Shown piece by piece: positions 1 through 64,000 of a stretch of DNA of 64,000 nucleotides. The stretch is taken from the IMG/VR virus record IMGVR_UViG_3300020419_000005. One strand, written 5' to 3'. Numbering within the stretch: position 1 is the first letter of the stretch; every line of letters starts with the position of its first letter. The DNA comes from a virus. Made by a program: the position numbers and the translations under genes. The notes beneath the pieces were generated by a model. The model was not told where the DNA came from, searched no databases, and saw only the letters and a list, made by a program, of their open reading frames with translations.

Positions 1-170
1 CCAAATGTAGAAAGTAATTCTTTCTCACTTGTAATATCAACTATCTTGTTGACAGGACCCTTTTCAAAGGAACCGACTATCACTGCCACATTATCTAGAG
101 TTGCATTTGCAACTGTTGTCAGATCCTTTTCAAGTACGACAACCCCTGGTGAAAGTTGGGTGGATGCCAT
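1..170 (-). CDS. gp18: Tail sheath protein, N-terminal fragment (runs off window)
   Basis: Manual translation from ATG at 170 gives MASTQLSPGVVVLEKDLTTVANATLDNVAVIVGSFEKGPVNKIVDITSEKELLSTFG, the typical T4 gp18 start (SPGV..E.DLT, G.F.KGPV). AGGAG Shine-Dalgarno at about 179-183; follows gp17. Confidence 0.93.
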   Translation of the reverse strand, partial: MASTQLSPGVVVLEKDLTTVANATLDNVAVIVGSFEKGPVNKIVDITSEKELLSTF

Positions 171-212
171 TGTTTAATTCTCCTTGAAAAATGCTTCCAA
201 TTTTACTAGAAT

Positions 213-220
213 TATTTATT
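213..220 (-). promoter_or_regulatory. T4-type late promoter (AATAAATA) for gp18
   Basis: NATAAATA on the minus strand about 45 nt upstream of the gp18 ATG; T4 late consensus is TATAAATA. Confidence 0.7.
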
Positions 221-260
221 AATACCGATCTTTCTGATGGGGAAACAAAACGTGAACTAT

Positions 261-491
261 CTACCAGTCAGGATAGTGAGATAATTTAATAGTTTTTTTA
301 TTCCTTCTACCTACCTGTACACGTTTTTTTGTACATTCTTTACATTCATATGCGTATGCAGATGGAAAGTTACCTCTGTCCTTTCTAGTTTTATAAAAGT
401 CTGCTATTAAATTCTTAGTTACTAAACATTTTCTACATCGCCTATCTACAAATAACAGGTGCTCTAATTCTAATTCATCTTCGAGGTTCAT
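261..491 (-). CDS. Small CxxC...CxxC zinc-binding hypothetical protein
   Basis: CRKC...CKEC motif; ATGA overlap with the gp17 stop; lies between gp17 and gp18. Confidence 0.75.
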   Translation of the reverse strand: MNLEDELELEHLLFVDRRCRKCLVTKNLIADFYKTRKDRGNFPSAYAYECKECTKKRVQVGRRNKKTIKLSHYPDW

Positions 492-2149
492 CCTAGTGAA
501 TTCCTATACTCCCACATAAAGGATGTTTCACCATAAGGATCAGCATTCCATACATTACCGTCATCATCCACATATGTTGTATCGTCCATACCATTATCAA
601 CAAACCCAAACGGAGCCATATCTGCTTCTATTGCTTCTCTTTGTTCTTCAAACATCTGAACACGTACATCATTATCGTGTAGTTCTTTGAAATATGGTTG
701 CACTGCTAACCAAGCAAACATAACAAGACACATAGCAAGGTCATCGTTACATCCTTCTTCTGCTTGCCAAGATGAACCTTTCTGAATAAAAGTAGTTAGT
801 TCTGATATAATATCATAATCACATAAGAGCATCTTATCATCTTCTATTAATTGTTTTAAGTTAGAACATCCAACCTTCTTAACAGCAGTAGACATCTTAA
901 CACCTAGTTGAACTTTACCACCAGAGAATCCCTGTCCTATTACCTGTCCTGCTCTACCACGCATAGCAGACATCAATACATTATCATACTCAAGATCATA
1001 CTGAAGTATGTCTGCAACCTGTGCTCCTACATCATTTACTTCTACTAAAACATATGCGTGGTTGTATGCGTTTGCTGTTTGAGATATAATATCTGGAAAC
1101 AAAAGGGGTTTAACTGTATTATTTCTATACTTAGCAACTAATTTATACGGAACTTCGGTAGTATCAAATAGACAGAACGCAGAATAATCTCCATCAACTC
1201 CGCGTGCTACGTCAACAGTCATTGTATATGAGTGACCTTTAATTGGATCTTCGTAAATATCTAGTCCCTTACTAGCGTGTAAGGCATCCTCATAAACCAT
1301 CAATCTTAATTTACTTGCGGAAATTAGTGTATCCACAGATCCTAGAAACTCACATTCAAACTCAACTCTGAACTGTGCTTCCGATGTGTTTGCTATAGTT
1401 TGCTCTTTCCACTTTGCATCTCTACCTGGAACTTGTGACCAGTGCACTTCTGTATTAATATATTCGTTCTTATTTCTTTCAGCATCGTGCCATATCTTAT
1501 AATACATATTCATCCCGTGAGGGGTAGATATGATAATAACTTTGGTATTTTTACCAGATGAGATAGTAGGATAAACAGAAGCAAAGAACTGTTCAGCAAT
1601 ATTATTCGGAACGAACGCAAACTCATCAAGGAAGATAATATTAAAGGACATCCCACGAACAGCAGAAGCAGAAGTAGATGAAGCAAGGAGACGAGATCCG
1701 TTCTCCAATTCGACTGACCCCTTGTTCCAACCAACAATACCCTGCTGCATCCATTTAGGAAGGTTCTCATAAGATAACTGTAAGCGTCCCAACATTTCTC
1801 TAGCAGTCGGGGCTTTGTTTGCGAGGATTGCGACATTGACATTATCGTTGAATATTACATACCATAAAAGATATGATGTTACAATGGTTGATTTACCAGA
1901 CTGACGTGGCAACTTTGCTATATTAAATCTATTCTCGTGAAAACTATGTACCATCTCCTCTTGGAAATCGTACATATTAAAAGGTATAACACCTTCATCT
2001 AGAGATACAATCTTAATATAGTTACGAATAAAATATGCAGGATTTTTACTACACTTAATAAACTCTCCAACTTGTTCTGGGGTGAAGTGAGTTGGTACGT
2101 TTGCCTTCTTAAGGTTTGGATTACCTAAGTATATTTGATTTTCTGCCAT
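488..2149 (-). CDS. gp17: Terminase large subunit
   Basis: YLGNPNLK start, Walker A-like PRQSGKST, Walker B IIFLDEFAF, STPHG coupling motif, nuclease residues DVARG and DDLAM. Confidence 0.98.
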   Translation of the reverse strand: MAENQIYLGNPNLKKANVPTHFTPEQVGEFIKCSKNPAYFIRNYIKIVSLDEGVIPFNMYDFQEEMVHSFHENRFNIAKLPRQSGKSTIVTSYLLWYVIFNDNVNVAILANKAPTAREMLGRLQLSYENLPKWMQQGIVGWNKGSVELENGSRLLASSTSASAVRGMSFNIIFLDEFAFVPNNIAEQFFASVYPTISSGKNTKVIIISTPHGMNMYYKIWHDAERNKNEYINTEVHWSQVPGRDAKWKEQTIANTSEAQFRVEFECEFLGSVDTLISASKLRLMVYEDALHASKGLDIYEDPIKGHSYTMTVDVARGVDGDYSAFCLFDTTEVPYKLVAKYRNNTVKPLLFPDIISQTANAYNHAYVLVEVNDVGAQVADILQYDLEYDNVLMSAMRGRAGQVIGQGFSGGKVQLGVKMSTAVKKVGCSNLKQLIEDDKMLLCDYDIISELTTFIQKGSSWQAEEGCNDDLAMCLVMFAWLAVQPYFKELHDNDVRVQMFEEQREAIEADMAPFGFVDNGMDDTTYVDDDGNVWNADPYGETSFMWEYRNSLG

Positions 2150-2841
2150 TAATTCTTACTCCAAGGTTTGTCAAATAAGACATTGTTTATATATTTATCT
2201 GCCCACTCGGTATTAAACCACTGTGATAATACTGCTTTAGTTTTTTTATTCTTTCTTTGGGATATACAATACCAAGTTTGATCATCCAATCTTTTCATTG
2301 TAGGTATCCAATGTGAGTGTGGGTCTTTCTTTCCTACCTTTACAGCATCACAATATATTTTTAAATACTCTTTAACTACATTGAAGTAATCATCTCTTGC
2401 TTCTTGATCTTTCAATCTAGCAAATTTACAGTGAGGTGAAAAGATCGACTCTGCCCATAAAGGCAAAGGTCTCTCATCTTTAAAATTATATTTTTTACTA
2501 ACTACAGAGAGTTGATCGTCGAGATCCATCCCGTGTACAGGAGACACATCGACAATAGCAGCAGTAATAGTTGTAGGCGTTTGGATAATGTCACAACCAA
2601 AAATAGGTAAAGAATATTCTGGATCTGGATAGAAGACACAATGAATAATTTCTATCTTGTCAGTATTCGCTCTTTCTAGATGTAATTTCCTTACTCCTTT
2701 ACATTTCCACATCTCATTGTGTATAGTCACTTTCTCGTGCTTTATTACACTATGGTCTGTTTCCTTGATCTGAAGATCAGGCAAGTCATCAATACTCGTA
2801 CGAATTAGATCCGCTAACGCATCACAAAGATTTTCTGTCAC
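2149..2841 (-). CDS. pcyA: Phycocyanobilin:ferredoxin oxidoreductase
   Basis: RKLHLE (His74/Glu76 equivalent), IHCVFYPDPEYSLPIFGCDI (His88, Asp105 equivalents), RPLPLWAESIFSPHCKFAR and C-terminal YC..Q.KN.KT..VL...F...WA..YI..VLFD, all typical of PcyA. Confidence 0.9.
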   Translation of the reverse strand: MTENLCDALADLIRTSIDDLPDLQIKETDHSVIKHEKVTIHNEMWKCKGVRKLHLERANTDKIEIIHCVFYPDPEYSLPIFGCDIIQTPTTITAAIVDVSPVHGMDLDDQLSVVSKKYNFKDERPLPLWAESIFSPHCKFARLKDQEARDDYFNVVKEYLKIYCDAVKVGKKDPHSHWIPTMKRLDDQTWYCISQRKNKKTKAVLSQWFNTEWADKYINNVLFDKPWSKN

Positions 2842-2843
2842 AG

Positions 2844-3308
2844 TTAACCTGCTACAAGTGTGCCAAATGATCTACGTATCTCACGTAGTTCCTCAAAGTT
2901 TTTTTGTTTTGTTCCACCGTCATATGCCCAAGCATATCCTTCGGTTATCATTTGTTCGTTGAGCGATACTTCAGCATCACCAATATATAACCAACCAAGC
3001 AAACGCCCATACTTACCCATCCCGCCTTTGAGTTCAGTTCGTATAGTAAGTTCAGACTCTCCATCAATAGCACCCTCTAATTTTTCTTTCATCCAATTAG
3101 TAGCATCTATACCCAACGCTTTCTCTTCTAAGTCACGAGTGCGTTTCTCAGGAGTATCGACTCCTGCTATTCTCACCCTTTCTTTTTTGTATAGATCAAA
3201 ACCTAGATCAATAGTAACATCGATAGTGTCACCATCAACTACTCGGTTTATCTCCGTCACTCGGAAGTTGTAGCAACTCTTCCTGCTTGGTGGAACCATT
3301 GCTCCCAT
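2844..3308 (-). CDS. Staphylococcal nuclease (SNase/thermonuclease)-like protein
   Basis: RVVDGDTI, RIAGVDTPE, GKYGRLLG and LNEQMITEGYA motifs. Confidence 0.88.
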   Translation of the reverse strand: MGAMVPPSRKSCYNFRVTEINRVVDGDTIDVTIDLGFDLYKKERVRIAGVDTPEKRTRDLEEKALGIDATNWMKEKLEGAIDGESELTIRTELKGGMGKYGRLLGWLYIGDAEVSLNEQMITEGYAWAYDGGTKQKNFEELREIRRSFGTLVAG

Positions 3309-3408
3309 CGTTCATCTCCATAAATGCCATCCTTAGTATATAGACGATATACCAAGTAACTAATACAACAAGTATTCCTACCATCCAGATGACACCCCAG
3401 ACAACCAT
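3235..3408 (-). CDS. Small single-pass membrane protein (57 aa, not in ORF track)
   Basis: MVVWGVIWMVGILVVLVTWYIVYILRMAFMEMND...; hydrophobic N-terminus; TAATG coupling with the upstream oxygenase stop at 3408. Overlaps the SNase start by 74 nt. Confidence 0.55.
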   Translation of the reverse strand: MVVWGVIWMVGILVVLVTWYIVYILRMAFMEMNDGSNGSTKQEELLQLPSDGDKPSS

Positions 3409-4025
3409 TAGTTTTGATTATGTATTATAGTATGATTTCCATACCACTGACCGTGTAATGGAAACTCACCAGTTTTGTTTATAGTTACATTGAACCCTAT
3501 AGAGTACTTTTGATCTAAAGATTGGTTCTGTGTTGTAGAATGTTCTAACCAAGATGGAAATAGTATTAGAGTATTAGGGAATGTTTCTACTGCCATCTCT
3601 TTATATGTACCATAACAATCCATTCTTGCCTGTACAAGTGGACTATGAAAATTAATTAGACCTTGTTCTGGACTTGTCTTATGGTAATAACATCCTGATA
3701 ACTCAAATCCAGGGTGCATATGTTGATTCTGATTAGAACCTTTAGGATATATATTCAACCACGACTCAGGTATCTTCCAATTAGTATGACCAATATAATG
3801 ATTGATACACTCTGCCATATAAGATTCTAGATTAGGTAATTCATATGAACACAAAAAATCCCTCCAATGATCTTGCTTGGAAGGATCGTCTCCAAAATGG
3901 AGAACTAATTGCTCTTTCTCTTGTACTTCACTTATAACATTATCCAACTCAGTTTCTATATCAGAGTCATCGTGTCTGAATCTTAGAACTGTAGATGGAA
4001 ATAAATCAATAACGTCAGGTTGCAT
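3408..4025 (-). CDS. 2OG-Fe(II) oxygenase superfamily protein (TIGR02466-like)
   Basis: SWLNIY...HMHPG..LSGCYY, LILFPSWLEH and KYSIGFN motifs. Confidence 0.85.
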   Translation of the reverse strand: MQPDVIDLFPSTVLRFRHDDSDIETELDNVISEVQEKEQLVLHFGDDPSKQDHWRDFLCSYELPNLESYMAECINHYIGHTNWKIPESWLNIYPKGSNQNQHMHPGFELSGCYYHKTSPEQGLINFHSPLVQARMDCYGTYKEMAVETFPNTLILFPSWLEHSTTQNQSLDQKYSIGFNVTINKTGEFPLHGQWYGNHTIIHNQN

Positions 4026-4047
4026 AATAAAGTTTCTGTTACACTAT

Positions 4048-5802
4048 CTATGACTTACGACAGTTCCATTTTTTAAGTGCTAATGCTTTACGAGTTGGTC
4101 TACCTTTCTCATCTTTCATAGGTCCTTCCATTCCACCCATTCTGGCACAAAAACTATTTTGTCTTTTATCTGCCTTACTACCTTTCTTTGGACTACCTGT
4201 CACAGGTGCTTTGAGATCTGAACCAGGATTCTCACGTTCGTAAGACTTTCTTCCTTTCTCATTTAACCCACCACTAGAATTTTTTCCTTCTTTACGTTGC
4301 CAAGCAGATTCCTTGAAACTCTTTAAACCACTTTTAAGATTGCTTGCCTTACCTGTCTTTGTGTGACCATACTTAGCAAGATCCTTATGTAGTTCTCTAT
4401 GCTGTGCTTTACTATCACCAGATCTTTTGTTTGACTGATCCATTCTTTTATTTTTACCAACAGGTTTATAACCACCTGTAGTATATCTTTTTTGATAAAA
4501 TTCTTCTTTATATGATTGCACTCTAGTCTTACCAAGAATGTATTTTGGATCATTCTTCATTGCTTTCTGTGCATCTGCCTCATCATTTTTATTCACATTT
4601 ATAATTGTCTTCCCACCTTTCTTACTTTTAGTGTGAGATATATTACCCATTTCTTCTTTTACTTCTTTTTTCTTTTTAGTTTTCTTAGTAAACGCTGCCA
4701 TAGCACCTGATGGTTTACCAGTTCCCTTGTAGAGACCATAAGAAGTTCCTTCACTTTTCATTTTTGCTTTTGCTGCTTTGATTCTATCAAGAAATGCTTG
4801 TCCACCTTTTTCTTTCTTGATCTCATCATCAGTCCTTGCTCTACCCATACTATTATTCTTAGCATATAATTTACTCTGCATAGAATTAACGCTAGTCATT
4901 CTACTTTCTTTGTACATACTAATCAATTCATTTCTTGCTTCTCTCTTACTTGGTTTACGATAGCGACCAACTTCTGTGACCTTACCATCTTTACCGTAAT
5001 GAGTTCCTCTCTTTCTATTGACGTGATCTGTCATTGCAGTATCTACCTCTTTAGTGCTTCTAGCATACTGAGTAGACTTATCTTTTAAATTAACTTTCTC
5101 TAATTGTACTTCTTCCTTGTGTGTCTTACCAGGCATCACAGTTCCATCAGGCATCTTGTGTGCGTTCTTGTCTTTTCCGTATGTGATACAAGGATCTTGA
5201 CCACATCCACAATTCTTTTTACCCTCCCCTAATTGTACCTCTTCATTTTTCTTCTTACTTACATCCATTATCGCACCTTTACCATACTTATCAGTTATGC
5301 TTTTTTTAACCATCTCAACTGCTTTAGCACTATTCTTTTGCTGTCTTAACATACGTGCTTTTCTTTGAGCATCAGTCTCATTGTTTCTTGTATGGTTAGC
5401 AGTAGTTGCATCAGATTTTTTAGGTGAACTTGGATCACCACCTGCCATTACAATATTATCTTTATACCTATCATATCCTTCTTCACTCATAGATCTTATT
5501 GCCATCTTCACTTTCTTACCTGCTGAATATGGATTCTCTTTCTGCTGTCTTCTCTTAGTGTCTGCTTTTATAGACGACATCTTCAAAGCATTAGAAAGTT
5601 TAGCACGCTTACTATTGTACTTTGGTTTATTTTTAAACGTTGAATCAATCGCACGAGCAAGTTTTAATCGTGCTCCTACTCTAGGATCACCATATTCTTT
5701 TATGATCTCTTCTTTAGTAATTTTAGATTTCTTTTTCTTGTCGTCACTATGATCGCAACCACAAGATTCAGCATAGTTTTGGAATGATTGAAGATTAGTC
5801 AT
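4048..5802 (-). CDS. Lys-rich modular protein, probable internal head protein; C-terminal DUF6321-like module
   Basis: Basic segments separated by KEE/xxE motifs; C-terminal AWQRKEGK..GGLN.KGR...PGSDLK.P...SFCARM...KWNC module. Confidence 0.65.
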   Translation of the reverse strand: MTNLQSFQNYAESCGCDHSDDKKKKSKITKEEIIKEYGDPRVGARLKLARAIDSTFKNKPKYNSKRAKLSNALKMSSIKADTKRRQQKENPYSAGKKVKMAIRSMSEEGYDRYKDNIVMAGGDPSSPKKSDATTANHTRNNETDAQRKARMLRQQKNSAKAVEMVKKSITDKYGKGAIMDVSKKKNEEVQLGEGKKNCGCGQDPCITYGKDKNAHKMPDGTVMPGKTHKEEVQLEKVNLKDKSTQYARSTKEVDTAMTDHVNRKRGTHYGKDGKVTEVGRYRKPSKREARNELISMYKESRMTSVNSMQSKLYAKNNSMGRARTDDEIKKEKGGQAFLDRIKAAKAKMKSEGTSYGLYKGTGKPSGAMAAFTKKTKKKKEVKEEMGNISHTKSKKGGKTIINVNKNDEADAQKAMKNDPKYILGKTRVQSYKEEFYQKRYTTGGYKPVGKNKRMDQSNKRSGDSKAQHRELHKDLAKYGHTKTGKASNLKSGLKSFKESAWQRKEGKNSSGGLNEKGRKSYERENPGSDLKAPVTGSPKKGSKADKRQNSFCARMGGMEGPMKDEKGRPTRKALALKKWNCRKS

Positions 5803-5926
5803 TGTTATTATCAGGATTTCTTGGACAATTTTTTTCGTGTTTTTCCATCCACGTTTTTGGTCTCCAGTGTCCTTGAGGTGATGTCAAACCACAATGAGCA
5901 CATACCCACTGACCATTAGTATTCAT
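5795..5926 (-). CDS. Tiny zinc-finger-like protein (43 aa, not in ORF track)
   Basis: MNTNGQWVCAHCGLTSPQGHWRPKTWMEKHEKNCPRNP...: CxxC...HxxxC; fills the gap between the flanking genes. Confidence 0.65.
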   Translation of the reverse strand: MNTNGQWVCAHCGLTSPQGHWRPKTWMEKHEKNCPRNPDNNND

Positions 5927-5935
5927 TTCCACGGA

Positions 5936-6487
5936 TTAACCTCCGACAATTTGTACTTGTTCTACAACTACATCAGCAGAACCTGCTGTTAGTTTAACAG
6001 TTCTTTGCAACATAGGTACTGTGTTAGCAATTACATCAGCATCACTGATTGTGTATGCAGAACCTGCACCTGACGCATCAATATCTGTAGTGATTGTTAT
6101 GTCACCAACTGCTGTAACTTTCTTACCTGCTGATGCAGCAGATTCAAAGTCTGTTCCAAAACCATTTGTGTCACCACCATCTATAGTCTGAACAAAATCT
6201 CCTACAGCAAAACTGTGACGACCACCTGCTCCTGTACCGTGTCCACCACCTGCAACAGTAAATACTGCACCATTGGCATTAGTTCCACCAGTAATACTGA
6301 TATTTTTTGATTTACCTACTGAAAGCAAAACTGCTTCCCCTGCTGCAAGTGTAATAGCAGGACCGCTATCAAACTTTATGGTTGATGCAGATGCAGCATA
6401 TGCACGTACAACTCCACTTTTAACGACGATGTAAGCAGTACCTGAACCACTCACTGTCGTAGTATCTAAGACATTTAATACAGACAT
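5936..6487 (-). CDS. Hypothetical protein, likely virion-associated (Gly/Ala/Thr-rich beta protein)
   Basis: 183-aa ORF preceded by GATAAATA at 6516-6523. Confidence 0.7.
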   Translation of the reverse strand: MSVLNVLDTTTVSGSGTAYIVVKSGVVRAYAASASTIKFDSGPAITLAAGEAVLLSVGKSKNISITGGTNANGAVFTVAGGGHGTGAGGRHSFAVGDFVQTIDGGDTNGFGTDFESAASAGKKVTAVGDITITTDIDASGAGSAYTISDADVIANTVPMLQRTVKLTAGSADVVVEQVQIVGG

Positions 6488-6514
6488 CGACTTTTTGACA
6501 CAAGATTGTTTTTA

Positions 6515-6976
6515 CTATTTATCCTCTTTCTGTTTCTGTTTGAGGAATTTTGCAAGATCAGCAGTGCTACCAACAAACATTGTGTTGTTAGTAACGTTAC
6601 CTGATACATTACCTTTTGGACCTTCATCGAGTTCTTGCATCTTTTTCTGAAGGTCTATTAGTTTGTCCGTGGCATCTGCCACGTTCTTAATTAGATTACC
6701 TGCTACCTCATAGGCACGTGGTGAATCTGTTTGTTGTGATAGTTCTAGGATTCCGTCTACCGCTTCCTGTCCTTTATCAATTAACGAATACAAATTACCA
6801 CGAGTATATTCGTAGTCTTTTTTAACTGCTTCGTTTTGCTTTGCAGGTGTATCTTCTACTTTTGTTAGTGGAGGTTTCTCATCTTTAACGATGGATGTCT
6901 CTACATCAAGAGCGTCCTCGATACCGTCGAATTTACTCGTCGTTTCCTGTGGTTGCATTTCTTGATTTTCCATCAT
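6515..6976 (-). CDS. gp16: Terminase small subunit
   Basis: DYEYTRGNLY.LI.KG..A..GILE...SPRAYEVAG.LIK..AD..DKL.DLQKK and FVGSTADL motifs; follows gp15. Start trimmed from 7015; exact start uncertain. Confidence 0.92.
   Translation of the reverse strand: MMENQEMQPQETTSKFDGIEDALDVETSIVKDEKPPLTKVEDTPAKQNEAVKKDYEYTRGNLYSLIDKGQEAVDGILELSQQTDSPRAYEVAGNLIKNVADATDKLIDLQKKMQELDEGPKGNVSGNVTNNTMFVGSTADLAKFLKQKQKEDK
6516..6523 (-). promoter_or_regulatory. Late promoter (GATAAATA)
   Basis: NATAAATA about 30 nt upstream of the 6487 ATG. It is the nearest such motif I found upstream of the run that includes pcyA and gp17. Confidence 0.6.
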
Positions 6977-7730
6977 TGAATTCACTGTATATTTCGTTGA
7001 AACCAAAATCATCATCTGGGTCAGAGGTGAGTGGGTCTGGTTGGACCGTGTATCTCATTTCACGAGGTGCACTAGATTTACTGTCAGTAGCAGTATCGAC
7101 GATTGCCTTACGTATAAGGTCTTTCTCACCGTCAAGAACGGGACCGTAGATGTATGTTTTGCAAGTAAAACTTAGTGTATATATTAAAGTTCTTCGTGTT
7201 GTATAATCTCCTTCATAATCATCATCGTAAGATATTGTATTTAAAACTGTGGGAAAATCTTTTTTCTCCTGTAACTGATCGTTCAGTTGTACAGTGATAT
7301 TGAATGTGGGTTGGAAGTATGGAAGTATTTGTTCTAAGATTTGTAAACCGTCATCTTGATTCTTTGATAGTATTGCTAACTCAAAGTCAACGTTGTACGG
7401 TACTGGCATAAACGCTTTTTGTAGGTCAGTTCCAACAGCAGTCCTAACTCTCTGTGTTGGGGAGACCTTTCTGGTTGCGTCGTAATTGAAGCCAGAAATC
7501 TCAAACGAAATCCTAGGAAGCGTAATTTGAGTCGCATCTTTCCTAGTTAAATCTCCTACTTGTTGGAGTCTTGCTAAAAACTTTTGTTTAGGTCCGTATG
7601 CCAATGGCACTTTCATATATTCATATTCCGTAGCACTTTTCTTTCTACGGATTTCTATGTTATTAAACAAAGTACCGAATGCCACAACTGACTTTCGGAA
7701 TATTTCGTTGTATGTGTATGTACCTAACAT
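6933..7730 (-). CDS. gp15: Tail sheath stabilizer / tail completion protein
   Basis: FGTLFNNI, VPLAYGPKQKFLARL, LPRISFE, PVPYN and QILEQILPYFQP motifs. Confidence 0.95.
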   Translation of the reverse strand: MLGTYTYNEIFRKSVVAFGTLFNNIEIRRKKSATEYEYMKVPLAYGPKQKFLARLQQVGDLTRKDATQITLPRISFEISGFNYDATRKVSPTQRVRTAVGTDLQKAFMPVPYNVDFELAILSKNQDDGLQILEQILPYFQPTFNITVQLNDQLQEKKDFPTVLNTISYDDDYEGDYTTRRTLIYTLSFTCKTYIYGPVLDGEKDLIRKAIVDTATDSKSSAPREMRYTVQPDPLTSDPDDDFGFNEIYSEFNDGKSRNATTGNDE

Positions 7731-8596
7731 TAATTTGCACCTCCAAAGTCACCAAAGGGATTACCCTCTGAAAAATCTATGATACCATCTGCGATGGTCT
7801 CAAACGAACTATTAGAATCATATTCGCTTGATGTATTATTTAGGGTATTATATGATGCAGTCGTCCAAGCAGCACTTGATGACTGTCCTGTTACAGTTTC
7901 TGGTATGGTGAATATACCAGTTCTATTAAAGACTTGTAACTGTCTGTTAGCAGAATCCCAAGACTTAACCTCTGCTGTAATATTAGAGGTTCCACCTGCT
8001 ACTATCTCACCGACTGTAAAGTCTCCAGTTCCACCTGTAGCAAAATTGACAGTGATAGATACAGAAAAGTCTTGTTCGATTTGATCGATTGCAGTAACTC
8101 CTGTATCGAACTGCTCGTCGCTGAACTCGAATAGTTCACACTTAAGACCCCATACGTGGATCTTTCCTAACTGGTAGAAAGGTTGTTCGTGCTCAACAAA
8201 CATAATCTTGAATATTTTATTTGCCATAGGGAAGTAAACCAAGTCTCCTTCGTTAGGTCTTCCTTCTACAATCAGTTGTGCATTGTCATCAACTGCTTCT
8301 GTAAATCTTTTTCTTGATATTATAAACGTAACTTGATCAGAAATCCTTACACCAAACTTAGTAAAGAGATCACCATCACCAGTAAATCCAGTTGGATCTT
8401 CAATATATGCTTCTATCTCATAGGCATCATCAAATTTAGACAAAGCATCTTCAGTAAATGTTGTATCTTCATTTACTAAAGTTCTAGGCATATAGAAGAC
8501 ATTCTTTCCAAACATCTTTATCTGTTCTATAACAAGATTCTCTATAAGATCTTGTTCCCCAGTTGTGCCTTGTGTAAAGTATGAATTAGTTGCCAT
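7730..8596 (-). CDS. gp14: Neck protein
   Basis: EQDLIENLVIEQIKMFG..V.Y.PR, RPNEGDLVYFP, VEHEQPFYQLG and DFSEGNPFG motifs. Confidence 0.95.
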   Translation of the reverse strand: MATNSYFTQGTTGEQDLIENLVIEQIKMFGKNVFYMPRTLVNEDTTFTEDALSKFDDAYEIEAYIEDPTGFTGDGDLFTKFGVRISDQVTFIISRKRFTEAVDDNAQLIVEGRPNEGDLVYFPMANKIFKIMFVEHEQPFYQLGKIHVWGLKCELFEFSDEQFDTGVTAIDQIEQDFSVSITVNFATGGTGDFTVGEIVAGGTSNITAEVKSWDSANRQLQVFNRTGIFTIPETVTGQSSSAAWTTASYNTLNNTSSEYDSNSSFETIADGIIDFSEGNPFGDFGGAN

Positions 8597-9390
8597 TATC
8601 CAATCATATCCATTGGTGGAGTTTCGTATGTATTACGAAGTTGTTCATCTAACTGTTGAAGTTCTTCTACAGCATCACTGTAGATCTTCTCACCATTTAG
8701 AGTAACACCACCAGGAAGTTGAACGTTTTGGAACTTAGTTAAATTTGTTCCCCAATATTTCTTAATCATTGCTGTAGTATAATCTTTAACCCACATCTCA
8801 TTATAGATCTTTGTAAAGTTAACTGGATCTAATGCACGAACACAATCCATAACAATATACTCACCTTCACGAATATCAGTCTGGGTATCAAAGTCAATAT
8901 ATAAACGACCTGTTGTATGTGCAAATCTTGTAGGTTTCATTCCTTCTAATAAGAAATTAATAGTCTCAAGATGAGTCTGAATCATATAGTAATGATAGAA
9001 CTGTGTTGATGTAAAATCAAACAAGTCATTCAATCTTAACTGATAACGAATGTCAAACATATTAGCAGTACCTTTATCTTGGAAAGTAAAGATTCCATTC
9101 ACTGCTGTTATATAATCTGGTAATTGTAAGTAGTTATTTTGATATTTAAAATCAACACCATTTACTGTTTCGGTACTATCTGCTTGAAACGCAGCGACTT
9201 CAGCAGCACTCATCTGATGTTTTAGATAAACTTTTTCTGCACCACCGTAATGATAGATTTGAAACTTCTCGATTACGTAATCGATAGCATCATCTATTTG
9301 ATCATCAGAAACGTTGACTTCTAGTACAGGTTTACCTAATCTGCGAAGTGCGTATTCTTTGAGTGTTGCTTTACTATTTGGAGTTGCCAT
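8596..9390 (-). CDS. gp13: Neck protein
   Basis: LRRLGKPVLEVNV..DQIDD and WG.NL.KF..VQLPGGVTLNG motifs. Confidence 0.95.
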   Translation of the reverse strand: MATPNSKATLKEYALRRLGKPVLEVNVSDDQIDDAIDYVIEKFQIYHYGGAEKVYLKHQMSAAEVAAFQADSTETVNGVDFKYQNNYLQLPDYITAVNGIFTFQDKGTANMFDIRYQLRLNDLFDFTSTQFYHYYMIQTHLETINFLLEGMKPTRFAHTTGRLYIDFDTQTDIREGEYIVMDCVRALDPVNFTKIYNEMWVKDYTTAMIKKYWGTNLTKFQNVQLPGGVTLNGEKIYSDAVEELQQLDEQLRNTYETPPMDMIG

Positions 9391-9391
9391 A

Positions 9392-9715
9392 TTAGTGCTT
9401 TTGTAATTTAACCATTACAGTCTCCTTTTGCATAGGAGCGACATCATTTAATCCATTAGCATCAAACCAAGGAGCATTCTCCCAGTCGAATCCTTCACCG
9501 AATGTATTGTCGGGTGCCATAACATACCAATGACATTTAGCATCTGGAATATCTACAGCACACACTGCCCAGTCATCTGCCCATTGAGGAACTTGTACAT
9601 ACATCACTGGCAAGTGATTAGCAAGTACGGGTACCACATTTATAGTAAGTGATGCTATGCAACACAGTACAAATAATAAAGGGACAAATTTAAGTGGGAA
9701 TGGTTTTTTGTTCAT
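9392..9715 (-). CDS. Hypothetical protein with N-terminal signal/TM segment
   Basis: Basic N-terminus, hydrophobic stretch, then a Trp/Cys-rich domain (WAVCAVD..DAKCHWY). Confidence 0.7.
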   Translation of the reverse strand: MNKKPFPLKFVPLLFVLCCIASLTINVVPVLANHLPVMYVQVPQWADDWAVCAVDIPDAKCHWYVMAPDNTFGEGFDWENAPWFDANGLNDVAPMQKETVMVKLQKH

Positions 9716-9717
9716 AA

Positions 9718-12700
9718 TTATAAAGCAGCGATTGCAGACTGGAACGCAGCATAAGTAGCGGAGTTCGCAGCAGCAGTTTTGAGTTGTGCTAGTGTAATTG
9801 TCTCTGCTTGTAATGCAGAGTCTGCCTTGACACCTTGGGCAGCAGTAGCGTATGCAGTTGATGCAGTCGCAGCAGCAGTGCCTAGTGTAGGTTTGCCACT
9901 TAAATCATTATATGCACCAGAGAATAATGAAGGTTTGCCAGTTAGATCATTGTATGCTCCACTGGTTGCTACAGTTGACAAGTCACCTGGTTGTGTAGCA
10001 GAAGCAGCAAGTGTACCCTGTGCAGCAGTTGCATAAGCACTTGAAGCAGTGGTAGCAGCAGATCCAAGTCCAAGAGTTGTTCTTGCAGCAGATGCTGATG
10101 CGTCATCAACCAGTGTTAGACCAAATGTGCTGATTGCAGAAGCATCAAGTTTTCCAGTGATACCTGCAACAACACGAGCATCTGCTCTAGCATTTGTATA
10201 GTATAGATTTGTTGATCCCTCTGCTACATCATCAGTATCGTGGTTAGATAGTGATGCAATAGTTGAAGGAATAGTATATGATATTACACCAGTAGAAGAA
10301 TTATATCCTAGATCTCCACTGACTGATATGTGTCCACGAGTTCTTGCAGCAGTGGTGAATAGGTTGGTTGATCCTTCTGTGATATTATCTGTATCAATGT
10401 CTGACTGAGTAACAGACAAAGTACCAGAAGAGTGTGTAATACCTGTTCCATATGTAAAGTGTGTTCTGGTTCTAGCAGCAGTGGTGAATAAATTTGTTGA
10501 TCCTTCAGTAACGTTGTCAGTATCGATGTCTGCCTGTGTTACAGATAGAGTACCACCAGAGTGAGTGATACCTGTGCCATATGTGAAGTGAGTTCTTGTA
10601 CGAGCAGCAGTAGTAAAGAGATTAGTTGATCCCTCAGTAATATTATCAGTATTAATATCTGCCTGAGTTGCACTCAAGGTTAAGATATTTCCTGCATCAT
10701 CGTAAGTAGCAGTAATACCTGTACCACCTGTGATTAGAGCGTTAACTCTGTCATCAACTCTTTCATCTGTGAAGTATAGATTTGTAGATCCTTCTGTAAG
10801 AGCATCTGTATTATGGTTACTAATGTCACCAACCTGTGACTCTTGGAACGTAATAGTTCCAGTAACGTTCATATTACCTTGAACTTCAAAGTTTGTAGAA
10901 CAAACAAAGTTACTTACAGATAAAGTATTTGAACTAGGAACATATTTAAAGTTATCTGAGTCAGTTCTTATTTCAGTGTTTCCAGTTGTAGCAGAAACAA
11001 ATGTTGGGAAGAATGTAAGGTTAGAACCTGTTGTGTTTGTGACATCAACTAGAGATGCAGTATCTGCATTACCTGTCAACGCACCAGTTACGTTACCAGT
11101 GATCTGACCTGTGACTCCAAGTGTGCCTTGTAAAGTTGTATCATCTTGAACAGTAAGTGTTCCAGTAATATTGGTGTTACCTGTAGGTCCGTCAACAGTA
11201 AATTTAACTCCTGCTGATCCACCAACTGATAAGTCATCACCAACATATGCTTTTTTCTTAACTGATAAACCACCATCTGTATGTACAGAAGCAGCACTAT
11301 CGTTATATGCAGAAGAATCTGTTACGTTATTTGCTTGTACAAGACCTGCAAATGTAGCAGCACCTGCTGTGACATCTATACCAGAATTAAAGTCTGCGTT
11401 ACCATCTACATTCAGAGTTGAATCAAAGTCAACTGCCTGTACAACATCAAGTGTACCTGCAATATCAGTATTACCACTTGCAGATGCAACGTTAAATTTA
11501 TTAGTGTTGATGTTAAATCCACCACCAACGTTTAAGGTTGATTGTAAGTTTGCTGTAGAAGTAGCAATGATTGAAGATAGGGTTGTTGTTCCACCTGTTA
11601 TATCGAGTGTTCCACCAACAACTGTGTTACCTGATGGTCCATCTACAGTAAAACTACCTCCACCAATGTCAAAGTCATCTCCAATATATGCCTTCTTAGT
11701 AACTGCTAAACCACCTGCTGTAAATATTGCAGCACCGTTATTGTTTGCAGCAGTTGCCTGTGCAGTAGAATTTGCTCTTAGTTTCTCTGTTAATGATACA
11801 ATACCACCAACTCCAAGAGTTCCATCTATTGTACTGTTTGTATATACTTTTAAGTCTCCACCAATACCAGTATTACCTGCAACAGATAAACCACCTGCTG
11901 ATACTCTTAACGCACCATTAGATGCCCAAGATCCACCAAGAGTTGCATTGGTAGAATTTGTAAGAGTTGTTATTCCAGTTACACCTAAAGTATTAGTAAT
12001 ATTTGTAACACCAGATACATCTAGGGTGTTATTTAAAGTCGTCCCTAACGTTACTCCTAGCGTCCCTGAGAGCGTTGTATTGTTTGTGACACCCAAAGTA
12101 CCACCAACAGTTAGATTAGAACCTGATCCAACAATATTAACAGTGGAATTTAATGTAGATATTCCATCTGCTCTAAAGGTTCCTGCTACTAATGTATTAC
12201 CTGTTGATTGAGCAACCGTAAATTTATTTGTATTAACTCTAAAGTCATTTGTTACATCGAGTGTACCAGTAATATCAACATTTCCACCAAACGATCCGTC
12301 GTCACCTACTATAAGATCATCACCAACTTGTAGATCTAGTCCAATACCTGCACCACCACCAACAATAAGAGCACCTGTAGAAGAATTAGTTGCGTTTGTA
12401 GTATCAAATAATTTGATAGAACCTGCATCAATACCAGATCTAGTACCAGAAAATACTTCAGAACTATTAGTAGCATTGTGATAAACAGCAAATCTAAGTG
12501 CTGAATCATCCCATCCGAAGAATCCTAGTTTAGCATTTGAATCATAATATCTAAACTCTACACCACGATCTTTTGCGTCGTCAGATGCAGGAGCAGTATC
12601 TCCACCCAGTGTGATGATAGGATCGTCCACAGTAATAGTAGTACTGTTTACTGTAGTTGTACTACCGTGAACTGTTAAGTTACCATCAACTATGGCATTA

Positions 12701-15700
12701 CCACCAACATTAAGGTCTTGTCCAGAACTCAGGGTGACGGGTGCCGTGAATTGAGACGTAGCATTTACCGTTAATGCGTCACCAGATGCGTCACCGATGG
12801 TATTCTGTGCACCATTTAAAGTGACATCTCTATTTAAAGTAACATCTCCGTGGACGGTAAGTGTTCCTACTGTTGCTGAACCTTGTCCAGTTCTACCTAT
12901 TGTTGTATTACCAGACTCTCCAAGAACTGTAAATTCTGTTGTGTCTCCAGAGTTAAGTTTACCAATATAAAGGTCATCACCAATATAAAGGTCGGTAGCA
13001 ATACCTGCACCACCATAAACTCTTAAGTTTGAAGTATTATCTGTAGCATAAGATGGAGTATAAGCAGCAGTAAATCCTGTACGAAGTTTATAACGTACAC
13101 GTAGATAGTTCTGTGTACTGAATGTCTCAGTGGTTCCTAAGTCTTTTTGGTTAATAGAACCGTTAATGTATAAATCTGAGTTAAACAGAGTGTCACCTTC
13201 AATGTAACCACCACCATCAAAACGGAAAGACCCGTAATCTCCACCAGATATGACGAAATTGTCTTGAGCATCTGTTCCTATAGTTGGTACATCAACATCC
13301 TCGTGATGGAAGAAATTACCTAGATTTAGAGTACCCTCAATATCGGTATTACCATTCGTGGTGCTGATTTGAAATTTTTGTGCACTACCATTTGTAAGAG
13401 TAAATGTCTTACCAGTAGTGTCCATCAAGAAATCATTATGTAAAGTTACATCGTCATCAACATCAAGTGTTGCATTAAAAGTAACATCGCTGTCTACATT
13501 TAGAGTTGAATCAAAGTCTACTCCTTGTTTGGTGTTGAGTGTTCCTTCGATAACTGTATTACCGTTATCAGTGTCAACCGTAAACTTATCAACACTACTA
13601 GCAGTACGGATTTTGAATTCTTTTGCATCGGCAGTAACAATTAAATTGTCTGTGATTTCAGTTTCTAACTGTACATCTAATGTACCTTCAATAATAGTAT
13701 TACCATTATCTGAATCAACTGTAAACTTATCTACACCCGCAGCAGTTTGTATTGCAAATTCTTTGTTATCTGCTTTAATAATTACGTTATTATTAATTTC
13801 TGATTGACCTGCAATCGTAACAGTACCACCAACGTGTGCGTTCTCAGAAAGTCCAAGTCCACCAGTTACAACTAATGTACCAGTTGTAGTTGATGTAGAA
13901 CCTGTATTTGTTGTAAGTGCTAAGTTACCTGCAATTAGAGGAGCATCAGTACCAGAGAAAACTTCGGATGTATTAGTTGCATTATATAAGAATCTATATC
14001 CACCTGTACCTGACCAAATATTTGAGTTAGCATAATCTTCATCCCAACCAAAGAATCCAACACGTGCCTGAGTATCGTAGTATTTAATCTCAACACCACG
14101 ATCTTTATTATCATCAGTAGTGGGGGCAGTGTCTCCACCAAGAGTAATGATGGGGTCATCTACCGATATTGTTGTACTATTTACTGTGGTAGTAGTTCCG
14201 TCTACTTGTAGATTACCACGTACTTGTACTAAACCTGTTGCAGCATCATCGTCACCTGGATCTAATACCATAGTGGCATCACTGGTTCCGATAGTGTTCT
14301 GCTGTAAGTAGAAATCTTCTACTTGAACTTTTGAAGCAACATTAGTTGCTGTGATAACAATACCATCATCTGATGTTACGTTTATCACTGATGTTCCTGA
14401 TCCTGCATTATTTGAAATAATGTCAAGAGTTCTATTTACAGAAGAGTTTACATTATGATGTATTTTTAAAGAACCTGATGAACGTTCTATTGTTTGTAGA
14501 GGTGTGTTTCCAGGTCTGTCAAGTTTTATAAGTGCACCACTAATATGAGTATCAACATTAATGTCTACTCCACCTGCACCAGTATTATCTACATTGTTAG
14601 CAGTAAATAATAAATTTCCACTGGTATCATTTACAGTAACATAATTAAGATAATTAAATCCTCTATATCCTGTTGTCGCTGTTAATTCTTGATCTAACTC
14701 AAAAGTTTCTACAGTATTACCATCAGCAAATCCCACCCTATTGTTTTGCATTTGAGTGTTATCGACTGCAAGTGCTGCAATAGTAACGTGACCATTTGCA
14801 TCTACATCAAAATCTTCTTGAGCAAATGATGCTAAACCTTTCTGTTCTGTAGCAGCAGCAGCGAGGTATCTCCAATTACTTACATCTCCACTTGTATGAG
14901 TAGGTGCTCCTTGTCCTGCACCAATATCTGTTATTGCCTGATATACTTTGCTTGCATTCTCCAGAATATCGTATCTATTATATGTTGAACCTGCATTATA
15001 GGTTGCATACTTTGAACCTTCAGTTGCAGTGGCAATCGGTACAACGGTTGCTTGTGTAATTCTTCCATATCTGTCAACAGAAAATTTAGATGCGTTTACA
15101 GTTTCTGTTCCGTATGGTTCACCATTAGCACCATTAGCGTCTACAGATGTTAATGCTTCAACATTATATGAACCCACAACAACCGCAGTATCAGCAAGGT
15201 CGATAAATGGGTTAGATGCTACACCATCAGGTGTAGTAAATATAATTCTACCTGCACCACCAGTTAAGTTTCTAGTAGTGATTTGTCCTGTAGCAGTTCT
15301 AGCAAGCATACCAAATGTGGTTATGTTCGCTAATGCTGTTAAGTCACTATCTAATCCTTGTGCGTCAGTAATTCCATACTCAGCAAGTGTAGATGCTAAA
15401 CTAGCACCAACAACCCTACCTCTTGAATCAACTTGAACTCTAGAATATAGAGCAGTTGCATCAGGATCGTTAGCATTATAATGTGGAAGAGATGTAACTA
15501 ATTCTAAGTTTGTAGCAAGGTTTAGGTTAGAAGAACCATCAAAAGAACCTGATCCAGTTATAGAACCTGTTAATTGAATTTGTCTTGCAGATGCAAGTCT
15601 TGTAGAAGTAGAAGCATTTCCAATTAACGTAGCACTAATAGCACCCGCCTCAAAGTTACCGTCAGCATCTCTTTTAACGAGAGTGTTAGCAGCGTTTGAT

Positions 15701-15870
15701 TCAGTTTCTATTGGTCTCTCATATCTAAGAGAGTTCCAAGGCGTTACACCATCTCCGATTTTGATACGTGAAGTATCAATCTCGATGCCAAGTTCACCTT
15801 GTGCCAAGATAGGGTTGATGTTTGCCCACTGTTGAGCACCATCACGTCTTAATTGGAGTCTATTTGCCAT
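9718..15870 (-). CDS. Long tail fibre protein (2050 aa)
   Basis: N-terminal QLRRD...W...NPILAQGE.G.E.DT..IKIGDG...WNSL (Mtd-N/hyaluronidase-N-like anchor), Gly/Thr-rich beta repeats, EGSTNL repeats, SGAYNDL.GKP; exact TATAAATA upstream. Confidence 0.88.
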   Translation of the reverse strand: MANRLQLRRDGAQQWANINPILAQGELGIEIDTSRIKIGDGVTPWNSLRYERPIETESNAANTLVKRDADGNFEAGAISATLIGNASTSTRLASARQIQLTGSITGSGSFDGSSNLNLATNLELVTSLPHYNANDPDATALYSRVQVDSRGRVVGASLASTLAEYGITDAQGLDSDLTALANITTFGMLARTATGQITTRNLTGGAGRIIFTTPDGVASNPFIDLADTAVVVGSYNVEALTSVDANGANGEPYGTETVNASKFSVDRYGRITQATVVPIATATEGSKYATYNAGSTYNRYDILENASKVYQAITDIGAGQGAPTHTSGDVSNWRYLAAAATEQKGLASFAQEDFDVDANGHVTIAALAVDNTQMQNNRVGFADGNTVETFELDQELTATTGYRGFNYLNYVTVNDTSGNLLFTANNVDNTGAGGVDINVDTHISGALIKLDRPGNTPLQTIERSSGSLKIHHNVNSSVNRTLDIISNNAGSGTSVINVTSDDGIVITATNVASKVQVEDFYLQQNTIGTSDATMVLDPGDDDAATGLVQVRGNLQVDGTTTTVNSTTISVDDPIITLGGDTAPTTDDNKDRGVEIKYYDTQARVGFFGWDEDYANSNIWSGTGGYRFLYNATNTSEVFSGTDAPLIAGNLALTTNTGSTSTTTGTLVVTGGLGLSENAHVGGTVTIAGQSEINNNVIIKADNKEFAIQTAAGVDKFTVDSDNGNTIIEGTLDVQLETEITDNLIVTADAKEFKIRTASSVDKFTVDTDNGNTVIEGTLNTKQGVDFDSTLNVDSDVTFNATLDVDDDVTLHNDFLMDTTGKTFTLTNGSAQKFQISTTNGNTDIEGTLNLGNFFHHEDVDVPTIGTDAQDNFVISGGDYGSFRFDGGGYIEGDTLFNSDLYINGSINQKDLGTTETFSTQNYLRVRYKLRTGFTAAYTPSYATDNTSNLRVYGGAGIATDLYIGDDLYIGKLNSGDTTEFTVLGESGNTTIGRTGQGSATVGTLTVHGDVTLNRDVTLNGAQNTIGDASGDALTVNATSQFTAPVTLSSGQDLNVGGNAIVDGNLTVHGSTTTVNSTTITVDDPIITLGGDTAPASDDAKDRGVEFRYYDSNAKLGFFGWDDSALRFAVYHNATNSSEVFSGTRSGIDAGSIKLFDTTNATNSSTGALIVGGGAGIGLDLQVGDDLIVGDDGSFGGNVDITGTLDVTNDFRVNTNKFTVAQSTGNTLVAGTFRADGISTLNSTVNIVGSGSNLTVGGTLGVTNNTTLSGTLGVTLGTTLNNTLDVSGVTNITNTLGVTGITTLTNSTNATLGGSWASNGALRVSAGGLSVAGNTGIGGDLKVYTNSTIDGTLGVGGIVSLTEKLRANSTAQATAANNNGAAIFTAGGLAVTKKAYIGDDFDIGGGSFTVDGPSGNTVVGGTLDITGGTTTLSSIIATSTANLQSTLNVGGGFNINTNKFNVASASGNTDIAGTLDVVQAVDFDSTLNVDGNADFNSGIDVTAGAATFAGLVQANNVTDSSAYNDSAASVHTDGGLSVKKKAYVGDDLSVGGSAGVKFTVDGPTGNTNITGTLTVQDDTTLQGTLGVTGQITGNVTGALTGNADTASLVDVTNTTGSNLTFFPTFVSATTGNTEIRTDSDNFKYVPSSNTLSVSNFVCSTNFEVQGNMNVTGTITFQESQVGDISNHNTDALTEGSTNLYFTDERVDDRVNALITGGTGITATYDDAGNILTLSATQADINTDNITEGSTNLFTTAARTRTHFTYGTGITHSGGTLSVTQADIDTDNVTEGSTNLFTTAARTRTHFTYGTGITHSSGTLSVTQSDIDTDNITEGSTNLFTTAARTRGHISVSGDLGYNSSTGVISYTIPSTIASLSNHDTDDVAEGSTNLYYTNARADARVVAGITGKLDASAISTFGLTLVDDASASAARTTLGLGSAATTASSAYATAAQGTLAASATQPGDLSTVATSGAYNDLTGKPSLFSGAYNDLSGKPTLGTAAATASTAYATAAQGVKADSALQAETITLAQLKTAAANSATYAAFQSAIAAL
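10190..10815 (-). repeat. Tandem coding repeats (TD...EGSTNL[YF] x5; about 40-aa unit x3) in the fibre
   Basis: Near-identical units DTDN.TEGSTNLFTTAARTRTHFTYGTGITHS.GTLSVTQ.D with a 120-nt period. Confidence 0.85.
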
Positions 15871-15900
15871 TGTTTATTAAGGACACTATTGCCTCTTTGA

Positions 15901-15908
15901 TATTTATA
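15901..15908 (-). promoter_or_regulatory. Late promoter TATAAATA for the fibre gene
   Basis: Exact T4 late consensus 30 nt upstream of the ATG at 15870. Confidence 0.85.
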
Positions 15909-15911
15909 AGC

Positions 15912-15937
15912 AAAATAGAAAGGGACTCAATGTCCCT
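15912..15937 (-). terminator. Rho-independent terminator
   Basis: Minus strand AGGGAC-attga-GTCCCT followed by TTCTATTTT, immediately after the 15942 stop and before the late promoter. Confidence 0.65.
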
Positions 15938-15941
15938 GACG

Positions 15942-16145
15942 CTATTCTGCTGTTAGTTCGTCTACCGTATTAGTTTTTAGATATTCGAGTGTTTCAATAG
16001 CACCTTGCAATTTGAGCATTTGAGTCTCGTTATCTTTTACTTTTGCTACGAGTTGTTGGTTTTCATCACGTAGTTTAGTGTACCTACCTTTAAAATCGTC
16101 GAGAAGTGCTTTCTCGTCCATTGTCTCAGGTGTGTCTACAGTCAT
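15942..16145 (-). CDS. Small coiled-coil hypothetical protein
   Basis: Heptad pattern with KLQGAIETLEYL; overlap-coupled to its neighbour. Confidence 0.75.
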   Translation of the reverse strand: MTVDTPETMDEKALLDDFKGRYTKLRDENQQLVAKVKDNETQMLKLQGAIETLEYLKTNTVDELTAE

Positions 16146-16363
16146 TGGTTTTTCTCCAGGAATGATTTTAATAGAGATTTGATCTCAGTCAATTCAGATT
16201 TTAGCACGCTTACATCAGATTGGAGGTCGGAAAACTCGTCATCTTTCAACTTGCGTTTTTTTGCTGCACTACCATTAGTAGCATTAATATTTAGCACAGC
16301 ACCAGAAGAGGAATCTCGTATTAAGTTTGGATGACCCTCGACTCTCTGGTATTTTGGTTTCAT
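16142..16363 (-). CDS. Small hypothetical protein with C-terminal coiled coil
   Basis: VEGHPNLIRD..SGAVLN N-terminus and LKSELTEIKSLL; follows the VrlC-like gene by a TAATG overlap. Confidence 0.8.
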   Translation of the reverse strand: MKPKYQRVEGHPNLIRDSSSGAVLNINATNGSAAKKRKLKDDEFSDLQSDVSVLKSELTEIKSLLKSFLEKNQ

Positions 16364-19300
16364 TACAGATCACTAAGTGCAATAACTCTAAGGTTCTTGA
16401 CCTCTGGGACGTAGCACTGATTAGACGAAGTTAAAATAATTTTAACCTGTGCTATCGTAAATTCAGTTCCCTCGAAGGTGTACTCAAAATCTCTATAAAG
16501 AAGACTTTCAGTTTTCTGAATTGTTTTGTCCTCAAGACCATTACCATTAAAATATGTATAACCTATTTCATTGACTGGAATTGTAGTTCCAACAGGTACA
16601 ATTTTATACATAACTTTTATCTCTGTAGCAGGATGTCTCCATCCTTCAAATCTTACTCTAAGTGAGTTAGCAGGGTTAATAAGATTCATTACCTTAGTAA
16701 CGTAAACTGCATCATCAAGATCACCTACAGCACTCTCTGCGTTGTTACTACCAACCGCAAGGTCATTAACTCTGTTCATAGTAGTAATAAGAGAGCAACG
16801 ATCTGTGTCAAGAACAGGAGATATGTTTGCATTAGATGTTGTCATTATCATTTGTACGTTCAATGATTTAGAACCAGATAATTTAGCATCTTCATTTACT
16901 TGTGAGCAAACCATCTTAGGTTCGTCAAGATAATTATCCTCATTAGGAATCATATCGTAGTAAATACCATCATTAATAAATGACGCTTGAGTTACATTGT
17001 TACCATCCTGTATTGATGTACCAGATACTGAGTTAATTCTAGGAACAACATCTGTCTCAGGATATACTGTCATTTGTAACTGAGGATATAGTTGATCAAA
17101 CTGTATGTTCTGTGTAGCAACTACATCAAAACCACCACTTACAATACCTGCTGTAGATACTGATGATACTTGAAGTTTATATGTATCAAGTGTTGGACTA
17201 CCAACAGCAGTGTGTAATTTATTGATTTCTGTTAAAGGAATACCGTCAAGGTTATAACATTCAACTATGCTGTTAGCACTGTGTGCTATTGCAGTAGTAC
17301 TTGCTTGTCCACGAGAACCTGATGGTAATGTAAATATTTTACCGTCACCAGATATGCCAGTATATTCAATAATTTCAAAATGTTGTCTAGGAATTTCTGG
17401 ATCACGAATAAGGATATAACCTTTATTAGATGTGCCTACTGTAGAACCGTTGATAACAGTGTGGAATGCAGCACCATCCATAACGTGTAACTGGAATGAA
17501 CCTGTAACACCATCACTTGCTGTAATACCATTTGTATGATATGCAGAGTCTATTATAGTTGGTGATACTTCAGATTTAACACCACTCATCAATACTGAGT
17601 TAGAACCATCGTGCATACAATGGTTTGAATGACGTACTTTAATTTCAGTTGCTCTGTTAAAGTATGAGATAGGAGCAGATGGATAATCATTAATATCATC
17701 ACCTTGGAAACTTGTACCACTTGTTCCAATAGTTCCTGATCCAGTTGTAGCAGAAGCAATCACCTGAGTAATTGCATCTCCATCAGCAAATGTACCTGTA
17801 ATTGATTTAACTGTTACAACTCCTGTTCCTGCGTTCCAGTCAGTAACCATAGCAGAACCACCAGTACCATTTGTCACTACTGTTCCAGTAGCAAATGTAC
17901 CAGATACACCAGTTAATGTAATAGTACCAACAGATCTTGAGGATACAAGTCTATAGATGAAACTAGAACCAGATGCAACACCTTCTCTAAAAGTTCCTAC
18001 AACATCATCAAGTATTAAGTATGCGTTAGATGAACCTGACACACCTTGTACAACTTCACGAACAATAGCAGATGGAGCAGGAGATACATCAGTCTGTGTA
18101 AGTTCAGCACCGATTGTAAAGTTAGCAACGTGGTCTGCAAGTATTATTTTAATCTCTGGTTTTGTAGTTTCTATAGGATCTAATCTTAGTCTTGATATAC
18201 CAAAGTTACCCTCTGCAAGTTCTGCGTTATTGAACCAAGCAGTTCCAGATCCTGCTGTATCAAATACCGCTTTATATAATGTAAATTTAAGATCTTCATA
18301 TTGATCAGCAGTCCAAGTAGATGCGTTCTGTGATTTGAATAAAACACCTGCATATGGTTGTTCAGATATTGTTCTATCAGATGTAACATCATCTTCACCC
18401 ATTCTTGAGATCCAAAGTTTATATTCATTGGAGTCAGAAAGTATAACTGCACAGTAGTCTCTATTCTCAGTCACATATACAGGTGATGGGAATGTAAACT
18501 TAGTTGGTATTGTACCATTTTCAGATAAGTTAATATCAGATGGTAGTAATGTTACGTCAGAGAAAGCAAGAACTTTTGTAGTTGGATAACCATTCGCCAT
18601 CTCTCTGATCTGACAAGATACAGGGATTCTTTCATCACGAGTTCTAAAGTAAATATCGATACTTGTTAAGAATGCACCACCCTTAGATTCAACCAAGAAT
18701 GATTGTGCAAGAGGGTCATACCATCCAGTATCTCTAACAGTTAATGATGTACTGTTAACTGTACGATCTTGTGTTACTGTGTCTCTTACGACATCAGCAT
18801 TTCTAACTGCAAGAATTGTTTGTTGCTGAGTTTCGATAACACCAGATGCAACATAGTTGTGTTGTGCAGCAGAGTCAACTTCACCAGGAACTCTAGAGTC
18901 AGTGGAAGATGTTGTTACACGAATAACACGAGTACCAGTAGCAAATCTTGGGTTGGTATTAACAGCAGGATTAGGAATCCACATAATACCTTCCATATCA
19001 CCATTAGTATTAGCAACTAATCTCTTAGGTTTAACAACAGCACGAGCACCAGATGTAGCACCTACAAGAATTTCTCCTTCTAATGGGTTTCCATAATATG
19101 TACCTGCAACTGTATCTGACATTGTTCTAGTGTCAATGTTAATGAATCCAGTAGTAGAAGCGTATGATGTAGGTAATTCACTCTGATCATAAGGTGATAA
19201 ACCATCAGTAAATCCTTGATTAGGATCAACAAGTTTTAAACGACATTGTGATGTCTGTCCTACAACAGTTTCACCAACAACAAATGGTGTATCATTAGTA

Positions 19301-22300
19301 CGAATATCCTCAACAGTATTCTTAATAACCTCAAGTAGTCTTGGTGATGTGTAGAAGTTTACATCTACATTATCAATAAATGAGTAGAATCTTGTATTAG
19401 GTTTTAAACGTTGAATCTTAAAGGCAATATTTCTAGATCTAATAAATGGAACTACAGTTCTTTCAATAACACGATCACCTAATGACTGACGGTCAATTCT
19501 AGGAGTAATACGAGTTCTTAAACCTTGTCTAGTTTGTGAACTTGTTGTGTTACTTACATTAAATGTAATCTGTCTAATACCACGTCCACGCATATGTAAG
19601 GTAGAAGAAGATGTTGTTGTAGATGACCAGTTAGTTCTCCAAGAGTTCCATTGTACAGGAGCAAATCCAGTGTTTGTATCAGCACCACTTGCTATCATTG
19701 ATGCTTCAAAACTTCCTTCCATATTAACAATTCTATCTGGAGCACGACGTGTATCTACCCAGTCATCAGATGATGGATATAAATCAAGACGACCAATGTA
19801 TGCAAATACGTTAAATGGGTTTACATTCTCAACTCTAGAAGCATAAGGTTGAACAATAAATCTTGTTTCTGTATAAGGTCTTGTAATTGTACCTGTATCG
19901 TGAACAGTAACACCACTAGATTGTGTAGTACTAAACTCTAACGATACATTTGTAGTGTAGTGAGAAGGACGTAAAACACCTTCTTGGAAATCTAACGCTG
20001 CACCAAAATCTTCGTGAGTAGTATCTGTAGAATCAAAACTTGTAAAGTTGTCTACAAGGAATCCGTTTTTAAATTTATCAAATCCATCACTATCTTTTAT
20101 AGGTAATGAACTTGTTTCTAATTCAAGCAAACTAAGAGAAGTATAATATTCTAATTGGTCAACACGTTTCTCAATAGCACCGATGTCACGCATAGTGAAT
20201 CTACGATTATTCTCTCTTGAGATTCTTACATCTTCTGGAGAATATCCATATGGTCTATGAACCATAGTTGCTAGTAACATTGCATTATCAATGTTTGCAG
20301 GAATCTCTTGCTGTTCTCCAGATATACCTTTAACAACTTTAAATTGTTGCTGATCAGTTAAGAATACTTTATCTACTCTACCAAGATAGAAATCGTAGTC
20401 ACAACGGAAATCAGATTCTGGTTTAGGAATATCGATAACAGTAGCATTATTAGATACGCCTCCTGATGCAAAACTACGATCTTTAAAGTCTAATGATGCA
20501 CAGTTAACAAAGTATGGTGCACCGATGGTTCCTGATCCAGATAATACAGGAGTTACACCTGGACGGAAATCAAGAACATCTCTAAGTTCTTTTGCAACAC
20601 CGTTCTCAACGTACTGTGGAATGTCATCATAATCTACACCAACATATGATTCAGATGCGAAATAGTCACCAGTTGCTTCGTGAACAAACCTATTAAATAC
20701 AACTTTTAATTTTCTTAATGGTTTAGTTGATGCTGCAAATCTAATTAGTTTTGAAATATCATAGTAATGTCCTTGTTGGTTAGGATCAAGGAAGAATGAT
20801 GTTGTTATATTTTTACTACCGTTTTCAATAGAACCATCAGCGTCATTAATAATACCACTAATAACTACATTGTTAGCATTGAAACCTTGTACAGTTTCAC
20901 CTAGTTGGAAAAACTTATCGTTCTCATATACAAAATGACAGATATATGAAACAGAATTAAAGTTTACAACACGTGCTTTTGCTTTAGATGTTTGTCCTTC
21001 AATAATTGTACCTTTCTGGAAGATAGTAGCATCCTGCATTGTAATGAAAGGAACCTTTGCAGAAAGGTCATCTAATGATTCATATACTGCGTGTACCTTA
21101 TAAACGTCAGAAGATCCCAAAGATATTTCTTCATCTTCAATACGTGTACCATATAATGATCCATAAGAAAGACCATACTTAGGAGCGTCAGAAGATATGT
21201 TTGTTTTCTCAATCTTCATCACTTCCATTTCTGTAGCGTTCTTTAACTTCTTCTCTGCTTGGTTTTTAGATACAGAAGTAATTAAACGACAAGATGTAAC
21301 ACCTGTTAAACCAGAAACTGTTAAAGATGTTCTAGGAGTACCAGTGCTGTTAAATGATAAGTTAGGTTCAATATCAATCAAAGTACCTGCTGTAGGTGCT
21401 AATTCTACTAACTGATAATGATCCTTATCATACGCAAGGAACTGTTCATCAGCAGGTAGAGATATTGTAAAGTCATTAGATCCAGTAACTGTTATATCAT
21501 CAAAAGATCTTGCAACTATAACTGATTCGTCTGTGATGCTTCTAATAGATTCTTTAGGCATCTCAATTAGAAGATCAGCAGTTTCTTTATCATATACTTG
21601 TGCTCTACGACGAACCATAAATGAGTAGTCGCCATTACTCAAACCACTTGCAGTACCACTTGCATTTAAAGCAGATGTAATATTATTTGTTATTGTACTT
21701 GCAGATATAGGATATATCTTATCCATTGAGAATGTATTCACACCGTTTGGTGTTAGAACATCTCCAGGACGTAAATCAAGAGTAAAGTTTGAGTTTGTAC
21801 CTGTAAAGGTAGTACCGTTAATATTAAAGTTAACACCACTAATAATAGTTTCCTGATCAAGAAGTAGATCTCCTGCAAATGTAATTGCATTTGTATCTGG
21901 ATCTCTACCAGTTACACCTTTAGCATCTGTAATTTGGAAACTAAATGAATTTGTAAGAGTTCCAATTTCTACACCATCTTTTTCTATAACTTCTCCTGCA
22001 CGGAATGTACCAAATACTTGATAGACTTTAAATACAGTTTGTGCTGATATAGCATCTACAACAAATGCTTTTGCTCTGGATGTTCTACCACGAATAACAG
22101 CACCTTGTCCCGCAGTCACAGCAGCAGACATTTGGAATGTAGTTAGTGGTTGAATATCAAAAATATATGTTTTAAATACTGTAGCGGATGATGTTACATT
22201 AGTACCACTATGATATTCATATGCAGCACAACGTGCATAACCTATAACTTCACCTGCTCCAGATAATGATCCACCTGGTGCAGTATCTCTAAACTCAAGA

Positions 22301-23556
22301 ACCTGATAGTTTGCTGTTACATTATTACCATTAACTATAGGAGAACCTTTTACATTATTCATCAGCATATAATTGCCGAGTTCAAATGGAACTATAGAGT
22401 TTTGTAATGCTTTTGTATCTCTTGGTTTCTGTACATCAATAAAAGTAGGAACTAGGGTTTCAATCTCAAATCCTCTTACGTACGCTTTTCCTGGGGATAC
22501 TTCTAACGCATAATATGCAGAAGTAGATGCAATTCCATTTGGAGATGTTCTACCTGGAAGATATACACCATTATTTTCACCATCGTCTTGATGCTCACGC
22601 ATCCTTAGATCAAACTCTCTGACACTGTAATCACCAGACTCATCAAATGTACGACGAGCAAGTTCTCTTTCTATCTCATTATATGCTGTTCTTTCTACAA
22701 ATGATTCTACTGCTGAATTATTAATACGCAATAGTTCAATAAAGTTTTTATCTGTGTCATCATCAATAACTTTCTTTGTTAATGAACAACGAATTCTAAA
22801 TCTATGTGCACCAGGTGCTGAATAGTTTGATGTTCCAGTTGCATTATCGTTTAATGATGGATCATCTTCTGGAGTTACAATAGATTCAAATACTTCTAAT
22901 CCAACTCTGTAAGAAGGACTGTTTGTATATTGATCAAGAATAATTGTTTGCTCAGTTACATCAACAAAATAACCACGTATAAAATATACACCAGTAGCGA
23001 CTGTAGCAGTAGAACCAACAGCAGTAGCAGTTGTAGGTAACAACTGTGCAAATGGTGTGCCAACTTCAATTAGAGTAGATCCAAAAGTAAGTTCAGCATC
23101 AGCAACTAACTGTTCATTTGCAGTGAAAGTTCTAGTGTCACTATCTGATCCACCTGATGTAATATATTTTAAGTATAGAGTTATGTAACCACGTTCTGAT
23201 TCTGTAGCAGATATAGAGAATATAACTTTTGCTTTGATACCAGTTGTAAGACCTGTAACTATTCTTCCTTCTAATTGTGAACGATATAACTCAACGTTTG
23301 TTCCTAAGAAACTTGCTTGTAACAATACTGCTTTTGCATCTAAGTCATAACCTATTTGTCCAGGGATGACCATTGCACCATCCTTAAACATATGAGTTCC
23401 CATCGACTCAACTTGATTCTGCATCAAGGATTGAAGCGTGGTTAATTCTCTTGCCTGTATCGGATACCCAGGACGGAAAAGAACTTTATAAAAGTTATTA
23501 GCAGCACTGAAGTCGTCGTAATAAGGACTTATATTGAGGTTGGTATTCTGTGGCAT
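16363..23556 (-). CDS. VrlC-like (DUF4815) large virion structural protein
   Basis: PYYDDF...YKVLFRPG..IQARELTTLQS.MQNQ, LARRTFDESGDY, KNGFLVDNF, WYDPLAQSF and LFKSQNASTW motifs. Confidence 0.88.
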   Translation of the reverse strand: MPQNTNLNISPYYDDFSAANNFYKVLFRPGYPIQARELTTLQSLMQNQVESMGTHMFKDGAMVIPGQIGYDLDAKAVLLQASFLGTNVELYRSQLEGRIVTGLTTGIKAKVIFSISATESERGYITLYLKYITSGGSDSDTRTFTANEQLVADAELTFGSTLIEVGTPFAQLLPTTATAVGSTATVATGVYFIRGYFVDVTEQTIILDQYTNSPSYRVGLEVFESIVTPEDDPSLNDNATGTSNYSAPGAHRFRIRCSLTKKVIDDDTDKNFIELLRINNSAVESFVERTAYNEIERELARRTFDESGDYSVREFDLRMREHQDDGENNGVYLPGRTSPNGIASTSAYYALEVSPGKAYVRGFEIETLVPTFIDVQKPRDTKALQNSIVPFELGNYMLMNNVKGSPIVNGNNVTANYQVLEFRDTAPGGSLSGAGEVIGYARCAAYEYHSGTNVTSSATVFKTYIFDIQPLTTFQMSAAVTAGQGAVIRGRTSRAKAFVVDAISAQTVFKVYQVFGTFRAGEVIEKDGVEIGTLTNSFSFQITDAKGVTGRDPDTNAITFAGDLLLDQETIISGVNFNINGTTFTGTNSNFTLDLRPGDVLTPNGVNTFSMDKIYPISASTITNNITSALNASGTASGLSNGDYSFMVRRRAQVYDKETADLLIEMPKESIRSITDESVIVARSFDDITVTGSNDFTISLPADEQFLAYDKDHYQLVELAPTAGTLIDIEPNLSFNSTGTPRTSLTVSGLTGVTSCRLITSVSKNQAEKKLKNATEMEVMKIEKTNISSDAPKYGLSYGSLYGTRIEDEEISLGSSDVYKVHAVYESLDDLSAKVPFITMQDATIFQKGTIIEGQTSKAKARVVNFNSVSYICHFVYENDKFFQLGETVQGFNANNVVISGIINDADGSIENGSKNITTSFFLDPNQQGHYYDISKLIRFAASTKPLRKLKVVFNRFVHEATGDYFASESYVGVDYDDIPQYVENGVAKELRDVLDFRPGVTPVLSGSGTIGAPYFVNCASLDFKDRSFASGGVSNNATVIDIPKPESDFRCDYDFYLGRVDKVFLTDQQQFKVVKGISGEQQEIPANIDNAMLLATMVHRPYGYSPEDVRISRENNRRFTMRDIGAIEKRVDQLEYYTSLSLLELETSSLPIKDSDGFDKFKNGFLVDNFTSFDSTDTTHEDFGAALDFQEGVLRPSHYTTNVSLEFSTTQSSGVTVHDTGTITRPYTETRFIVQPYASRVENVNPFNVFAYIGRLDLYPSSDDWVDTRRAPDRIVNMEGSFEASMIASGADTNTGFAPVQWNSWRTNWSSTTTSSSTLHMRGRGIRQITFNVSNTTSSQTRQGLRTRITPRIDRQSLGDRVIERTVVPFIRSRNIAFKIQRLKPNTRFYSFIDNVDVNFYTSPRLLEVIKNTVEDIRTNDTPFVVGETVVGQTSQCRLKLVDPNQGFTDGLSPYDQSELPTSYASTTGFINIDTRTMSDTVAGTYYGNPLEGEILVGATSGARAVVKPKRLVANTNGDMEGIMWIPNPAVNTNPRFATGTRVIRVTTSSTDSRVPGEVDSAAQHNYVASGVIETQQQTILAVRNADVVRDTVTQDRTVNSTSLTVRDTGWYDPLAQSFLVESKGGAFLTSIDIYFRTRDERIPVSCQIREMANGYPTTKVLAFSDVTLLPSDINLSENGTIPTKFTFPSPVYVTENRDYCAVILSDSNEYKLWISRMGEDDVTSDRTISEQPYAGVLFKSQNASTWTADQYEDLKFTLYKAVFDTAGSGTAWFNNAELAEGNFGISRLRLDPIETTKPEIKIILADHVANFTIGAELTQTDVSPAPSAIVREVVQGVSGSSNAYLILDDVVGTFREGVASGSSFIYRLVSSRSVGTITLTGVSGTFATGTVVTNGTGGSAMVTDWNAGTGVVTVKSITGTFADGDAITQVIASATTGSGTIGTSGTSFQGDDINDYPSAPISYFNRATEIKVRHSNHCMHDGSNSVLMSGVKSEVSPTIIDSAYHTNGITASDGVTGSFQLHVMDGAAFHTVINGSTVGTSNKGYILIRDPEIPRQHFEIIEYTGISGDGKIFTLPSGSRGQASTTAIAHSANSIVECYNLDGIPLTEINKLHTAVGSPTLDTYKLQVSSVSTAGIVSGGFDVVATQNIQFDQLYPQLQMTVYPETDVVPRINSVSGTSIQDGNNVTQASFINDGIYYDMIPNEDNYLDEPKMVCSQVNEDAKLSGSKSLNVQMIMTTSNANISPVLDTDRCSLITTMNRVNDLAVGSNNAESAVGDLDDAVYVTKVMNLINPANSLRVRFEGWRHPATEIKVMYKIVPVGTTIPVNEIGYTYFNGNGLEDKTIQKTESLLYRDFEYTFEGTEFTIAQVKIILTSSNQCYVPEVKNLRVIALSDL

Positions 23557-23559
23557 TGG

Positions 23560-25095
23560 TTAGAACTCTACAACGATTTTAATGTCTTCAATTTGGTCGC
23601 CCGCCCTTGAGATTGCTCTCCTATTGTCTATGTAGATCACTTTACCTGAATCCTTTTTCACTTCAGGTTTGGCGTAACCAGATGTGAATGACATACCTAA
23701 ATCATACTCCGTGTTGTTTATGACACGTGTTGCTTCACCAGGAACTACAGGGAAGTTGATGTCAGGGTCAACAGACGTACCAGAACCCGAACCAACAATG
23801 GTGTTACCACCAGAAAACTCAACTTTATTACCAGTAATCTCAGGGAATATACCATCTACTCTGTTTTGATAAAATTTCAAAACTTTTGTTAAGGAGTTCC
23901 AAGAAACTACACGACCACGGGCAGTGACCTGTTGTCCACCCACAGTACGAGTTTGAGTTATGATTTCATCAGTATTAAATGATCCTGTGAAATCAGGAGA
24001 AAATATTACAGCATTAGATGCTGATAAAGTAATAGCGTCTGCTAATTCTTCGGTACCATACTTAAATGGATTAAGAGTTAATCCAATACGACGGTAATCA
24101 TTATCAGTAGGGAAGTCTCCTGATCCCTCTGAGTATGTAAATTTGGTGTTGATCATAACACGGAATCCACCTAACTCAATAGCAGGAGTAGATCCGTGAC
24201 CACCTTTAGGTGGAATAATAACGTCAATAGCACCACCAGATCCTGTACCAGAACCAATACCATTAACTTCATCAACAACGATTTTACCGAAGGAATAGTT
24301 AGATCCTCCAGAAGTCACAGTTGCAGATACAATACGACCACCATCAACAACGACAGAAATACGTCCACCAGTTCCATCACCTCTTAGAGGGATATTTTCA
24401 TATGTACCATTGTTATATCCAGAACCAGATGATTGAATAACAACAGTGTCAATCTCTCCTCCAACAGCATCAGATTGAACAGCACTGTCAATTAAAACAG
24501 GCATATAATCTGCTGAGAAGAATTTCAGAACCGATCCCACTGGGATGGTGTACATATACTTCCAACGATAACCATCAGCAGTGGTGATAATAGAAGTAGA
24601 AGTGCCAGTGGGTTCGATCGTACTAGGTTTACCGTTCGGATCAGAGGGTGACGTTCCATTGTAGATACACTTATATGTTTGATAAGATGAGTTAACAACA
24701 TAGAAATCAGCATCATATAGTTTAGTAGCACCACTAGAAGCAGTCTTACTAGATGAGTAGTCGTTACGATACATATCGTAAACATAACCTAAACCACCAG
24801 TAGTTTGTTCTGGGGGTATCCAGTCAATACGACGTACGACTTGAATAGCGTCACTAGCAAGTACACGCTTCATAGAAATCATATCGTCATATGCGTCTGA
24901 GAACTCTTGGAAAGAGTCTATAGGGGTAGGAGGATTATTCTCATTATCCCATTCTTGAGGGCGACCAATGAAAACATACAAACGGTCACGATTTGCACCC
25001 GCAGCGATGTCACTCTGAGTCGAATCTGGTCCCTCAAGTGATTTGATGAATTTTTCAGCGGTGAAAATTCTAAATTGATCGGTAAGTAATGCCAT
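23560..25095 (-). CDS. gp8: Baseplate wedge subunit
   Basis: YVFIGRPQEW, YVVNSSY..YKCIYNG, DGYRWKYMY, SGKVIYIDNR and QIEDIKIVVEF motifs. Confidence 0.93.
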   Translation of the reverse strand: MALLTDQFRIFTAEKFIKSLEGPDSTQSDIAAGANRDRLYVFIGRPQEWDNENNPPTPIDSFQEFSDAYDDMISMKRVLASDAIQVVRRIDWIPPEQTTGGLGYVYDMYRNDYSSSKTASSGATKLYDADFYVVNSSYQTYKCIYNGTSPSDPNGKPSTIEPTGTSTSIITTADGYRWKYMYTIPVGSVLKFFSADYMPVLIDSAVQSDAVGGEIDTVVIQSSGSGYNNGTYENIPLRGDGTGGRISVVVDGGRIVSATVTSGGSNYSFGKIVVDEVNGIGSGTGSGGAIDVIIPPKGGHGSTPAIELGGFRVMINTKFTYSEGSGDFPTDNDYRRIGLTLNPFKYGTEELADAITLSASNAVIFSPDFTGSFNTDEIITQTRTVGGQQVTARGRVVSWNSLTKVLKFYQNRVDGIFPEITGNKVEFSGGNTIVGSGSGTSVDPDINFPVVPGEATRVINNTEYDLGMSFTSGYAKPEVKKDSGKVIYIDNRRAISRAGDQIEDIKIVVEF

Positions 25096-25117
25096 TGGAT
25101 ACTATGTACCTTCCTTT

Positions 25118-25125
25118 TATTTATA
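25118..25125 (-). promoter_or_regulatory. Late promoter TATAAATA for gp8
   Basis: Exact consensus 22 nt upstream of the ATG. Confidence 0.85.
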
Positions 25126-25130
25126 GTAGT

Positions 25131-27002
25131 TTAGTCAGGTTCGTTTCTGATATAGGATGGATAATTTATAAATTGGATAACACCTATGGCACCTGACGTA
25201 CCTCCAGTGATATTTTCGTTCTTATTCCAGAGGTAATTTCCACTATTTGCAACTGGATTTTTGATAACAAGTTTCTTTGTAGTTGCATCCCAAGATTCAA
25301 CTGTTCCTGTTACTCCACTTAAACTTCCTGTTATTGTTTCACTCTGAACAAAGTCATTAGTGTTATTCATTGTACGGAAAGTAAACTCAATAGTTGCAAC
25401 GTGTGCATCTCCATCACCTAAAGCACCTGCAATAGAAACAGTTGGTGATCTAGCAGGAAGAGACGCATCTGTCATTTGGTCTCCAACTTGGAACAATGAA
25501 GTGTTTTGTCCACCTAATGTTTCCTCAATACCATATAGAGATGATGCAATACCTCCATCAAGACTTATTGCACCTGCATAGTCTGTATTAGTATTTACCA
25601 GATCAGGAATACCATCTCCTGCTCCTTGTAATTCATCATCATCTTCAAACTTTTTATCCTGTATTAGACCTATAGGATCTGTTAACTGAACTATATTGTC
25701 ACCTATAGACTCTACTAATACGTGTGGTTCAACACCAGTTTCAGTAGATCCTGCTGTACCTCCTACAAAGTCAATAACTGCTGACAATGTATTAGATGAT
25801 CCACCATCAATAAATGCTAGTTTATCAACTTCAAATGTCAAATACAGTGCATTTATTGCAGGTCTCCAATCATAAACACGAGCAATCTTATTACTAGAAC
25901 TTTCAGAAGTTCTTATAACACGATCTCCCACATTAAAAATATACTGACTGACACCATTAACATCATCTGCGAGTGAATCTAATGTTACTTTTTGATCATA
26001 TCTAAAGTTAACAGCACGGTCACAACCAACAAAAGATGTAGCAGTTTTACCTGTATATCTAATAACTTCACTTCCAATTAATATTTTTCCTGATCCAGGA
26101 TAAGGTGAAGTAGTCTCAACAAATATTGTTTGATCAGATATACCCACATTATTAATAAGACCAGTTATATTATATAAAAATGAGTTAAATGCTTGTCTGT
26201 TTCTAGACCTTTTTATTAAATCAGTATTTCTAGTAAAAATTACTGAAGGTTCTGATGAAAAACCACCACCAGGATCAAGAACATTTATAGCAGTGATAGC
26301 ACCTAAATCTACAGTAGCAACTGCTCTGGCACCACCTCCACCTCCACCATTGAGTAAAATAACAGGAGGAGTTTGGAAATACTCACCTGCGTTCGATATA
26401 TTTACTGCTTTAACAATACCAAATTCATCTACCTCTGCAACACCAGTAGCACCCTGTCCTCCTCCACCAGATACAATAATATTAATATCACCATTCTCAT
26501 AATTTGATCCAGTATCTTCTAAAGATAAACCAGTAAGTAATCCAGTAACAGGTCTGAGTTCAGCACCTGCACCACCACCACCTTCAATTACAGCAGTGGT
26601 TAGATCATTAAAATACTGATCTCCATTCGATAACATTTGAATGTATTGAATAGCACCCGCAGGTGCTATTAATGTTCCATCAGCAGCATATTGATCAGCA
26701 TCCCATAGGATTGCTTTTGCCTCTGCTCCATATCCTAAACCTGCTGTTGTTAAAGTAATTCTAAATGGATCATATCCTTCACCTGGATCTAATACTTTTA
26801 CAGCAGCAATTTGACCATTAGTAATAACAGGTTCAAGTATTGCTTCTCTTAATGGTGTTCCACAATTTCCAACTTTTAATTCTGGAGGGTCCCCTGCGAC
26901 ATAACCAGTCCCCCCATCATTAACAAATACGTCTTTTATACCATACGTACTGTTAAAGATAGGTTCTATAACTGCTCCTGATCCTGGGACTGTTCTTGTC
27001 AT
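25131..27002 (-). CDS. Baseplate-associated structural protein with GxGY beta-sandwich repeats
   Basis: Repeated I..G.GY/F...P.V...GGG.GA units like those in the gp7-like protein; located in the baseplate cluster. Confidence 0.75.
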   Translation of the reverse strand: MTRTVPGSGAVIEPIFNSTYGIKDVFVNDGGTGYVAGDPPELKVGNCGTPLREAILEPVITNGQIAAVKVLDPGEGYDPFRITLTTAGLGYGAEAKAILWDADQYAADGTLIAPAGAIQYIQMLSNGDQYFNDLTTAVIEGGGGAGAELRPVTGLLTGLSLEDTGSNYENGDINIIVSGGGGQGATGVAEVDEFGIVKAVNISNAGEYFQTPPVILLNGGGGGGARAVATVDLGAITAINVLDPGGGFSSEPSVIFTRNTDLIKRSRNRQAFNSFLYNITGLINNVGISDQTIFVETTSPYPGSGKILIGSEVIRYTGKTATSFVGCDRAVNFRYDQKVTLDSLADDVNGVSQYIFNVGDRVIRTSESSSNKIARVYDWRPAINALYLTFEVDKLAFIDGGSSNTLSAVIDFVGGTAGSTETGVEPHVLVESIGDNIVQLTDPIGLIQDKKFEDDDELQGAGDGIPDLVNTNTDYAGAISLDGGIASSLYGIEETLGGQNTSLFQVGDQMTDASLPARSPTVSIAGALGDGDAHVATIEFTFRTMNNTNDFVQSETITGSLSGVTGTVESWDATTKKLVIKNPVANSGNYLWNKNENITGGTSGAIGVIQFINYPSYIRNEPD

Positions 27003-28678
27003 TACCTAATTTCTAATGTTCCAGACATATCGTTGTGGATTGTACACTGATAATATAGAGTGGTAGGTGCATCAAATGGAACTGTAAATGACTGCATAGC
27101 AGTGCTAGATCCACTAATACCTGTAGTATATGGGGTTCCTGATGTTCCAGTTGTGGACTGAATTCTTAGTGGATGAGATGCTCCAGTAGTATTATTGAAA
27201 TCATATGTAAATCCACGATAAAGAATTATAGTAGGATCTGTTGATCCTCCAGATGGTAATCCAGGTCCGTTTACTGTATAGTTTGATTGTCCAACTGCAC
27301 TAAAAACATATAGAAGTGTTGGAGATGGTTTATATACAGTTGCATTATTATATCCTTTAATAGGAGTTGATCCTGCGGGAGCACTTGTACCTTGACGTTT
27401 GAATCCTCTATCAACGTCTTCAAAAGTTGAACCATCGTTAGCAACTTGTAATTCACCGTTGGTATCAAGTTTTATTCTCTTAGTACCAATCTTAATTTCA
27501 GCACCATCTGCTAATTCTAAGTTGTTACTTGCATCAAGTGATAATTTTTTAGTACCACCACTACCAAATCTAATCTCTGCTGATTCTGGAATTTCTAAGT
27601 TACCAGATCCATCAAATTTAATTGCTTTATTAGCATCACCACCAAAACGAATATCTGTTCCTGTAGGTAAATCTAAGTTATTGTTTCCATCAAACTTAAG
27701 TTCTTTAGTAGATCCACTTGCACCAAAACGAATAGAAGCAGCAGCAGGTAGTTCTAATACATCAGAATCAAATGATAATTCTTTACCAGTATCAAACTTA
27801 AGTTTCTGTCCTGCAAGATCTACAACACCATCTTCATCTTGAGTAACTAATTTATTCTTAGATGAAATCTTAACATTACCTGCTACACCTAGTTCTTGAG
27901 TTTGGTTTGCAGTTCCTGTAGCGGTAACTGTAACACTACCACGAGTAGCACCTGCTTCAGCAGTAAATGATGCAAATGCTGCATCAATTTTATTACCAGT
28001 AGAATCTTCAATCTCTAACTCAGTACCAACTTTCATAGCACTGAAACGTGTACGAAGTGCTTCTTCTTGTGTTGAGTTCTCTGATGCTAGTTTAGATGTG
28101 ATAGTACGAGTTGCACCTGTGTCTATACTATGAACAGTATGTTCTACTCTTTTTCTACGAGTAACTTCTTGGTCTGATCCTATAGAAATACCTGTATCAT
28201 CCATCCAAATAGTAGAACTGGATAGATATAAATCCCTAAACTTAAGTGCTGAACTACCTAAGTCATATGTGTTATCGGTGTTTGGTAAAAGATGAGTTGA
28301 AATAACAACGTTGTTTGAACCATTGTTAGTCAAATTAGTAATGGCACTGCCCCCACCGCCACTACCTTGTAAGTCATCACCAGGTTGGAATCTTGAGTTT
28401 GCTGTATTCCACTTCAATACTTGACCATTCGTAATACTCGTTAGGTCTATATCTGTTAAATTAGATGATGCCAGATCACCTTCTGTAAATACTGAACCAT
28501 TCCATTTTAGGACTTGGTTTGTTGATGGTGATCCAACACTAATTTGTAAGTTAGTATCATCACCTAATTGGGTGTATAACTCATTAATAACGTTATTAAT
28601 TTTTATAGCACCGTCTCTGAGGGTATCTCCTGTACCATCATTTGCCGATACACCGACGTTTACATTCTGCTTAGCCAT
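27002..28678 (-). CDS. Baseplate wedge/tail-fibre connector, gp9/gp10-like, with C-terminal cupredoxin-like domain
   Basis: N-terminal MAKQ.VNVG..ANDGTGD.LRDG..KIN (gp9/gp10 N-domain); about 24-aa internal repeats; C-terminal HPLRI...LYYQCTIHNDM. Confidence 0.75.
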   Translation of the reverse strand: MAKQNVNVGVSANDGTGDTLRDGAIKINNVINELYTQLGDDTNLQISVGSPSTNQVLKWNGSVFTEGDLASSNLTDIDLTSITNGQVLKWNTANSRFQPGDDLQGSGGGGSAITNLTNNGSNNVVISTHLLPNTDNTYDLGSSALKFRDLYLSSSTIWMDDTGISIGSDQEVTRRKRVEHTVHSIDTGATRTITSKLASENSTQEEALRTRFSAMKVGTELEIEDSTGNKIDAAFASFTAEAGATRGSVTVTATGTANQTQELGVAGNVKISSKNKLVTQDEDGVVDLAGQKLKFDTGKELSFDSDVLELPAAASIRFGASGSTKELKFDGNNNLDLPTGTDIRFGGDANKAIKFDGSGNLEIPESAEIRFGSGGTKKLSLDASNNLELADGAEIKIGTKRIKLDTNGELQVANDGSTFEDVDRGFKRQGTSAPAGSTPIKGYNNATVYKPSPTLLYVFSAVGQSNYTVNGPGLPSGGSTDPTIILYRGFTYDFNNTTGASHPLRIQSTTGTSGTPYTTGISGSSTAMQSFTVPFDAPTTLYYQCTIHNDMSGTLEIR

Positions 28679-28702
28679 AGTAGGGGGGTTTTTCTACAGT
28701 TT

Positions 28703-28710
28703 TATTTATG
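28703..28710 (-). promoter_or_regulatory. Late promoter (CATAAATA)
   Basis: NATAAATA 25 nt upstream of the ATG at 28678. Confidence 0.65.
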
Positions 28711-30073
28711 TCATATCGAAAGATTCTGACGTATTATCCAAATTTACATCTTGTCTAGTAAAGTCAGGATTGTTATTATCCCGATCAAATGTAACTGGAG
28801 TCATATCGTACTTTCCAATACCAGTGTCAAATTTAAGGATAGAGGAATAATCTATAGACGTTCCAGAACCTGTTACAGTAAGGATCGCTAGATTGCTTAT
28901 TAAAGGTGAGTTTTGTGCTTGTGTTGATGAACCAACTGGACCAGTTAATACACATCTATAACGATAACCCGTCATAAATGGTTGAGCATTTACTGTTAAA
29001 GTTGCAGTAGTATCACCAGTCAAATTAGACCAAGCAAATCCACCATCTGTTGATACTTGCCACTGATACGCAATAGTATCATTTTGTGGTTGTATCTCTG
29101 CTAACAAACTAAACTGTTGTGTATTACCACTTTGAACAGTAGCGTTTGTTGGTTGATTTGTTATAACAAGAGTAGGAGGTTGAGCAGGAGTATCACCACT
29201 TCCACTGTCACCACCAGTAGTTTGTGTAAAACCACTATTTGCAGGAACTGACATTGCCTCTTTCGAGGTCAGACCCATCATAAAAGGAAATACAGGATTT
29301 CCAGAAACATCTTCGGTAAGAAAATATGCAAAAGTACCACTAGGATACTCAGGTGTCACACAATATCTACCATTGTGTGTATCTAATTTACCTGTTCCAC
29401 CAGTGTATTCCCAGTCTTCCATAAACACACCTGCGGGGTATGTTCCACTATAACCAGGTCTACTAGGTGCTTCCTCGCTCCTTACTGTCCATCCAGAGGA
29501 CATTCTGATAACAGATGTAACATTACTGTTAGGATCTGTATATCCCCAAGGACCATATACAGGATAACCGTCAAAAGCATAACCAATTATTTTAGAGTGT
29601 CCATCAGGATGTCTAATATTATCACCATTATATTGAGATGAACCATAATAATCATTATATCCTGCCATCGCCTGATTGTTATTCCAACAATCTAAGAAGT
29701 CGCTGTCGTTATAACGGTACTGACCAGTTGACTCAGGATAACCACCACAACTATCTTCTCCATAATTAAGAGCAGAACTAATACCCGCTGCCACGTAGGA
29801 AAATCCTGACGGGGGCGATCCATCATTTCCTGCACTAGGATTAAAGAAGACGACACCGTTTGCAGCAATACCAATAGCACCCAGACTGACAACCCCAGAA
29901 TTAGACGTGTTTGATCCACCTCTGTGAACAAAGTTGTGGTTGAAAGTATATGATGTAATAGTATTTGTGTTATTGGCATTAGGAAATGTTCCCGAAGTTA
30001 CTGGAAAAGGTAAACCATTACCAGTTACTGTTAGGACATTATTACTGCTGTTATAGGTTGCATTTGCTGCCAT
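28706..30073 (-). CDS. YHYH-family-like domain plus Ig-like domain structural protein
   Basis: GAIGIAANGV.FF, HSKIIGYAFDGYPVYGP.G, LD.HNGR.C.TPEYP.GT.AYF; C-terminal QP....V..G...F...YQWQ...YRYRC Ig-like domain. Confidence 0.78.
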   Translation of the reverse strand: MAANATYNSSNNVLTVTGNGLPFPVTSGTFPNANNTNTITSYTFNHNFVHRGGSNTSNSGVVSLGAIGIAANGVVFFNPSAGNDGSPPSGFSYVAAGISSALNYGEDSCGGYPESTGQYRYNDSDFLDCWNNNQAMAGYNDYYGSSQYNGDNIRHPDGHSKIIGYAFDGYPVYGPWGYTDPNSNVTSVIRMSSGWTVRSEEAPSRPGYSGTYPAGVFMEDWEYTGGTGKLDTHNGRYCVTPEYPSGTFAYFLTEDVSGNPVFPFMMGLTSKEAMSVPANSGFTQTTGGDSGSGDTPAQPPTLVITNQPTNATVQSGNTQQFSLLAEIQPQNDTIAYQWQVSTDGGFAWSNLTGDTTATLTVNAQPFMTGYRYRCVLTGPVGSSTQAQNSPLISNLAILTVTGSGTSIDYSSILKFDTGIGKYDMTPVTFDRDNNNPDFTRQDVNLDNTSESFDMT

Positions 30074-30081
30074 AAGAGTAT

Positions 30082-33000
30082 TTAGTCGTCGTCAAAGATT
30101 TGTGTAGGTGTGAAGGAACTAAGTGTTGTAGCACCGATGTTAACGGTGAGAACAGCAGAAGTTGATAGAACAGGAACCGCACCATTAGATGTGATACCAA
30201 CACGGAATTCATCATTTGTATCTGCTTGTGTAGTAGCATCAGTTGTGAATGTAGAACTGGTTGCTCCAGTAATATTATTCCAACTTGTTGTTCCGTAATC
30301 TTTCTTCTGCCATTGATATGATAGAGTTCCGTTATTAACATTGATTGCTGAACCCATATATTGATGAGCACCACATACGTAATTAAGGGTAGCAGGAGCA
30401 TCAGCAGCAACCGTGATACTAACACTACGTGTTGTAGCAGCATTAAATCCTGATGCGTAGGTTGCGTAATCTGCAACTTGATTACCGTTAAGACGATATA
30501 CAACACCTGTTTCATATCTACTATTTCCACCGTAAGCAGTTGCATCTTCACTAAAGTAAAGTGCGTGAGTAGAATTACTAATATCATTTTGATTAAACTG
30601 ATATGTTGCTCCACGTACAAATGTAAGAGTTGGTGCTTCAGCATTTGAAGTAAATTGACCACCAGTAAAGTTGTATCCTTTTCCAGATCCTTGATTATAG
30701 TAAGGATGAGATACAGACTTATCAGCAACTGTAATTGCATATGCAACAAGATTAGATATTGTAACTGTTGCAGCAACTTGGAATGTAGCAGTTTGACCTT
30801 GGTTAACAGTAATATTTCTAGGTGCTTCAGTGATTGTTATAAAGTTCTCAATAACTCCAGTACCACCTGATGTAGGAATGAAGTTAGGATCGTAAATATC
30901 AAGACCACCATTTAATGCAGGTCCTGTAGGTCCTAAGTAATCATCTGCAACAGTTGTGTTTGCGTTAATTGTAGGTAGTGTATATCCTTGACCTGCATTT
31001 TTAACATCAATTCTGGCAACACCGATAAGTGCTTTAATACGTCCACCAAATCCTGTTGAAGATATAACATCAACTTGAGGTCTTGTACTATAACCATCAC
31101 CAGAGTTTGTTAATATTGCGTTAGTAATACGTCCTTTCTCAATAGTTGCAAGTGCCTGTGCATTACGTCCTTTAACAGCACCACTATATTCAAATGTAAT
31201 AAGTGAGTTAGAAGATTCAATAAGAGCAACAGTTCTAGTTTCTTCCTCACCATCAATTACAAGTTCGTCACCTGCTTCAATAGGTGGTACAACTGTTGCT
31301 GCAATAACATCAACGTCAGAACCAACATAAGAGAATGCAACGAAGGTTGAACCTGCACGAGGAACTTCAGAGAATATAATTCTAGAACCAACAATCTCAA
31401 AACCAATTCCAGGTTCCTGTATAACACCATTTAACTGACATATAATATTGTTCTCAGGTAAGATTGTATTTGACTGTACACCATCAGTTAGAGTCAATGA
31501 GTAGAACACTCCATTTAACTTCAAGTTGAATGAGTTACGTAATGAATCAAAGTCGAATGATATATCATCTAATTGTCTTAACTTACCTTTATATACACCG
31601 TGGAATGTTGATCCTATAGCAGGTGCTTCAGTAAACTGAATGTTATCTGAGAATGCAGTAAATGCGTAGTCAGCACCAGGTGGTTGTAAGATACCATTTA
31701 CAAAGATCATCATATGTCCTGCGGGATCTGGGAAGTATTGTGTACCGTTTCCTTGAGTTAACTTGAATGACTTCTGTACACCATCAAATCCTCTAAAGAA
31801 TCTACGTACTCTACCTCTTAATGATCTAGCAGATGAACAAGCACCTTTGAAACTATTATCTCCAATAATCTGTGAGTTCTTCTGGAATGTTCCACTTGTT
31901 CCTTCTAAGTGTAATACTGCACGAGTACCAAACTGTGAAATCTTAGCAATCTTACCAAATGCAGTTGTATCTGTTATTGTGACTGCACCAATAGTTGTAT
32001 ATACAGATGGGAATAGAGTTCCAACTGGTACTTTTGCTAATTGATATTGTGTATTACTTCCAATATCAGATATTGTTACTCCTTCTGGAGTTCCAGTTTC
32101 ATTTGCAACAAATACGTAATTATTATTTGTATCAATTTCAGTAACTGTTACTGTCCAACCAATACTAATACCACCAGACTGAACCTGTAATACGTCACCA
32201 ACATTAAATGTATCACTAACTCCAGTATCAGTAATTAATGCAGAATATGTAAGTCTTGTAATTTGTCTACCGTGTACATATTCACCGAAGTTAGGTAATG
32301 TAACGAACGATTCAATCTCAATAATTTGATCAGTAACAGATCCATAGATAACGTCTTGGGGTTTAAACTCTCCAGTTACTGTGGAAATGTCGTAAGTGAT
32401 TCTACCACTCTGATTATCAATTAGAGCACCATTATTGTTTCTAACAATTAGAGCAGTTGCTTTAGATCCAGTTGCAGTAGAGAAGAATTTATCAGTTGCA
32501 ATAAACTCACCTTGACGGAAGTTAACAAGAACTCTATCGTGGTCACTAGCAAATGTACAAGTACCACCAGATGTAACACCTTCAATAGTATCACCTGGAG
32601 TAAATGTTCCATTGTAATCAATTAGTTTAATATATGTCTCGTTGTCAGTAGCAAGAACTTTACCAGTATTTGATGTAGCACCTTGAACAACAACCATCTC
32701 ACCATTCTGAATCTTGATTCCAGTTCCACCACCTTGTGCAGAGAATGTATTACAAGTCATATACTTCGCTTGATACATAATATCTGCTAGATTATCTTCC
32801 ATACGAACAATCTGAGCAGTTGCATTTGATGTACCACCGTAGATAACATCAGCAAGGTTAAATCCTGCTTTGATTGGTGTTGGTACATCACGTGTTCCAT
32901 AAGTTGTAGGTACACGATCTACACCTGGATCTACAGCAACAGCAAGTGTATGTAATTGTGATGCAAGACCTGGACTTAGAACTAATGGTTCACCATCAAT

Positions 33001-36000
33001 ATATTCTGTAAGAACTATCTTAGAAGATGTTGAATTTGGATGAATATAGTAAACTGTTCCATCAAGTTCTGGAATGTTAGATCCAAGAACAATATACTCA
33101 ACTCTGTCATATGGTTCAAAATTATTAGCAACATTAATAACTCCATCATAAACAGCAACACCTGCATCGAACTGTGTTCTTAGGTATGTTGTTGGGAATT
33201 GTGAGTATTGTAATGCAGTTAATATTAAATGGAATAATTGATGTAACTTATGAGATGCAGTTATAGTAGGACGTAATTCTCTATCAGGATTAGTTCCATC
33301 AAGTGAATAAAGAGGTTGGTTAGCATTTACACCAGGATCAGGTGCAGTTCCTAATAAGATATGATCCATCAACTCTTTAATCATTCTTGCGTGATAAAGA
33401 AGACGTGTTCTAAAGAGTGTTGGGTATGCTACAAAATTACCATCAGCATCAAACCAAGAGTTAACTAACTGTAAAGTTCTAGCATTACCGTTGGTAACAA
33501 AGTCATATACTATTGCATTTTGTATTGGAACAGCAAATGTAGCATCTCCTGCATATCCAGGATACTGAGTTAAAGTTTTTTCATATGATTCTAATTGAGT
33601 ATATGTGTCGTTATACTTTAACAATCTTGCAGATTGTTTATACATTTCTGTACCACTTCCAAGACCGTGAAGAAGAACTTTAAATAATACGTGTGCAGCA
33701 GATGTCACATCATAACAAGTTCCACCTTTATATACAGTGTTGGTAGTGACAGGTGCAGTTCTTGTTATAGTTGCAAGATGACTACCATTACCCGCAGCAG
33801 CAGTTTCAACAGTATTAATAAGTATCTCCCAAAGGGTATTAATCGCAGAACTTTGTGTGGTGCAGTTTCCACTACCTGCTGAATCGTAAGTTATAGAAAC
33901 ATCACGTCTAATAGCACGTTCACCTGTAAGCGGCCATTCAGTTGGTAATGTTCTTGTAATCCCAGTCATATATGCTGTAGGATTACTTGTATTACTACTA
34001 TCAAATAGATTGATAGGAATATTCATCAATGTTGTTATAGATGCTGCCTCGTTTACACAACGAACTCCACCACCACCAATAATGTATTTTATAGCATTGG
34101 TATTAGCACTTACAAATGCGTGTTGATGATTACCACCATATTCAACAGCACCAGAAACAGCACTTACAAATGTATGTGGATATTGTTCGCTTGTAGGTGC
34201 AGGGTTTACATTAACCTTAATACGTCCATCCTTAAATCTAACTCCATCAGTAGCACCAGATATAAATGTGTGAGTGTAATTTCCACCTGCACTGATTGCA
34301 TTTTGTGCAGCATTTACAAATGTATGAGTAGTTACGTTAGTAGATGGAGTTCTTCCAGATGCTAAAACATTAACTGTGATTGTTGTTTGACCAACTGCCT
34401 TAACTGTTAAAGGAACATCATATGCTCTATCTTTCTTCCAAGTAATATTGTTTGTACCAGAAGAAACATATGTGTGTGGTGTAGTATTTGTTGAAGGTAT
34501 TCCAGTAGATAATAAAACTTGAACTTTAAATGTGTTGAAGGTTACATCAGAAATTTCTAACCAAGAATCAGCAGCAGGGTCAGTAGCACGTGGATATGTA
34601 TGATTTGTTTGATTGTTATCTTGACCACAAGTAAATGTTAGAGAATCAGTTGCAATCTTAATTTGATCACCATTTACAAATCCGTGTTGAGGAACAGTCA
34701 ACTGCATCATACCTGTAGAAGGTTCATATACAGCACCAGTACTCTGATGTATTGTAGTTGTTGTTCTAGGATATGCGTGCTCAGTAGCATTACTATCTTC
34801 TGCACAAGTAAAGATCAATGAATTATCAGCAATCTTAATATGTGATCCAGGAACAAGACTATGATTACCGATTGTGATAACCATATCTCCTGTAGTAGGA
34901 CTGTACTGAACGTTAGATGGAGTATAATTTAAAGTATTTGTAGAACCAACGTTTACATCAAATGTATTTGTACTTACGTTACTGATTGTTAGATACTGGT
35001 TTGAAGCAGGATCACTAGGACGTGGATATGAATGAACACTATAATTGTTATCCATTGTACAAGTAAAGTTCAATGAATTATTAACAAGTCTTATCTGATC
35101 ACCATTACTAAATCCGTGCTGATTAACTGTAAGAGTCATAGCACCAGTAGTAGGTGAATATGTTGCTCCTGTTGCAGTAAATCCAGAATCACTTACTTCT
35201 AATACTTCTAGAGATTTACCACTAGCATAATCACTGGAACGAGGGTAAGAATGGTTAGTTGCATTACCATCTTTTGTACAAGTAAATGTAATTGCATTAT
35301 CAGGTAATTTAATGTGTCTACCAACATCAAGATTATTTGTACCAATATCTAAGAATAGATTTCCAGTTGCCTCTTCGTAAATTGCATTAGAAACATCGTG
35401 AGTTCCATTAGCAGTAGTTCCTACATTTACTGTAAATGTGTTAGTGGTTGTTGCTGTAATTGGTAGTAAAGCACCACTTGAAGGATCTAGAGAACGTGGA
35501 TATGTATGAGTAGTTGCATCATTATCAAAGTCGCAAGTAAATGTTAATGAATTAGGATTAATTTGAATACTATCACCTGTTGTTAATATGTGACCATTAA
35601 CAGTAAGTCTTAAGTTACCTGTGGTTGGGAAGTATTCTGCATTTGTTGGAGTTAAGTTACCTGTTTGTGTATTTGTTCCATCAATAGTAATACTTGAATC
35701 ATACTGAGCATATCCTTCTGTTACACCATTAATTGTAACAATTTGCTGCCTCATTATCTGTATTGCAATATCTCTTGCTTGCTCAAAGATATACTTAACT
35801 TCTGTTGCTTGATTACTAATATGCTGTATAGCATTTCCGACTGTAATGTAGAACTCACTTGAATACCACATACGGTTGTTACCACCGTGCTTTAAGTTGA
35901 ATACTAATGCTTCAAGTAAATCTACAACGTCATCAACACAAGACTGATAATTATAACCACCAGAGAATGCCAAACTAGCATACTGTGACATACCACGACC

Positions 36001-39000
36001 AACAGCAGTTGTAGCGATAAATCTTATATTATTTTCAATTTCATTTGCAGCATCATAGTAACCATTAGTTGTAGCATTATTATAATAATCAGGTCTCTGT
36101 ATTGCTTGTCCTAATCCACCTGTTGCTGTCTCACTCTCGTAGGGAGTAAACCCTAAACGGTTTCTGATGGTTAGGATTGACATATCTCTTGCTAACTTAA
36201 ACGCATAGATTGTCTCTTCAGATTGAGCACTTACGTGAGTTAACGCTAAGTCTGTATTTAAATATAATGCAGCAGCATCATAGGATTCACTGTTACCACC
36301 GAATCTTAAATCGTGTGCTACAGATTCAATAATATCAACAATATCATCTTCACAGTTGACCTTACCACCTGGAACTTTAAACTTCTTAGATTGTGCAAAA
36401 GATGTCTTAGTTAGAATATCAACTGCTTCACCTGCAATAGTCTTAGCATTTTGCTCTAAAAGATTAGCAGCGTCAAGATCTCTGTCAGATCCAGTATATG
36501 CTTTAGGATCTATTGTAATAGTATCGTCACGATAAACAGACTCATCTGTGTATAGCATCTGATAGTAATCAGAGAAATCGGCAGCAACTTGAGCAGGGTT
36601 TTCATTTCTACCAATCAATAAACCTTGTATTGCTTTTTGTGCCAACTTCTTAGCATATTCAATCGCATCAATCATTGCAAGCAATTCATCTTCAATATAG
36701 TTGATGTTAGTCTCATTATCGAGATAACTATCAATCATTGCTTGTGTTTCAAAGTTACCACCAGTGATCAAGTCACCTGCAATAGCAGGAAGTATATGAT
36801 CTCTAATATCTCTTACACATTTTGCTCTATTAGGTATTGTTAGTTTATTTACTGTTGAGAAACCAACTTGTACTTGATATTTGTTTTCAATATAAAATAC
36901 TGACTCATCAGCGATTGCTTTTCTATTAAAGTAAATTAAATCAGCACCATCTCTGAATCTATGACCTGTAGGTCCGATAACATCTAGTAGATCATCTACA
37001 AGAGTCATAATATCAGTTTGTATCTGTGAAGATGCAGGAGATGAGAAGTAATTAGGAACACGAACCTTATATGAATAAGTTCCATCTAATGTTGTTTCAT
37101 CTAATGTAATTACATCGATACAAAGTTTTGCAACTTCTCTCCAAGTATAGATTGACTGTAGTTGCTCACCACCAATATGTTGTAAAGAACCTGATCCTTC
37201 AATATAAGCACGACCAACAATAGTTGTTTGGAAGTTACCACCAGAAATTAAGTCATCAATAATAGCAGGTATGATGTATGCTTTTGTATCTCGTAAACAT
37301 ACATTAGAACCATACATTGATCCACCACCATCACCAGGAATTACAAAGTCTGGGTATCTTGCTCTTAAACGACCAACTGCTTCTTCAGCAATATAATCAA
37401 TATTCTTACGTATAACTTCAGCACATATTCTATATTCTTCACGACTAAGATCAACACCTTCAGTAGTAAGTTCAGAACGCCATAACTCAACTTCATCAGC
37501 AGTAGCAGTAGATATTATATGATCAACGTATGTTGCATATACTGCACTCTGTTCCATAGGGAATGGTGCTTCACCAAGAATTGCGAATGATATGTTTGTA
37601 CTACTTGTGAATACAATAGGGGGAGTAAAACTACTATTGTACTGGGAAATTCCTTTGCGAATAATAAGGTTATCAATCCAACCATTGAAAGGATTAGCAT
37701 TGTTCCATCCTGCACCAATAGTGATCTTACTATTTGCATTATAATTGTTTGTGTCAGTGTATGTACCCATCTGCTGACCATTTACAAACAGTTTAGTTAC
37801 ACTTGTAGAACGAGATACTGCAATATGATACCAGTTATTAATTGTAGTAATAGCAGAACTAACAGTAATTACATCACTTGCACCTATAGATAAACGAAGT
37901 GACTGACCAGACATTAATATGCCTAACTTAGTATCGGAAGATGACTCTCTAAGATCAATAAGTCTCTGTGTACCAGTAACAGAAGCAGGACGTATCCATA
38001 ACTCCATTGTATAATCACCAGTAGCAGCATCTGCTCCATCACCAAATAATACAGCGTCACTTGATGGGAAAGTAGCATAAGAACTTGTACCACTGAACTT
38101 CAATGAACCAGAATCAGTTTTAAATGTTAATTTATCTTGAGTTACATTCTGATATGTTAATTTAGAGTTGGTTATATACTCACCCTTTTGTAATACACCA
38201 CTAATCTGTTTAGAGAAGATCCATTTGTTACCTGCATTAGATCCAATAACATCATATGTTGCACCCGATGTAATTGCTTTTACAGTATCACCAAATACGA
38301 AGAATCCACCAGATGATTTATCTTGATAAGCGTGTTTAGCACAACGTAAAGTTTCTCCATCTACAAAAGCATAAGGAGGAAGAACACGAGGTACATTAGT
38401 AATAGACCACTGATATGTTGCAGGAGTGCCACCTGTAGGGTCCTCTAGAGTATCTGTAATGATTCTCATATAGGATGTTATAGCATTTGCCTGATTAACA
38501 CAACTATTAGTATATCCTGCTAATGCAGCAGAAGGTGCAGTCTCAGTTACTGCTGCTTGGAATGCTGCTACTGTTCCTGGAGATGCAGTTGATCCAAGAT
38601 TAGTAATCAGAATATTCATTAACGTGATAATTGCTGATTCTACAGTTGTTTCATCAGCGAGTTCTGTGCCAGTTACCTGATTCCAATTATGAGATCCTGC
38701 TTTAGTCCAAGAATCATTTTTCATTACTACAATAGCAATCTCTCTTGCCTTAGTAAAAGCATTTACAATGGTATCTCTATCACCAGATGTTACACCATAC
38801 TGTAGAGTTTTCTTAGTTGCTTTATATACAAAGTTATTACCACCGTGTGCCAAGTTATAAACCATTGCTTCAAGAACATCAACAATATCAGATAAGCAAT
38901 GAACATCTCCACCCGATACGTTATATCCTGGATTTTGTGTCTTAGCATAATGTAATGCTTCATATGCAATAAACCATTTGTTATTAAGAATTAGATCTCT

Positions 39001-42000
39001 TGCACCACTGTGACTAGCACTTATAACATCAAACTCTGCTGTAATAGTAGGATCTTTATATTGTGGTAAAGTGGTTGTATTTACACTGATAACTTCATTA
39101 CGGATACATTGTATTGCTAGATCACGTGCTTTATTAAATGCGTATATTGTTTGTGCTACCTCACCATCAACGTGATAGATTGCATTACCCTGTACATATG
39201 TACTAGCAGCATCCCAGATCTCTGAGTTACCATCAACTTCTAATTGATATGCAACTATGTTTAGAATATCTACAATATCATCTTCACAATCTCTGTCTCC
39301 ACCTAATGATGGGACTGTAAATGATGGATAAAATGCTTTCATCAATCCAACTGCTTCTTCAGCAATGAATCTAGCATTCTTTCTTATCAATACAGCAGCA
39401 TCAAATGAACGTTGATCGTCTACACCTACTAATGAAGCGTTATCATAGTAGATTTGTTTGTTACGTATTGAGTCACCTGCTGTAAATTGTGATCCTGACA
39501 AGTAATTATATCTAATTTCTTGGTTTCTTACCTCTTCAAAGTCTAAGAAGTCTTGGTTATTAGCAGTTCCTTCATTATATAATTCTTCTGGGTTAATAAC
39601 TGTCTCAGAAATGTTATCTAAGATAGTATTTGGATAGGTAATTGAAGGAACACGTTGGAATATAAGACCAAAGAATGATGATGGAGGTGATAAATCAACA
39701 GTATCAATGATTTGTTGAGATGTATCATCGGTATATGGTGCAATTACAGAGACTCTTGCAGCAATTTTAGATGCAGCAGAGTATATTGTGTCGTTAAATT
39801 TGATATTAAAGTCACCAGTTTCAAATTCAGAGGTACCAGATGTACGAGAAACCACTAATCTAGCATCTACAGTACCATCTCTAAGGTTATTTTCTTCAAT
39901 TATTGCAAAATCACCTGCCAAATTGGTTATTCTTTCACCTTGTTCGTAAATTGTCTTGCTAGTTAGACCATTTACAGCACTTAATACACCATCAAATCCA
40001 GTAGATGATGCTAAAACATTGTCATTTATTTGGAAAGTACCTGCTTGATCAATAATATCGATATAATCTACACCAGTATCAATAACAATAGCAGTTCCTT
40101 CATTCTGTAATGATCTTATAGGTTTTCCTGTTGTTGGGAAGATACCAGATGTTGAACTAAATGTGAATCTTGTTATATTAATTTGAGAGAATGTAAGATT
40201 TCTAAACTTAATTCTTGAAGGTGCTTTAGGTGGTTCAGAAAATACAACAGATGGACCAGATGTTGTAAATGCAGTTCCAGGTGACTGAGCAACACCATTA
40301 ATAAGAATCAATAATTGATCATCAGTTGCAGTTACAGAATCACCTTCTACTGTCAATGCAAATTGTGTCTTAACACCATTAAAATCATTGTCAATATTAT
40401 CAAGTTTTTTAACAATAGAAGTTAAAATTTCTTCAGAGTTAGTAAGTCTTCTTTGTCTGAATAGTACTTCAGTATTATTAAACTCTGTATATATTGGTTG
40501 TGAGTTAGCAAAAGATGTAATCTTATTAATATTAGTAGCACTAAAGATATTAACTTCTTTAACAAGATCAGATACAACTTTTCTTCCTGATATATCTTTA
40601 CCTGCTGCAAGTGATAATTCACCAAACATATTAAATCCAGTTGGGTGATTAGTTTCAAGAATACTCTTTCTCCATTCGTTAATAGGAGTTTGAGATTTAA
40701 TAACATATGAGAAGTTTTGGTAGAAATAAGAGTCTTGAATCTTCTGTACAATCTCTGATGGTTTACCAACGTCATCAATAAATTGACCAGTGGTAGTTGT
40801 CATTGAGTCAATATTCAATGTACCACGAGCAATAGATAAATTATCGATCAAACCAGATGCACGAGATACCTGTGCAGTTACACGTTCTCCAATAGTCCAA
40901 GTTCCAGTATAATTTTCTAATTTAAGTATTCTAGGTCCAATCTGCCAACCTTCATTTTCGGAAACATATCCTGTTGCAGTAGCAGTTTCTAGAGATGAAC
41001 CTTGATATACAAGTTCTCCTCTTAAGAAACGAGATGTTTCTACAATAGCAGTTGCTAAACCACCAAATACCTCAGTAAGAAGAATCTGACGACCATCACC
41101 CTGAGTCAAGAATGTTATAAAGTTACCAGACTCAGCATCAACTTGTGTCAATGCTATTCTAAGTTGATCTGCTTCAAGTGAATTTGCTTCACCTGCAATA
41201 GCATAGTAAGTAGTTGTAGAACTTAAACTGACCAAACCTGCTGAACTTGGTTTTGGTAGAATTCCAATAGTAGATCCTAAGTCTTCTGCTCTAAGTTGAA
41301 CAGCAGCACCAGTTGTAATACCGTGTGGGAAGTTAAATTGTAGATAACCTAAATCAAGGTTTACAACATAGTTAAATTCTGATTTAAGTGTTACAGATGG
41401 TTCAGAAGAATATCCAGATCCAGGATTCTTAATTATGATTTCATTAAGTCTATTATTTTTGATTATTGCTTCTGCTTCAGCACCTGATCCACCACCACCT
41501 TCAATAACAACTCTAGGAACTGATGTATAACCAGAACCAGGATTAGTGATCTTAATTTCTGATAAAAGAGCAGTATTGAATAGTTGTAAGTTAACTGGGA
41601 ATGTGATCTCAGGACGTAAGGTGTAATCGTGTGAATATCCGAAACCAAATTCATTATTCTTAAGTTTCTTAATCTTACCAATACTTGCACCTTGTAAAAA
41701 TACAGATGCACCAGATCCTTCATTAGGAATTACAACTTCTAAGTTACCACCAGAACCTTGTAATAAATTACCTAAAATTCCTGGAATTGTATCAATATCA
41801 ATAGATGCTGTTGTGTATCCTTTACCTGGAGATGTCAATACAACATTAGTAATAACACCAGTTAATTCACCATCATCTGAAACTGTAATATTACATAAAC
41901 CACCTTCACCGTCTCCTGCAATATTAACGTTATAATAGATGCCATTAATATATTCTGTACCACCAGATAAGATACGAATTTTCTCAATTTCTCTATCAGA

Positions 42001-45000
42001 TGATATATCAGTAACAATAGGTAACTTCTGATAGAAACCACCTGGGTTTACAAGTTTAATATTTGAAATAGGACCTATTGCTTTAGTAGAAGTTGTACTA
42101 TAAGATGCTCTTGTAAGTCCTGTCTCAGTTGTTCCTAAAGGAGCATTTGTTTTTTCTGGTTCTACAAGAAGTGGGAATGTAAATTCAGTATCAGATAATA
42201 TTGCATTAATTCTAAATGTACCTTTATAAGGAGTTTGTATAACGTCAATAAATGATGCTTCACCTACAGGAGAATTAGATGGAAGAGTTCTTGATGGATC
42301 AAAGTAATATGAAATGTTAGTAACATCGTCATCAACAATAAACTTAACAAGTGGTTTAGGTGATGTTTGGTCAGTTAAACCTGGGATACCTTCTCTAACA
42401 ATGTTTACAAAAGGATATTCCAATTTATATTGATTATCCTTAGAGAATGACATATAATATCCAAGGTTAGATGGATCATCAAGGTCAAATATGTACTGAT
42501 GGCGACGAACAAATAATAATTCTGGATGTTTAGCGTAAATATTAACACTTCCAATAGTAGAACTTACAAATGTAGGATCTTGTACAGCAGTTGATCTTAA
42601 ACGATATATAAATCTTCTGCTATCGAGAACCTCTTCTACAAAGAATGATCCACCATATTCAGTTGTTGTAAATCCTTCAACAAATATAATTTCGTTTGCA
42701 GTAAAGTTATGCTTACTATTAGCAACACAGAATACTAAATCTGTAAATGTTAGTGCACCAGATGGTATAACATCTTTTGCAAGGTTAGATGTAAGGTGGA
42801 ATTTCTTAACACCAACTAAACCTGCTATTGTTATAATTTTACCAGTCGCATCAAATGTGGCACTTATACCTACAGCAGCAGCGTCAAGAGTGTCTCCTTT
42901 AATAAAGTTTGAATCTTCATATACTCCTTCAATTTTTATAATATAATCTTCAGCAACAAATGGTTTCCAAGTAGCAAATTGTCCTAGATTACCACTAGAG
43001 TATGAAGTGTTTGCTAAATCAACATTAAAACTACCCGCAGGACGAGTATATATCCAGTTGATACTTCCATCAGTTACTGTACCAACAGTATGAACAGGAG
43101 CAGTAGCACCAGAAACTGCTGTTGTCCCTGATGTATAAATCTTACCTGCATTGTAAACTTCATCTCCAGTTGTATAGTTGTTATTTGTAACCCACTGAGG
43201 TATTGTTGTCTCAACTAAGAATGTTTGTGCTATTGTGTTTACATCATTTACACTAGATTTAAGTAATTTTGTAGTATCAAATGTACCAATAATATTACCA
43301 ATGTCAACACTATTGGTTCCAACGTTTACTATAGTACCGTATGCACTAATTACATCTTGTCCACCAATTACAGAATACTGTTGTAATAAAGATCCTTTTG
43401 TAAATGTTGCTGCCTGATTAAATGTTACAGTCTTAACAGCATCAATAGACTGATATACTGCATCACGAATATAGAACTTAGGAATAACAGTTGTACTTAA
43501 TAGTAATTTTTTACCTAGAGGAGTTGGAATAGTAGCAGTTCTAGTTTCATATATTTGATCTGTAGATGCAAATGAGTAAGTTCCTTCAACATTATTTGAT
43601 ACAACATCAGCATAATCAAGTATTTGTAGACCCGCAGGACCTAATGCCCAATCTCCAGATGTAATCACTTGGGTATTAAACGTAAAGTCGTTCACAGCGG
43701 CTGCGACTGTAATCTGCATACCAGTTTGAACAGTACTTAATGTGAATGTTCCAGTCTTAGTTTGTTCTCTATCTAATTTAAAGCAGAATCCAGATACCTT
43801 TTTATTAGATCCAACTGCTTGTGCAGGAGTAAATGTATCACTATATTTTGCAAGTGTTGATACCGATATGTTATCAATATAACCTTTAATAGATGAAGCA
43901 ACTACAGGACTTGATTTACCGAATAAGAATACTGACTTAAGTTGTGTATCAACAGTTGTACTTGTTACACTAAGTTGCTCTATACCATTAGCAAATACTT
44001 TATAAACATATGTACCAACACCAGGACTTGACTTAACAAGAGCAACGTGTACCCACGCTTCATTATTAAATGTTGTCCAGTTAGTAGTAGATGTTGAGTA
44101 ATAAGTATTAGATCCTAATTTTAAAATATATTTACCGAAATTAGCACTACCTGATACACCATCAAGTTCTACTGTTGCGTTATCACCTGCATTTGGAACT
44201 ACTTGTATAATTTGTGGTGTAGTTGCTTGAGCAGCGTATTGTGCTGCACCTATAGCAATCCAAGATTCAATAGTATATGTTGATGATACATCAGCACCCC
44301 AATCTAATGATAATCTTCTAGCAGCAGAAGTAGTATCAGCAGATTGAGCACCGTACTTAAACTTTGATGTAGATAACGCAGGATCACTATTCCATCCTGC
44401 TGTTAAAGTATTATTAAAGGTTTCATCTTCATTTACAGTTGATTCAAAATTTGAAATGAATAATTCATTTGATTCAATCTTATCACCTGCAATTAAAGTA
44501 TCACCAGAATTATCATTTGTAACTGTGGTTGGTTGGAAACCAATACCACTAACCTGTTTTACAGATGAAGCAGTTAGTATATTACTTGTATTCCAAGAAA
44601 CTTTAAATATAATTGCTCTATGATCGTTGAAAGCATATTTAACATATGCACCAACATCAACATTACCAAATATATCAAATTGTACTCCAGTTGATTGTAT
44701 ATCTTCAAATGTTGCATTAGGAGCAAGCATTTTAACTACTGAAGGTGTCTTATAATCAGTAGGTGCAAACTTCATATACAAAATACCTACATTTTTAGTA
44801 TTTGCTATTGAGTATGCTGTGGCAGTTACATATCTAGAACCATAGTCATCAACAGTAATTCTAGGATTACTGAATCTATATGATGTATTACCAAACTGTC
44901 TACTCCACTGAACTTCAATAGTAGCAGTATCATAATAAGTCTCACCAACTACTATTTCACCAGTTCCCGCAGGATCATTAACACCAACAAATATACAAGT

Positions 45001-48000
45001 GTCATTACTTACAAATTTAAGGTCTGTCATCTGTTCAGATCCAGATGTAGTACAGATCTTACGTTTTTCTTTAATAGCACCCTGTGAGTCTAATAAAGCA
45101 ATCCACATATCATCTGGATTAGGTGAGTTAGTATCTGTTGTACCACCAATATAAATCTGACCATCAGAGTCAATAGTCAAAGATGTTATGTAATCTCTTC
45201 TAGTAGAACCAGATATACCCGCAATTTCACGTTGCCATACAGGAACAGCAGTAGGATTATTGAATCCATCAAATCCAGAAGTATATTTAGCAACAACTAG
45301 ATCAGGATTATATGTAAGGTTTACAGAATTAGGTATTGTTTCACCTACAACGTAAATTGAATGTGGAGATGTATTCTCTAAGTAAATTTTATTAAATACA
45401 CAACGTTTATTACCAGAAGCAGGTTGTAATGGTGCCATTGTTCTTGTCCATAACAATCTACCATCACTATTAAACTTAGCAATCAATCCTGCCGAATCAC
45501 CGTCAAGATCATCTGCTTCACCAACAACATAGAAAGTTCTATCATCAGCGATAGCAATATCTTTAATTTTTACAATTTTTTCAATACTACTGTTTTCATC
45601 TAATAATGTAAGAGCATAATTTGCTTTTTTATATCTTTGTGGATGAGAAACTCTAACTTCTGGAGGACTTGATGCAGAATATGCAGATCCAGAGTTTATA
45701 ATGTTGACATTATTAACAGCACCTGATTCCTCTCTAACAAGTTGCAATCTAAAATCTTGACCAGTTCCACTTACTATTTCATAATTGGGTGGAATATCTT
45801 CATTATATCCAAGACCTTGTTGACTTATAGTGACAGTTTCAACACCTGCTACAACTTTTACTCTAAAAGTTTTATTAGTTTGATCAATAATAGGAATACT
45901 ATCGACAATAATCTCATCACCGACTCTTAAATCGTGCTCATCAGCAGTTGTAATCTTTGCTAATGGTGAATCACCAGACATAGATGATGTGTACTGAGAA
46001 ACAGTAATACCTTTTACAGACTCAACTTTAGCAGATGCACCATATCCACCAGTGTCAGCATTATCAAAGAATAATTTATCGTTAACTTTATAAGATATAC
46101 CTGGGTTTTCAACCACAAATCCACTGATTTTAGCGTCTTCAAACTTAGTAGTAGTATCAATCTCAATATCAACTTGTGATCTTGTAGATACTCTAGGGTA
46201 GTAATCAAATAATTGCAGTACAGGTTCTTCTGAAATATAATTTAATTCGTTTTGTTCTAATGTTGATATAACACCATCTCTGTTTGTATCTTCTATTTCA
46301 AAAATAAATTCATCTCCAAGTTCAGTTACAAGAGTATCTGTGTCTTGGTTTGGTGTACGGTCAATGTCAATGTCCACATCTTCATATGGATCACGGAATC
46401 TAACAACATCAGCAGGAATATTTGTTTGTACAGCATCTTGACTGTAATTCCAAGTATCTGGTTGTGAGTATAATTGTGGACCACATATGTATGGGAATAT
46501 AGGTAAACCTGCTTCTGATGCGTCTATAGAAACAAAGTAAGCGTAAGTACCTTCAGGATATTCAGGTGTCTTACAAAAACGTCCATTATATTGGTCTAAA
46601 TCACCATCTTGGAACACATACTCATAATCTTCTATGTAAGTTCCTGCGGGTTTATCTGATAATAAAGGTCCATCAGTACGAACTGGATTAGGGTTAGTAG
46701 CACTATCAAATAACAGTATTGGTTTTACTCTATAAGAAGATACACATCTTTTAATTCCAGATGACTGATCAGCAGCATCAATATAACCATATGGTCCGTA
46801 TATTGGGTTTCCATCAAATGCCCAACCAATAATAGGAGAGTGTCTTAATCCAGATGAAAGTTCTCTAAGATTTCCTGTTGCAGGATCTTTAAATACATTA
46901 TCACCAAGTACATAACGTAATTGTTTAGGATCTGATAAGTGAGCATATTCACCACCGTATTGAGTGTTATAACCTGCAAACACATAACCACGAGAAGGAT
47001 CCATCAGTCCTGATAGTTCAGTTTCTAAGTTTTGTGTCCACTCAAATACATTTGCAGTAAACTGTGCTCCTTGACCAATAGATTCACAACGAATAGTTGT
47101 AAGACCAGTTGTATATCCAATTCCTCTATTTTCTACTGAAATACTTAATACTTTTCCTCTATCTTCACCAGTTTCTCCAATGGTTGCTTTTGCAATAGCA
47201 CCATAACCATCACCATTAATAATAATATTAGGAGGAGATGTATATCCACTACCAGAAGCGATAATAGCAATAGAAACTATACGACCATTAATTATAATTG
47301 GTTGTGCAACAGCACCCTCACCAGAGTTTAACTTAATTGTAGGAGATGAAGTATATGCAGATCCTGCTGATGTTATTGATACAGATTGAATTGGACCTCT
47401 TACAGCAGCAGTAGCAGTAGCACCTGTTCCATTGCCTCCTGAGATGCTTACAGTAGGTGCTGAGGTGTATCCTTGACCAGGTGCCTCAACTAGAACTTTA
47501 CTTACAACTCCATTTGTAATAACAGCAGTCGCAGTAGCACCGAATCCACCTCCACCAACAATAGAGACTAAAGGAGATGCAGTATATCCAGAACCACCTG
47601 CTGTTACATCAACACTGAATAGTGAACCATTTACAACAACGGTTGCTTGAGCATTTGTTCCACCACCACCAGATATTTCAATAAGTGGTTTAGATGCAGC
47701 ATCATATCCTGTACCTGCATTTACAATATCAACACTTGTAAGTCCACCAAATTTAGTCTTAACTTGAGACTTGTAAGACCAAACTGCGACACCATTTACC
47801 CAACAACCTATAGGACCAAATGATAACTCATCACGACGTGATACAGTCTCTACAATTCTTGGGAATCTACTTAATTTTCTTTGGTTTCCTGGTAAGAGAG
47901 CAGACCCAACAAACGGACCAACCTCATAGTTTGGAATACCTGTTGTAGCAATGTAAGAGTAACTTGAGTTGAAGAATGTATTTTGTACATTGGTAGTGAA

Positions 48001-51000
48001 CTGGTTAATTGAGTTATTAATTGCTTCTTCTGTTGATTTACCTTTATTAAGGTCAACAGACATCAAAATATTACCTTGAGGTGCATTAGGTGCAGGAGAG
48101 GCAATCTGATATGAGAATACAGTGTTACTTATACGAGATGTTACAGCAAATGTACCGTTAAACACTGTTGGGTTTGCACCATATATTGTTACAGAGTCAC
48201 CAACAAGAAGACCGTGATTATTTGTAGTATATACAGTTGCAGTTTGATTATTAAGTCCACCTGGTTCAATATTGTTTACAGATATTAATTTTTTAACATT
48301 GTATAACCAAGATGTAACTCTTTGATCTATAGATGAAGAACCAAGAGATGCAACGTTTAATTTATCACTAGGAAGATAATATGAACCAGTATCTGTAAGA
48401 ACTGTTCCTGTTGCTTCAGCAATACCAAGAACACGTAATTTTACTTCAGTATCTAGTCCTCTATTAATATAACAGAAAATATCAGAGAATATTGTTGTAC
48501 CTGCATCCCAATCTTCTACAACACCATTCTTAGAACGTGTACATTCAATAAACTGGTTAAGTGACTTTTCTTTATACTGTATTCTTTCATTATCACCCAT
48601 AATGATGATACCATTCCTTTCTGGCCAACCAATAGTAGAGTCAACAGTAATAATAGACTCAGTTGTTGTTAAAGGTTCTACAAGTGTTGTTTTATAAGGT
48701 ATTGAGAACTTTCCTTCTAATGTTTCTTCAGATATTGATAATTCATAGATTGTTCCAACACCAGTATTGATTGCGATAACGTTTTCAACTAAACAAACAG
48801 CATTTCCAACGCTTGTATCTACATCATCAGCATATTGGAATAACTGAGAGTCTAATATGTCAACAGGACTACCACTTATCAATTCTACACGAATAATAGT
48901 GTCAACAGACCAAGTTGCAGCAGATGGTTTGATTAATTCGTCTTTTGGATAAGAAACATCTACATCTTCAGAAAATAGAACTTTAAATAAGTATTCTGTA
49001 GCAGTCTTCGTACCTTTAGAGACATAAAAATCTTTTATTGTCTTTATAATCTGTGGAGCATTGATTTTAGTGTAATCAATGTCTGCATCAGGTAAAAATT
49101 GACTTACAAAACGTTCGTATAGTGTTTTTGAGAATAAAGAATCAAGGTTTTCAATAGTAACTCCAATCTCGTGAGAGGATTGAATACTTTGTGCTTCTGT
49201 TGTAAATACTTGGTTTCCTCTAATGTCATATGAAGAAACTCCAGAAACACCTCTCTTACAATTCTTAAATTGAGATGGTTTGTACTCAGAACCGTGTGAA
49301 TGTACTGTAAAACCAGTTATTTCTTGAAATCCTACATCGCAAGATGCTGCTGCTGCTTTTGGACTAGCAATAAAAACTTGAGGAGGTTCAGTGTCAGAAT
49401 ATCCATCACCAAAACTTGTTATATTAATATCAGTAATCTCACCATTGAATATTGTTGCAACAGCAGTTGCTCCTGTACCACCAATAGGATTATCAGATAA
49501 ATCTTTTCTATTATCAACAATATAAACAGATGGTGCATCATTATAACCAGATCCACCAGTTAAAAGTTGAATATCAGTTAATTTACCACCTGATACTTTA
49601 ACATCAAGTATTTGAGCACCTATAGGATCAATAATACGACATCTAGGAGGAGTTACATAACCTCTACCAGGAGAGATCATAGATATGCTTGCCACTCTAC
49701 TTTGATTGTCTAAAACTGCTACAGCAGACGCTCTAATACCAATAGGATCAACAGGAGCGTCAATATAAACTATAGGAGGAGTTGCATAGTTAAGTCCTTT
49801 TGTTAATACAGTTATAGATCCATCAATTACTTTACCGTCAGAATCTATTTGTGCATCACTAATAGTTGCACCTTGTGGATTTGTAAAACTTATAGAGGGA
49901 ATAGTATCATATCCAGATCCAGATGATTGTACATTAATTCCAGTTACTTGCCCACTAGCATCATCAATAGTTACAGTTGCTTTTGCAATAGAACCTGATG
50001 GATCAGCAGGAGTGTCAAATACAACTATTGGAGGGTTAGCAGAAGTATAACCTTGACCACCATCAATTAATTGTACATTCTTAATACCGTTTATAAGTGC
50101 TTCAGCAGTTGCTTCTTTTCCAGTAACACCTTCTGGAGTTAAGATAGTTGTTTTTGGAGTAAAATTAATTCTATAACCACTACCACCTTCTTTAACTATT
50201 AAATCTGTAACCTTATTATCACTTACTCTAGCAATAGCAGATGCACCTTTACCAAATTGAGGTGCAATAAGTTCAACAGATCTTACACATACTTTATCAA
50301 GTTCTGATACTGCTTCTTTTAAAATTAAATGATCATTATAAACCGTATAGTCAACGAATGGTATTTTAACAACTCCATTTATAGCAACTAAACAAGATAC
50401 TGTAGATAAAGGTGTATATGAAGCAGTATTTAATCGTAAAGGTAGTATTTTTGCACCATCAAGAGCAAGATCTATATTAATATGATCTAATATTCTAATA
50501 GGAACACTTGTGTAACCTATGAGATACTCAATTTTAGTTACTGTAGTTGATCCTGCAAGGTTTTGAGGAGGAGTTTGGAATCTAATATTTGATCCATCAA
50601 GAAAATAGTCAATATTAGGTTCTAACTGCAAACCATTGACTATAACACGTAAATACTCAACAGAACTTGGTGTAATTGGTGTTCCAAGTAGTTTTAATTG
50701 GAAACTTGTTTTAGTACCATCAAATTGTGATCTTATATTTTCTAATTCTTGTATTTTTTTATCAAATTCTAATTTATTGACACCTGGAGTAAATACAATC
50801 TCTGGTGATTTACTTATTTCTTCATAAAATATAATTTCATTATCAATCTTTATAGTACCGTCTTTCTCAAGAAAATTATCAACAGTCTCTACAGTAATAT
50901 TGTTGTCAGCAGCACCTACACGATCTAATGTTACCGATGAAGAAGAAATAAAGTTAGGATCATATTCATTACTAGAAATATCGGTATAACTTAAGATATT

Positions 51001-51141
51001 GTTTAGAATATCATATGGTTTACCACTTTTCTCTTGTGATTTGTAGTATTGAACTAGCAAATCGACAAAAGACTGATCCTCGTCTTTTATAAAAGCAGGG
51101 ATCTGGTCCTGTAACCTCTGGGATACCTTTACTGACTTCAT
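30082..51141 (-). CDS. gp7: Giant multidomain baseplate wedge protein, gp7-like (7019 aa)
   Basis: Follows gp6; IKTIKDFY.SKGT....YLFK.LF and IQDSYFYQNFSYVIKS...HPTG..MFG gp7-type motifs. Also contains GxGY repeats, a YHYH-like insert, two LamG/ConA-like domains, phycobiliprotein-like repeats, and cupredoxin-like and Ig-like domains at the C-terminus. Confidence 0.85.
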   Translation of the reverse strand: MKSVKVSQRLQDQIPAFIKDEDQSFVDLLVQYYKSQEKSGKPYDILNNILSYTDISSNEYDPNFISSSSVTLDRVGAADNNITVETVDNFLEKDGTIKIDNEIIFYEEISKSPEIVFTPGVNKLEFDKKIQELENIRSQFDGTKTSFQLKLLGTPITPSSVEYLRVIVNGLQLEPNIDYFLDGSNIRFQTPPQNLAGSTTVTKIEYLIGYTSVPIRILDHINIDLALDGAKILPLRLNTASYTPLSTVSCLVAINGVVKIPFVDYTVYNDHLILKEAVSELDKVCVRSVELIAPQFGKGASAIARVSDNKVTDLIVKEGGSGYRINFTPKTTILTPEGVTGKEATAEALINGIKNVQLIDGGQGYTSANPPIVVFDTPADPSGSIAKATVTIDDASGQVTGINVQSSGSGYDTIPSISFTNPQGATISDAQIDSDGKVIDGSITVLTKGLNYATPPIVYIDAPVDPIGIRASAVAVLDNQSRVASISMISPGRGYVTPPRCRIIDPIGAQILDVKVSGGKLTDIQLLTGGSGYNDAPSVYIVDNRKDLSDNPIGGTGATAVATIFNGEITDINITSFGDGYSDTEPPQVFIASPKAAAASCDVGFQEITGFTVHSHGSEYKPSQFKNCKRGVSGVSSYDIRGNQVFTTEAQSIQSSHEIGVTIENLDSLFSKTLYERFVSQFLPDADIDYTKINAPQIIKTIKDFYVSKGTKTATEYLFKVLFSEDVDVSYPKDELIKPSAATWSVDTIIRVELISGSPVDILDSQLFQYADDVDTSVGNAVCLVENVIAINTGVGTIYELSISEETLEGKFSIPYKTTLVEPLTTTESIITVDSTIGWPERNGIIIMGDNERIQYKEKSLNQFIECTRSKNGVVEDWDAGTTIFSDIFCYINRGLDTEVKLRVLGIAEATGTVLTDTGSYYLPSDKLNVASLGSSSIDQRVTSWLYNVKKLISVNNIEPGGLNNQTATVYTTNNHGLLVGDSVTIYGANPTVFNGTFAVTSRISNTVFSYQIASPAPNAPQGNILMSVDLNKGKSTEEAINNSINQFTTNVQNTFFNSSYSYIATTGIPNYEVGPFVGSALLPGNQRKLSRFPRIVETVSRRDELSFGPIGCWVNGVAVWSYKSQVKTKFGGLTSVDIVNAGTGYDAASKPLIEISGGGGTNAQATVVVNGSLFSVDVTAGGSGYTASPLVSIVGGGGFGATATAVITNGVVSKVLVEAPGQGYTSAPTVSISGGNGTGATATAAVRGPIQSVSITSAGSAYTSSPTIKLNSGEGAVAQPIIINGRIVSIAIIASGSGYTSPPNIIINGDGYGAIAKATIGETGEDRGKVLSISVENRGIGYTTGLTTIRCESIGQGAQFTANVFEWTQNLETELSGLMDPSRGYVFAGYNTQYGGEYAHLSDPKQLRYVLGDNVFKDPATGNLRELSSGLRHSPIIGWAFDGNPIYGPYGYIDAADQSSGIKRCVSSYRVKPILLFDSATNPNPVRTDGPLLSDKPAGTYIEDYEYVFQDGDLDQYNGRFCKTPEYPEGTYAYFVSIDASEAGLPIFPYICGPQLYSQPDTWNYSQDAVQTNIPADVVRFRDPYEDVDIDIDRTPNQDTDTLVTELGDEFIFEIEDTNRDGVISTLEQNELNYISEEPVLQLFDYYPRVSTRSQVDIEIDTTTKFEDAKISGFVVENPGISYKVNDKLFFDNADTGGYGASAKVESVKGITVSQYTSSMSGDSPLAKITTADEHDLRVGDEIIVDSIPIIDQTNKTFRVKVVAGVETVTISQQGLGYNEDIPPNYEIVSGTGQDFRLQLVREESGAVNNVNIINSGSAYSASSPPEVRVSHPQRYKKANYALTLLDENSSIEKIVKIKDIAIADDRTFYVVGEADDLDGDSAGLIAKFNSDGRLLWTRTMAPLQPASGNKRCVFNKIYLENTSPHSIYVVGETIPNSVNLTYNPDLVVAKYTSGFDGFNNPTAVPVWQREIAGISGSTRRDYITSLTIDSDGQIYIGGTTDTNSPNPDDMWIALLDSQGAIKEKRKICTTSGSEQMTDLKFVSNDTCIFVGVNDPAGTGEIVVGETYYDTATIEVQWSRQFGNTSYRFSNPRITVDDYGSRYVTATAYSIANTKNVGILYMKFAPTDYKTPSVVKMLAPNATFEDIQSTGVQFDIFGNVDVGAYVKYAFNDHRAIIFKVSWNTSNILTASSVKQVSGIGFQPTTVTNDNSGDTLIAGDKIESNELFISNFESTVNEDETFNNTLTAGWNSDPALSTSKFKYGAQSADTTSAARRLSLDWGADVSSTYTIESWIAIGAAQYAAQATTPQIIQVVPNAGDNATVELDGVSGSANFGKYILKLGSNTYYSTSTTNWTTFNNEAWVHVALVKSSPGVGTYVYKVFANGIEQLSVTSTTVDTQLKSVFLFGKSSPVVASSIKGYIDNISVSTLAKYSDTFTPAQAVGSNKKVSGFCFKLDREQTKTGTFTLSTVQTGMQITVAAAVNDFTFNTQVITSGDWALGPAGLQILDYADVVSNNVEGTYSFASTDQIYETRTATIPTPLGKKLLLSTTVIPKFYIRDAVYQSIDAVKTVTFNQAATFTKGSLLQQYSVIGGQDVISAYGTIVNVGTNSVDIGNIIGTFDTTKLLKSSVNDVNTIAQTFLVETTIPQWVTNNNYTTGDEVYNAGKIYTSGTTAVSGATAPVHTVGTVTDGSINWIYTRPAGSFNVDLANTSYSSGNLGQFATWKPFVAEDYIIKIEGVYEDSNFIKGDTLDAAAVGISATFDATGKIITIAGLVGVKKFHLTSNLAKDVIPSGALTFTDLVFCVANSKHNFTANEIIFVEGFTTTEYGGSFFVEEVLDSRRFIYRLRSTAVQDPTFVSSTIGSVNIYAKHPELLFVRRHQYIFDLDDPSNLGYYMSFSKDNQYKLEYPFVNIVREGIPGLTDQTSPKPLVKFIVDDDVTNISYYFDPSRTLPSNSPVGEASFIDVIQTPYKGTFRINAILSDTEFTFPLLVEPEKTNAPLGTTETGLTRASYSTTSTKAIGPISNIKLVNPGGFYQKLPIVTDISSDREIEKIRILSGGTEYINGIYYNVNIAGDGEGGLCNITVSDDGELTGVITNVVLTSPGKGYTTASIDIDTIPGILGNLLQGSGGNLEVVIPNEGSGASVFLQGASIGKIKKLKNNEFGFGYSHDYTLRPEITFPVNLQLFNTALLSEIKITNPGSGYTSVPRVVIEGGGGSGAEAEAIIKNNRLNEIIIKNPGSGYSSEPSVTLKSEFNYVVNLDLGYLQFNFPHGITTGAAVQLRAEDLGSTIGILPKPSSAGLVSLSSTTTYYAIAGEANSLEADQLRIALTQVDAESGNFITFLTQGDGRQILLTEVFGGLATAIVETSRFLRGELVYQGSSLETATATGYVSENEGWQIGPRILKLENYTGTWTIGERVTAQVSRASGLIDNLSIARGTLNIDSMTTTTGQFIDDVGKPSEIVQKIQDSYFYQNFSYVIKSQTPINEWRKSILETNHPTGFNMFGELSLAAGKDISGRKVVSDLVKEVNIFSATNINKITSFANSQPIYTEFNNTEVLFRQRRLTNSEEILTSIVKKLDNIDNDFNGVKTQFALTVEGDSVTATDDQLLILINGVAQSPGTAFTTSGPSVVFSEPPKAPSRIKFRNLTFSQINITRFTFSSTSGIFPTTGKPIRSLQNEGTAIVIDTGVDYIDIIDQAGTFQINDNVLASSTGFDGVLSAVNGLTSKTIYEQGERITNLAGDFAIIEENNLRDGTVDARLVVSRTSGTSEFETGDFNIKFNDTIYSAASKIAARVSVIAPYTDDTSQQIIDTVDLSPPSSFFGLIFQRVPSITYPNTILDNISETVINPEELYNEGTANNQDFLDFEEVRNQEIRYNYLSGSQFTAGDSIRNKQIYYDNASLVGVDDQRSFDAAVLIRKNARFIAEEAVGLMKAFYPSFTVPSLGGDRDCEDDIVDILNIVAYQLEVDGNSEIWDAASTYVQGNAIYHVDGEVAQTIYAFNKARDLAIQCIRNEVISVNTTTLPQYKDPTITAEFDVISASHSGARDLILNNKWFIAYEALHYAKTQNPGYNVSGGDVHCLSDIVDVLEAMVYNLAHGGNNFVYKATKKTLQYGVTSGDRDTIVNAFTKAREIAIVVMKNDSWTKAGSHNWNQVTGTELADETTVESAIITLMNILITNLGSTASPGTVAAFQAAVTETAPSAALAGYTNSCVNQANAITSYMRIITDTLEDPTGGTPATYQWSITNVPRVLPPYAFVDGETLRCAKHAYQDKSSGGFFVFGDTVKAITSGATYDVIGSNAGNKWIFSKQISGVLQKGEYITNSKLTYQNVTQDKLTFKTDSGSLKFSGTSSYATFPSSDAVLFGDGADAATGDYTMELWIRPASVTGTQRLIDLRESSSDTKLGILMSGQSLRLSIGASDVITVSSAITTINNWYHIAVSRSTSVTKLFVNGQQMGTYTDTNNYNANSKITIGAGWNNANPFNGWIDNLIIRKGISQYNSSFTPPIVFTSSTNISFAILGEAPFPMEQSAVYATYVDHIISTATADEVELWRSELTTEGVDLSREEYRICAEVIRKNIDYIAEEAVGRLRARYPDFVIPGDGGGSMYGSNVCLRDTKAYIIPAIIDDLISGGNFQTTIVGRAYIEGSGSLQHIGGEQLQSIYTWREVAKLCIDVITLDETTLDGTYSYKVRVPNYFSSPASSQIQTDIMTLVDDLLDVIGPTGHRFRDGADLIYFNRKAIADESVFYIENKYQVQVGFSTVNKLTIPNRAKCVRDIRDHILPAIAGDLITGGNFETQAMIDSYLDNETNINYIEDELLAMIDAIEYAKKLAQKAIQGLLIGRNENPAQVAADFSDYYQMLYTDESVYRDDTITIDPKAYTGSDRDLDAANLLEQNAKTIAGEAVDILTKTSFAQSKKFKVPGGKVNCEDDIVDIIESVAHDLRFGGNSESYDAAALYLNTDLALTHVSAQSEETIYAFKLARDMSILTIRNRLGFTPYESETATGGLGQAIQRPDYYNNATTNGYYDAANEIENNIRFIATTAVGRGMSQYASLAFSGGYNYQSCVDDVVDLLEALVFNLKHGGNNRMWYSSEFYITVGNAIQHISNQATEVKYIFEQARDIAIQIMRQQIVTINGVTEGYAQYDSSITIDGTNTQTGNLTPTNAEYFPTTGNLRLTVNGHILTTGDSIQINPNSLTFTCDFDNDATTHTYPRSLDPSSGALLPITATTTNTFTVNVGTTANGTHDVSNAIYEEATGNLFLDIGTNNLDVGRHIKLPDNAITFTCTKDGNATNHSYPRSSDYASGKSLEVLEVSDSGFTATGATYSPTTGAMTLTVNQHGFSNGDQIRLVNNSLNFTCTMDNNYSVHSYPRPSDPASNQYLTISNVSTNTFDVNVGSTNTLNYTPSNVQYSPTTGDMVITIGNHSLVPGSHIKIADNSLIFTCAEDSNATEHAYPRTTTTIHQSTGAVYEPSTGMMQLTVPQHGFVNGDQIKIATDSLTFTCGQDNNQTNHTYPRATDPAADSWLEISDVTFNTFKVQVLLSTGIPSTNTTPHTYVSSGTNNITWKKDRAYDVPLTVKAVGQTTITVNVLASGRTPSTNVTTHTFVNAAQNAISAGGNYTHTFISGATDGVRFKDGRIKVNVNPAPTSEQYPHTFVSAVSGAVEYGGNHQHAFVSANTNAIKYIIGGGGVRCVNEAASITTLMNIPINLFDSSNTSNPTAYMTGITRTLPTEWPLTGERAIRRDVSITYDSAGSGNCTTQSSAINTLWEILINTVETAAAGNGSHLATITRTAPVTTNTVYKGGTCYDVTSAAHVLFKVLLHGLGSGTEMYKQSARLLKYNDTYTQLESYEKTLTQYPGYAGDATFAVPIQNAIVYDFVTNGNARTLQLVNSWFDADGNFVAYPTLFRTRLLYHARMIKELMDHILLGTAPDPGVNANQPLYSLDGTNPDRELRPTITASHKLHQLFHLILTALQYSQFPTTYLRTQFDAGVAVYDGVINVANNFEPYDRVEYIVLGSNIPELDGTVYYIHPNSTSSKIVLTEYIDGEPLVLSPGLASQLHTLAVAVDPGVDRVPTTYGTRDVPTPIKAGFNLADVIYGGTSNATAQIVRMEDNLADIMYQAKYMTCNTFSAQGGGTGIKIQNGEMVVVQGATSNTGKVLATDNETYIKLIDYNGTFTPGDTIEGVTSGGTCTFASDHDRVLVNFRQGEFIATDKFFSTATGSKATALIVRNNNGALIDNQSGRITYDISTVTGEFKPQDVIYGSVTDQIIEIESFVTLPNFGEYVHGRQITRLTYSALITDTGVSDTFNVGDVLQVQSGGISIGWTVTVTEIDTNNNYVFVANETGTPEGVTISDIGSNTQYQLAKVPVGTLFPSVYTTIGAVTITDTTAFGKIAKISQFGTRAVLHLEGTSGTFQKNSQIIGDNSFKGACSSARSLRGRVRRFFRGFDGVQKSFKLTQGNGTQYFPDPAGHMMIFVNGILQPPGADYAFTAFSDNIQFTEAPAIGSTFHGVYKGKLRQLDDISFDFDSLRNSFNLKLNGVFYSLTLTDGVQSNTILPENNIICQLNGVIQEPGIGFEIVGSRIIFSEVPRAGSTFVAFSYVGSDVDVIAATVVPPIEAGDELVIDGEEETRTVALIESSNSLITFEYSGAVKGRNAQALATIEKGRITNAILTNSGDGYSTRPQVDVISSTGFGGRIKALIGVARIDVKNAGQGYTLPTINANTTVADDYLGPTGPALNGGLDIYDPNFIPTSGGTGVIENFITITEAPRNITVNQGQTATFQVAATVTISNLVAYAITVADKSVSHPYYNQGSGKGYNFTGGQFTSNAEAPTLTFVRGATYQFNQNDISNSTHALYFSEDATAYGGNSRYETGVVYRLNGNQVADYATYASGFNAATTRSVSITVAADAPATLNYVCGAHQYMGSAINVNNGTLSYQWQKKDYGTTSWNNITGATSSTFTTDATTQADTNDEFRVGITSNGAVPVLSTSAVLTVNIGATTLSSFTPTQIFDDD
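33190..39420 (-). repeat. Six to seven phycobiliprotein-like helical repeats within gp7
   Basis: Recurring A..I..N...IA.EAV...C..D.......L..GGN...A...A...I unit with Cys codons at 39288, 38898, 37299, 36819, 36354 and 35940. Confidence 0.7.
34100..35660 (-). repeat. Five FTC-x8-H-x-YPR beta repeats within gp7
   Basis: LTFTCDFDNDATTHTYPR, ITFTCTKDGNATNHSYPR, LNFTCTMDNNYSVHSYPR, LIFTCAEDSNATEHAYPR and LTFTCGQDNNQTNHTYPR. Confidence 0.85.
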
Positions 51142-51160
51142 CTGTTATTATTCTCGGTGC

Positions 51161-53254
51161 TTAGAAGCAAGTGTCAAACTCAGGGTATTCAAATACCGTG
51201 GTTGGATAGTCAATTATATTTATCGAGGTTCCGTCAAAGTTAATTGGAGTAAAATCTAGCGGATCGAAGTTTGGAACATTAGTTCCATCAATAGTGTAAT
51301 CAATAGTGATTACTTGTGGGTTGAAAATAGTAGGATCAACGCCAGTTCCTATGTTTACGTTACCACTATCAAGTAAAACTGTGATAGGGATACGTGTTGT
51401 TCCATCAGGAGTGCTTGCTACGTTTATTGGACCTAAGCAAACTTCTCCAGTTTTGTAATTTACAGTTCCAACACCAGACTTAAGAATTACTTCTTTTTCG
51501 TCAAGTTTTGTAACCATTATTAAATTACCTTTACCATCATCTCTTACATTTACAGGTAAAAGAGCACTGGTATCATTTTCAACAAATGTACTAATACTTA
51601 ATACTGAATTTGTTGATAGTTGTTGAGATGATACAGCAAGATCTAATAAAGAATCTGTATAACCTGTTGAGTAGAATGTTCCACTCTTTACTGATGAAAA
51701 TTTAGGATCACAAGTTATAGCAGTAGAACCATCACTAGGTGAACCTGCACCAATATCACCAGGATTCACTATCGCATTACCAAAATCAACACACTGAGTA
51801 AATGTGCTTCCCAGTGGGAATCCTGTGACATTTAAACCAAGAGTCATAGTGGTTTGATTACCAACTATGGAATTCTGGGATTGATCTATCATTGTTTGGA
51901 ACGCAGATGTATCAATTCTTCCGTTAAATCTATTAGAAGATCCTTGTGTATTATAATCATCAATAGCACCTAGAACTCTAGATGCAAGTTCATTATTAGA
52001 AAGTGATGTTGAAGTTCCATCAAAGAAAACATAAGTCTTAGGACGTATGTATAAAGTGGTAGGATCGATAATCACTGGTTCGATCGCTGCCATAGAGTAT
52101 TTCAACAGATCATTTTTAATACGCTTTTTAGTAGTTGCGTTTAATGCTGCACCAGACTTAGTTTTTACTGCCACATATACTTTTCCGTACACTGGTGGAT
52201 AGACTCTTTCTCCACCATAAGCAGTAACAGACCTTGCCTGTGGATAAACCAATTTAGTAATGTACTCATAGTCGGACTCCGTGACTGCTCTGTTTTGGGC
52301 ACTGAATGCCCTTGGAGCATTGTACTTGATAGATATAACATCTTCTCCCTCTTCACCGTCCTGAGAGGCATCTACGGTCGCTATAGAGATATTTGCAGAT
52401 GATACAGCACGACCAGTATTATCTCTAACTTGTCCTATAAATGTAAACTTCTTACAACCGTTTGCTTCTGGTCCTAAAGTTCTAACATACTTAAGTCTTA
52501 TAACTTCACCTGCGATTAGTTCTCTACCGATAATACCATCACCAAATATAATAGTATATCTAAGATCATCTGTTTCTTCTAAGAAATAACCACGAGTTGT
52601 ACCATCTACATTTACAATATTTGTAATTTGATTATAGGTATCAATTTCTTCACTCTGTGCGTTAGGTGATATAGACACATAAAGTAAGTCTGTATCTACG
52701 TTGTCAACAGGTATATCATATTTTCTCTTTTTAACATCAGTTACATTGTACTCATACTCTAATAAGTTACCTTGATATATTACTGTCTTATTGAATGTCG
52801 CAATACCAGTTTGCTGATCTACCATTGAAGTCAATGCTTCTGGAACTGTAAATGTAAATGCCTGACCATCAACAGACGATACAAATACATCTCCCTGTGG
52901 AATAGTAACAGTAGATGGATAAGTTGTACTAGAACCGACATACACGGTTTGTACAGCAAATGCAACACACGCTTTTGCTGCTTTTATTGATCTAGGAGTA
53001 TAATTTAACTGCTTTGCTATCTTTACTACGTTATCTCTTATTGTTGCTGACTCTAAAAATGCTTCATTCATTGCCATATTAGCATTGAATGCAGAATAGT
53101 AAGTATTATATGCTAGTACGTCTAGTAGATATGACGCAGCAGATCCATCAAAATCATAATCTGTAAATTCTGTTCTAGTTCTTAAGTATGATTTGATCGA
53201 TTCTTTTATTTCTCCAAAGTCTAGAGAAGTTAAATTCGATGGTATTGCGGGCAT
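51161..53254 (-). CDS. gp6: Baseplate wedge subunit
   Basis: LDF..IK.SIK.YLR...EFTDYDFDGS...LLD.LAYNTYY, FGDGIIG and QNRAVT..DY motifs. Confidence 0.96.
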   Translation of the reverse strand: MPAIPSNLTSLDFGEIKESIKSYLRTRTEFTDYDFDGSAASYLLDVLAYNTYYSAFNANMAMNEAFLESATIRDNVVKIAKQLNYTPRSIKAAKACVAFAVQTVYVGSSTTYPSTVTIPQGDVFVSSVDGQAFTFTVPEALTSMVDQQTGIATFNKTVIYQGNLLEYEYNVTDVKKRKYDIPVDNVDTDLLYVSISPNAQSEEIDTYNQITNIVNVDGTTRGYFLEETDDLRYTIIFGDGIIGRELIAGEVIRLKYVRTLGPEANGCKKFTFIGQVRDNTGRAVSSANISIATVDASQDGEEGEDVISIKYNAPRAFSAQNRAVTESDYEYITKLVYPQARSVTAYGGERVYPPVYGKVYVAVKTKSGAALNATTKKRIKNDLLKYSMAAIEPVIIDPTTLYIRPKTYVFFDGTSTSLSNNELASRVLGAIDDYNTQGSSNRFNGRIDTSAFQTMIDQSQNSIVGNQTTMTLGLNVTGFPLGSTFTQCVDFGNAIVNPGDIGAGSPSDGSTAITCDPKFSSVKSGTFYSTGYTDSLLDLAVSSQQLSTNSVLSISTFVENDTSALLPVNVRDDGKGNLIMVTKLDEKEVILKSGVGTVNYKTGEVCLGPINVASTPDGTTRIPITVLLDSGNVNIGTGVDPTIFNPQVITIDYTIDGTNVPNFDPLDFTPINFDGTSINIIDYPTTVFEYPEFDTCF

Positions 53255-53668
53255 TTATATTGTCTCCAATAGGAAGTCAACAGTTTGTATCAAAGTTTCA
53301 CCAACAATAGTATAGTCAAATTCAACTCGAAGAGTATTAGTATCTTCATCATCTTGAAAAACTCTAACCTGACGAACTGCAATTCTTGGTTCTAGTCTTG
53401 TAATAACGTTAATGATTTCTTCTTTTATGTCTTGTGCGACAAAGACATCATATGGTTCAAATAATAATTCTCTCAGACGTGATCCAGTTTTAGGTTGAAA
53501 TGGTCTTTCACCTATTCCAGTTAATACTAAATTACGAACTGATTGTTTAATAGCGTTTTCATTCTTAACCACAGTAAAATCTTCAGTATTCGGATTTGAT
53601 TTCATCAAAATACTGAAGTCTTTAAATGATCTGCTAAGTGTTCGTTCTGCTCGGAACTTGTACGCCAT
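53255..53668 (-). CDS. gp25: Baseplate wedge subunit / sheath initiator
   Basis: NAIKQSVRNLVLT..GERPF.P..GS....LLFE and EPRI motifs. Confidence 0.95.
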   Translation of the reverse strand: MAYKFRAERTLSRSFKDFSILMKSNPNTEDFTVVKNENAIKQSVRNLVLTGIGERPFQPKTGSRLRELLFEPYDVFVAQDIKEEIINVITRLEPRIAVRQVRVFQDDEDTNTLRVEFDYTIVGETLIQTVDFLLETI

Positions 53669-53771
53669 TACTCAAAACTTTCATTTGTTTTAAGTATTTA
53701 TCACGTTTAGGCATAGTTACTAACCACTGACCACTTTTGACAAATTCTTCACTCATATCTGTCCTAATCAT
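53634..53771 (-). CDS. Small hypothetical protein (45 aa, not in ORF track)
   Basis: MIRTDMSEEFVKSGQWLVTMPKRDKYLKQMK...; ATGA overlap with the upstream ORF; contains GATAAATA (53695-53702), a possible late promoter for gp25. Confidence 0.55.
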   Translation of the reverse strand: MIRTDMSEEFVKSGQWLVTMPKRDKYLKQMKVLSNGVQVPSRTNT

Positions 53772-53905
53772 TTACCTTGTCCTCGGTAACGTTTCTTCGC
53801 TTCATTGCGAGAAGTAGCAGAATACTTGCTGTGTTGTCCTGTTCCTTGTCTAGTCTTTTTTGGTTTAGATTCAATGGAATTACCCATACTAAAAGTTTTT
53901 GCCAT
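53768..53905 (-). CDS. Small basic protein (45 aa, not in ORF track)
   Basis: MAKTFSMGNSIESKPKKTRQGTGQHSKYSATSRNEAKKRYRGQGK; I recognise the KKTRQG...SRN..KK.YRGQG pattern as typical near gp25 in T4-like marine phages. Confidence 0.75.
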   Translation of the reverse strand: MAKTFSMGNSIESKPKKTRQGTGQHSKYSATSRNEAKKRYRGQGK

Positions 53906-53925
53906 AATTTGAAATAATGTGATTA

Positions 53926-53966
53926 AGAGGGCACTCCTTCTATGTGGAGATCTTTTGTACTCCCTC
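53926..53966 (-). other. Candidate structured RNA leader (nested two-stem hairpin)
   Basis: Minus strand GAGGGAGTA-CAAAAGAT-CTCC-ACATAGAA-GGAG-TGCCCTC can form an outer and an inner stem. Confidence 0.4.
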
Positions 53967-54102
53967 AGACTGAGTGACTATAATCTATATCTATATCAAT
54001 TCCCGACTCATCAGGAATCTCTAAGACATCTTCCTCTTGACCTTCCAACATTTTTTTCATCCAATCATCAAACTCATTTTCTATTGTTTTAGTTTTTTCC
54101 AT
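53965..54102 (-). CDS. Small acidic hypothetical protein (45 aa, not in ORF track)
   Basis: MEKTKTIENEFDDWMKKMLEGQEEDVLEIPDESGIDIDIDYSHSV; fills the gap after the PAAR gene. Confidence 0.55.
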   Translation of the reverse strand: MEKTKTIENEFDDWMKKMLEGQEEDVLEIPDESGIDIDIDYSHSV

Positions 54103-54106
54103 TGAA

Positions 54107-54637
54107 TTAACCACAGAGAACGTTAGGTGAACCATAAGCAACCACCGATTTACACGGCCAGGATACTCGTGGTAATCCTACGCCTAGTGGGTCTAATAGT
54201 CTAGCAACTCTTCTCTTAAGGGCAAATACTGTAAATGTAGTAGCATTTAAAACTCGTTCGTGACCTACACCAAACTTATCTTCGATAGTTAAGATACTTC
54301 CACCGAAAGGTGTGGGTATAATACACATTGCTTTTCCGCAAGGACACAAATAATTTATAATGTTTGTAGTGATGGATCTATGCGGAGTGAAAACATCCAT
54401 CTCTAACATAATAGGAATCTTGTTTACTAATACTGTTGCTCTCTCAGGTGTCAAACCAGTTAAAGGAATCAATGGAGTGGGTGGCCACCAACAAGTCTTG
54501 TTCTTTATCTCAATAGTAAAGGGTATAGGTGAACTTCCGCAAGGTTGTTGATTATGAATAGTTGCAGGTATAGGAATCCCGTGTCCACTACAAGGTAGAC
54601 CGTTATGACTTGCAACTGGCATACACGCTTTTGGCAT
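54107..54637 (-). CDS. PAAR-like spike tip protein (gp5.4-like), extended and Cys-rich
   Basis: CSGHG, V.VN..P...D.FTPH, H......TVF, VAR..DP...C.S.VA.GSPNV PAAR-type segments. Confidence 0.75.
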   Translation of the reverse strand: MPKACMPVASHNGLPCSGHGIPIPATIHNQQPCGSSPIPFTIEIKNKTCWWPPTPLIPLTGLTPERATVLVNKIPIMLEMDVFTPHRSITTNIINYLCPCGKAMCIIPTPFGGSILTIEDKFGVGHERVLNATTFTVFALKRRVARLLDPLGVGLPRVSWPCKSVVAYGSPNVLCG

Positions 54638-54807
54638 TAGAAAGATGCGTCCGAATAATCTTCTGCTCGTTCAAAAACAGAAGCGTATGTAAGTTCTTCT
54701 TTAAAATAGGATTGATATATCCTACCCCAGATGAGATTAAACTCTTCTTGGTTTAAGTTCTTGAATAAACATTCTCCTCTTAGATAGATGTGATAGGTTG
54801 GAGTCAT
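54637..54807 (-). CDS. Small hypothetical protein (56 aa, not in ORF track)
   Basis: MTPTYHIYLRGECLFKNLNQEEFNLIWGRIYQSY...; TAATG-coupled on both sides. Confidence 0.7.
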   Translation of the reverse strand: MTPTYHIYLRGECLFKNLNQEEFNLIWGRIYQSYFKEELTYASVFERAEDYSDASF

Positions 54808-57800
54808 TAGTCGAACCTCAAATCACATTCATCAAAGTAAGGGTTTCCGTAGTTGTTCATTGTGTCTTCTAGTAACTTTGTACTCGCTGCGGAATAATTA
54901 CGATAAAGTAATGTACCCTCGAAGGGTCCCATCTCTATATAGTTGTCCGCGTTGACTAAGTTTGGATCTATGGATATAGCAGCGTGTACTACTTGGTACA
55001 ACGCACTACCATTTGTACCACTACACGCTTGCAATGGTGAGGAACTACACAAATCATCCTGTGAAAGAGCATTTCCACTTCCGTCATACCCTTTATTGAC
55101 ATCTAATATTCCATCCGTAACAAAATTGTGCCAACACGGATTTGGTAACTTACCTCCGCTACATCCCGCGATTGCTGCGTTGTTATAACCGTAAGTGAAG
55201 TTAGTACTCCCGCCATATCCGCTAACATTGTTTCCTACCCACGTTTGTAGTTGTCCTAACTCCGTCATTCCAGATAATCCGTAATCAAATGTATTCTCAT
55301 CACCAGATAGAGGAACAAATGCGTATTGACCTGCGGAAGTTCTATAACATCTACCTTCCGCTTCTCCTTGCTTACAAGGATGTGCTTTTATTCCATTAGG
55401 TAGATTTGCAATCGATCTAGGACGGGTTAATGTAGGTGCAGGTAGTGATTTAAGGAAATTCATAAACGACGTGTTTACAGACGCTCCTGCACCGCTTACA
55501 TCGCCTTCTATCTCCATAGATACACGTATGTTTGCAGTCTCTTCCTGACTAGCACAATACTTAAATGGCATAAACCCAAAAACTGACTTTTCACCATCAG
55601 CATCTAGTGTTTCATAAGGACAAGGTATATCAAAGAAACGTCTGACGTGGTACATATTAGGTTGTGCCCATTCTTCGCACCCTGATGGGTATAATGAGTT
55701 GATTCCTGCTGTATCCGCATCAACTTCCTTAGAAGTTTCATTAGACAGTGCCCACAACTGCGATATTTCTGTATTTCTTTCATTAAACTCTGGTGCATAC
55801 TGACGCAAGTTAGCAAATGTGCTATCTGTATCATAAAATGCGTTAATATCTGACCATCCTCCAGGTATTTCTAAGTTTATACAGTTCTGCGGAGTAGATT
55901 CACAGTCTTTACTCATCTCTTCTGGGTTAATATCGGGCATATCAATGTAAGCAGTTACTGTTCCTTCTCTTCTAGGTACATCATAGTCCGCTATTGTATC
56001 TGAAAAGTTACTTAAATTGTTATTTACTTGCTCTTGCATATCAGGATCTAACGCTCCAGTCTTTAAAGATGCGTCATATTGCGTATTTAATGCTTCAATT
56101 CCCCCATCTGTTCCAGGTTCTTCTAGGTTTTCCTCATATCTTTGTATTACTAATACCTTTGGTTGAGACGAGGGACTATATCCCGCACCAGGATCTTCAA
56201 TAATTACGTTTATAATACTACCTTGGTCGTCTAAAACTGCTCTTAACTGTGCTTGTTTCAGTGTTCCCATAAATCCAGACTCGTTTTTATACGCATTATT
56301 CATAATTACTGCGGTAGCATCCTTCTCACTCTGCTCTCCATCCTTAAAATCTGGATCTTCTATCTCTTTTGCCTGTAAATCTATACCAGTATCGTTCTTA
56401 AATGTCTCTTGACGGAACTTTGTAGGGTCTGCAAACCCTTGTTCACGCATTGTTTCGGGAAATTCTACTCCAAGATCGGGATCTTTGTAATCTTTTCCGC
56501 TATTAATGATGTTAACTCCTACAACTTTACCCTTTTCATCAATAATTGCCTCTATAAATGCCTCATTTAGGTTACGCTCAGGTATAAGTGCACCCTTTTT
56601 TAGTGCAACTGGCACATATGACACCCTTTTAGGGAACTCATACACTCCCCAGAACGCTGCTTTGTCTTTTATACCGTATCCTGCTAGTACATTAATACTA
56701 CCACCATTGGTTGAAGTGAATGATTGGTTGTATGTGAATGCACTTCCTGTAGTTTCATTGTTAATTTGTACCAATTCCATATATCCGCAGTTCATTTCAT
56801 CACCAAAATAGCGACACGCACTAATCATCCAGTTGTTTATACGTTCTCCTACTGCAAAGAACCCTGTATTAGAAGTATAACGGAAGAATATGCGGTGTTC
56901 GTCTGTACCAGTTCCCCAGAATGACTCATTTGCTCCAGGTTGATGAGCAGGAGCGTCAACATACACTCTAGTTTTATGTGTAACCCACGCACTCTCCTTT
57001 ATAGTGTAATTAAAGGTATGATACTCATAAGTAGGTTGAGAATTAGAGTTTTGTAGACACGGAGCGTCAGTTGTAAGGAAGTTTATACCATATACGGGTC
57101 CATTCCACGGATATGAGGTATCATAGAGGTAATATACGAACTGTCCCTCAAAAGCATCGTGAAAATTCAGTGATTTTGGTACAGAACCTTTTACTGGTCC
57201 GTTTTTTCCGTAAAACCACTCATAATACGCTGCTGTGCTTAATATTTCTACGTTAGAACCACCCCAACCTGATTGAGATGGGTTATCCATCGATTCTAAG
57301 TAGTCTCTTAACGCATAATTACCCGCTTCATCCCAATCATACCATCCTGCACGGGAAATTTCCCCAGTATTGCGTGCACCACCTAAATTTTCTATCTTTT
57401 TCTTTCCTCTTGGACCCGAAGAGGTCATTATATACCCAAATATACCCACATATGCGTATTGTCCCTGTCTAGCATCCAAACAATCAGGTACTCCCGCAAC
57501 TCCTGTCTCTAAATTTACTTCTTCTACGGGGTTTATGGTATAGAACGTGTCTGGTCCACGGTTTACTCCGTTAGGTAACTTATATTCATACAATGGTACA
57601 GCAACTTCACCCCCTTTCATCAATCCAGAGGATGCAGCGTTAGATGCGGAGGTCCAAATGTATCCTAATAGTGTAGTTCCGCTACCTGTAGTTAAATATG
57701 AATCATTATTCGCAGAATCATAGTTACTATACACCGCAACAGTTCCTGTCTGACTATCTTTCATCAAAGAGAAGTATTGTGAGTTCCTTTGACGAGGTTC

Positions 57801-58115
57801 TCTATTATATGAACGGAATTCTTCTTGACCTTCTTGTACTACTTCATCCCTACTGTATAAATGGTCTCTTAGTTTACCACTATAGTACCTATAGACTGAT
57901 ACTCTTTCCGCATTACAGTTTTCTAAACACGTTTCAGTAGGTTCTCCTAGGTAGAACACCTGATCCTTACCAAACTTATACCCACCAGGACCTACACCTT
58001 GGAACGTAATCGTATATCCCGCAGGTACGTTAGTTCCAGTATAGACTTTAGTGTAATCTTCAGAGTCAACAGGGTTCATATAAGAACGACCTGTCTCTAG
58101 GATCTTAGCGGGCAT
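54807..58115 (-). CDS. Large putative virion structural protein (1102 aa)
   Basis: Long ORF upstream of the PAAR gene; G.GY Ig-like segments; Cys-rich C-terminal third. Confidence 0.7.
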   Translation of the reverse strand: MPAKILETGRSYMNPVDSEDYTKVYTGTNVPAGYTITFQGVGPGGYKFGKDQVFYLGEPTETCLENCNAERVSVYRYYSGKLRDHLYSRDEVVQEGQEEFRSYNREPRQRNSQYFSLMKDSQTGTVAVYSNYDSANNDSYLTTGSGTTLLGYIWTSASNAASSGLMKGGEVAVPLYEYKLPNGVNRGPDTFYTINPVEEVNLETGVAGVPDCLDARQGQYAYVGIFGYIMTSSGPRGKKKIENLGGARNTGEISRAGWYDWDEAGNYALRDYLESMDNPSQSGWGGSNVEILSTAAYYEWFYGKNGPVKGSVPKSLNFHDAFEGQFVYYLYDTSYPWNGPVYGINFLTTDAPCLQNSNSQPTYEYHTFNYTIKESAWVTHKTRVYVDAPAHQPGANESFWGTGTDEHRIFFRYTSNTGFFAVGERINNWMISACRYFGDEMNCGYMELVQINNETTGSAFTYNQSFTSTNGGSINVLAGYGIKDKAAFWGVYEFPKRVSYVPVALKKGALIPERNLNEAFIEAIIDEKGKVVGVNIINSGKDYKDPDLGVEFPETMREQGFADPTKFRQETFKNDTGIDLQAKEIEDPDFKDGEQSEKDATAVIMNNAYKNESGFMGTLKQAQLRAVLDDQGSIINVIIEDPGAGYSPSSQPKVLVIQRYEENLEEPGTDGGIEALNTQYDASLKTGALDPDMQEQVNNNLSNFSDTIADYDVPRREGTVTAYIDMPDINPEEMSKDCESTPQNCINLEIPGGWSDINAFYDTDSTFANLRQYAPEFNERNTEISQLWALSNETSKEVDADTAGINSLYPSGCEEWAQPNMYHVRRFFDIPCPYETLDADGEKSVFGFMPFKYCASQEETANIRVSMEIEGDVSGAGASVNTSFMNFLKSLPAPTLTRPRSIANLPNGIKAHPCKQGEAEGRCYRTSAGQYAFVPLSGDENTFDYGLSGMTELGQLQTWVGNNVSGYGGSTNFTYGYNNAAIAGCSGGKLPNPCWHNFVTDGILDVNKGYDGSGNALSQDDLCSSSPLQACSGTNGSALYQVVHAAISIDPNLVNADNYIEMGPFEGTLLYRNYSAASTKLLEDTMNNYGNPYFDECDLRFD

Positions 58116-58389
58116 CCATTTGTGCTAGAGTTTCTTCAATTTTATTTAGTCTGTCAAAAATAGTGTCAAATACCTGTAGTAAATTACTATGCTTATCATC
58201 ACCTGGGATTTTATACTGTATCATATCAGCACCTCTACTTAAGAAGGACTCTACTTGTTGAGTACGATTGGCAAGGTTAGTAGCAGTCTTTGCTATCATC
58301 TCAAACCTCCACTCATTCTCCTCTTCTATAGATTTAAACTCAGGTACCTCTAAATCTTGAGGTATAACTAGATCTTCTTGGTTTTCCAT
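58105..58389 (-). CDS. Hypothetical protein
   Basis: 94-aa ORF, overlap-coupled, with a C-terminal coiled coil. Confidence 0.7.
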   Translation of the reverse strand: MENQEDLVIPQDLEVPEFKSIEEENEWRFEMIAKTATNLANRTQQVESFLSRGADMIQYKIPGDDKHSNLLQVFDTIFDRLNKIEETLAQMDAR

Positions 58390-58928
58390 TAAAAATAATT
58401 AAAATTCAATACTACACGAAACTTTTGGTCTGTGCAACTGGTACCTGCGTGAGGTGTATTCACCTTAAATTTTAGCAAACGATTTGCCTTACTGTCAACT
58501 TTAGTACCGTCTTGAAAGTATGTATAACCATTATTGTCATTTAGATAGTATATTGCAGTAGTAGCACCTTCAAACTCATTAGACCCATACTCACCACAGT
58601 CTGTATGAAAGTCATATTCCTGTAGTCTATCAGTATGGTGGTTTAGGTTTGCCTTTATACGTATCAGTGCTCTTGGTTGTAAACGGTTCACTATAGGTAG
58701 TACCTTCTCATACTGAGGTCCTAGAGGTTGTCCTCCTCCATATACGTAGTTTACCATTTGCCAGTTATATATTTCTTTCGCTTGTAAGTCAGGGTCTACC
58801 ATTCGGGCAACGTGCATTACCTTCGCTTGGTTTACATACCACGGAAAATCTTGCCCCACGAAGTAGTCTCGAACATCCTCAAATTCGTTCGGGGGTAGGT
58901 AGTTATCGATTATTTCAAAGTTCATCAC
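58389..58928 (-). CDS. 2OG-Fe(II) oxygenase superfamily protein
   Basis: RIKANL, HTD, TTAIYYLN.NNG.T, NRLL.F....H.G and R.VLNFNY (HxD...H...R). Confidence 0.85.
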   Translation of the reverse strand: MMNFEIIDNYLPPNEFEDVRDYFVGQDFPWYVNQAKVMHVARMVDPDLQAKEIYNWQMVNYVYGGGQPLGPQYEKVLPIVNRLQPRALIRIKANLNHHTDRLQEYDFHTDCGEYGSNEFEGATTAIYYLNDNNGYTYFQDGTKVDSKANRLLKFKVNTPHAGTSCTDQKFRVVLNFNYF

Positions 58929-58995
58929 GATTTCAGAATAGTTACGACGTTCGCGGGGGTAACGTTTCTAGCGTCAGACCCCTCTATATGCCCCT

Positions 58996-59160
58996 CTAAT
59001 GGTTACATTCGTAGTTCTCGTTGTATCTCTTCACGCTAGGAGTTATTTTATCCAATAAATCCTCAACATCTTCATATGTCTCAGTTTGATAAGTCTGCAA
59101 TGACTTCTGATACAATTCTAAGGCATTGTAGATCAATGACATCTCTCTTCTGTTAAACAT
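58996..59160 (-). CDS. Small helical hypothetical protein (54 aa, not in ORF track)
   Basis: MFNRREMSLIYNALELYQKSLQTYQTETYEDVEDLLDKI...; overlaps the upstream stop. Confidence 0.65.
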   Translation of the reverse strand: MFNRREMSLIYNALELYQKSLQTYQTETYEDVEDLLDKITPSVKRYNENYECNH

Positions 59161-59314
59161 CTGCTTTGGTGATGATTAGTTTGTCGTCTATAATATCATA
59201 TTGTATCACATCTCCTACTCCCCACGCAAGTTCTTCAACTATCTGATCAGGTAATTTAAAAGTCATTTCACCGTAATCATCCTCCTCTATGGGAACTAGA
59301 AATCGTTTACTCAT
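59153..59314 (-). CDS. AbrB/MazE/SpoVT-like small DNA-binding protein (53 aa, not in ORF track)
   Basis: MSKRFLVPIEEDDYGEMTFKLPDQIVEELAWGVGDVIQYDIIDDKLIITK: G....LP..I...L.W..GD.I......L.I.K swapped-hairpin pattern. Confidence 0.7.
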   Translation of the reverse strand: MSKRFLVPIEEDDYGEMTFKLPDQIVEELAWGVGDVIQYDIIDDKLIITKADV

Positions 59315-59753
59315 TCTTTCGTAAAATATAGCGTATCATTGGTATATAGGATTCTAGGTATTCTATGTTACTAACGTAAGAATACTTGTGTTGAAGTATT
59401 AACCCATCACCCAAATACACCCCTGCGTGTTTAATAAGACTATTGGATAAACCATCAGCAATACCGAATGAGAAGCACACCACATCATTCTTTTTTAAGA
59501 TACTCTTATACCAATCTATACCATCCCATTCTCCTTCATCCTTCTTGAATATAACTCCCCAACCCTCTGCTTCTATATCTTCTATCTTATATTCCCTTAC
59601 AAACATACTGTAATCCTTAGAGAAGGTCTGAATACCAGTATCTTTCATATAATCATAGATCAGTGTGAAACATCCTCCACCTCTCTGCTGTTTCCAAGGG
59701 CGACCTAACCAGGGGGAGTAATCATTCTCGTACTTTTTTATCAAATTGTCCAT
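59307..59753 (-). CDS. NlpC/P60-family (C40-like) protein
   Basis: WLGRPW....GGCFTLIYDY (catalytic Cys), DVVCF, and HAGVYLGDGLILQH (two His). Confidence 0.8.
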   Translation of the reverse strand: MDNLIKKYENDYSPWLGRPWKQQRGGGCFTLIYDYMKDTGIQTFSKDYSMFVREYKIEDIEAEGWGVIFKKDEGEWDGIDWYKSILKKNDVVCFSFGIADGLSNSLIKHAGVYLGDGLILQHKYSYVSNIEYLESYIPMIRYILRKNE

Positions 59754-59895
59754 AGGTAAAATTTTTTCTGGGGATTTTTTTATATATCAGGGTACCTTAA
59801 ATGCGTTTTCGATAATATAGCAAACCCTATACTTTTGTAGGTTAGTCAAAAAAGATTTTTTTAATATGCCACTTTTCCGATTGGCACAAGGCGAA

Positions 59896-59914
59896 AATGA
59901 TAATCGTTTTCATT
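59896..59914. promoter_or_regulatory. Fur-box-like inverted repeat
   Basis: AATGATAATCGTTTTCATT, 17/19 identical to AATGATAATCATTATCATT; intergenic. Confidence 0.45.
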
Positions 59915-59936
59915 CTCACCTGTGTCACCTCTGAGA

Positions 59937-60146
59937 CTACCAGAGATACGTAACTTTTTTATTCTCAGGGAATTGTATTTTATCCCCAACTAAAATTGCG
60001 TCATACTTAGTTAATAGATGGAATGTTTGCTTCATAAAATTTAAAGCACCCTCTAGAGATAAATCGCTGATTAACTCAGCATCAAATCTTTTCTTATAGT
60101 AAGTTGTAGTTTGGAATTGCTTGAAAGTTATTTGATTAAGTTCCAT
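59937..60146 (-). CDS. Early hypothetical protein
   Basis: 69-aa ORF downstream of an early promoter cassette. Confidence 0.7.
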   Translation of the reverse strand: MELNQITFKQFQTTTYYKKRFDAELISDLSLEGALNFMKQTFHLLTKYDAILVGDKIQFPENKKVTYLW

Positions 60147-60156
60147 AGTGGGTTGC

Positions 60157-60203
60157 TTAGTGTTGTTATATTAATTATAGCGAATTATTCCCCCCTATGC
60201 GAA
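60157..60203 (-). promoter_or_regulatory. Early sigma70-like promoter cassette
   Basis: TTCGCA-18 nt-TATAAT followed by an AACAACACTAA leader. Confidence 0.7.
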
Positions 60204-60376
60204 CTAATTAGAATATATGTTAAATTGCTGTTATTATGACAATCACGTTACATAACTCTTGAAAAAAACCGCCTTGCGTGCTAACTTCCTAAGACTACAA
60301 TAACCTAAGATATTAATAGAGATATAAAATTGAAAAGTATATTTATTTTAACCTTTTTAATTTATACTAAATCTAT

Positions 60377-60739
60377 TCATTTATACCGTAAGTTTTTAAA
60401 ATGATCGTTTACTTTGTTCCCATCTATATGTCTCACTTGCCTATGATCTATATTAGTTATTTGTTCTTCTTCTATTGTTTCCGCACTTATAAAAGCACTT
60501 GCTACAAGTCTGGCAATTCTTCTTACAACTGTTTTCCCTTCTTTTCTGAGAGTTACTCTCTTGTAACCGTTTTCATTAATATGAGTCTGTAATTGTTTCC
60601 ACTTTCCCCACTTAGTAGAGAATACTTCTCCATTCTCTTTTATGTAATAATCTTCATACTGTGGTAGTGCCTTATACAACTTTCCGCTATCATCAACAAA
60701 AGTTTCCGCATCAACTTTTTTAAACGTGTAAATAGTCAT
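60377..60739 (-). CDS. NUMOD4-HNH protein, truncated or degenerate
   Basis: Y.I...G.V.S...K.L....N.NGY.RV.L (NUMOD4), ARLVA.AF, and VRHIDGNK.ND...NLRY followed by a stop. Confidence 0.75.
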   Translation of the reverse strand: MTIYTFKKVDAETFVDDSGKLYKALPQYEDYYIKENGEVFSTKWGKWKQLQTHINENGYKRVTLRKEGKTVVRRIARLVASAFISAETIEEEQITNIDHRQVRHIDGNKVNDHFKNLRYK

Positions 60740-60755
60740 TATTTTAAAGGATAAT

Positions 60756-60783
60756 AAAAAAAGGACTTTGTTAGAGTCCTTTT
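60756..60783 (-). terminator. Rho-independent terminator (could act in both directions)
   Basis: AAAAGGACT-ttgttag-AGTCCTTTT with A/T tails on both sides, downstream of the ArdA-like gene. Confidence 0.8.
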
Positions 60784-60814
60784 ATATAGGTATTTAATTA
60801 AAACCCTTTTATGC

Positions 60815-61354
60815 TTAGAAATTGTTGAAAATGTGATTATCCCACTCGCAATAATCATAACTTAGGTTATTATCCCATATTTTGTTATAATCAATAGAGG
60901 ACTCTATCCAAGTTGGTAAGTCTCTTGAAATATAACCACAATCTGAGATTAAGTTTTCTGTGAATTCTGCTCCACTTTCCCACTTTCCCATATATGAGTC
61001 TTCTAAGTGCATCAAGTCAGCAATATCGAAAATTGAAATAAATGCTTCAATAATCTCATCAACTGGCGAATCATAGTAACGTAACTCTTGAGATACGTTT
61101 TCATATGTGTCGATATGCTCGATAGCGTCATCAATATCAAGTTCAAAAGTCTCTTGAAATTCTTGAATTTCGTCAAGTCTCTCTGTACCTTCTTCAAGTG
61201 CTATCTCTGTAACTTTAGAAAATTCTACTCCATAGTCAGTAGAGAATTGTAAACTACGGTCAACAATAGCACTAAGTTCAGTAATTCTTGACTTTCTTAA
61301 GTCTGCATTAATCTGATCTAGTCTAGATTGCTGAGAGTTAGATAAAGTTTGCAT
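60815..61354 (-). CDS. ArdA-like antirestriction (DNA-mimic) protein
   Basis: Very acidic; C-terminal Y.G.W.S..EF...L...G....LP......IDY......L..DY.......F matches the ArdA pattern; has its own strong early promoter. Confidence 0.7.
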   Translation of the reverse strand: MQTLSNSQQSRLDQINADLRKSRITELSAIVDRSLQFSTDYGVEFSKVTEIALEEGTERLDEIQEFQETFELDIDDAIEHIDTYENVSQELRYYDSPVDEIIEAFISIFDIADLMHLEDSYMGKWESGAEFTENLISDCGYISRDLPTWIESSIDYNKIWDNNLSYDYCEWDNHIFNNF

Positions 61355-61361
61355 TTGGGAT

Positions 61362-61422
61362 TTAAGTGTTGTTATATTAATGATAACATAAATTTTTGAT
61401 TTATGTCAAGAAAAAAGAGAAT
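61362..61422 (-). promoter_or_regulatory. Early promoter cassette with spacer palindrome
   Basis: TTGACA (61404-61409), 18-nt spacer ending in TGn, TATCAT; ACATAAAT-n5-ATTTATGT inverted repeat; AACACTTAA leader. Confidence 0.85.
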
Positions 61423-61423
61423 T

Positions 61424-61705
61424 TTATACTTTCTTAAGGTTTACATATCCCTCATAATAAGTAATTGCAAGTTCTAAAACAATTTCAAAAACCTCTGTTG
61501 AAACATAAATTTCATTATCAAAAACGTAAGAATCTCTTTTCATTAAGACTTCTAAAACGTTATGGGCAATATCTTCTAAATCTTTTTGAGTAAAAACAGT
61601 TGCCTTCCACCCACCAGTATAGTTAAATCTTTTATCAAGTGTTTTAACTAAATCCTCTGTTGTAACTGTGGATAGGTCAAGAGCGAAATTTTTGATTTTT
61701 GACAT
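61424..61705 (-). CDS. Early hypothetical protein
   Basis: Start moved to MSKIKNF (61705) because the longer start lies inside the promoter cassette. Confidence 0.7.
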   Translation of the reverse strand: MSKIKNFALDLSTVTTEDLVKTLDKRFNYTGGWKATVFTQKDLEDIAHNVLEVLMKRDSYVFDNEIYVSTEVFEIVLELAITYYEGYVNLKKV

Positions 61706-61715
61706 TTTGGGAAAA

Positions 61716-61789
61716 AAGTGTTTTGTATATATTAATGATAACATAAATTTTTAGTTTATGTCAAGAAAAAAGAGAATTTAATATTCTCT
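61716..61789 (-). promoter_or_regulatory. Early promoter cassette (near-copy of 61362-61422)
   Basis: About 50 nt nearly identical (tatattaatgataacataaattttt...ttatgtcaagaaaaaagagaattt); upstream AGAGAAT-n5-ATTCTCT inverted repeat. Confidence 0.85.
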
Positions 61790-62037
61790 TAATATTCTCC
61801 CCATATTCTAAGATATGCGTTAATCTCTGCTAATGTGCAAGAATATTTGTACTCAGCAGCATTACCAGTAATAAATCGCCCAAAACTATTAGTTAATGCT
61901 ATCTCAAATAATCCTTCTTTAGTGTATTCTAGGATAGATGCACCAAAGTTATTATTTGGGAAATTTATCTTACTTACTGTTGTATCTGGGATATTTCCCT
62001 TTTCTGTAGCGTAAGGATAGAATTCAAACATAATCAT
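61789..62037 (-). CDS. Early hypothetical protein
   Basis: F.N.FGASI.....GLFEIA motif; has its own promoter cassette. Confidence 0.7.
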   Translation of the reverse strand: MIMFEFYPYATEKGNIPDTTVSKINFPNNNFGASILEYTKEGLFEIALTNSFGRFITGNAAEYKYSCTLAEINAYLRIWGEY

Positions 62038-62110
62038 TAAGTGTTGTTATTACTATGATAACATAAAAATTTGATTATGTGAGACTTTTTTTAAAATGAA
62101 TTGTTAAGAA
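62037..62110 (-). promoter_or_regulatory. Early promoter cassette
   Basis: TGtTATCAT extended -10, ACATAA-n8-TTATGT inverted repeat, AACACTTAA leader. Confidence 0.7.
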
Positions 62111-62122
62111 ATTATAAAGCAT

Positions 62123-62155
62123 AAAAAAAGGTTAGAGTTCCCACGCTCTAACCTT
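62123..62155 (-). terminator. Rho-independent terminator
   Basis: AAGGTTAGAG-cgtgggaa-CTCTAACCTT followed by a T run (7 T in total). Confidence 0.85.
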
Positions 62156-62272
62156 CTTTAATTGAATATGTTAAGATATATTACAATCAGTTGCAATATT
62201 AACCCTAGTGTGAGTTAGGATTAATAACTGGACTTACATCAAGGGAACACTAAACCCTTAAATGCCAGTAAC
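62123..62272 (-). ncRNA. Candidate structured small RNA / 3' UTR RNA (three hairpins plus terminator)
   Basis: ORF-free 150 nt folding into ACTGG-CATTTAAGGG(loop UUUAGUGUU)CCCTTGATG-TAAGT-CCAGT, TATTAATCCTA(ACTCACAC)TAGGGTTAATA, TATTGCAA(CTGA)TTGTAATA and a terminator. The wobble positions are G-U pairs only on the minus strand. Confidence 0.55.
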
Positions 62273-62274
62273 GT

Positions 62275-62706
62275 TTAACCTAGTGGGTAGTATCCGTTAG
62301 TGTTGAAATAGTCTATATCTGAAATAGTTAAATGCTTTTCAAATACTTTCATACCTTCATAAAATTGAATCTCAGCACCAGTTAATGTGTCTACTAAAAT
62401 CCATTGCTTTTTATGTTGCTTTATATAAACTCTATCCTTAGTTAGTTCACTAAGAATTGCGTTTAATCTCTCTTTAGTTGTTTTGGTTCTAAAACCGCCA
62501 TTATACAATTTAACTGACCTGTAACCAAAGTGTGTGTGGTCAATTTCTGCTATAACAGTATCGTAAAATTTTACGTCAACAATGTTAGAACCGTCTTGTC
62601 TAGTAATAACTTCAGTATTACCTAGTCCAGTTCCCTTAGTGTTGCACTTCATCATAGCGAAAATTGCTGATGTTGTACTGGGTTTTGAAAAAGTCAAGTT
62701 GGTCAT
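62275..62706 (-). CDS. Early hypothetical protein of a conserved phage family
   Basis: NT.V......V.....IA.......LYNGG..T.TTK.RLNAIL motif. Confidence 0.75.
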   Translation of the reverse strand: MTNLTFSKPSTTSAIFAMMKCNTKGTGLGNTEVITRQDGSNIVDVKFYDTVIAEIDHTHFGYRSVKLYNGGFRTKTTKERLNAILSELTKDRVYIKQHKKQWILVDTLTGAEIQFYEGMKVFEKHLTISDIDYFNTNGYYPLG

Positions 62707-62770
62707 AGTGTTTTTTGCTTATGAGTCTATTCTAGCAAAGAATAGTGGTATATGTGGATTGAATTGTTAA
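62707..62770 (-). promoter_or_regulatory. Early promoter cassette (extended -10)
   Basis: TGcTAGAAT (-10 at 62729-62734), AAAAACACT leader abutting the ATG, weak -35. Confidence 0.6.
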
Positions 62771-62777
62771 GAGAATC

Positions 62778-62909
62778 TTAAGACTTTTTTTTCTTAGCGT
62801 CTCTAACCATTTTATTAAACTTCTTACTTTGTTTTGGACTCATACCGCAAAAATAGTTTAATAAGTTGCCTTCATATTGATCGGCAAGTGCTATAAGGTC
62901 ATTATTCAT
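62778..62909 (-). CDS. Early small protein (43 aa, not in ORF track)
   Basis: MNNDLIALADQYEGNLLNYFCGMSPKQSKKFNKMVRDAKKKKS; TAATG-coupled. Confidence 0.6.
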   Translation of the reverse strand: MNNDLIALADQYEGNLLNYFCGMSPKQSKKFNKMVRDAKKKKS

Positions 62910-63043
62910 TAGTAAGTACCTCTTAATAAGTTCTTACTGTTGTTAAACTGGTCAATAAGTGCTTCAGTTTTAGCGTTTTGTTTCGCTATTTCCTTATCGG
63001 CAAATTTGATAAGTCTGTGAAGCATTTGTAAATCCTTATCCAT
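62909..63043 (-). CDS. Early small protein (44 aa, not in ORF track)
   Basis: MDKDLQMLHRLIKFADKEIAKQNAKTEALIDQFNNSKNLLRGTY, directly behind a promoter cassette. Confidence 0.65.
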   Translation of the reverse strand: MDKDLQMLHRLIKFADKEIAKQNAKTEALIDQFNNSKNLLRGTY

Positions 63044-63053
63044 AATGTTTAAA

Positions 63054-63104
63054 TTAGTGTTGTTTGGATATATCCAATATAAGGGAAAATTAGGATAAAT
63101 GCAA
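63054..63104 (-). promoter_or_regulatory. Early promoter cassette
   Basis: TTGCAT-17 nt-TATATT; perfect palindrome TTGGATATATCCAA (63064-63077) over the start site; AACAACACTAA leader. Confidence 0.7.
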
Positions 63105-63119
63105 TAGGAAAACAGATTC

Positions 63120-63362
63120 TTAACATTTTTTTAACAATTCATCTTTTCCTCTTTGAATATATCCCTTTTTATATGATTCAACTGAAATTTCGCTTATATT
63201 CTCTATTTCTTCTTCAGTTAAACCTGATTCTTCAAAAATTAGTGCATTATCACTAAATTTTGTTAGAGTTTCAATTACTTCTTCAAAAGAAAAATCTCTA
63301 TTGATAGCATTTTCGCCAAATGCAATTTCAAAAACTTCTTCAATAAATTCATTTTGTGTCAT
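63120..63362 (-). CDS. Early acidic hypothetical protein
   Basis: 80-aa Glu-rich ORF (FIEEVFEIAFG.NAINRDFS.EEVI). Confidence 0.75.
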   Translation of the reverse strand: MTQNEFIEEVFEIAFGENAINRDFSFEEVIETLTKFSDNALIFEESGLTEEEIENISEISVESYKKGYIQRGKDELLKKC

Positions 63363-63496
63363 TTGATTAAATCCTTATGTAATTTGATTAAAATTGATGA
63401 ATTAACATCTATAATTTCAGTTTTCTTATCATCATTTTCAGAATAATGAAAGTTTAAACACTCTATCATATAGAGTAACTCTTTTTGTGTAAACAT
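63359..63496 (-). CDS. Early small protein (45 aa, not in ORF track)
   Basis: MFTQKELLYMIECLNFHYSENDDKKTEIIDVNSSILIKLHKDLIK; coupled on both sides. Confidence 0.6.
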   Translation of the reverse strand: MFTQKELLYMIECLNFHYSENDDKKTEIIDVNSSILIKLHKDLIK

Positions 63497-63696
63497 TATA
63501 CAATTCCCTCTTCAACTAATCCCATTATGTTGCCTGTTTCATCAACTATTTCCCCAGTTTCGTTGTCCCTGACACAACTGTATTCATAATCACAACCAAA
63601 TTCAAAGGATAAATCCATTGCTTTTTGTAAATCGTCAGTAAATACCTCTGAATTGAATAATCTGGGTGTTTCAACTGTGTATTTGAAATTGTCCAT
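63496..63696 (-). CDS. Early acidic hypothetical protein
   Basis: 66 aa with a VRDNETGEIV motif; first gene after a promoter cassette. Confidence 0.75.
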   Translation of the reverse strand: MDNFKYTVETPRLFNSEVFTDDLQKAMDLSFEFGCDYEYSCVRDNETGEIVDETGNIMGLVEEGIV

Positions 63697-63701
63697 TTGT
63701 T

Positions 63702-63755
63702 TTTAGTGTTTGTATGTTATGATTTATTATTGCATATAATTCTGTTATATGTCAA
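63702..63755 (-). promoter_or_regulatory. Early promoter cassette with spacer palindrome
   Basis: TTGACA (63750-63755), 18-nt spacer ending in TGn, AATAAT; CATATAA-n5-TTATATG inverted repeat; AACACTAAA leader. Confidence 0.8.
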
Positions 63756-63776
63756 TAAGGAAATATAAAGAGAATA

Positions 63777-64000
63777 TTAAGATAATATTCCCATTTTTGT
63801 TGCTGTTTGTTTAGTTGCTCTACGCTCTATAACAAAATCCCTTACTCTCTCTCTATCAAGAGAATCCCCACCGCCCCAAGTAACGTGAGTTCCAACTTCG
63901 CATAAATCAAGATAGTTTAAAGTTGCAAGTGCTAACTCTTCCCTAGTTAAACCGTCTATAGGGTAAAGTACATCAGGGTGACTAGGTGAATAGAATGATT
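63777..64000 (-). CDS. Early hypothetical protein, C-terminal part
   Basis: Open frame ...SFYSPSHPDVLYPIDGLTREEL...WGGGDSLDRERVRDFVIE...; the start lies beyond the window. Confidence 0.7.
   Translation of the reverse strand, partial: SFYSPSHPDVLYPIDGLTREELALATLNYLDLCEVGTHVTWGGGDSLDRERVRDFVIERRATKQTATKMGILS

Follow-up and report, generated by a model that had tools for sequence, protein, structure and literature searches.

An uncultured ocean cyanophage encodes a giant baseplate protein of 7019 amino acids that carries seven copies of a helical domain of ~125-150 amino acids each, six of them with a C-x-x-D motif, and to judge from sequence comparison and predicted fold the resemblance of these repeats to phycobiliproteins (PBPs) is homology and not chance. 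The best explanation is that the repeats derive from a host phycobiliprotein, the nearest being alpha-type subunits such as CpcA. An earlier note on the window (the whole stretch of 64,000 nucleotides analysed here, from IMG/VR record IMGVR_UViG_3300020419_000005) had proposed that such repeats hold covalently bound bilins and act as a light sensor, photoprotectant or phycobilisome mimic. From homology, from the conservation of the chromophore triad across cyanophages and from the presence of PcyA in the window, bilin attachment to the repeats appears plausible, although finely balanced, and virions of this phage family may carry pigment; light sensing by the repeats is speculative and rather unlikely.

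The gene occupies the gp7 position (Table 1), with gp6 on one side and the YHYH, gp9/10-like and gp8 genes on the other. Both the gene order, gp25-gp6-(gp7)-...-gp8/gp9/gp10, and a baseplate-wedge profile match are those of a gp7-type protein: the PHROG profile phrog_2885 matches with an E-value of 0, and Pfam finds Baseplate_wedge (25.7 bits, slightly below 27), YHYH and Laminin_G_3 domains. Megablast of the region against 50,697 phage records returned no match, and for this reason the phage is considered uncultured. The nearest isolate according to gp6 is S-SZBM1 (57-59%), whose orthologue of the giant protein, 42% identical over the repeat region, was found in virions by mass spectrometry with 71 peptides (PMC9146016).

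Table 1. Positions in the window of the giant gene, its repeats and the other genes discussed
Feature	Position	Strand	Evidence or remark
Giant virion protein, 7019 aa, gp7 (baseplate wedge initiator) position	30082..51141	-	ORF list; PHROG 701/2885; Pfam
PBP-like repeat 1, aa 3899-4034, CEDD, Cys3952 codon 39286-39288	39040..39447	-	hmmsearch E 2.8e-46
PBP-like repeat 2, aa 4032-4160, CLSD, Cys4082 codon 38896-38898	38662..39048	-	hmmsearch E 1.8e-31
Laminin_G_3 / ConA-like domain, aa 4361-4492, between repeats 2 and 3	37666..38061	-	Pfam PF13385, E 1e-20
PBP-like repeat 3, aa 4558-4687, canonical C-L-R-D, Cys4615 codon 37297-37299	37081..37470	-	Pfam, profile, AF2
PBP-like repeat 4, aa 4714-4855, canonical C-V-R-D, Cys4775 codon 36817-36819	36577..37002	-	hmmsearch E 1.8e-35; tandem AF2 model
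PBP-like repeat 5, aa 4873-5007, CEDD, Cys4930 codon 36352-36354	36121..36525	-	hmmsearch E 6.7e-39
PBP-like repeat 6, aa 5013-5149, CVDD, Cys5068 codon 35938-35940	35695..36105	-	hmmsearch E 2.6e-37
PBP-like repeat 7, aa 5822-5938, degenerate, without Cys and without Asp	33328..33678	-	hmmsearch E 3.3e-17
pcyA, phycocyanobilin:ferredoxin oxidoreductase, 230 aa	2149..2841	-	Pfam PF05996 E 6e-50; NF002760
gp25	53255-53668		neighbour gene
gp6	51161-53254		neighbour gene
gp9/10-like	27002-28678		neighbour gene
gp8	23560-25095		neighbour gene

The six Cys-bearing units are true paralogues (internal BLASTP, E 1e-24 to 3e-5, 22-44% identity). When they are aligned, eight columns prove invariant, N26, I30, A31, C61, D64, L77, G81 and N82, in agreement with the unit A..I..N...IA.EAV-linker-C-x-x-D...L..GGN described in the earlier note; the six motifs and Cys positions given there coincide exactly with ours, the string quoted from repeat 3 sits at aa 4570-4618, and the seventh, Cys-less copy mentioned there was located by our profile. 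The same profile found no copy in the remaining ORFs of the window. An extra helix precedes repeat 4. The note had also counted C-x-x-D in six repeats out of six, and the count is correct; being taken over homologous units, it is not an independent statistic, and the meaningful measure is conservation in the wider family. Its reading of later helices as phycocyanin beta helices G and H had to be given up, since the segment GNCTTQSSAINTLWEILINTV (aa 5758-5778) falls outside all copies of the domain, and the supposed beta-155-like Cys, that of AIQCIRN, is seen in repeat 1 only.

Concerning the relationship to PBPs, the Pfam phycobilisome family PF00502 matches the repeat region with 32.5 bits (curated cut-off 22.2, E 1e-7). 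The sequence likeness claimed earlier is borne out. Taken singly, repeat 3, the best match, scores 20.4 bits, just under the cut-off, and the other five are not detected. With phmmer, 34 of the 35 PDB matches of repeat 3 are PBPs or PBP-derived fluorescent proteins. Repeat profiles searched against solved structures gave best E-values of 2.3e-4, 2.5e-5 and 1.2e-6 when built from 6, 85 and 64 repeats, respectively; the top 60 matches of each are PBPs without exception, and the alignments place the repeat Cys on Cys84 and the repeat Asp on Asp87. Seven other cyanophage genomes have giant ORFs in which PF00502 is detected too, while among 14 control genomes it is found at the E 0.01 limit in Synechococcus elongatus only (at the laxer E 1 limit a sub-threshold match appears in E. 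coli too). The PF00502 flag on these proteins is already in databases, as precomputed Pfam lists it on most orthologues of the giant protein; our literature search found no paper discussing it on these cyanophage proteins.

Structure prediction leads to the same family. AlphaFold2 without templates gave pLDDT 78.9 and pTM 0.75 for one repeat (repeat 3) and pLDDT 84.4 and pTM 0.80 for a tandem pair. The model is globin-like, all-helical and superposable on solved PBPs, with a predicted compact core in which a kinked helix B and a helix E starting from the Cys are followed by helix F and, after a short loop, by a final long helix. When 48,161 chains were searched without bias, PBPs or ApcE took eight of the nine top ranks (Z 9.3-11.9), the exception at rank 8 being a photocobilin; photocobilin globins as a group reached Z 8.2-9.3 and haemoglobins 5-6. 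The best structural alignment of the model is with 7lj0_B (Z 11.7, rmsd 2.2 A over 119 residues), and Foldseek E-values are 0.05-0.3. The PBP-like fold expected by the earlier note is thus found, on a predicted structure whose ranking is led by PBPs with Z about 12. Two features of PBP subunits are lacking: profile matches begin at PBP positions 33-39, leaving out the N-terminal X-Y hairpin on which the alpha-beta monomer is built, and the units, instead of being free subunits of 160-180 aa, are tandem-fused. In the model, the stretch from helix F to the last helix is also shorter than that of a PBP by about one helix, and one wall of the pocket may therefore be absent.

The motif Cys84-x-Arg86-Asp87 is complete in repeats 3 and 4, is reduced to Cys and Asp in repeats 1, 2, 5 and 6, and is absent in repeat 7. 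At the Arg86 position the four reduced copies (of six that bear Cys) have D or S, which puts acidic residues at the site of bilin-propionate binding in PBPs. Among 86 non-redundant repeats, Cys is present in 61 and Asp in 73, C-x-R-D is found in 35 of the 61, and the 29% that are without Cys retain all fold-defining residues. The consensus of type-1 repeats, K-C-[KR]-R-D-[IL]-G-[YFH], is the counterpart of K-C-A-R-D-I-G-Y in CpcA. In the best 150 proteins out of 1.84 billion, which hold 1421 domains at ~20-30% overall identity, Cys is conserved in 96% and C-x-R-D in at least 1305 (about 92%). The triad is shown by these alignments to be under very strong purifying selection across the family.

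That the similarity to PBPs arose by convergence, or that helical repeats merely happen to match locally, with no homology, is very improbable. The single-repeat scores and the Foldseek values are marginal, and a Z of about 12 can be reached by unrelated helical bundles. But E-values improve with profile depth and the top matches are all PBPs, sequence and structure give the same register, the K-C-x-R-D-I-G-Y motif and the G-G align with PBPs as does the Asn kink of helix B, and the occurrence of PF00502 in seven other cyanophages and, at the E 0.01 limit, in a single control speaks against it as well. With homology accepted, the PBP-derived domain could now be only a rigid, chromophore-free helical building block that spaces or decorates baseplates and tail fibres, C-x-R-D being retained for the sake of folding or of packing between domains, for instance through Arg/Asp salt bridges capping helix E. 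We regard this as quite possible, if somewhat doubtful. N27, D69, G-G-N, Y85 and N119, which are not known bilin contacts, are kept in all repeats including Cys-less ones; the tandem model suggests confident packing as a rod-like array; the domain stands among other inserted adhesin-type modules (LamG, YHYH); Arg86 is missing in most of the Cys-bearing repeats here; and there is no report of coloured virions, our literature search having found no paper reporting pigment on any cyanophage virion. However, a position calling for no more than a small buried residue would be expected to drift to A, S or V, and the Cys and the triad have instead been kept at low overall identity; the one known role of this triad in all characterised relatives is bilin attachment (PMC10151467).

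Use of the conserved Cys for something else, either to bind another ligand or a metal where the bilin cleft used to be or to form disulfides between repeats or subunits that lock the fibre outside the cell, is unlikely. It would suit the single conserved Cys per domain, the arrangement of domains in adjacent pairs (r1-r2, r3-r4, r5-r6), the acidic C-E-D-D and C-V-D-D variants, which fit a cation better than a bilin, and the oxidising surroundings of extracellular virions; yet the Cys co-varies with the two other PBP-site residues, Arg and Asp, and not with a second Cys, and Cys/Asp/Arg would be an unusual metal site.

In every collection searched, the domain family, which is large, is restricted to cyanophages, where it is seen in baseplate and tail-fibre proteins of cyanomyoviruses only. 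The searches for relatives covered related IMG/VR records and isolate genomes, the genomic context of many-repeat proteins being based on PHROG and tblastn matches, and repeat 3 had no match in about 920 non-cyanobacterial T4-like records. The earlier note had named two computational outcomes that would speak against it, a fold unlike that of PBPs and equal conservation of the repeats in phages of hosts that make no bilins; the fold is PBP-like, no such phages were found in the collections searched, and neither outcome arose. The phage PcyA on which it relied is indeed encoded inside the window, in the g16-g17 island adjoining the large terminase gene, and its product scores 216 bits against the NCBIfam equivalog NF002760 (cut-off 206).

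We also evaluated the co-occurrence with bilin genes that the note had suggested examining. In S-PM2 and S-RSM4 the gene cpeT lies immediately upstream of a giant gene that contains repeats, and in the 16 genomes of Sullivan et al. 2010 the repeats are present in 12 of 12 cpeT-positive phages and absent in three of four cpeT-negative ones (Fisher p about 0.007). Although the count holds, the association reduces to one phylogenetic event, because P-SSM2, S-SSM7 and S-SM2, which have neither repeats nor cpeT, form one clade in the gp6 tree (98/98); Syn1 is moreover a counter-example, and we rejected the co-occurrence as evidence. The agreement of the repeats with dark-adsorption phenotypes in four phages out of four was set aside under the same one-clade caveat. 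Speaking against bilin attachment, P-SSM2 has a bilin reductase and no repeats, and S-SM1 has repeats and neither reductase nor haem oxygenase. A search of five related records for haem oxygenase was negative.

If bilins are attached, the course of events might be as follows. A host PBP domain would have lost its N-terminal X-Y hairpin and then multiplied within cyanomyovirus baseplate and tail-fibre proteins. The giant protein would fold in the bilin-rich cytoplasm of the infected cell, where the canonical C-x-R-D copies (repeats 3 and 4) could take up a bilin, from host pools plus the phage-encoded PcyA, in the cleft next to helix E. The thioether to Cys could form autocatalytically, as in ApcE, smURFP and BBAG globins, or through a host or phage lyase; CXRD-bearing distant PBP paralogues bind bilins without lyases (PMC10151467). 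Repeats 1, 2, 5 and 6, with C-x-D-D or C-x-S-D, and repeat 7, which has no Cys, have more probably become structural derivatives. The mature virion might then show a few dozen pigments at the baseplate periphery. The role of the pigment is the weakest step, and could be fold stabilisation, quenching or photoprotection, or light-gated adsorption; of the PBPs and BBAGs that have been characterised, most are photo-inert (PMC10151467), which counts against a sensor. The widest reading, that cyanomyovirus baseplates and tail fibres are biliproteins loaded with host bilins and with the products of phage PcyA, PebS and HO, perhaps by the orphan lyase CpeT, and that their pigment causes the light-dependent adsorption of P-HM1, P-HM2 and S-PM2, is improbable.

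Two puzzles of cyanophage biology have stood for 15-20 years. The role of the bilin-synthesis genes and of a CpeT lyase for which no substrate is known in marine cyanophages "remains a mystery" and "remains unresolved" (PMC3037559), and some cyanomyoviruses show an adsorption that is light-dependent yet independent of host photosynthesis (PMC6628666). A PBP-descended virion domain family with a selected triad offers a concrete and cheap test for both. If bilin is bound, these would be the first phage virions seen to bear pigment, and the bilin-binding globins would gain a new branch; a biliprotein baseplate with light-gated adsorption, if true, would explain light gating and the bilin genes together. 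If no bilin is bound, a host light-harvesting protein has been turned into a virion building block, and the Cys-Arg-Asp conservation needs another explanation.

Among known systems, the closest are the PBP alpha and beta subunits (PF00502), with best matches to C-phycocyanin alpha (e.g. 7efv_A) and phycoerythrin alpha (5aqd_A). The repeats share with them the globin-like helices, the Asn kink, the motif opening helix E and the G-G ending it. They differ in lacking the X-Y hairpin and about one helix after helix F, in an overall identity of 12-24%, in the replacement of Arg86 in many copies, and in standing as seven tandem copies (elsewhere up to about 30) in virion proteins of several thousand residues, whereas PBPs are free phycobilisome subunits. 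Minimal or atypical bilin-binding relatives, namely the ApcE PBP-like domain (4xxi), smURFP (6fzn), the ApcF-derived far-red protein (6hrk) and the BBAG-1/3 globins (Rockwell et al. 2023, PMC10151467), are among the top sequence and structure matches; like the repeats they have PBP cores of about 132-147 aa or, in ApcE, a domain within a larger protein, and they carry CXRD with a bilin attached without a dedicated lyase. These relatives are cytoplasmic and their bilin binding is proven by experiment, while the repeats belong to an extracellular virion protein and are putative bilin binders. With T4 gp7 and the cyanophage giants annotated as baseplate wedge initiator or short tail fibre (PHROGs 701, 2885, 4527, 5342), the protein shares the position between gp6 and gp8-gp10, the baseplate-wedge profile matches and a virion-associated orthologue; T4 gp7, however, has about 1000 aa and no PBP-like domain, against seven in the 7019-aa protein.

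The repeats of the giant 7019-aa protein almost certainly share homology and fold with phycobiliproteins (PBPs), as indicated by three independent routes. Six of them had been described from sequence alone, and their Cys positions and C-x-x-D tetrads (CEDD, CLSD, CLRD, CVRD, CEDD and CVDD, repeats 1 to 6) were recovered exactly; a family profile search also located the seventh, Cys-less copy and found no further PBP-like copies elsewhere in the window. BLASTP confirms repeats 1-6 as paralogues (E 1e-24 to 3e-5). Their alignment has 8 invariant columns, and a ConA-like LamG domain interrupts the series between repeats 2 and 3. The Pfam phycobilisome family PF00502 matches the repeat region with 32.5 bits against a cut-off of 22.2 (E 1e-7), its profile positions 34-84 aligning to repeat 3. 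Searched alone against all PDB chains, repeat 3 gave 35 matches, 34 of which are PBPs or PBP-derived (best E 0.0075). The best E value decreased to 2.3e-4 with a profile of the six repeats, 2.5e-5 with 85 non-redundant repeats from IMG/VR loci and 1.2e-6 with the 64 C-x-R-D repeats; true homologues are expected to gain significance in this way as the profile deepens. In each of these three profile searches the top 60 matches were PBPs throughout. Their Cys84 and Asp87 align with the Cys and Asp of the repeats, their helix-B Asn aligns with the conserved Asn, and the G-G coincides with where helix E ends.

Concerning the fold, AlphaFold2 run without templates predicted an all-helical single repeat (pLDDT 78.9, pTM 0.75), and the tandem model of repeats 3-4 (pLDDT 84.4, pTM 0.80) has an extra helix ahead of repeat 4. 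Foldseek matched the single-repeat model exclusively to PBPs, at E values of just 0.05-0.3 and TM of 0.5-0.6. In a second structural search, independent of Foldseek and run over 48,161 representative chains, PBPs and the ApcE bilin domain took 8 of the top nine places (Z 9.3-11.9), rank 8 being a photocobilin; lower in the ranking were photocobilin globins (Z 8.2-9.3), globin-coupled sensors (about 8) and haemoglobins (5-6). The tightest superposition of the predicted model covers 119 residues (Z 11.7, rmsd 2.2 A). The PBP likeness proposed in the earlier note is thus upheld, with the exception of a supposed helix with a beta-155-like Cys, which we reject: it is one of four Cys-first motifs lying outside the PBP-like domains. 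These four share the single-helix pattern C-x5-6-[AS]-[AI]-x-T-L... The five remaining C-x-x-D matches of the giant protein belong to another kind of repeat, beta-rich and about 75-85 aa long, with the invariant core F-T-C-x-x-D-x-N-x-x-x-H-x-Y-P-R, whose conserved Cys and His hint at a metal site.

The window covers the late-gene region of a T4-like cyanophage on the minus strand, where transcription runs through gp25, gp6, the 7019-aa ORF, a YHYH protein immediately downstream, gp9/10-like, gp8 and two giants, followed by neck and sheath-stabiliser genes, the small terminase, a five-gene island and the large terminase. The 7019-aa ORF occupies the position of gp7 of T4 and is matched by baseplate-wedge PHROGs; the two other giants carry none of the PBP-like repeats. 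The YHYH domain (PF14240) is found twice, once within the giant protein and once in the YHYH protein encoded next to it. No near-identical phage exists in GenBank; the nearest isolate in the gp6 tree is S-SZBM1, and 97%-identical repeats occur on several IMG/VR contigs. The S-SZBM1 orthologue, called 'baseplate wedge initiator', was detected in virions by mass spectrometry (PMC9146016).

Positions of the features discussed (window coordinates unless another record or protein is named)
Feature	Position	Details
gp7-position ORF	30082-51141 (-)	7019 aa
YHYH domain in giant	aa 1393-1540	PF14240
Seventh repeat	aa 5822-5938	Cys-less
Single-helix motif	38446-38508, 34003-34065, 33808-33870, 33661-33723 (-)	4 copies
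Beta-rich repeat	~34552-35604 (-)	5 copies; giant aa ~5180-5530
YHYH protein	28706-30073 (-)	455 aa; PF14240
Structural giant	16363-23556 (-)	2397 aa, with DUF4815
Structural giant	9718-15870 (-)	2050 aa, with Mtd_N (major tropism determinant N-terminal domain)
pcyA	2149-2841 (-)	
cpeT, S-PM2	163961-164470	
cpeT, S-RSM4	4420-4944	L024
Half-repeats, S-PM2	NC_006820 56026-56412, 166201-166314	partial profile match
Half-repeats, Syn1	NC_015288 21453-21698	partial profile match
Half-repeats, P-HM2	81203-81313	partial profile match

Equal conservation of such repeats in phages whose hosts make no bilin would have spoken against the PBP reading, but in the collections searched the family was restricted to cyanophages and uncultured marine viruses. 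A tblastn search with repeat 3 against 50,697 phage genomes matched 307 records, all cyanophages or marine uncultured viruses; a gp6 homologue is present in 459 cyanophage records of this collection and in approximately 920 non-cyanophage ones, of which not one was matched. Among 1.84 billion representative proteins, a profile search retrieved 1570 at E<=1e-3, some with more than 30 copies. The highest-scoring ones fall into the cyanophage PHROGs named 'short tail fibre' and 'tail fibre', with genome matches only in cyanophage and uncultured marine viral records, and the BFVD structure library returned only cyanophage tail and structural proteins. Six metagenomic members of the cyanophage tail-fibre family (P0116-P0121; 4200-6400 aa) contain 22-36 PBP-like stretches, almost always with C-x-R-D, far above the copy number in the gp7-type protein of the window. 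In the tail-fibre-type giants of S-PM2, Syn1 and P-HM2, tandem half-repeats that match only profile positions ~2-50, from helix B as far as the P-G loop, stand ahead of the complete domains.

Whether the repeats carry pigment is a separate question. Covalent attachment of a bilin to at least the C-x-R-D copies has, in our judgement, close to an even chance, and the conservation of the site speaks for it. C-x-R-D is the bilin site of PBPs and of the distant BBAG-1/3 globins (PMC10151467). In loci related to the window, 61 of 86 non-redundant repeats retain the Cys and 73 the Asp, and 35 of the 61 Cys-bearing ones read C-x-R-D; the type-1 consensus K-C-[KR]-R-D-[IL]-G-[YFH] is that of the CpcA sequence K-C-A-R-D-I-G-Y. 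Among 1421 complete domains in the best 150 of the 1570 proteins, the Cys is present in 96% and the complete C-x-R-D in at least 1305 (92%). Overall identity among repeats is only about 20-30%, and Cys-less repeats keep the fold-defining N27, D69, G-G-N, Y85 and N119, so that C-x-R-D behaves as a separate, functional feature and the attachment site is under strong selection. A purely structural reuse of PBP-derived repeats is a reading which we hold somewhat less probable than bilin attachment. Against pigment in this protein, Arg86 is kept only in repeats 3 and 4, while the D or S found there in repeats 1, 2, 5 and 6 would repel the bilin propionates, and the predicted domain lacks part of the wall that F'-G forms in the pocket of PBPs. 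The conserved Cys might also serve some other chemistry, which we regard as unlikely. The literature searched gave no report of a coloured virion or a bilin-modified virion peptide; we estimate, however, that some 100-200 bilins per virion would give an A620/A260 of only about 0.005, so such pigment could easily have escaped notice.

The supply of bilin bears on the same question. PcyA, phycocyanobilin:ferredoxin oxidoreductase, is indeed encoded in the window (NCBIfam equivalog at 216 bits, cut-off 206), and the gene recurs on a 97%-related contig. It lies within the five-gene island, inside the late morphogenesis module, with its end directly adjoining the beginning of the terminase ORF. The caveat that haem oxygenase and lyase genes are absent from the window was borne out, and in five related records neither was found, except CpeT in two. 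The orphan lyase gene cpeT of S-PM2 and S-RSM4 is placed upstream of a second giant gene with repeats ('short tail fibre'), at a distance of 1-2 kb; in S-RSM4 the two are separated by a tRNA cluster. P-SSM2 has bilin genes without repeats, and S-SM1 repeats without bilin genes.

A sensor role would be a further leap, since PBPs and BBAGs are mostly photo-inert, and we consider light-gated adsorption through these domains quite unlikely. Light is needed for adsorption of P-HM1, P-HM2 and S-PM2 (PMC6628666), while P-SSM2 and the podovirus P-SSP7 adsorb in the dark. The former three carry 6-13 repeats; P-SSM2 (even at E<=10) and P-SSP7 carry none. This match carries no weight. In the set of 16 genomes from Sullivan et al. 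2010, repeats occur in 12/12 cpeT-positive phages and are absent from 3/4 cpeT-negative ones, Syn1 being the counter-example with repeats and no cpeT. However, P-SSM2, S-SSM7 and S-SM2 form one clade in the gp6 tree (98/98), so the pattern reflects a single evolutionary event, and co-occurrence was dropped as evidence.

The PF00502 annotation itself is already known, being present on most orthologues in precomputed Pfam, including the GenBank and UniRef entries of the S-SZBM1 protein, although the S-SZBM1 paper is silent on it (PMC9146016); full-text searches brought up no paper that discusses PBP-like domains of virion proteins in cyanophages. The new element is the setting, a domain of the bilin-binding-globin/PBP kind within a virion. 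Compared with PBPs, the repeat unit corresponds to helices B, E, F and the last long helix, lacks the X-Y hairpin and has a short loop in place of the F'-G region. No lyase is needed for bilin attachment in BBAGs (PMC10151467), and smURFP and an ApcF-derived protein, whose PBP cores (132-147 aa) bind bilins unaided, rank among the best matches.

Follow-up and report, generated by a model that had tools for sequence, protein, structure and literature searches.

The switch from early to middle gene expression in T4-type phages relies on the proteins RegA, RegB and AsiA/MotA, and we know of no trans-acting sRNA that has been described for phages of this type. An RNA that invites comparison is the c4 antisense RNA of phages P1 and P7, reportedly described by Citron and Schuster in 1990. 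Like c4, the RNA discussed here, which lies in the early region of a 64-kb viral window (the whole stretch of DNA that was analysed), is a small phage RNA with exposed loops complementary to the translation-initiation region of phage genes, and like c4, which acts by occluding ribosome binding, it would be made from the transcription unit of its neighbours. However there is no match in sequence or structure between the two (RF01695, Rfam scans), and whereas c4 controls the single operon icd-ant in a temperate phage, the candidate pairing in the window concerns a tag found on 7-14 early transcripts of a lytic T4-like phage. T4 RegA and RegB shut off many early mRNAs together, after transcription, by way of a short motif in the initiation region or next to it (PMC3014915), as is proposed here. 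They are proteins, while the proposed effector in the window is an RNA loop, and the target of RegB, GGAG, is the Shine-Dalgarno sequence itself (PMC3014915), whereas the leaders in the window carry AACACU instead of a Shine-Dalgarno sequence. Judged by analogy, c4 RNA is the closest known analogue in mechanism and RegA/RegB the closest in logic.

Promoter-early stem-loops (PeSLs; Arbiol et al. 2010, PMC2839356) resemble the locus in that sigma70-type early promoters and stem-loop terminators punctuate hyperplastic regions, and the terminator at 62159-62123 together with the downstream promoter (CTCACA-17-TATCAT with TGn) has the make-up of a PeSL. PeSLs are multi-copy recombination/terminator modules, however, whereas hairpins 1 and 2 of the window RNA, with their invariant loops and covarying stems, form a separate RNA family; because they are single-copy they are not the repeated unit of a PeSL. 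A further comparison is with the host sRNAs Yfr1 and Yfr10, in which a conserved motif rich in C and A, ACUCCUCACAC, is exposed in a loop or between two stem-loops, and which pair with the complementary sRNA Yfr2 (PMC2190773, PMC2518516, PMC6778093). Loop 2 of the window RNA holds CUCACAC, the last 7 nt of this 11-nt motif (PMC2190773, PMC2518516), which as a 7-mer is a lead only. The UCCU that Yfr1 requires for binding its targets is missing from loop 2 (PMC6778093), and 7 of 11 nt with no Rfam match falls short of a Yfr1/Yfr10-type RNA. A distant relative, L005, keeps CUCACACUA 4 nt past the module, unpaired and with a structured part on either side, as Yfr1 shows its motif.

The only entries for cyanophages in a 2025 review of phage sRNAs are Rfam cis-motifs and CfrI. 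An Rfam search was among the checks proposed by an earlier, sequence-only reading of this locus, and it returned no family: Rfam 15 cmscan, whose families include c4 (RF01695), Yfr1 and the cyanophage motifs manA, wcaG, glnA and PhotoRC, gave nothing overlapping 62123-62310 when 59000-64000 of the window was scanned at E up to 10, and no match in the relatives L173, L005, L113 and L002 at E up to 1. A search of the literature on the AACACU tag or the RNA found nothing relevant. By these comparisons of sequence the window RNA belongs to no described RNA family.

Every large ORF in the window is on the minus strand, and among the products are baseplate wedge proteins of the T4 type, a PAAR protein, endonuclease V and a structural protein of 7019 aa. 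The gp6 homologue shares 57% identity with those of the Synechococcus phage S-SZBM1 and the Prochlorococcus phage P-RSM6 and 54% with that of P-TIM40, and on account of this protein set and these identities the window is assigned, from its gene content, to an uncultured T4-like cyanomyovirus (Kyanoviridae). The stretch from 59.8 to 64 kb is its early, hyperplastic region, in which small ORFs each have a sigma70-type promoter, with terminators between them, and the ORF just 5' of the RNA (62275-62706, minus strand) encodes a Kyano_Gp96-family protein. The window contains no tRNA or tmRNA. The 7019-aa protein is encoded by a single ORF (30082-51141, minus strand) downstream of gp6 and is of the giant virion structural protein type of S-SZBM1 and P-TIM40. 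In the early region an ORF at 60377-60739 (minus strand) has a NUMOD4 motif (E = 8e-4, below the Pfam cut-off) and is possibly a homing-endonuclease remnant; it adjoins an ArdA-like ORF at 60815-61354 (minus strand; 23.7 bits, cut-off 27). The tiny early ORFs at 62811-62909 and 63240-63381 have 74-86% DNA identity over ~100 bp to distant cyanophages (S-SSM7/S-SSM6a, NATL1A-7, P-RSM1 and MbCM1), which suggests module exchange between cyanophage lineages.

Fold, strand and conservation of the RNA

The conserved non-coding RNA occupies 62123-62306 on the minus strand. The sequence-only reading had described the tract after the 62275 stop as free of ORFs and as folding on the minus strand into three hairpins and a terminator, with G-U pairs that mark the strand. 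Neither strand has an ORF of 30 aa or more that overlaps 62123-62272, and the tract is considered non-coding because indels of 1-2 nt distinguish the relatives there. For the minus strand the folding energy is -43.8 kcal/mol (z = -3.9 against 200 shuffles), but the plus strand is nearly as stable (z = -3.8), so that energy alone cannot choose between them; the strand is set by an invariant U.G pair in hairpin 2, which works on the minus strand only, and by a U.G pair in hairpin 1 of the window, as had been claimed.

Hairpin 1 (62227..62269, minus strand, as are all parts of the RNA) was delimited by predicted fold and covariation. It consists of a basal helix, P1 (62269-62264 with 62233-62227), an internal loop in which AU is opposite UGUAA (62238-62234) and a U is bulged, an upper helix, P1b (62261-62255 with 62245-62239), and loop 1, UUUAGUGUU (62254-62246), for which the predicted unpaired probability is 0.98. 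Compensatory changes are found in relatives at five of the seven P1b pairs while loop 1 is unchanged. Hairpin 2 (62197..62226) has an 11-bp stem (62226-62216 with 62207-62197), in which one C-G pair shows a compensatory change to A-U among the relatives, and the invariant loop 2, ACUCACAC (62215-62208). The intrinsic terminator (62123..62159), conserved in relatives, has a 14-bp stem (62159-62124), an 8-nt loop and a U-run to 62123. These three elements stand, but the third hairpin of the sequence-only reading finds no support because its stretch (62160..62196) is a spacer that varies in sequence and length and includes a 25-nt insertion in L001/L003. A riboswitch-like antiterminator between P2 and the terminator was rejected on the same variation in spacer length and content, and a stop-codon readthrough or frameshift signal was rejected as the frame beyond the stop ends after 11 codons and shows no conservation.

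The element was recovered, by searches with proteins and with patterns, from four contigs of IMG/VR and eleven from metagenomes, each of which has one copy. All the full copies come from one marine clade, in which the Gp96-like protein is 89-95% identical to that of the window, and the full two-hairpin core is found in this shallow clade only, at 93% mean column identity; the metagenome scan added its 11 copies from the same clade, and scans of IMG/VR for scaffold and P2 patterns returned only the same four contigs. With model R1 no copy was found in P-RSM6, S-SZBM1 or P-TIM40, nor in the searched loci of groups with 65-77% denV identity. Invariant among relatives are both apical loops, the internal loop and the terminator. 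In an alignment of 8 distinct sequences, which was fitted to the model and so leans the counts towards structure, standard pairs fill 99.5% of pair cells and six pairs are changed on both sides, five of them in P1b and one in hairpin 2. The stem covariation that had been asked of related phages is thus present, its score being reached by none of 500 shuffles, and slid controls collapse. RNAalifold gives the same helices but is not an independent check because it was run on the same model-fitted alignment; the raw sequences by themselves also show four different versions of the stem. We are confident that this is a real conserved structured RNA, and one that is apparently undescribed.

The shallow spread of the full-core copies would also suit an ordinary cassette of T4-type hyperplastic regions, that is, a PeSL-like 3' stabiliser, terminator or insulator between early modules whose sequence has been kept by recent recombinational spread and whose match to the leader tag, described below, is coincidental. 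The small genes, each behind a sigma70-type promoter and with terminators between, match PeSL regions (PMC2839356), the 80-86% DNA identity of small ORFs here with other cyanophages points to module exchange, and it is mainly P1b that varies among the copies, the loops not being unique in their conservation. We nevertheless regard a cassette as quite unlikely. The compensatory changes amount to selection on the fold, and the scaffold of hairpin 1 persists in phages with a denV identity of no more than 36-38%. Each genome fragment has a single copy, in contrast to dispersed cassettes, the anti-tag would occur in a conserved loop by chance with a probability of only ~1.5e-3, and termination does not need two extra hairpins 5' of a competent terminator.

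The RNA would be produced early, by forming the 3' end of the mRNA for the Gp96-like protein. Most relatives probably make it from a sigma70-type promoter of its own as well, as a transcript that would end at the intrinsic terminator. A putative promoter of this type lies at 62314..62342 (minus strand) within the 3' end of the Kyano_Gp96-like ORF, with a -35 TTGAAA at 62342-62337, a 17-nt spacer and a -10 at 62319-62314 that reads GATATA in the window, without the final T, and GATATT in all relatives. The arrangement TTGAAA-17-GATATT-9-AACACT is found inside the 3' end of the upstream ORF in 10 of 10 aligned relatives, and the spacing of 9 nt between the -10 and AACACT is that of three other early promoters. 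The last ~60 nt of this ORF are 90-100% invariant, compared with 60-83% for its rest (11 copies). Because all ten relatives keep the promoter in an ORF end that is so unusually conserved, it appears from sequence that the RNA is probably also transcribed alone, as a discrete sRNA of ~185 nt (62306-62123). If it is transcribed independently, its own predicted 5' end therefore bears the leader tag, AACACUAA (62297..62304, minus strand), which is conserved in relatives.

The early leader tag and its complement in loop 1

AACACU is present on seven of the nine promoter-proximal early leaders of the window, all on the minus strand. It is found at 63705..63710, 8 nt before the ATG at 63696; at 63056..63061 (as AACACUAA), 12 nt before the ATG at 63043; at 62707..62712, where it abuts the ATG of the Kyano_Gp96-like ORF; at 62040..62045, on the gene 3' of the RNA and 9 nt after an extended -10, TGTTATCAT; at 61717..61722; at 61365..61370; and at 60159..60164 (as AACACUAAG). 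On the gene strand of the 64 kb AACACT occurs 41 times, or ~6.4e-4 per position, and AGTGTT 14 times, so that ~0.14 copies would be expected in nine 25-nt leaders against the 7 observed (Poisson estimate ~1e-10). The relatives L082 and L092 have 14-16 AACACT sites with an ATG within 16 nt, mostly on promoter-preceded leaders. The tag follows the -10 hexamer by 9-16 nt and precedes the ATG by 0-12 nt, and because both distances vary it keeps no fixed position relative to the transcription start or to the start codon. No Shine-Dalgarno sequence is found in the early leaders, which are short (~15-25 nt) and C/A-rich (window 59800-64000, minus strand; L082 and L092).

P-TIM40, P-RSM6 and the L120 group, none of which has the RNA, have leaders of the AACAC type as well, and for this reason the primary role of the tag is probably in Shine-Dalgarno-independent initiation or in a function of the 5' end. 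Private leader strings are seen elsewhere, namely ACACCUACGGA in P-RSM6, ...ACACAUG in P-TIM40 and AACAACGAAAUU... in the L112 group, and the leaders of L004/L005 are AU-rich. An anti-leader element, the reverse complement of ACACCTACGGA, was sought in P-RSM6 and none was found. The early promoters of P-TIM40 (L101) have a conserved upstream inverted repeat, TTAGTG(T/G)CACA ... CACTACC, around the -35 region, 5' of the starts at 5991, 7400, 10396, 10868 and 11435, and this repeat has TAGTGT/ACACTA in common with the two loops of the window RNA. AACACT/AGTGTT could conceivably be a DNA operator, although the evidence of the covarying stems and of the U.G pairs is for RNA.

Loop 1 is the complement of AACACU, and complements of 6-10 nt lie 0-12 nt 5' of the ATG on the seven tagged leaders of the window. 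The sequence-only reading had noted that loop 1 is the exact complement of a stretch just 5' of the 63696 ATG, and had listed several shorter matches; all of them were found where it had placed them, among them the 9-nt match AACACUAAA / AACACTAAA at 63710-63702, the 8-nt match AACACTAA at 63061-63054 and again at 60164-60157, and AACACTA at 62712-62706. In L092 a perfect complement to the hairpin apex of at least 6 nt is present in 10 of 13 leaders, and of at least 7 nt in 7 of 13. Since the loop is complementary to a tag on nearly all the early messages, the RNA may switch those genes together.

It is suggested here, tentatively and as one possible explanation, that loop 1 acts in trans as an anti-leader regulator of early mRNAs. 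The scaffold of hairpin 1 (P1 and the GGCAU/UGUAAGUCC internal loop) would have been inherited from a wider cyanophage RNA family, and its apex would present the invariant loop 1, which starts with a YUNR-type UUUA. The most likely action of the loop would be to base-pair with the AACACU(AA) tag, which appears to replace the Shine-Dalgarno sequence 0-12 nt 5' of early starts, and the pairing would occlude 30S binding, so that translation of the early genes would be damped or shut off collectively, by an RNA in the way that T4 does it with RegA/RegB. The pairing could instead guard the 5' leader against RNase E; a precedent is the protection of phage mRNA from RNase E by RNA duplexes in Prochlorococcus (Stazic et al. 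2011, as related in PMC6778093).

Loop 1 has what is looked for in the seed of a trans-acting sRNA, being conserved, accessible and complementary to sequence near start codons. Its invariance while most P1b pairs change, its predicted lack of pairing within the hairpin, and the enrichment of the tag on leaders of the window and also of L082 and L092 all favour action in trans, as does the low probability (~1.5e-3, computed post hoc) that one of the two conserved loops should hold the anti-tag by chance. The position of the tag would place the duplex over the 30S binding region of leaders that have no Shine-Dalgarno sequence. A broad match between RNA and leaders is found only when the RNA of the window clade is paired with the leaders of that clade, and the early-type promoter that lies upstream of the RNA in relatives, as it does upstream of the stand-alone members of the family, is likewise in favour.

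Other results weigh against a trans regulator. Loop 1 and the tag are invariant in every clade copy found, and the proposed check for co-variation between loop and leader therefore came out empty. Sister lineages with a homologous scaffold (L112/L113/L115 and L005) have other apices, which do not match their own leaders beyond background, the single 7-nt apex-leader match in L113 (GAUCAAA with UUUGAUC) having a chance probability of ~0.04. The loop-leader duplexes have weak predicted energies, of -5 to -9 kcal/mol in most cases and of -12.5 kcal/mol for the strongest (at 60159..60164); three of the seven fall within the bulk of random coding windows, and only the 6-mer is common to all leaders. 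AACAC-type leaders exist without the RNA, as noted above, and the RNA would be co-expressed with its supposed targets, with about one RNA gene against at least 10 target mRNAs. The lineage moreover already has a protein repressor, as complete relatives encode RegA (PF01818, 156-158 bits). Of the regulatory interpretation offered earlier, the structured minus-strand RNA in the early region, its terminator, its anti-tag loop and its probable existence as an sRNA stand, while the third hairpin does not.

Loop 1 also has partners in cis, its own 5' AACACUAA (8 bp) and loop 2 (4-6 bp), and the complementarity could instead serve the RNA's own fold, although we hold this to be somewhat unlikely. Loop 1 would then form a pseudoknot with the 5' tag, burying the 5' end, and/or kiss loop 2 (UAGUGU with ACACUA, the cis-pairing segment of loop 2 being CACACUA), and the real function would lie elsewhere, for example in CUCACACUA of loop 2 as a seed for a host or phage target, or in the scaffold. 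The 5' tag (62304-62297) is a perfect 8-nt complement of loop 1 (UUAGUGUU), placed 43 nt 5' of the loop at the predicted transcription start, in the most conserved part, and its sole variant, AACAUUAA in L085 (C to U), would still pair through G.U. Clade B RNAs start with AACACUAUCC behind a promoter-like site, TTGAAT-18-TAGAGT, and contain GGUUAGUGU further on, yet most clade B leaders are without the tag, and a cis role is therefore favoured by this clade. Further, CUCACACUA is retained in L005, which has neither tag nor anti-tag loop, and unit 2 of the RNA in L115 has UUAGUGUGAGUG, the antisense of loop 2. However all 8 nt cannot pair sterically in a 9-nt loop, the loop-loop match is only 4 bp unless P2 frays, and the tertiary pairs show no covariation; on read-through mRNA, moreover, the 5' tag is inside a translated ORF. 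Folding in cis also leaves unexplained why the same hexamer is on nearly every early leader, and it is compatible with trans pairing too. Pairing inside the RNA explains the match between loop and tag about as well as trans pairing does.

If loop 1 does act in trans, an RNA that addresses a private leader tag would give abundant ocean viruses a simple means of controlling dozens of tiny early genes in concert, and would help to explain how early leaders without a Shine-Dalgarno sequence are read and silenced in Prochlorococcus and Synechococcus.

The wider hairpin family

The base of hairpin 1 (P1 and the internal-loop scaffold, GGCAU...GUAAGUCC) is common to a wider cyanophage family. This was defined by a P1 that closes an asymmetric internal loop, whose 5' strand has GGC(A/G)U and whose 3' strand has NN(G/A)UAAGUCC, below a variable apical hairpin. 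Model R2 gives the window 66 bits and, among copies outside its training set, L176/L177 45 bits, L178 26, L159/L171 23, and L148 and others 20. P1 pair 8-86 is seen as A-U, U-A and C-G across the family copies, and the apex, which lies between two conserved halves, is hypervariable. A sister clade whose denV identity is 74-77% (L112, L113 and L115) has the GGCAU / NNGUAAGUCC scaffold as tandem units (two each at L115:4290-4420 and L112:4374-4511), and this scaffold is also present in L005.

In many classical cyanomyovirus contigs a stand-alone scaffold hairpin lies behind a consensus TTGACA-17-(C/T)ATAAT promoter, ~2 kb downstream of denV, and takes the form GGGAAACAAAAC...GGC(A/G)U-variable apex-(G/A)UAAGUCC...GUUUUUGUUUCUC. 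The cultured phages S-SSM7 and S-SSM6a carry such a hairpin, unannotated; in S-SSM7 it is at NC_015287.1 ~37,755-37,822, in a locus (~37,720-37,830) that corresponds to L211:2528-2640, and others are at L173:5373-5482 and in L159 and L178. The S-SSM7/S-SSM6a RNA resembles that of the window in its P1, in both strands of the internal loop and in the early sigma70-type promoter upstream, and the ten and eleven nucleotides of the scaffold are identical between the window and L173. It differs in being a single long stand-alone hairpin with other apices, without hairpin 2 and without a separate terminator. Whatever the mechanism, this is an undescribed family of structured RNAs with a cultured representative, S-SSM7 on Synechococcus WH8109, and the question of its function is therefore testable at the bench. 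Directly 3' of the stand-alone hairpin there is a -10 element only 3-6 nt from the next ATG, and so the next gene may be leaderless. The long apex at L178:3676-3730 has 87% identity with the unannotated viral contigs Marine virus AG-345-F15 and AG-345-O18, which come from single cells.

It is the scaffold, not the apex, that is conserved from the window clade to the S-SSM7-type phages, and the RNA might on this account be a protein-binding scaffold or sponge, in which the family-wide P1 and GGCAU / NNGUAAGUCC bind a phage or host protein, RegA being a candidate, and the apex is incidental. P1 covaries across the family (one pair being AU:5, UA:4, CG:1), clade B has tandem units, and RegA is encoded by the complete relatives. 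In addition the 3' strand of the internal loop, UUUUAUGUAAG in L002 and UUGAUGUAAG in the window, resembles the T4 RegA SELEX ligand aaAAUUGUUAUGUAA, which is bound with a Kd of 5 nM (PMC3014915). This resemblance is that of a 6-7-mer found after several comparisons, and is a lead only. The RegA-like motif is in a short internal loop, unlike RegA sites, which are described as unstructured and A/U-rich (PMC3014915), and its AUG is not kept, other lineages having GUGUAAG, ACGUAAG or AUAAGUCC. As a scaffold or sponge would also leave the invariance of loops 1 and 2 unexplained, we find this decidedly improbable. Other readings of the internal loop were rejected: a NUG-UAA start-stop mini-ORF, as L005 has ACG and S-SSM7 has AUA, and box C/D, K-turn and loop-E motifs, whose sequences do not fit in relatives.

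Returning to the regulator proposed above, a broader though unlikely possibility is that T4-like cyanophages have a modular sRNA family in which a constant scaffold carries a swappable apical "address". In the clade of the window the address would be the antisense of a private tag that replaces the Shine-Dalgarno sequence, and one RNA would govern the translation or stability of the whole early set (at least 10 transcripts) as an RNA-only analogue of RegA/RegB, while loop 2 (CUCACACUA, Yfr1-like) may reach the host Yfr1/Yfr2 network.

A search with the pattern GTAAGTCC..CTCACACTA added only the contig of L005, its other matches being chance occurrences in coding DNA. The scan of IMG/VR for the loop-loop pattern was swamped by ~55 near-identical contigs (L007-L078; IMG/VR sample 3300045988 and others), which share an unrelated conserved intergenic region with TTTAGTGTTC and CTCACACTA followed by TGTCAAGAATGACA-type repeats. 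This TTTAGTGTTC/CTCACACTA region is probably part of the regulatory switch of another phage.
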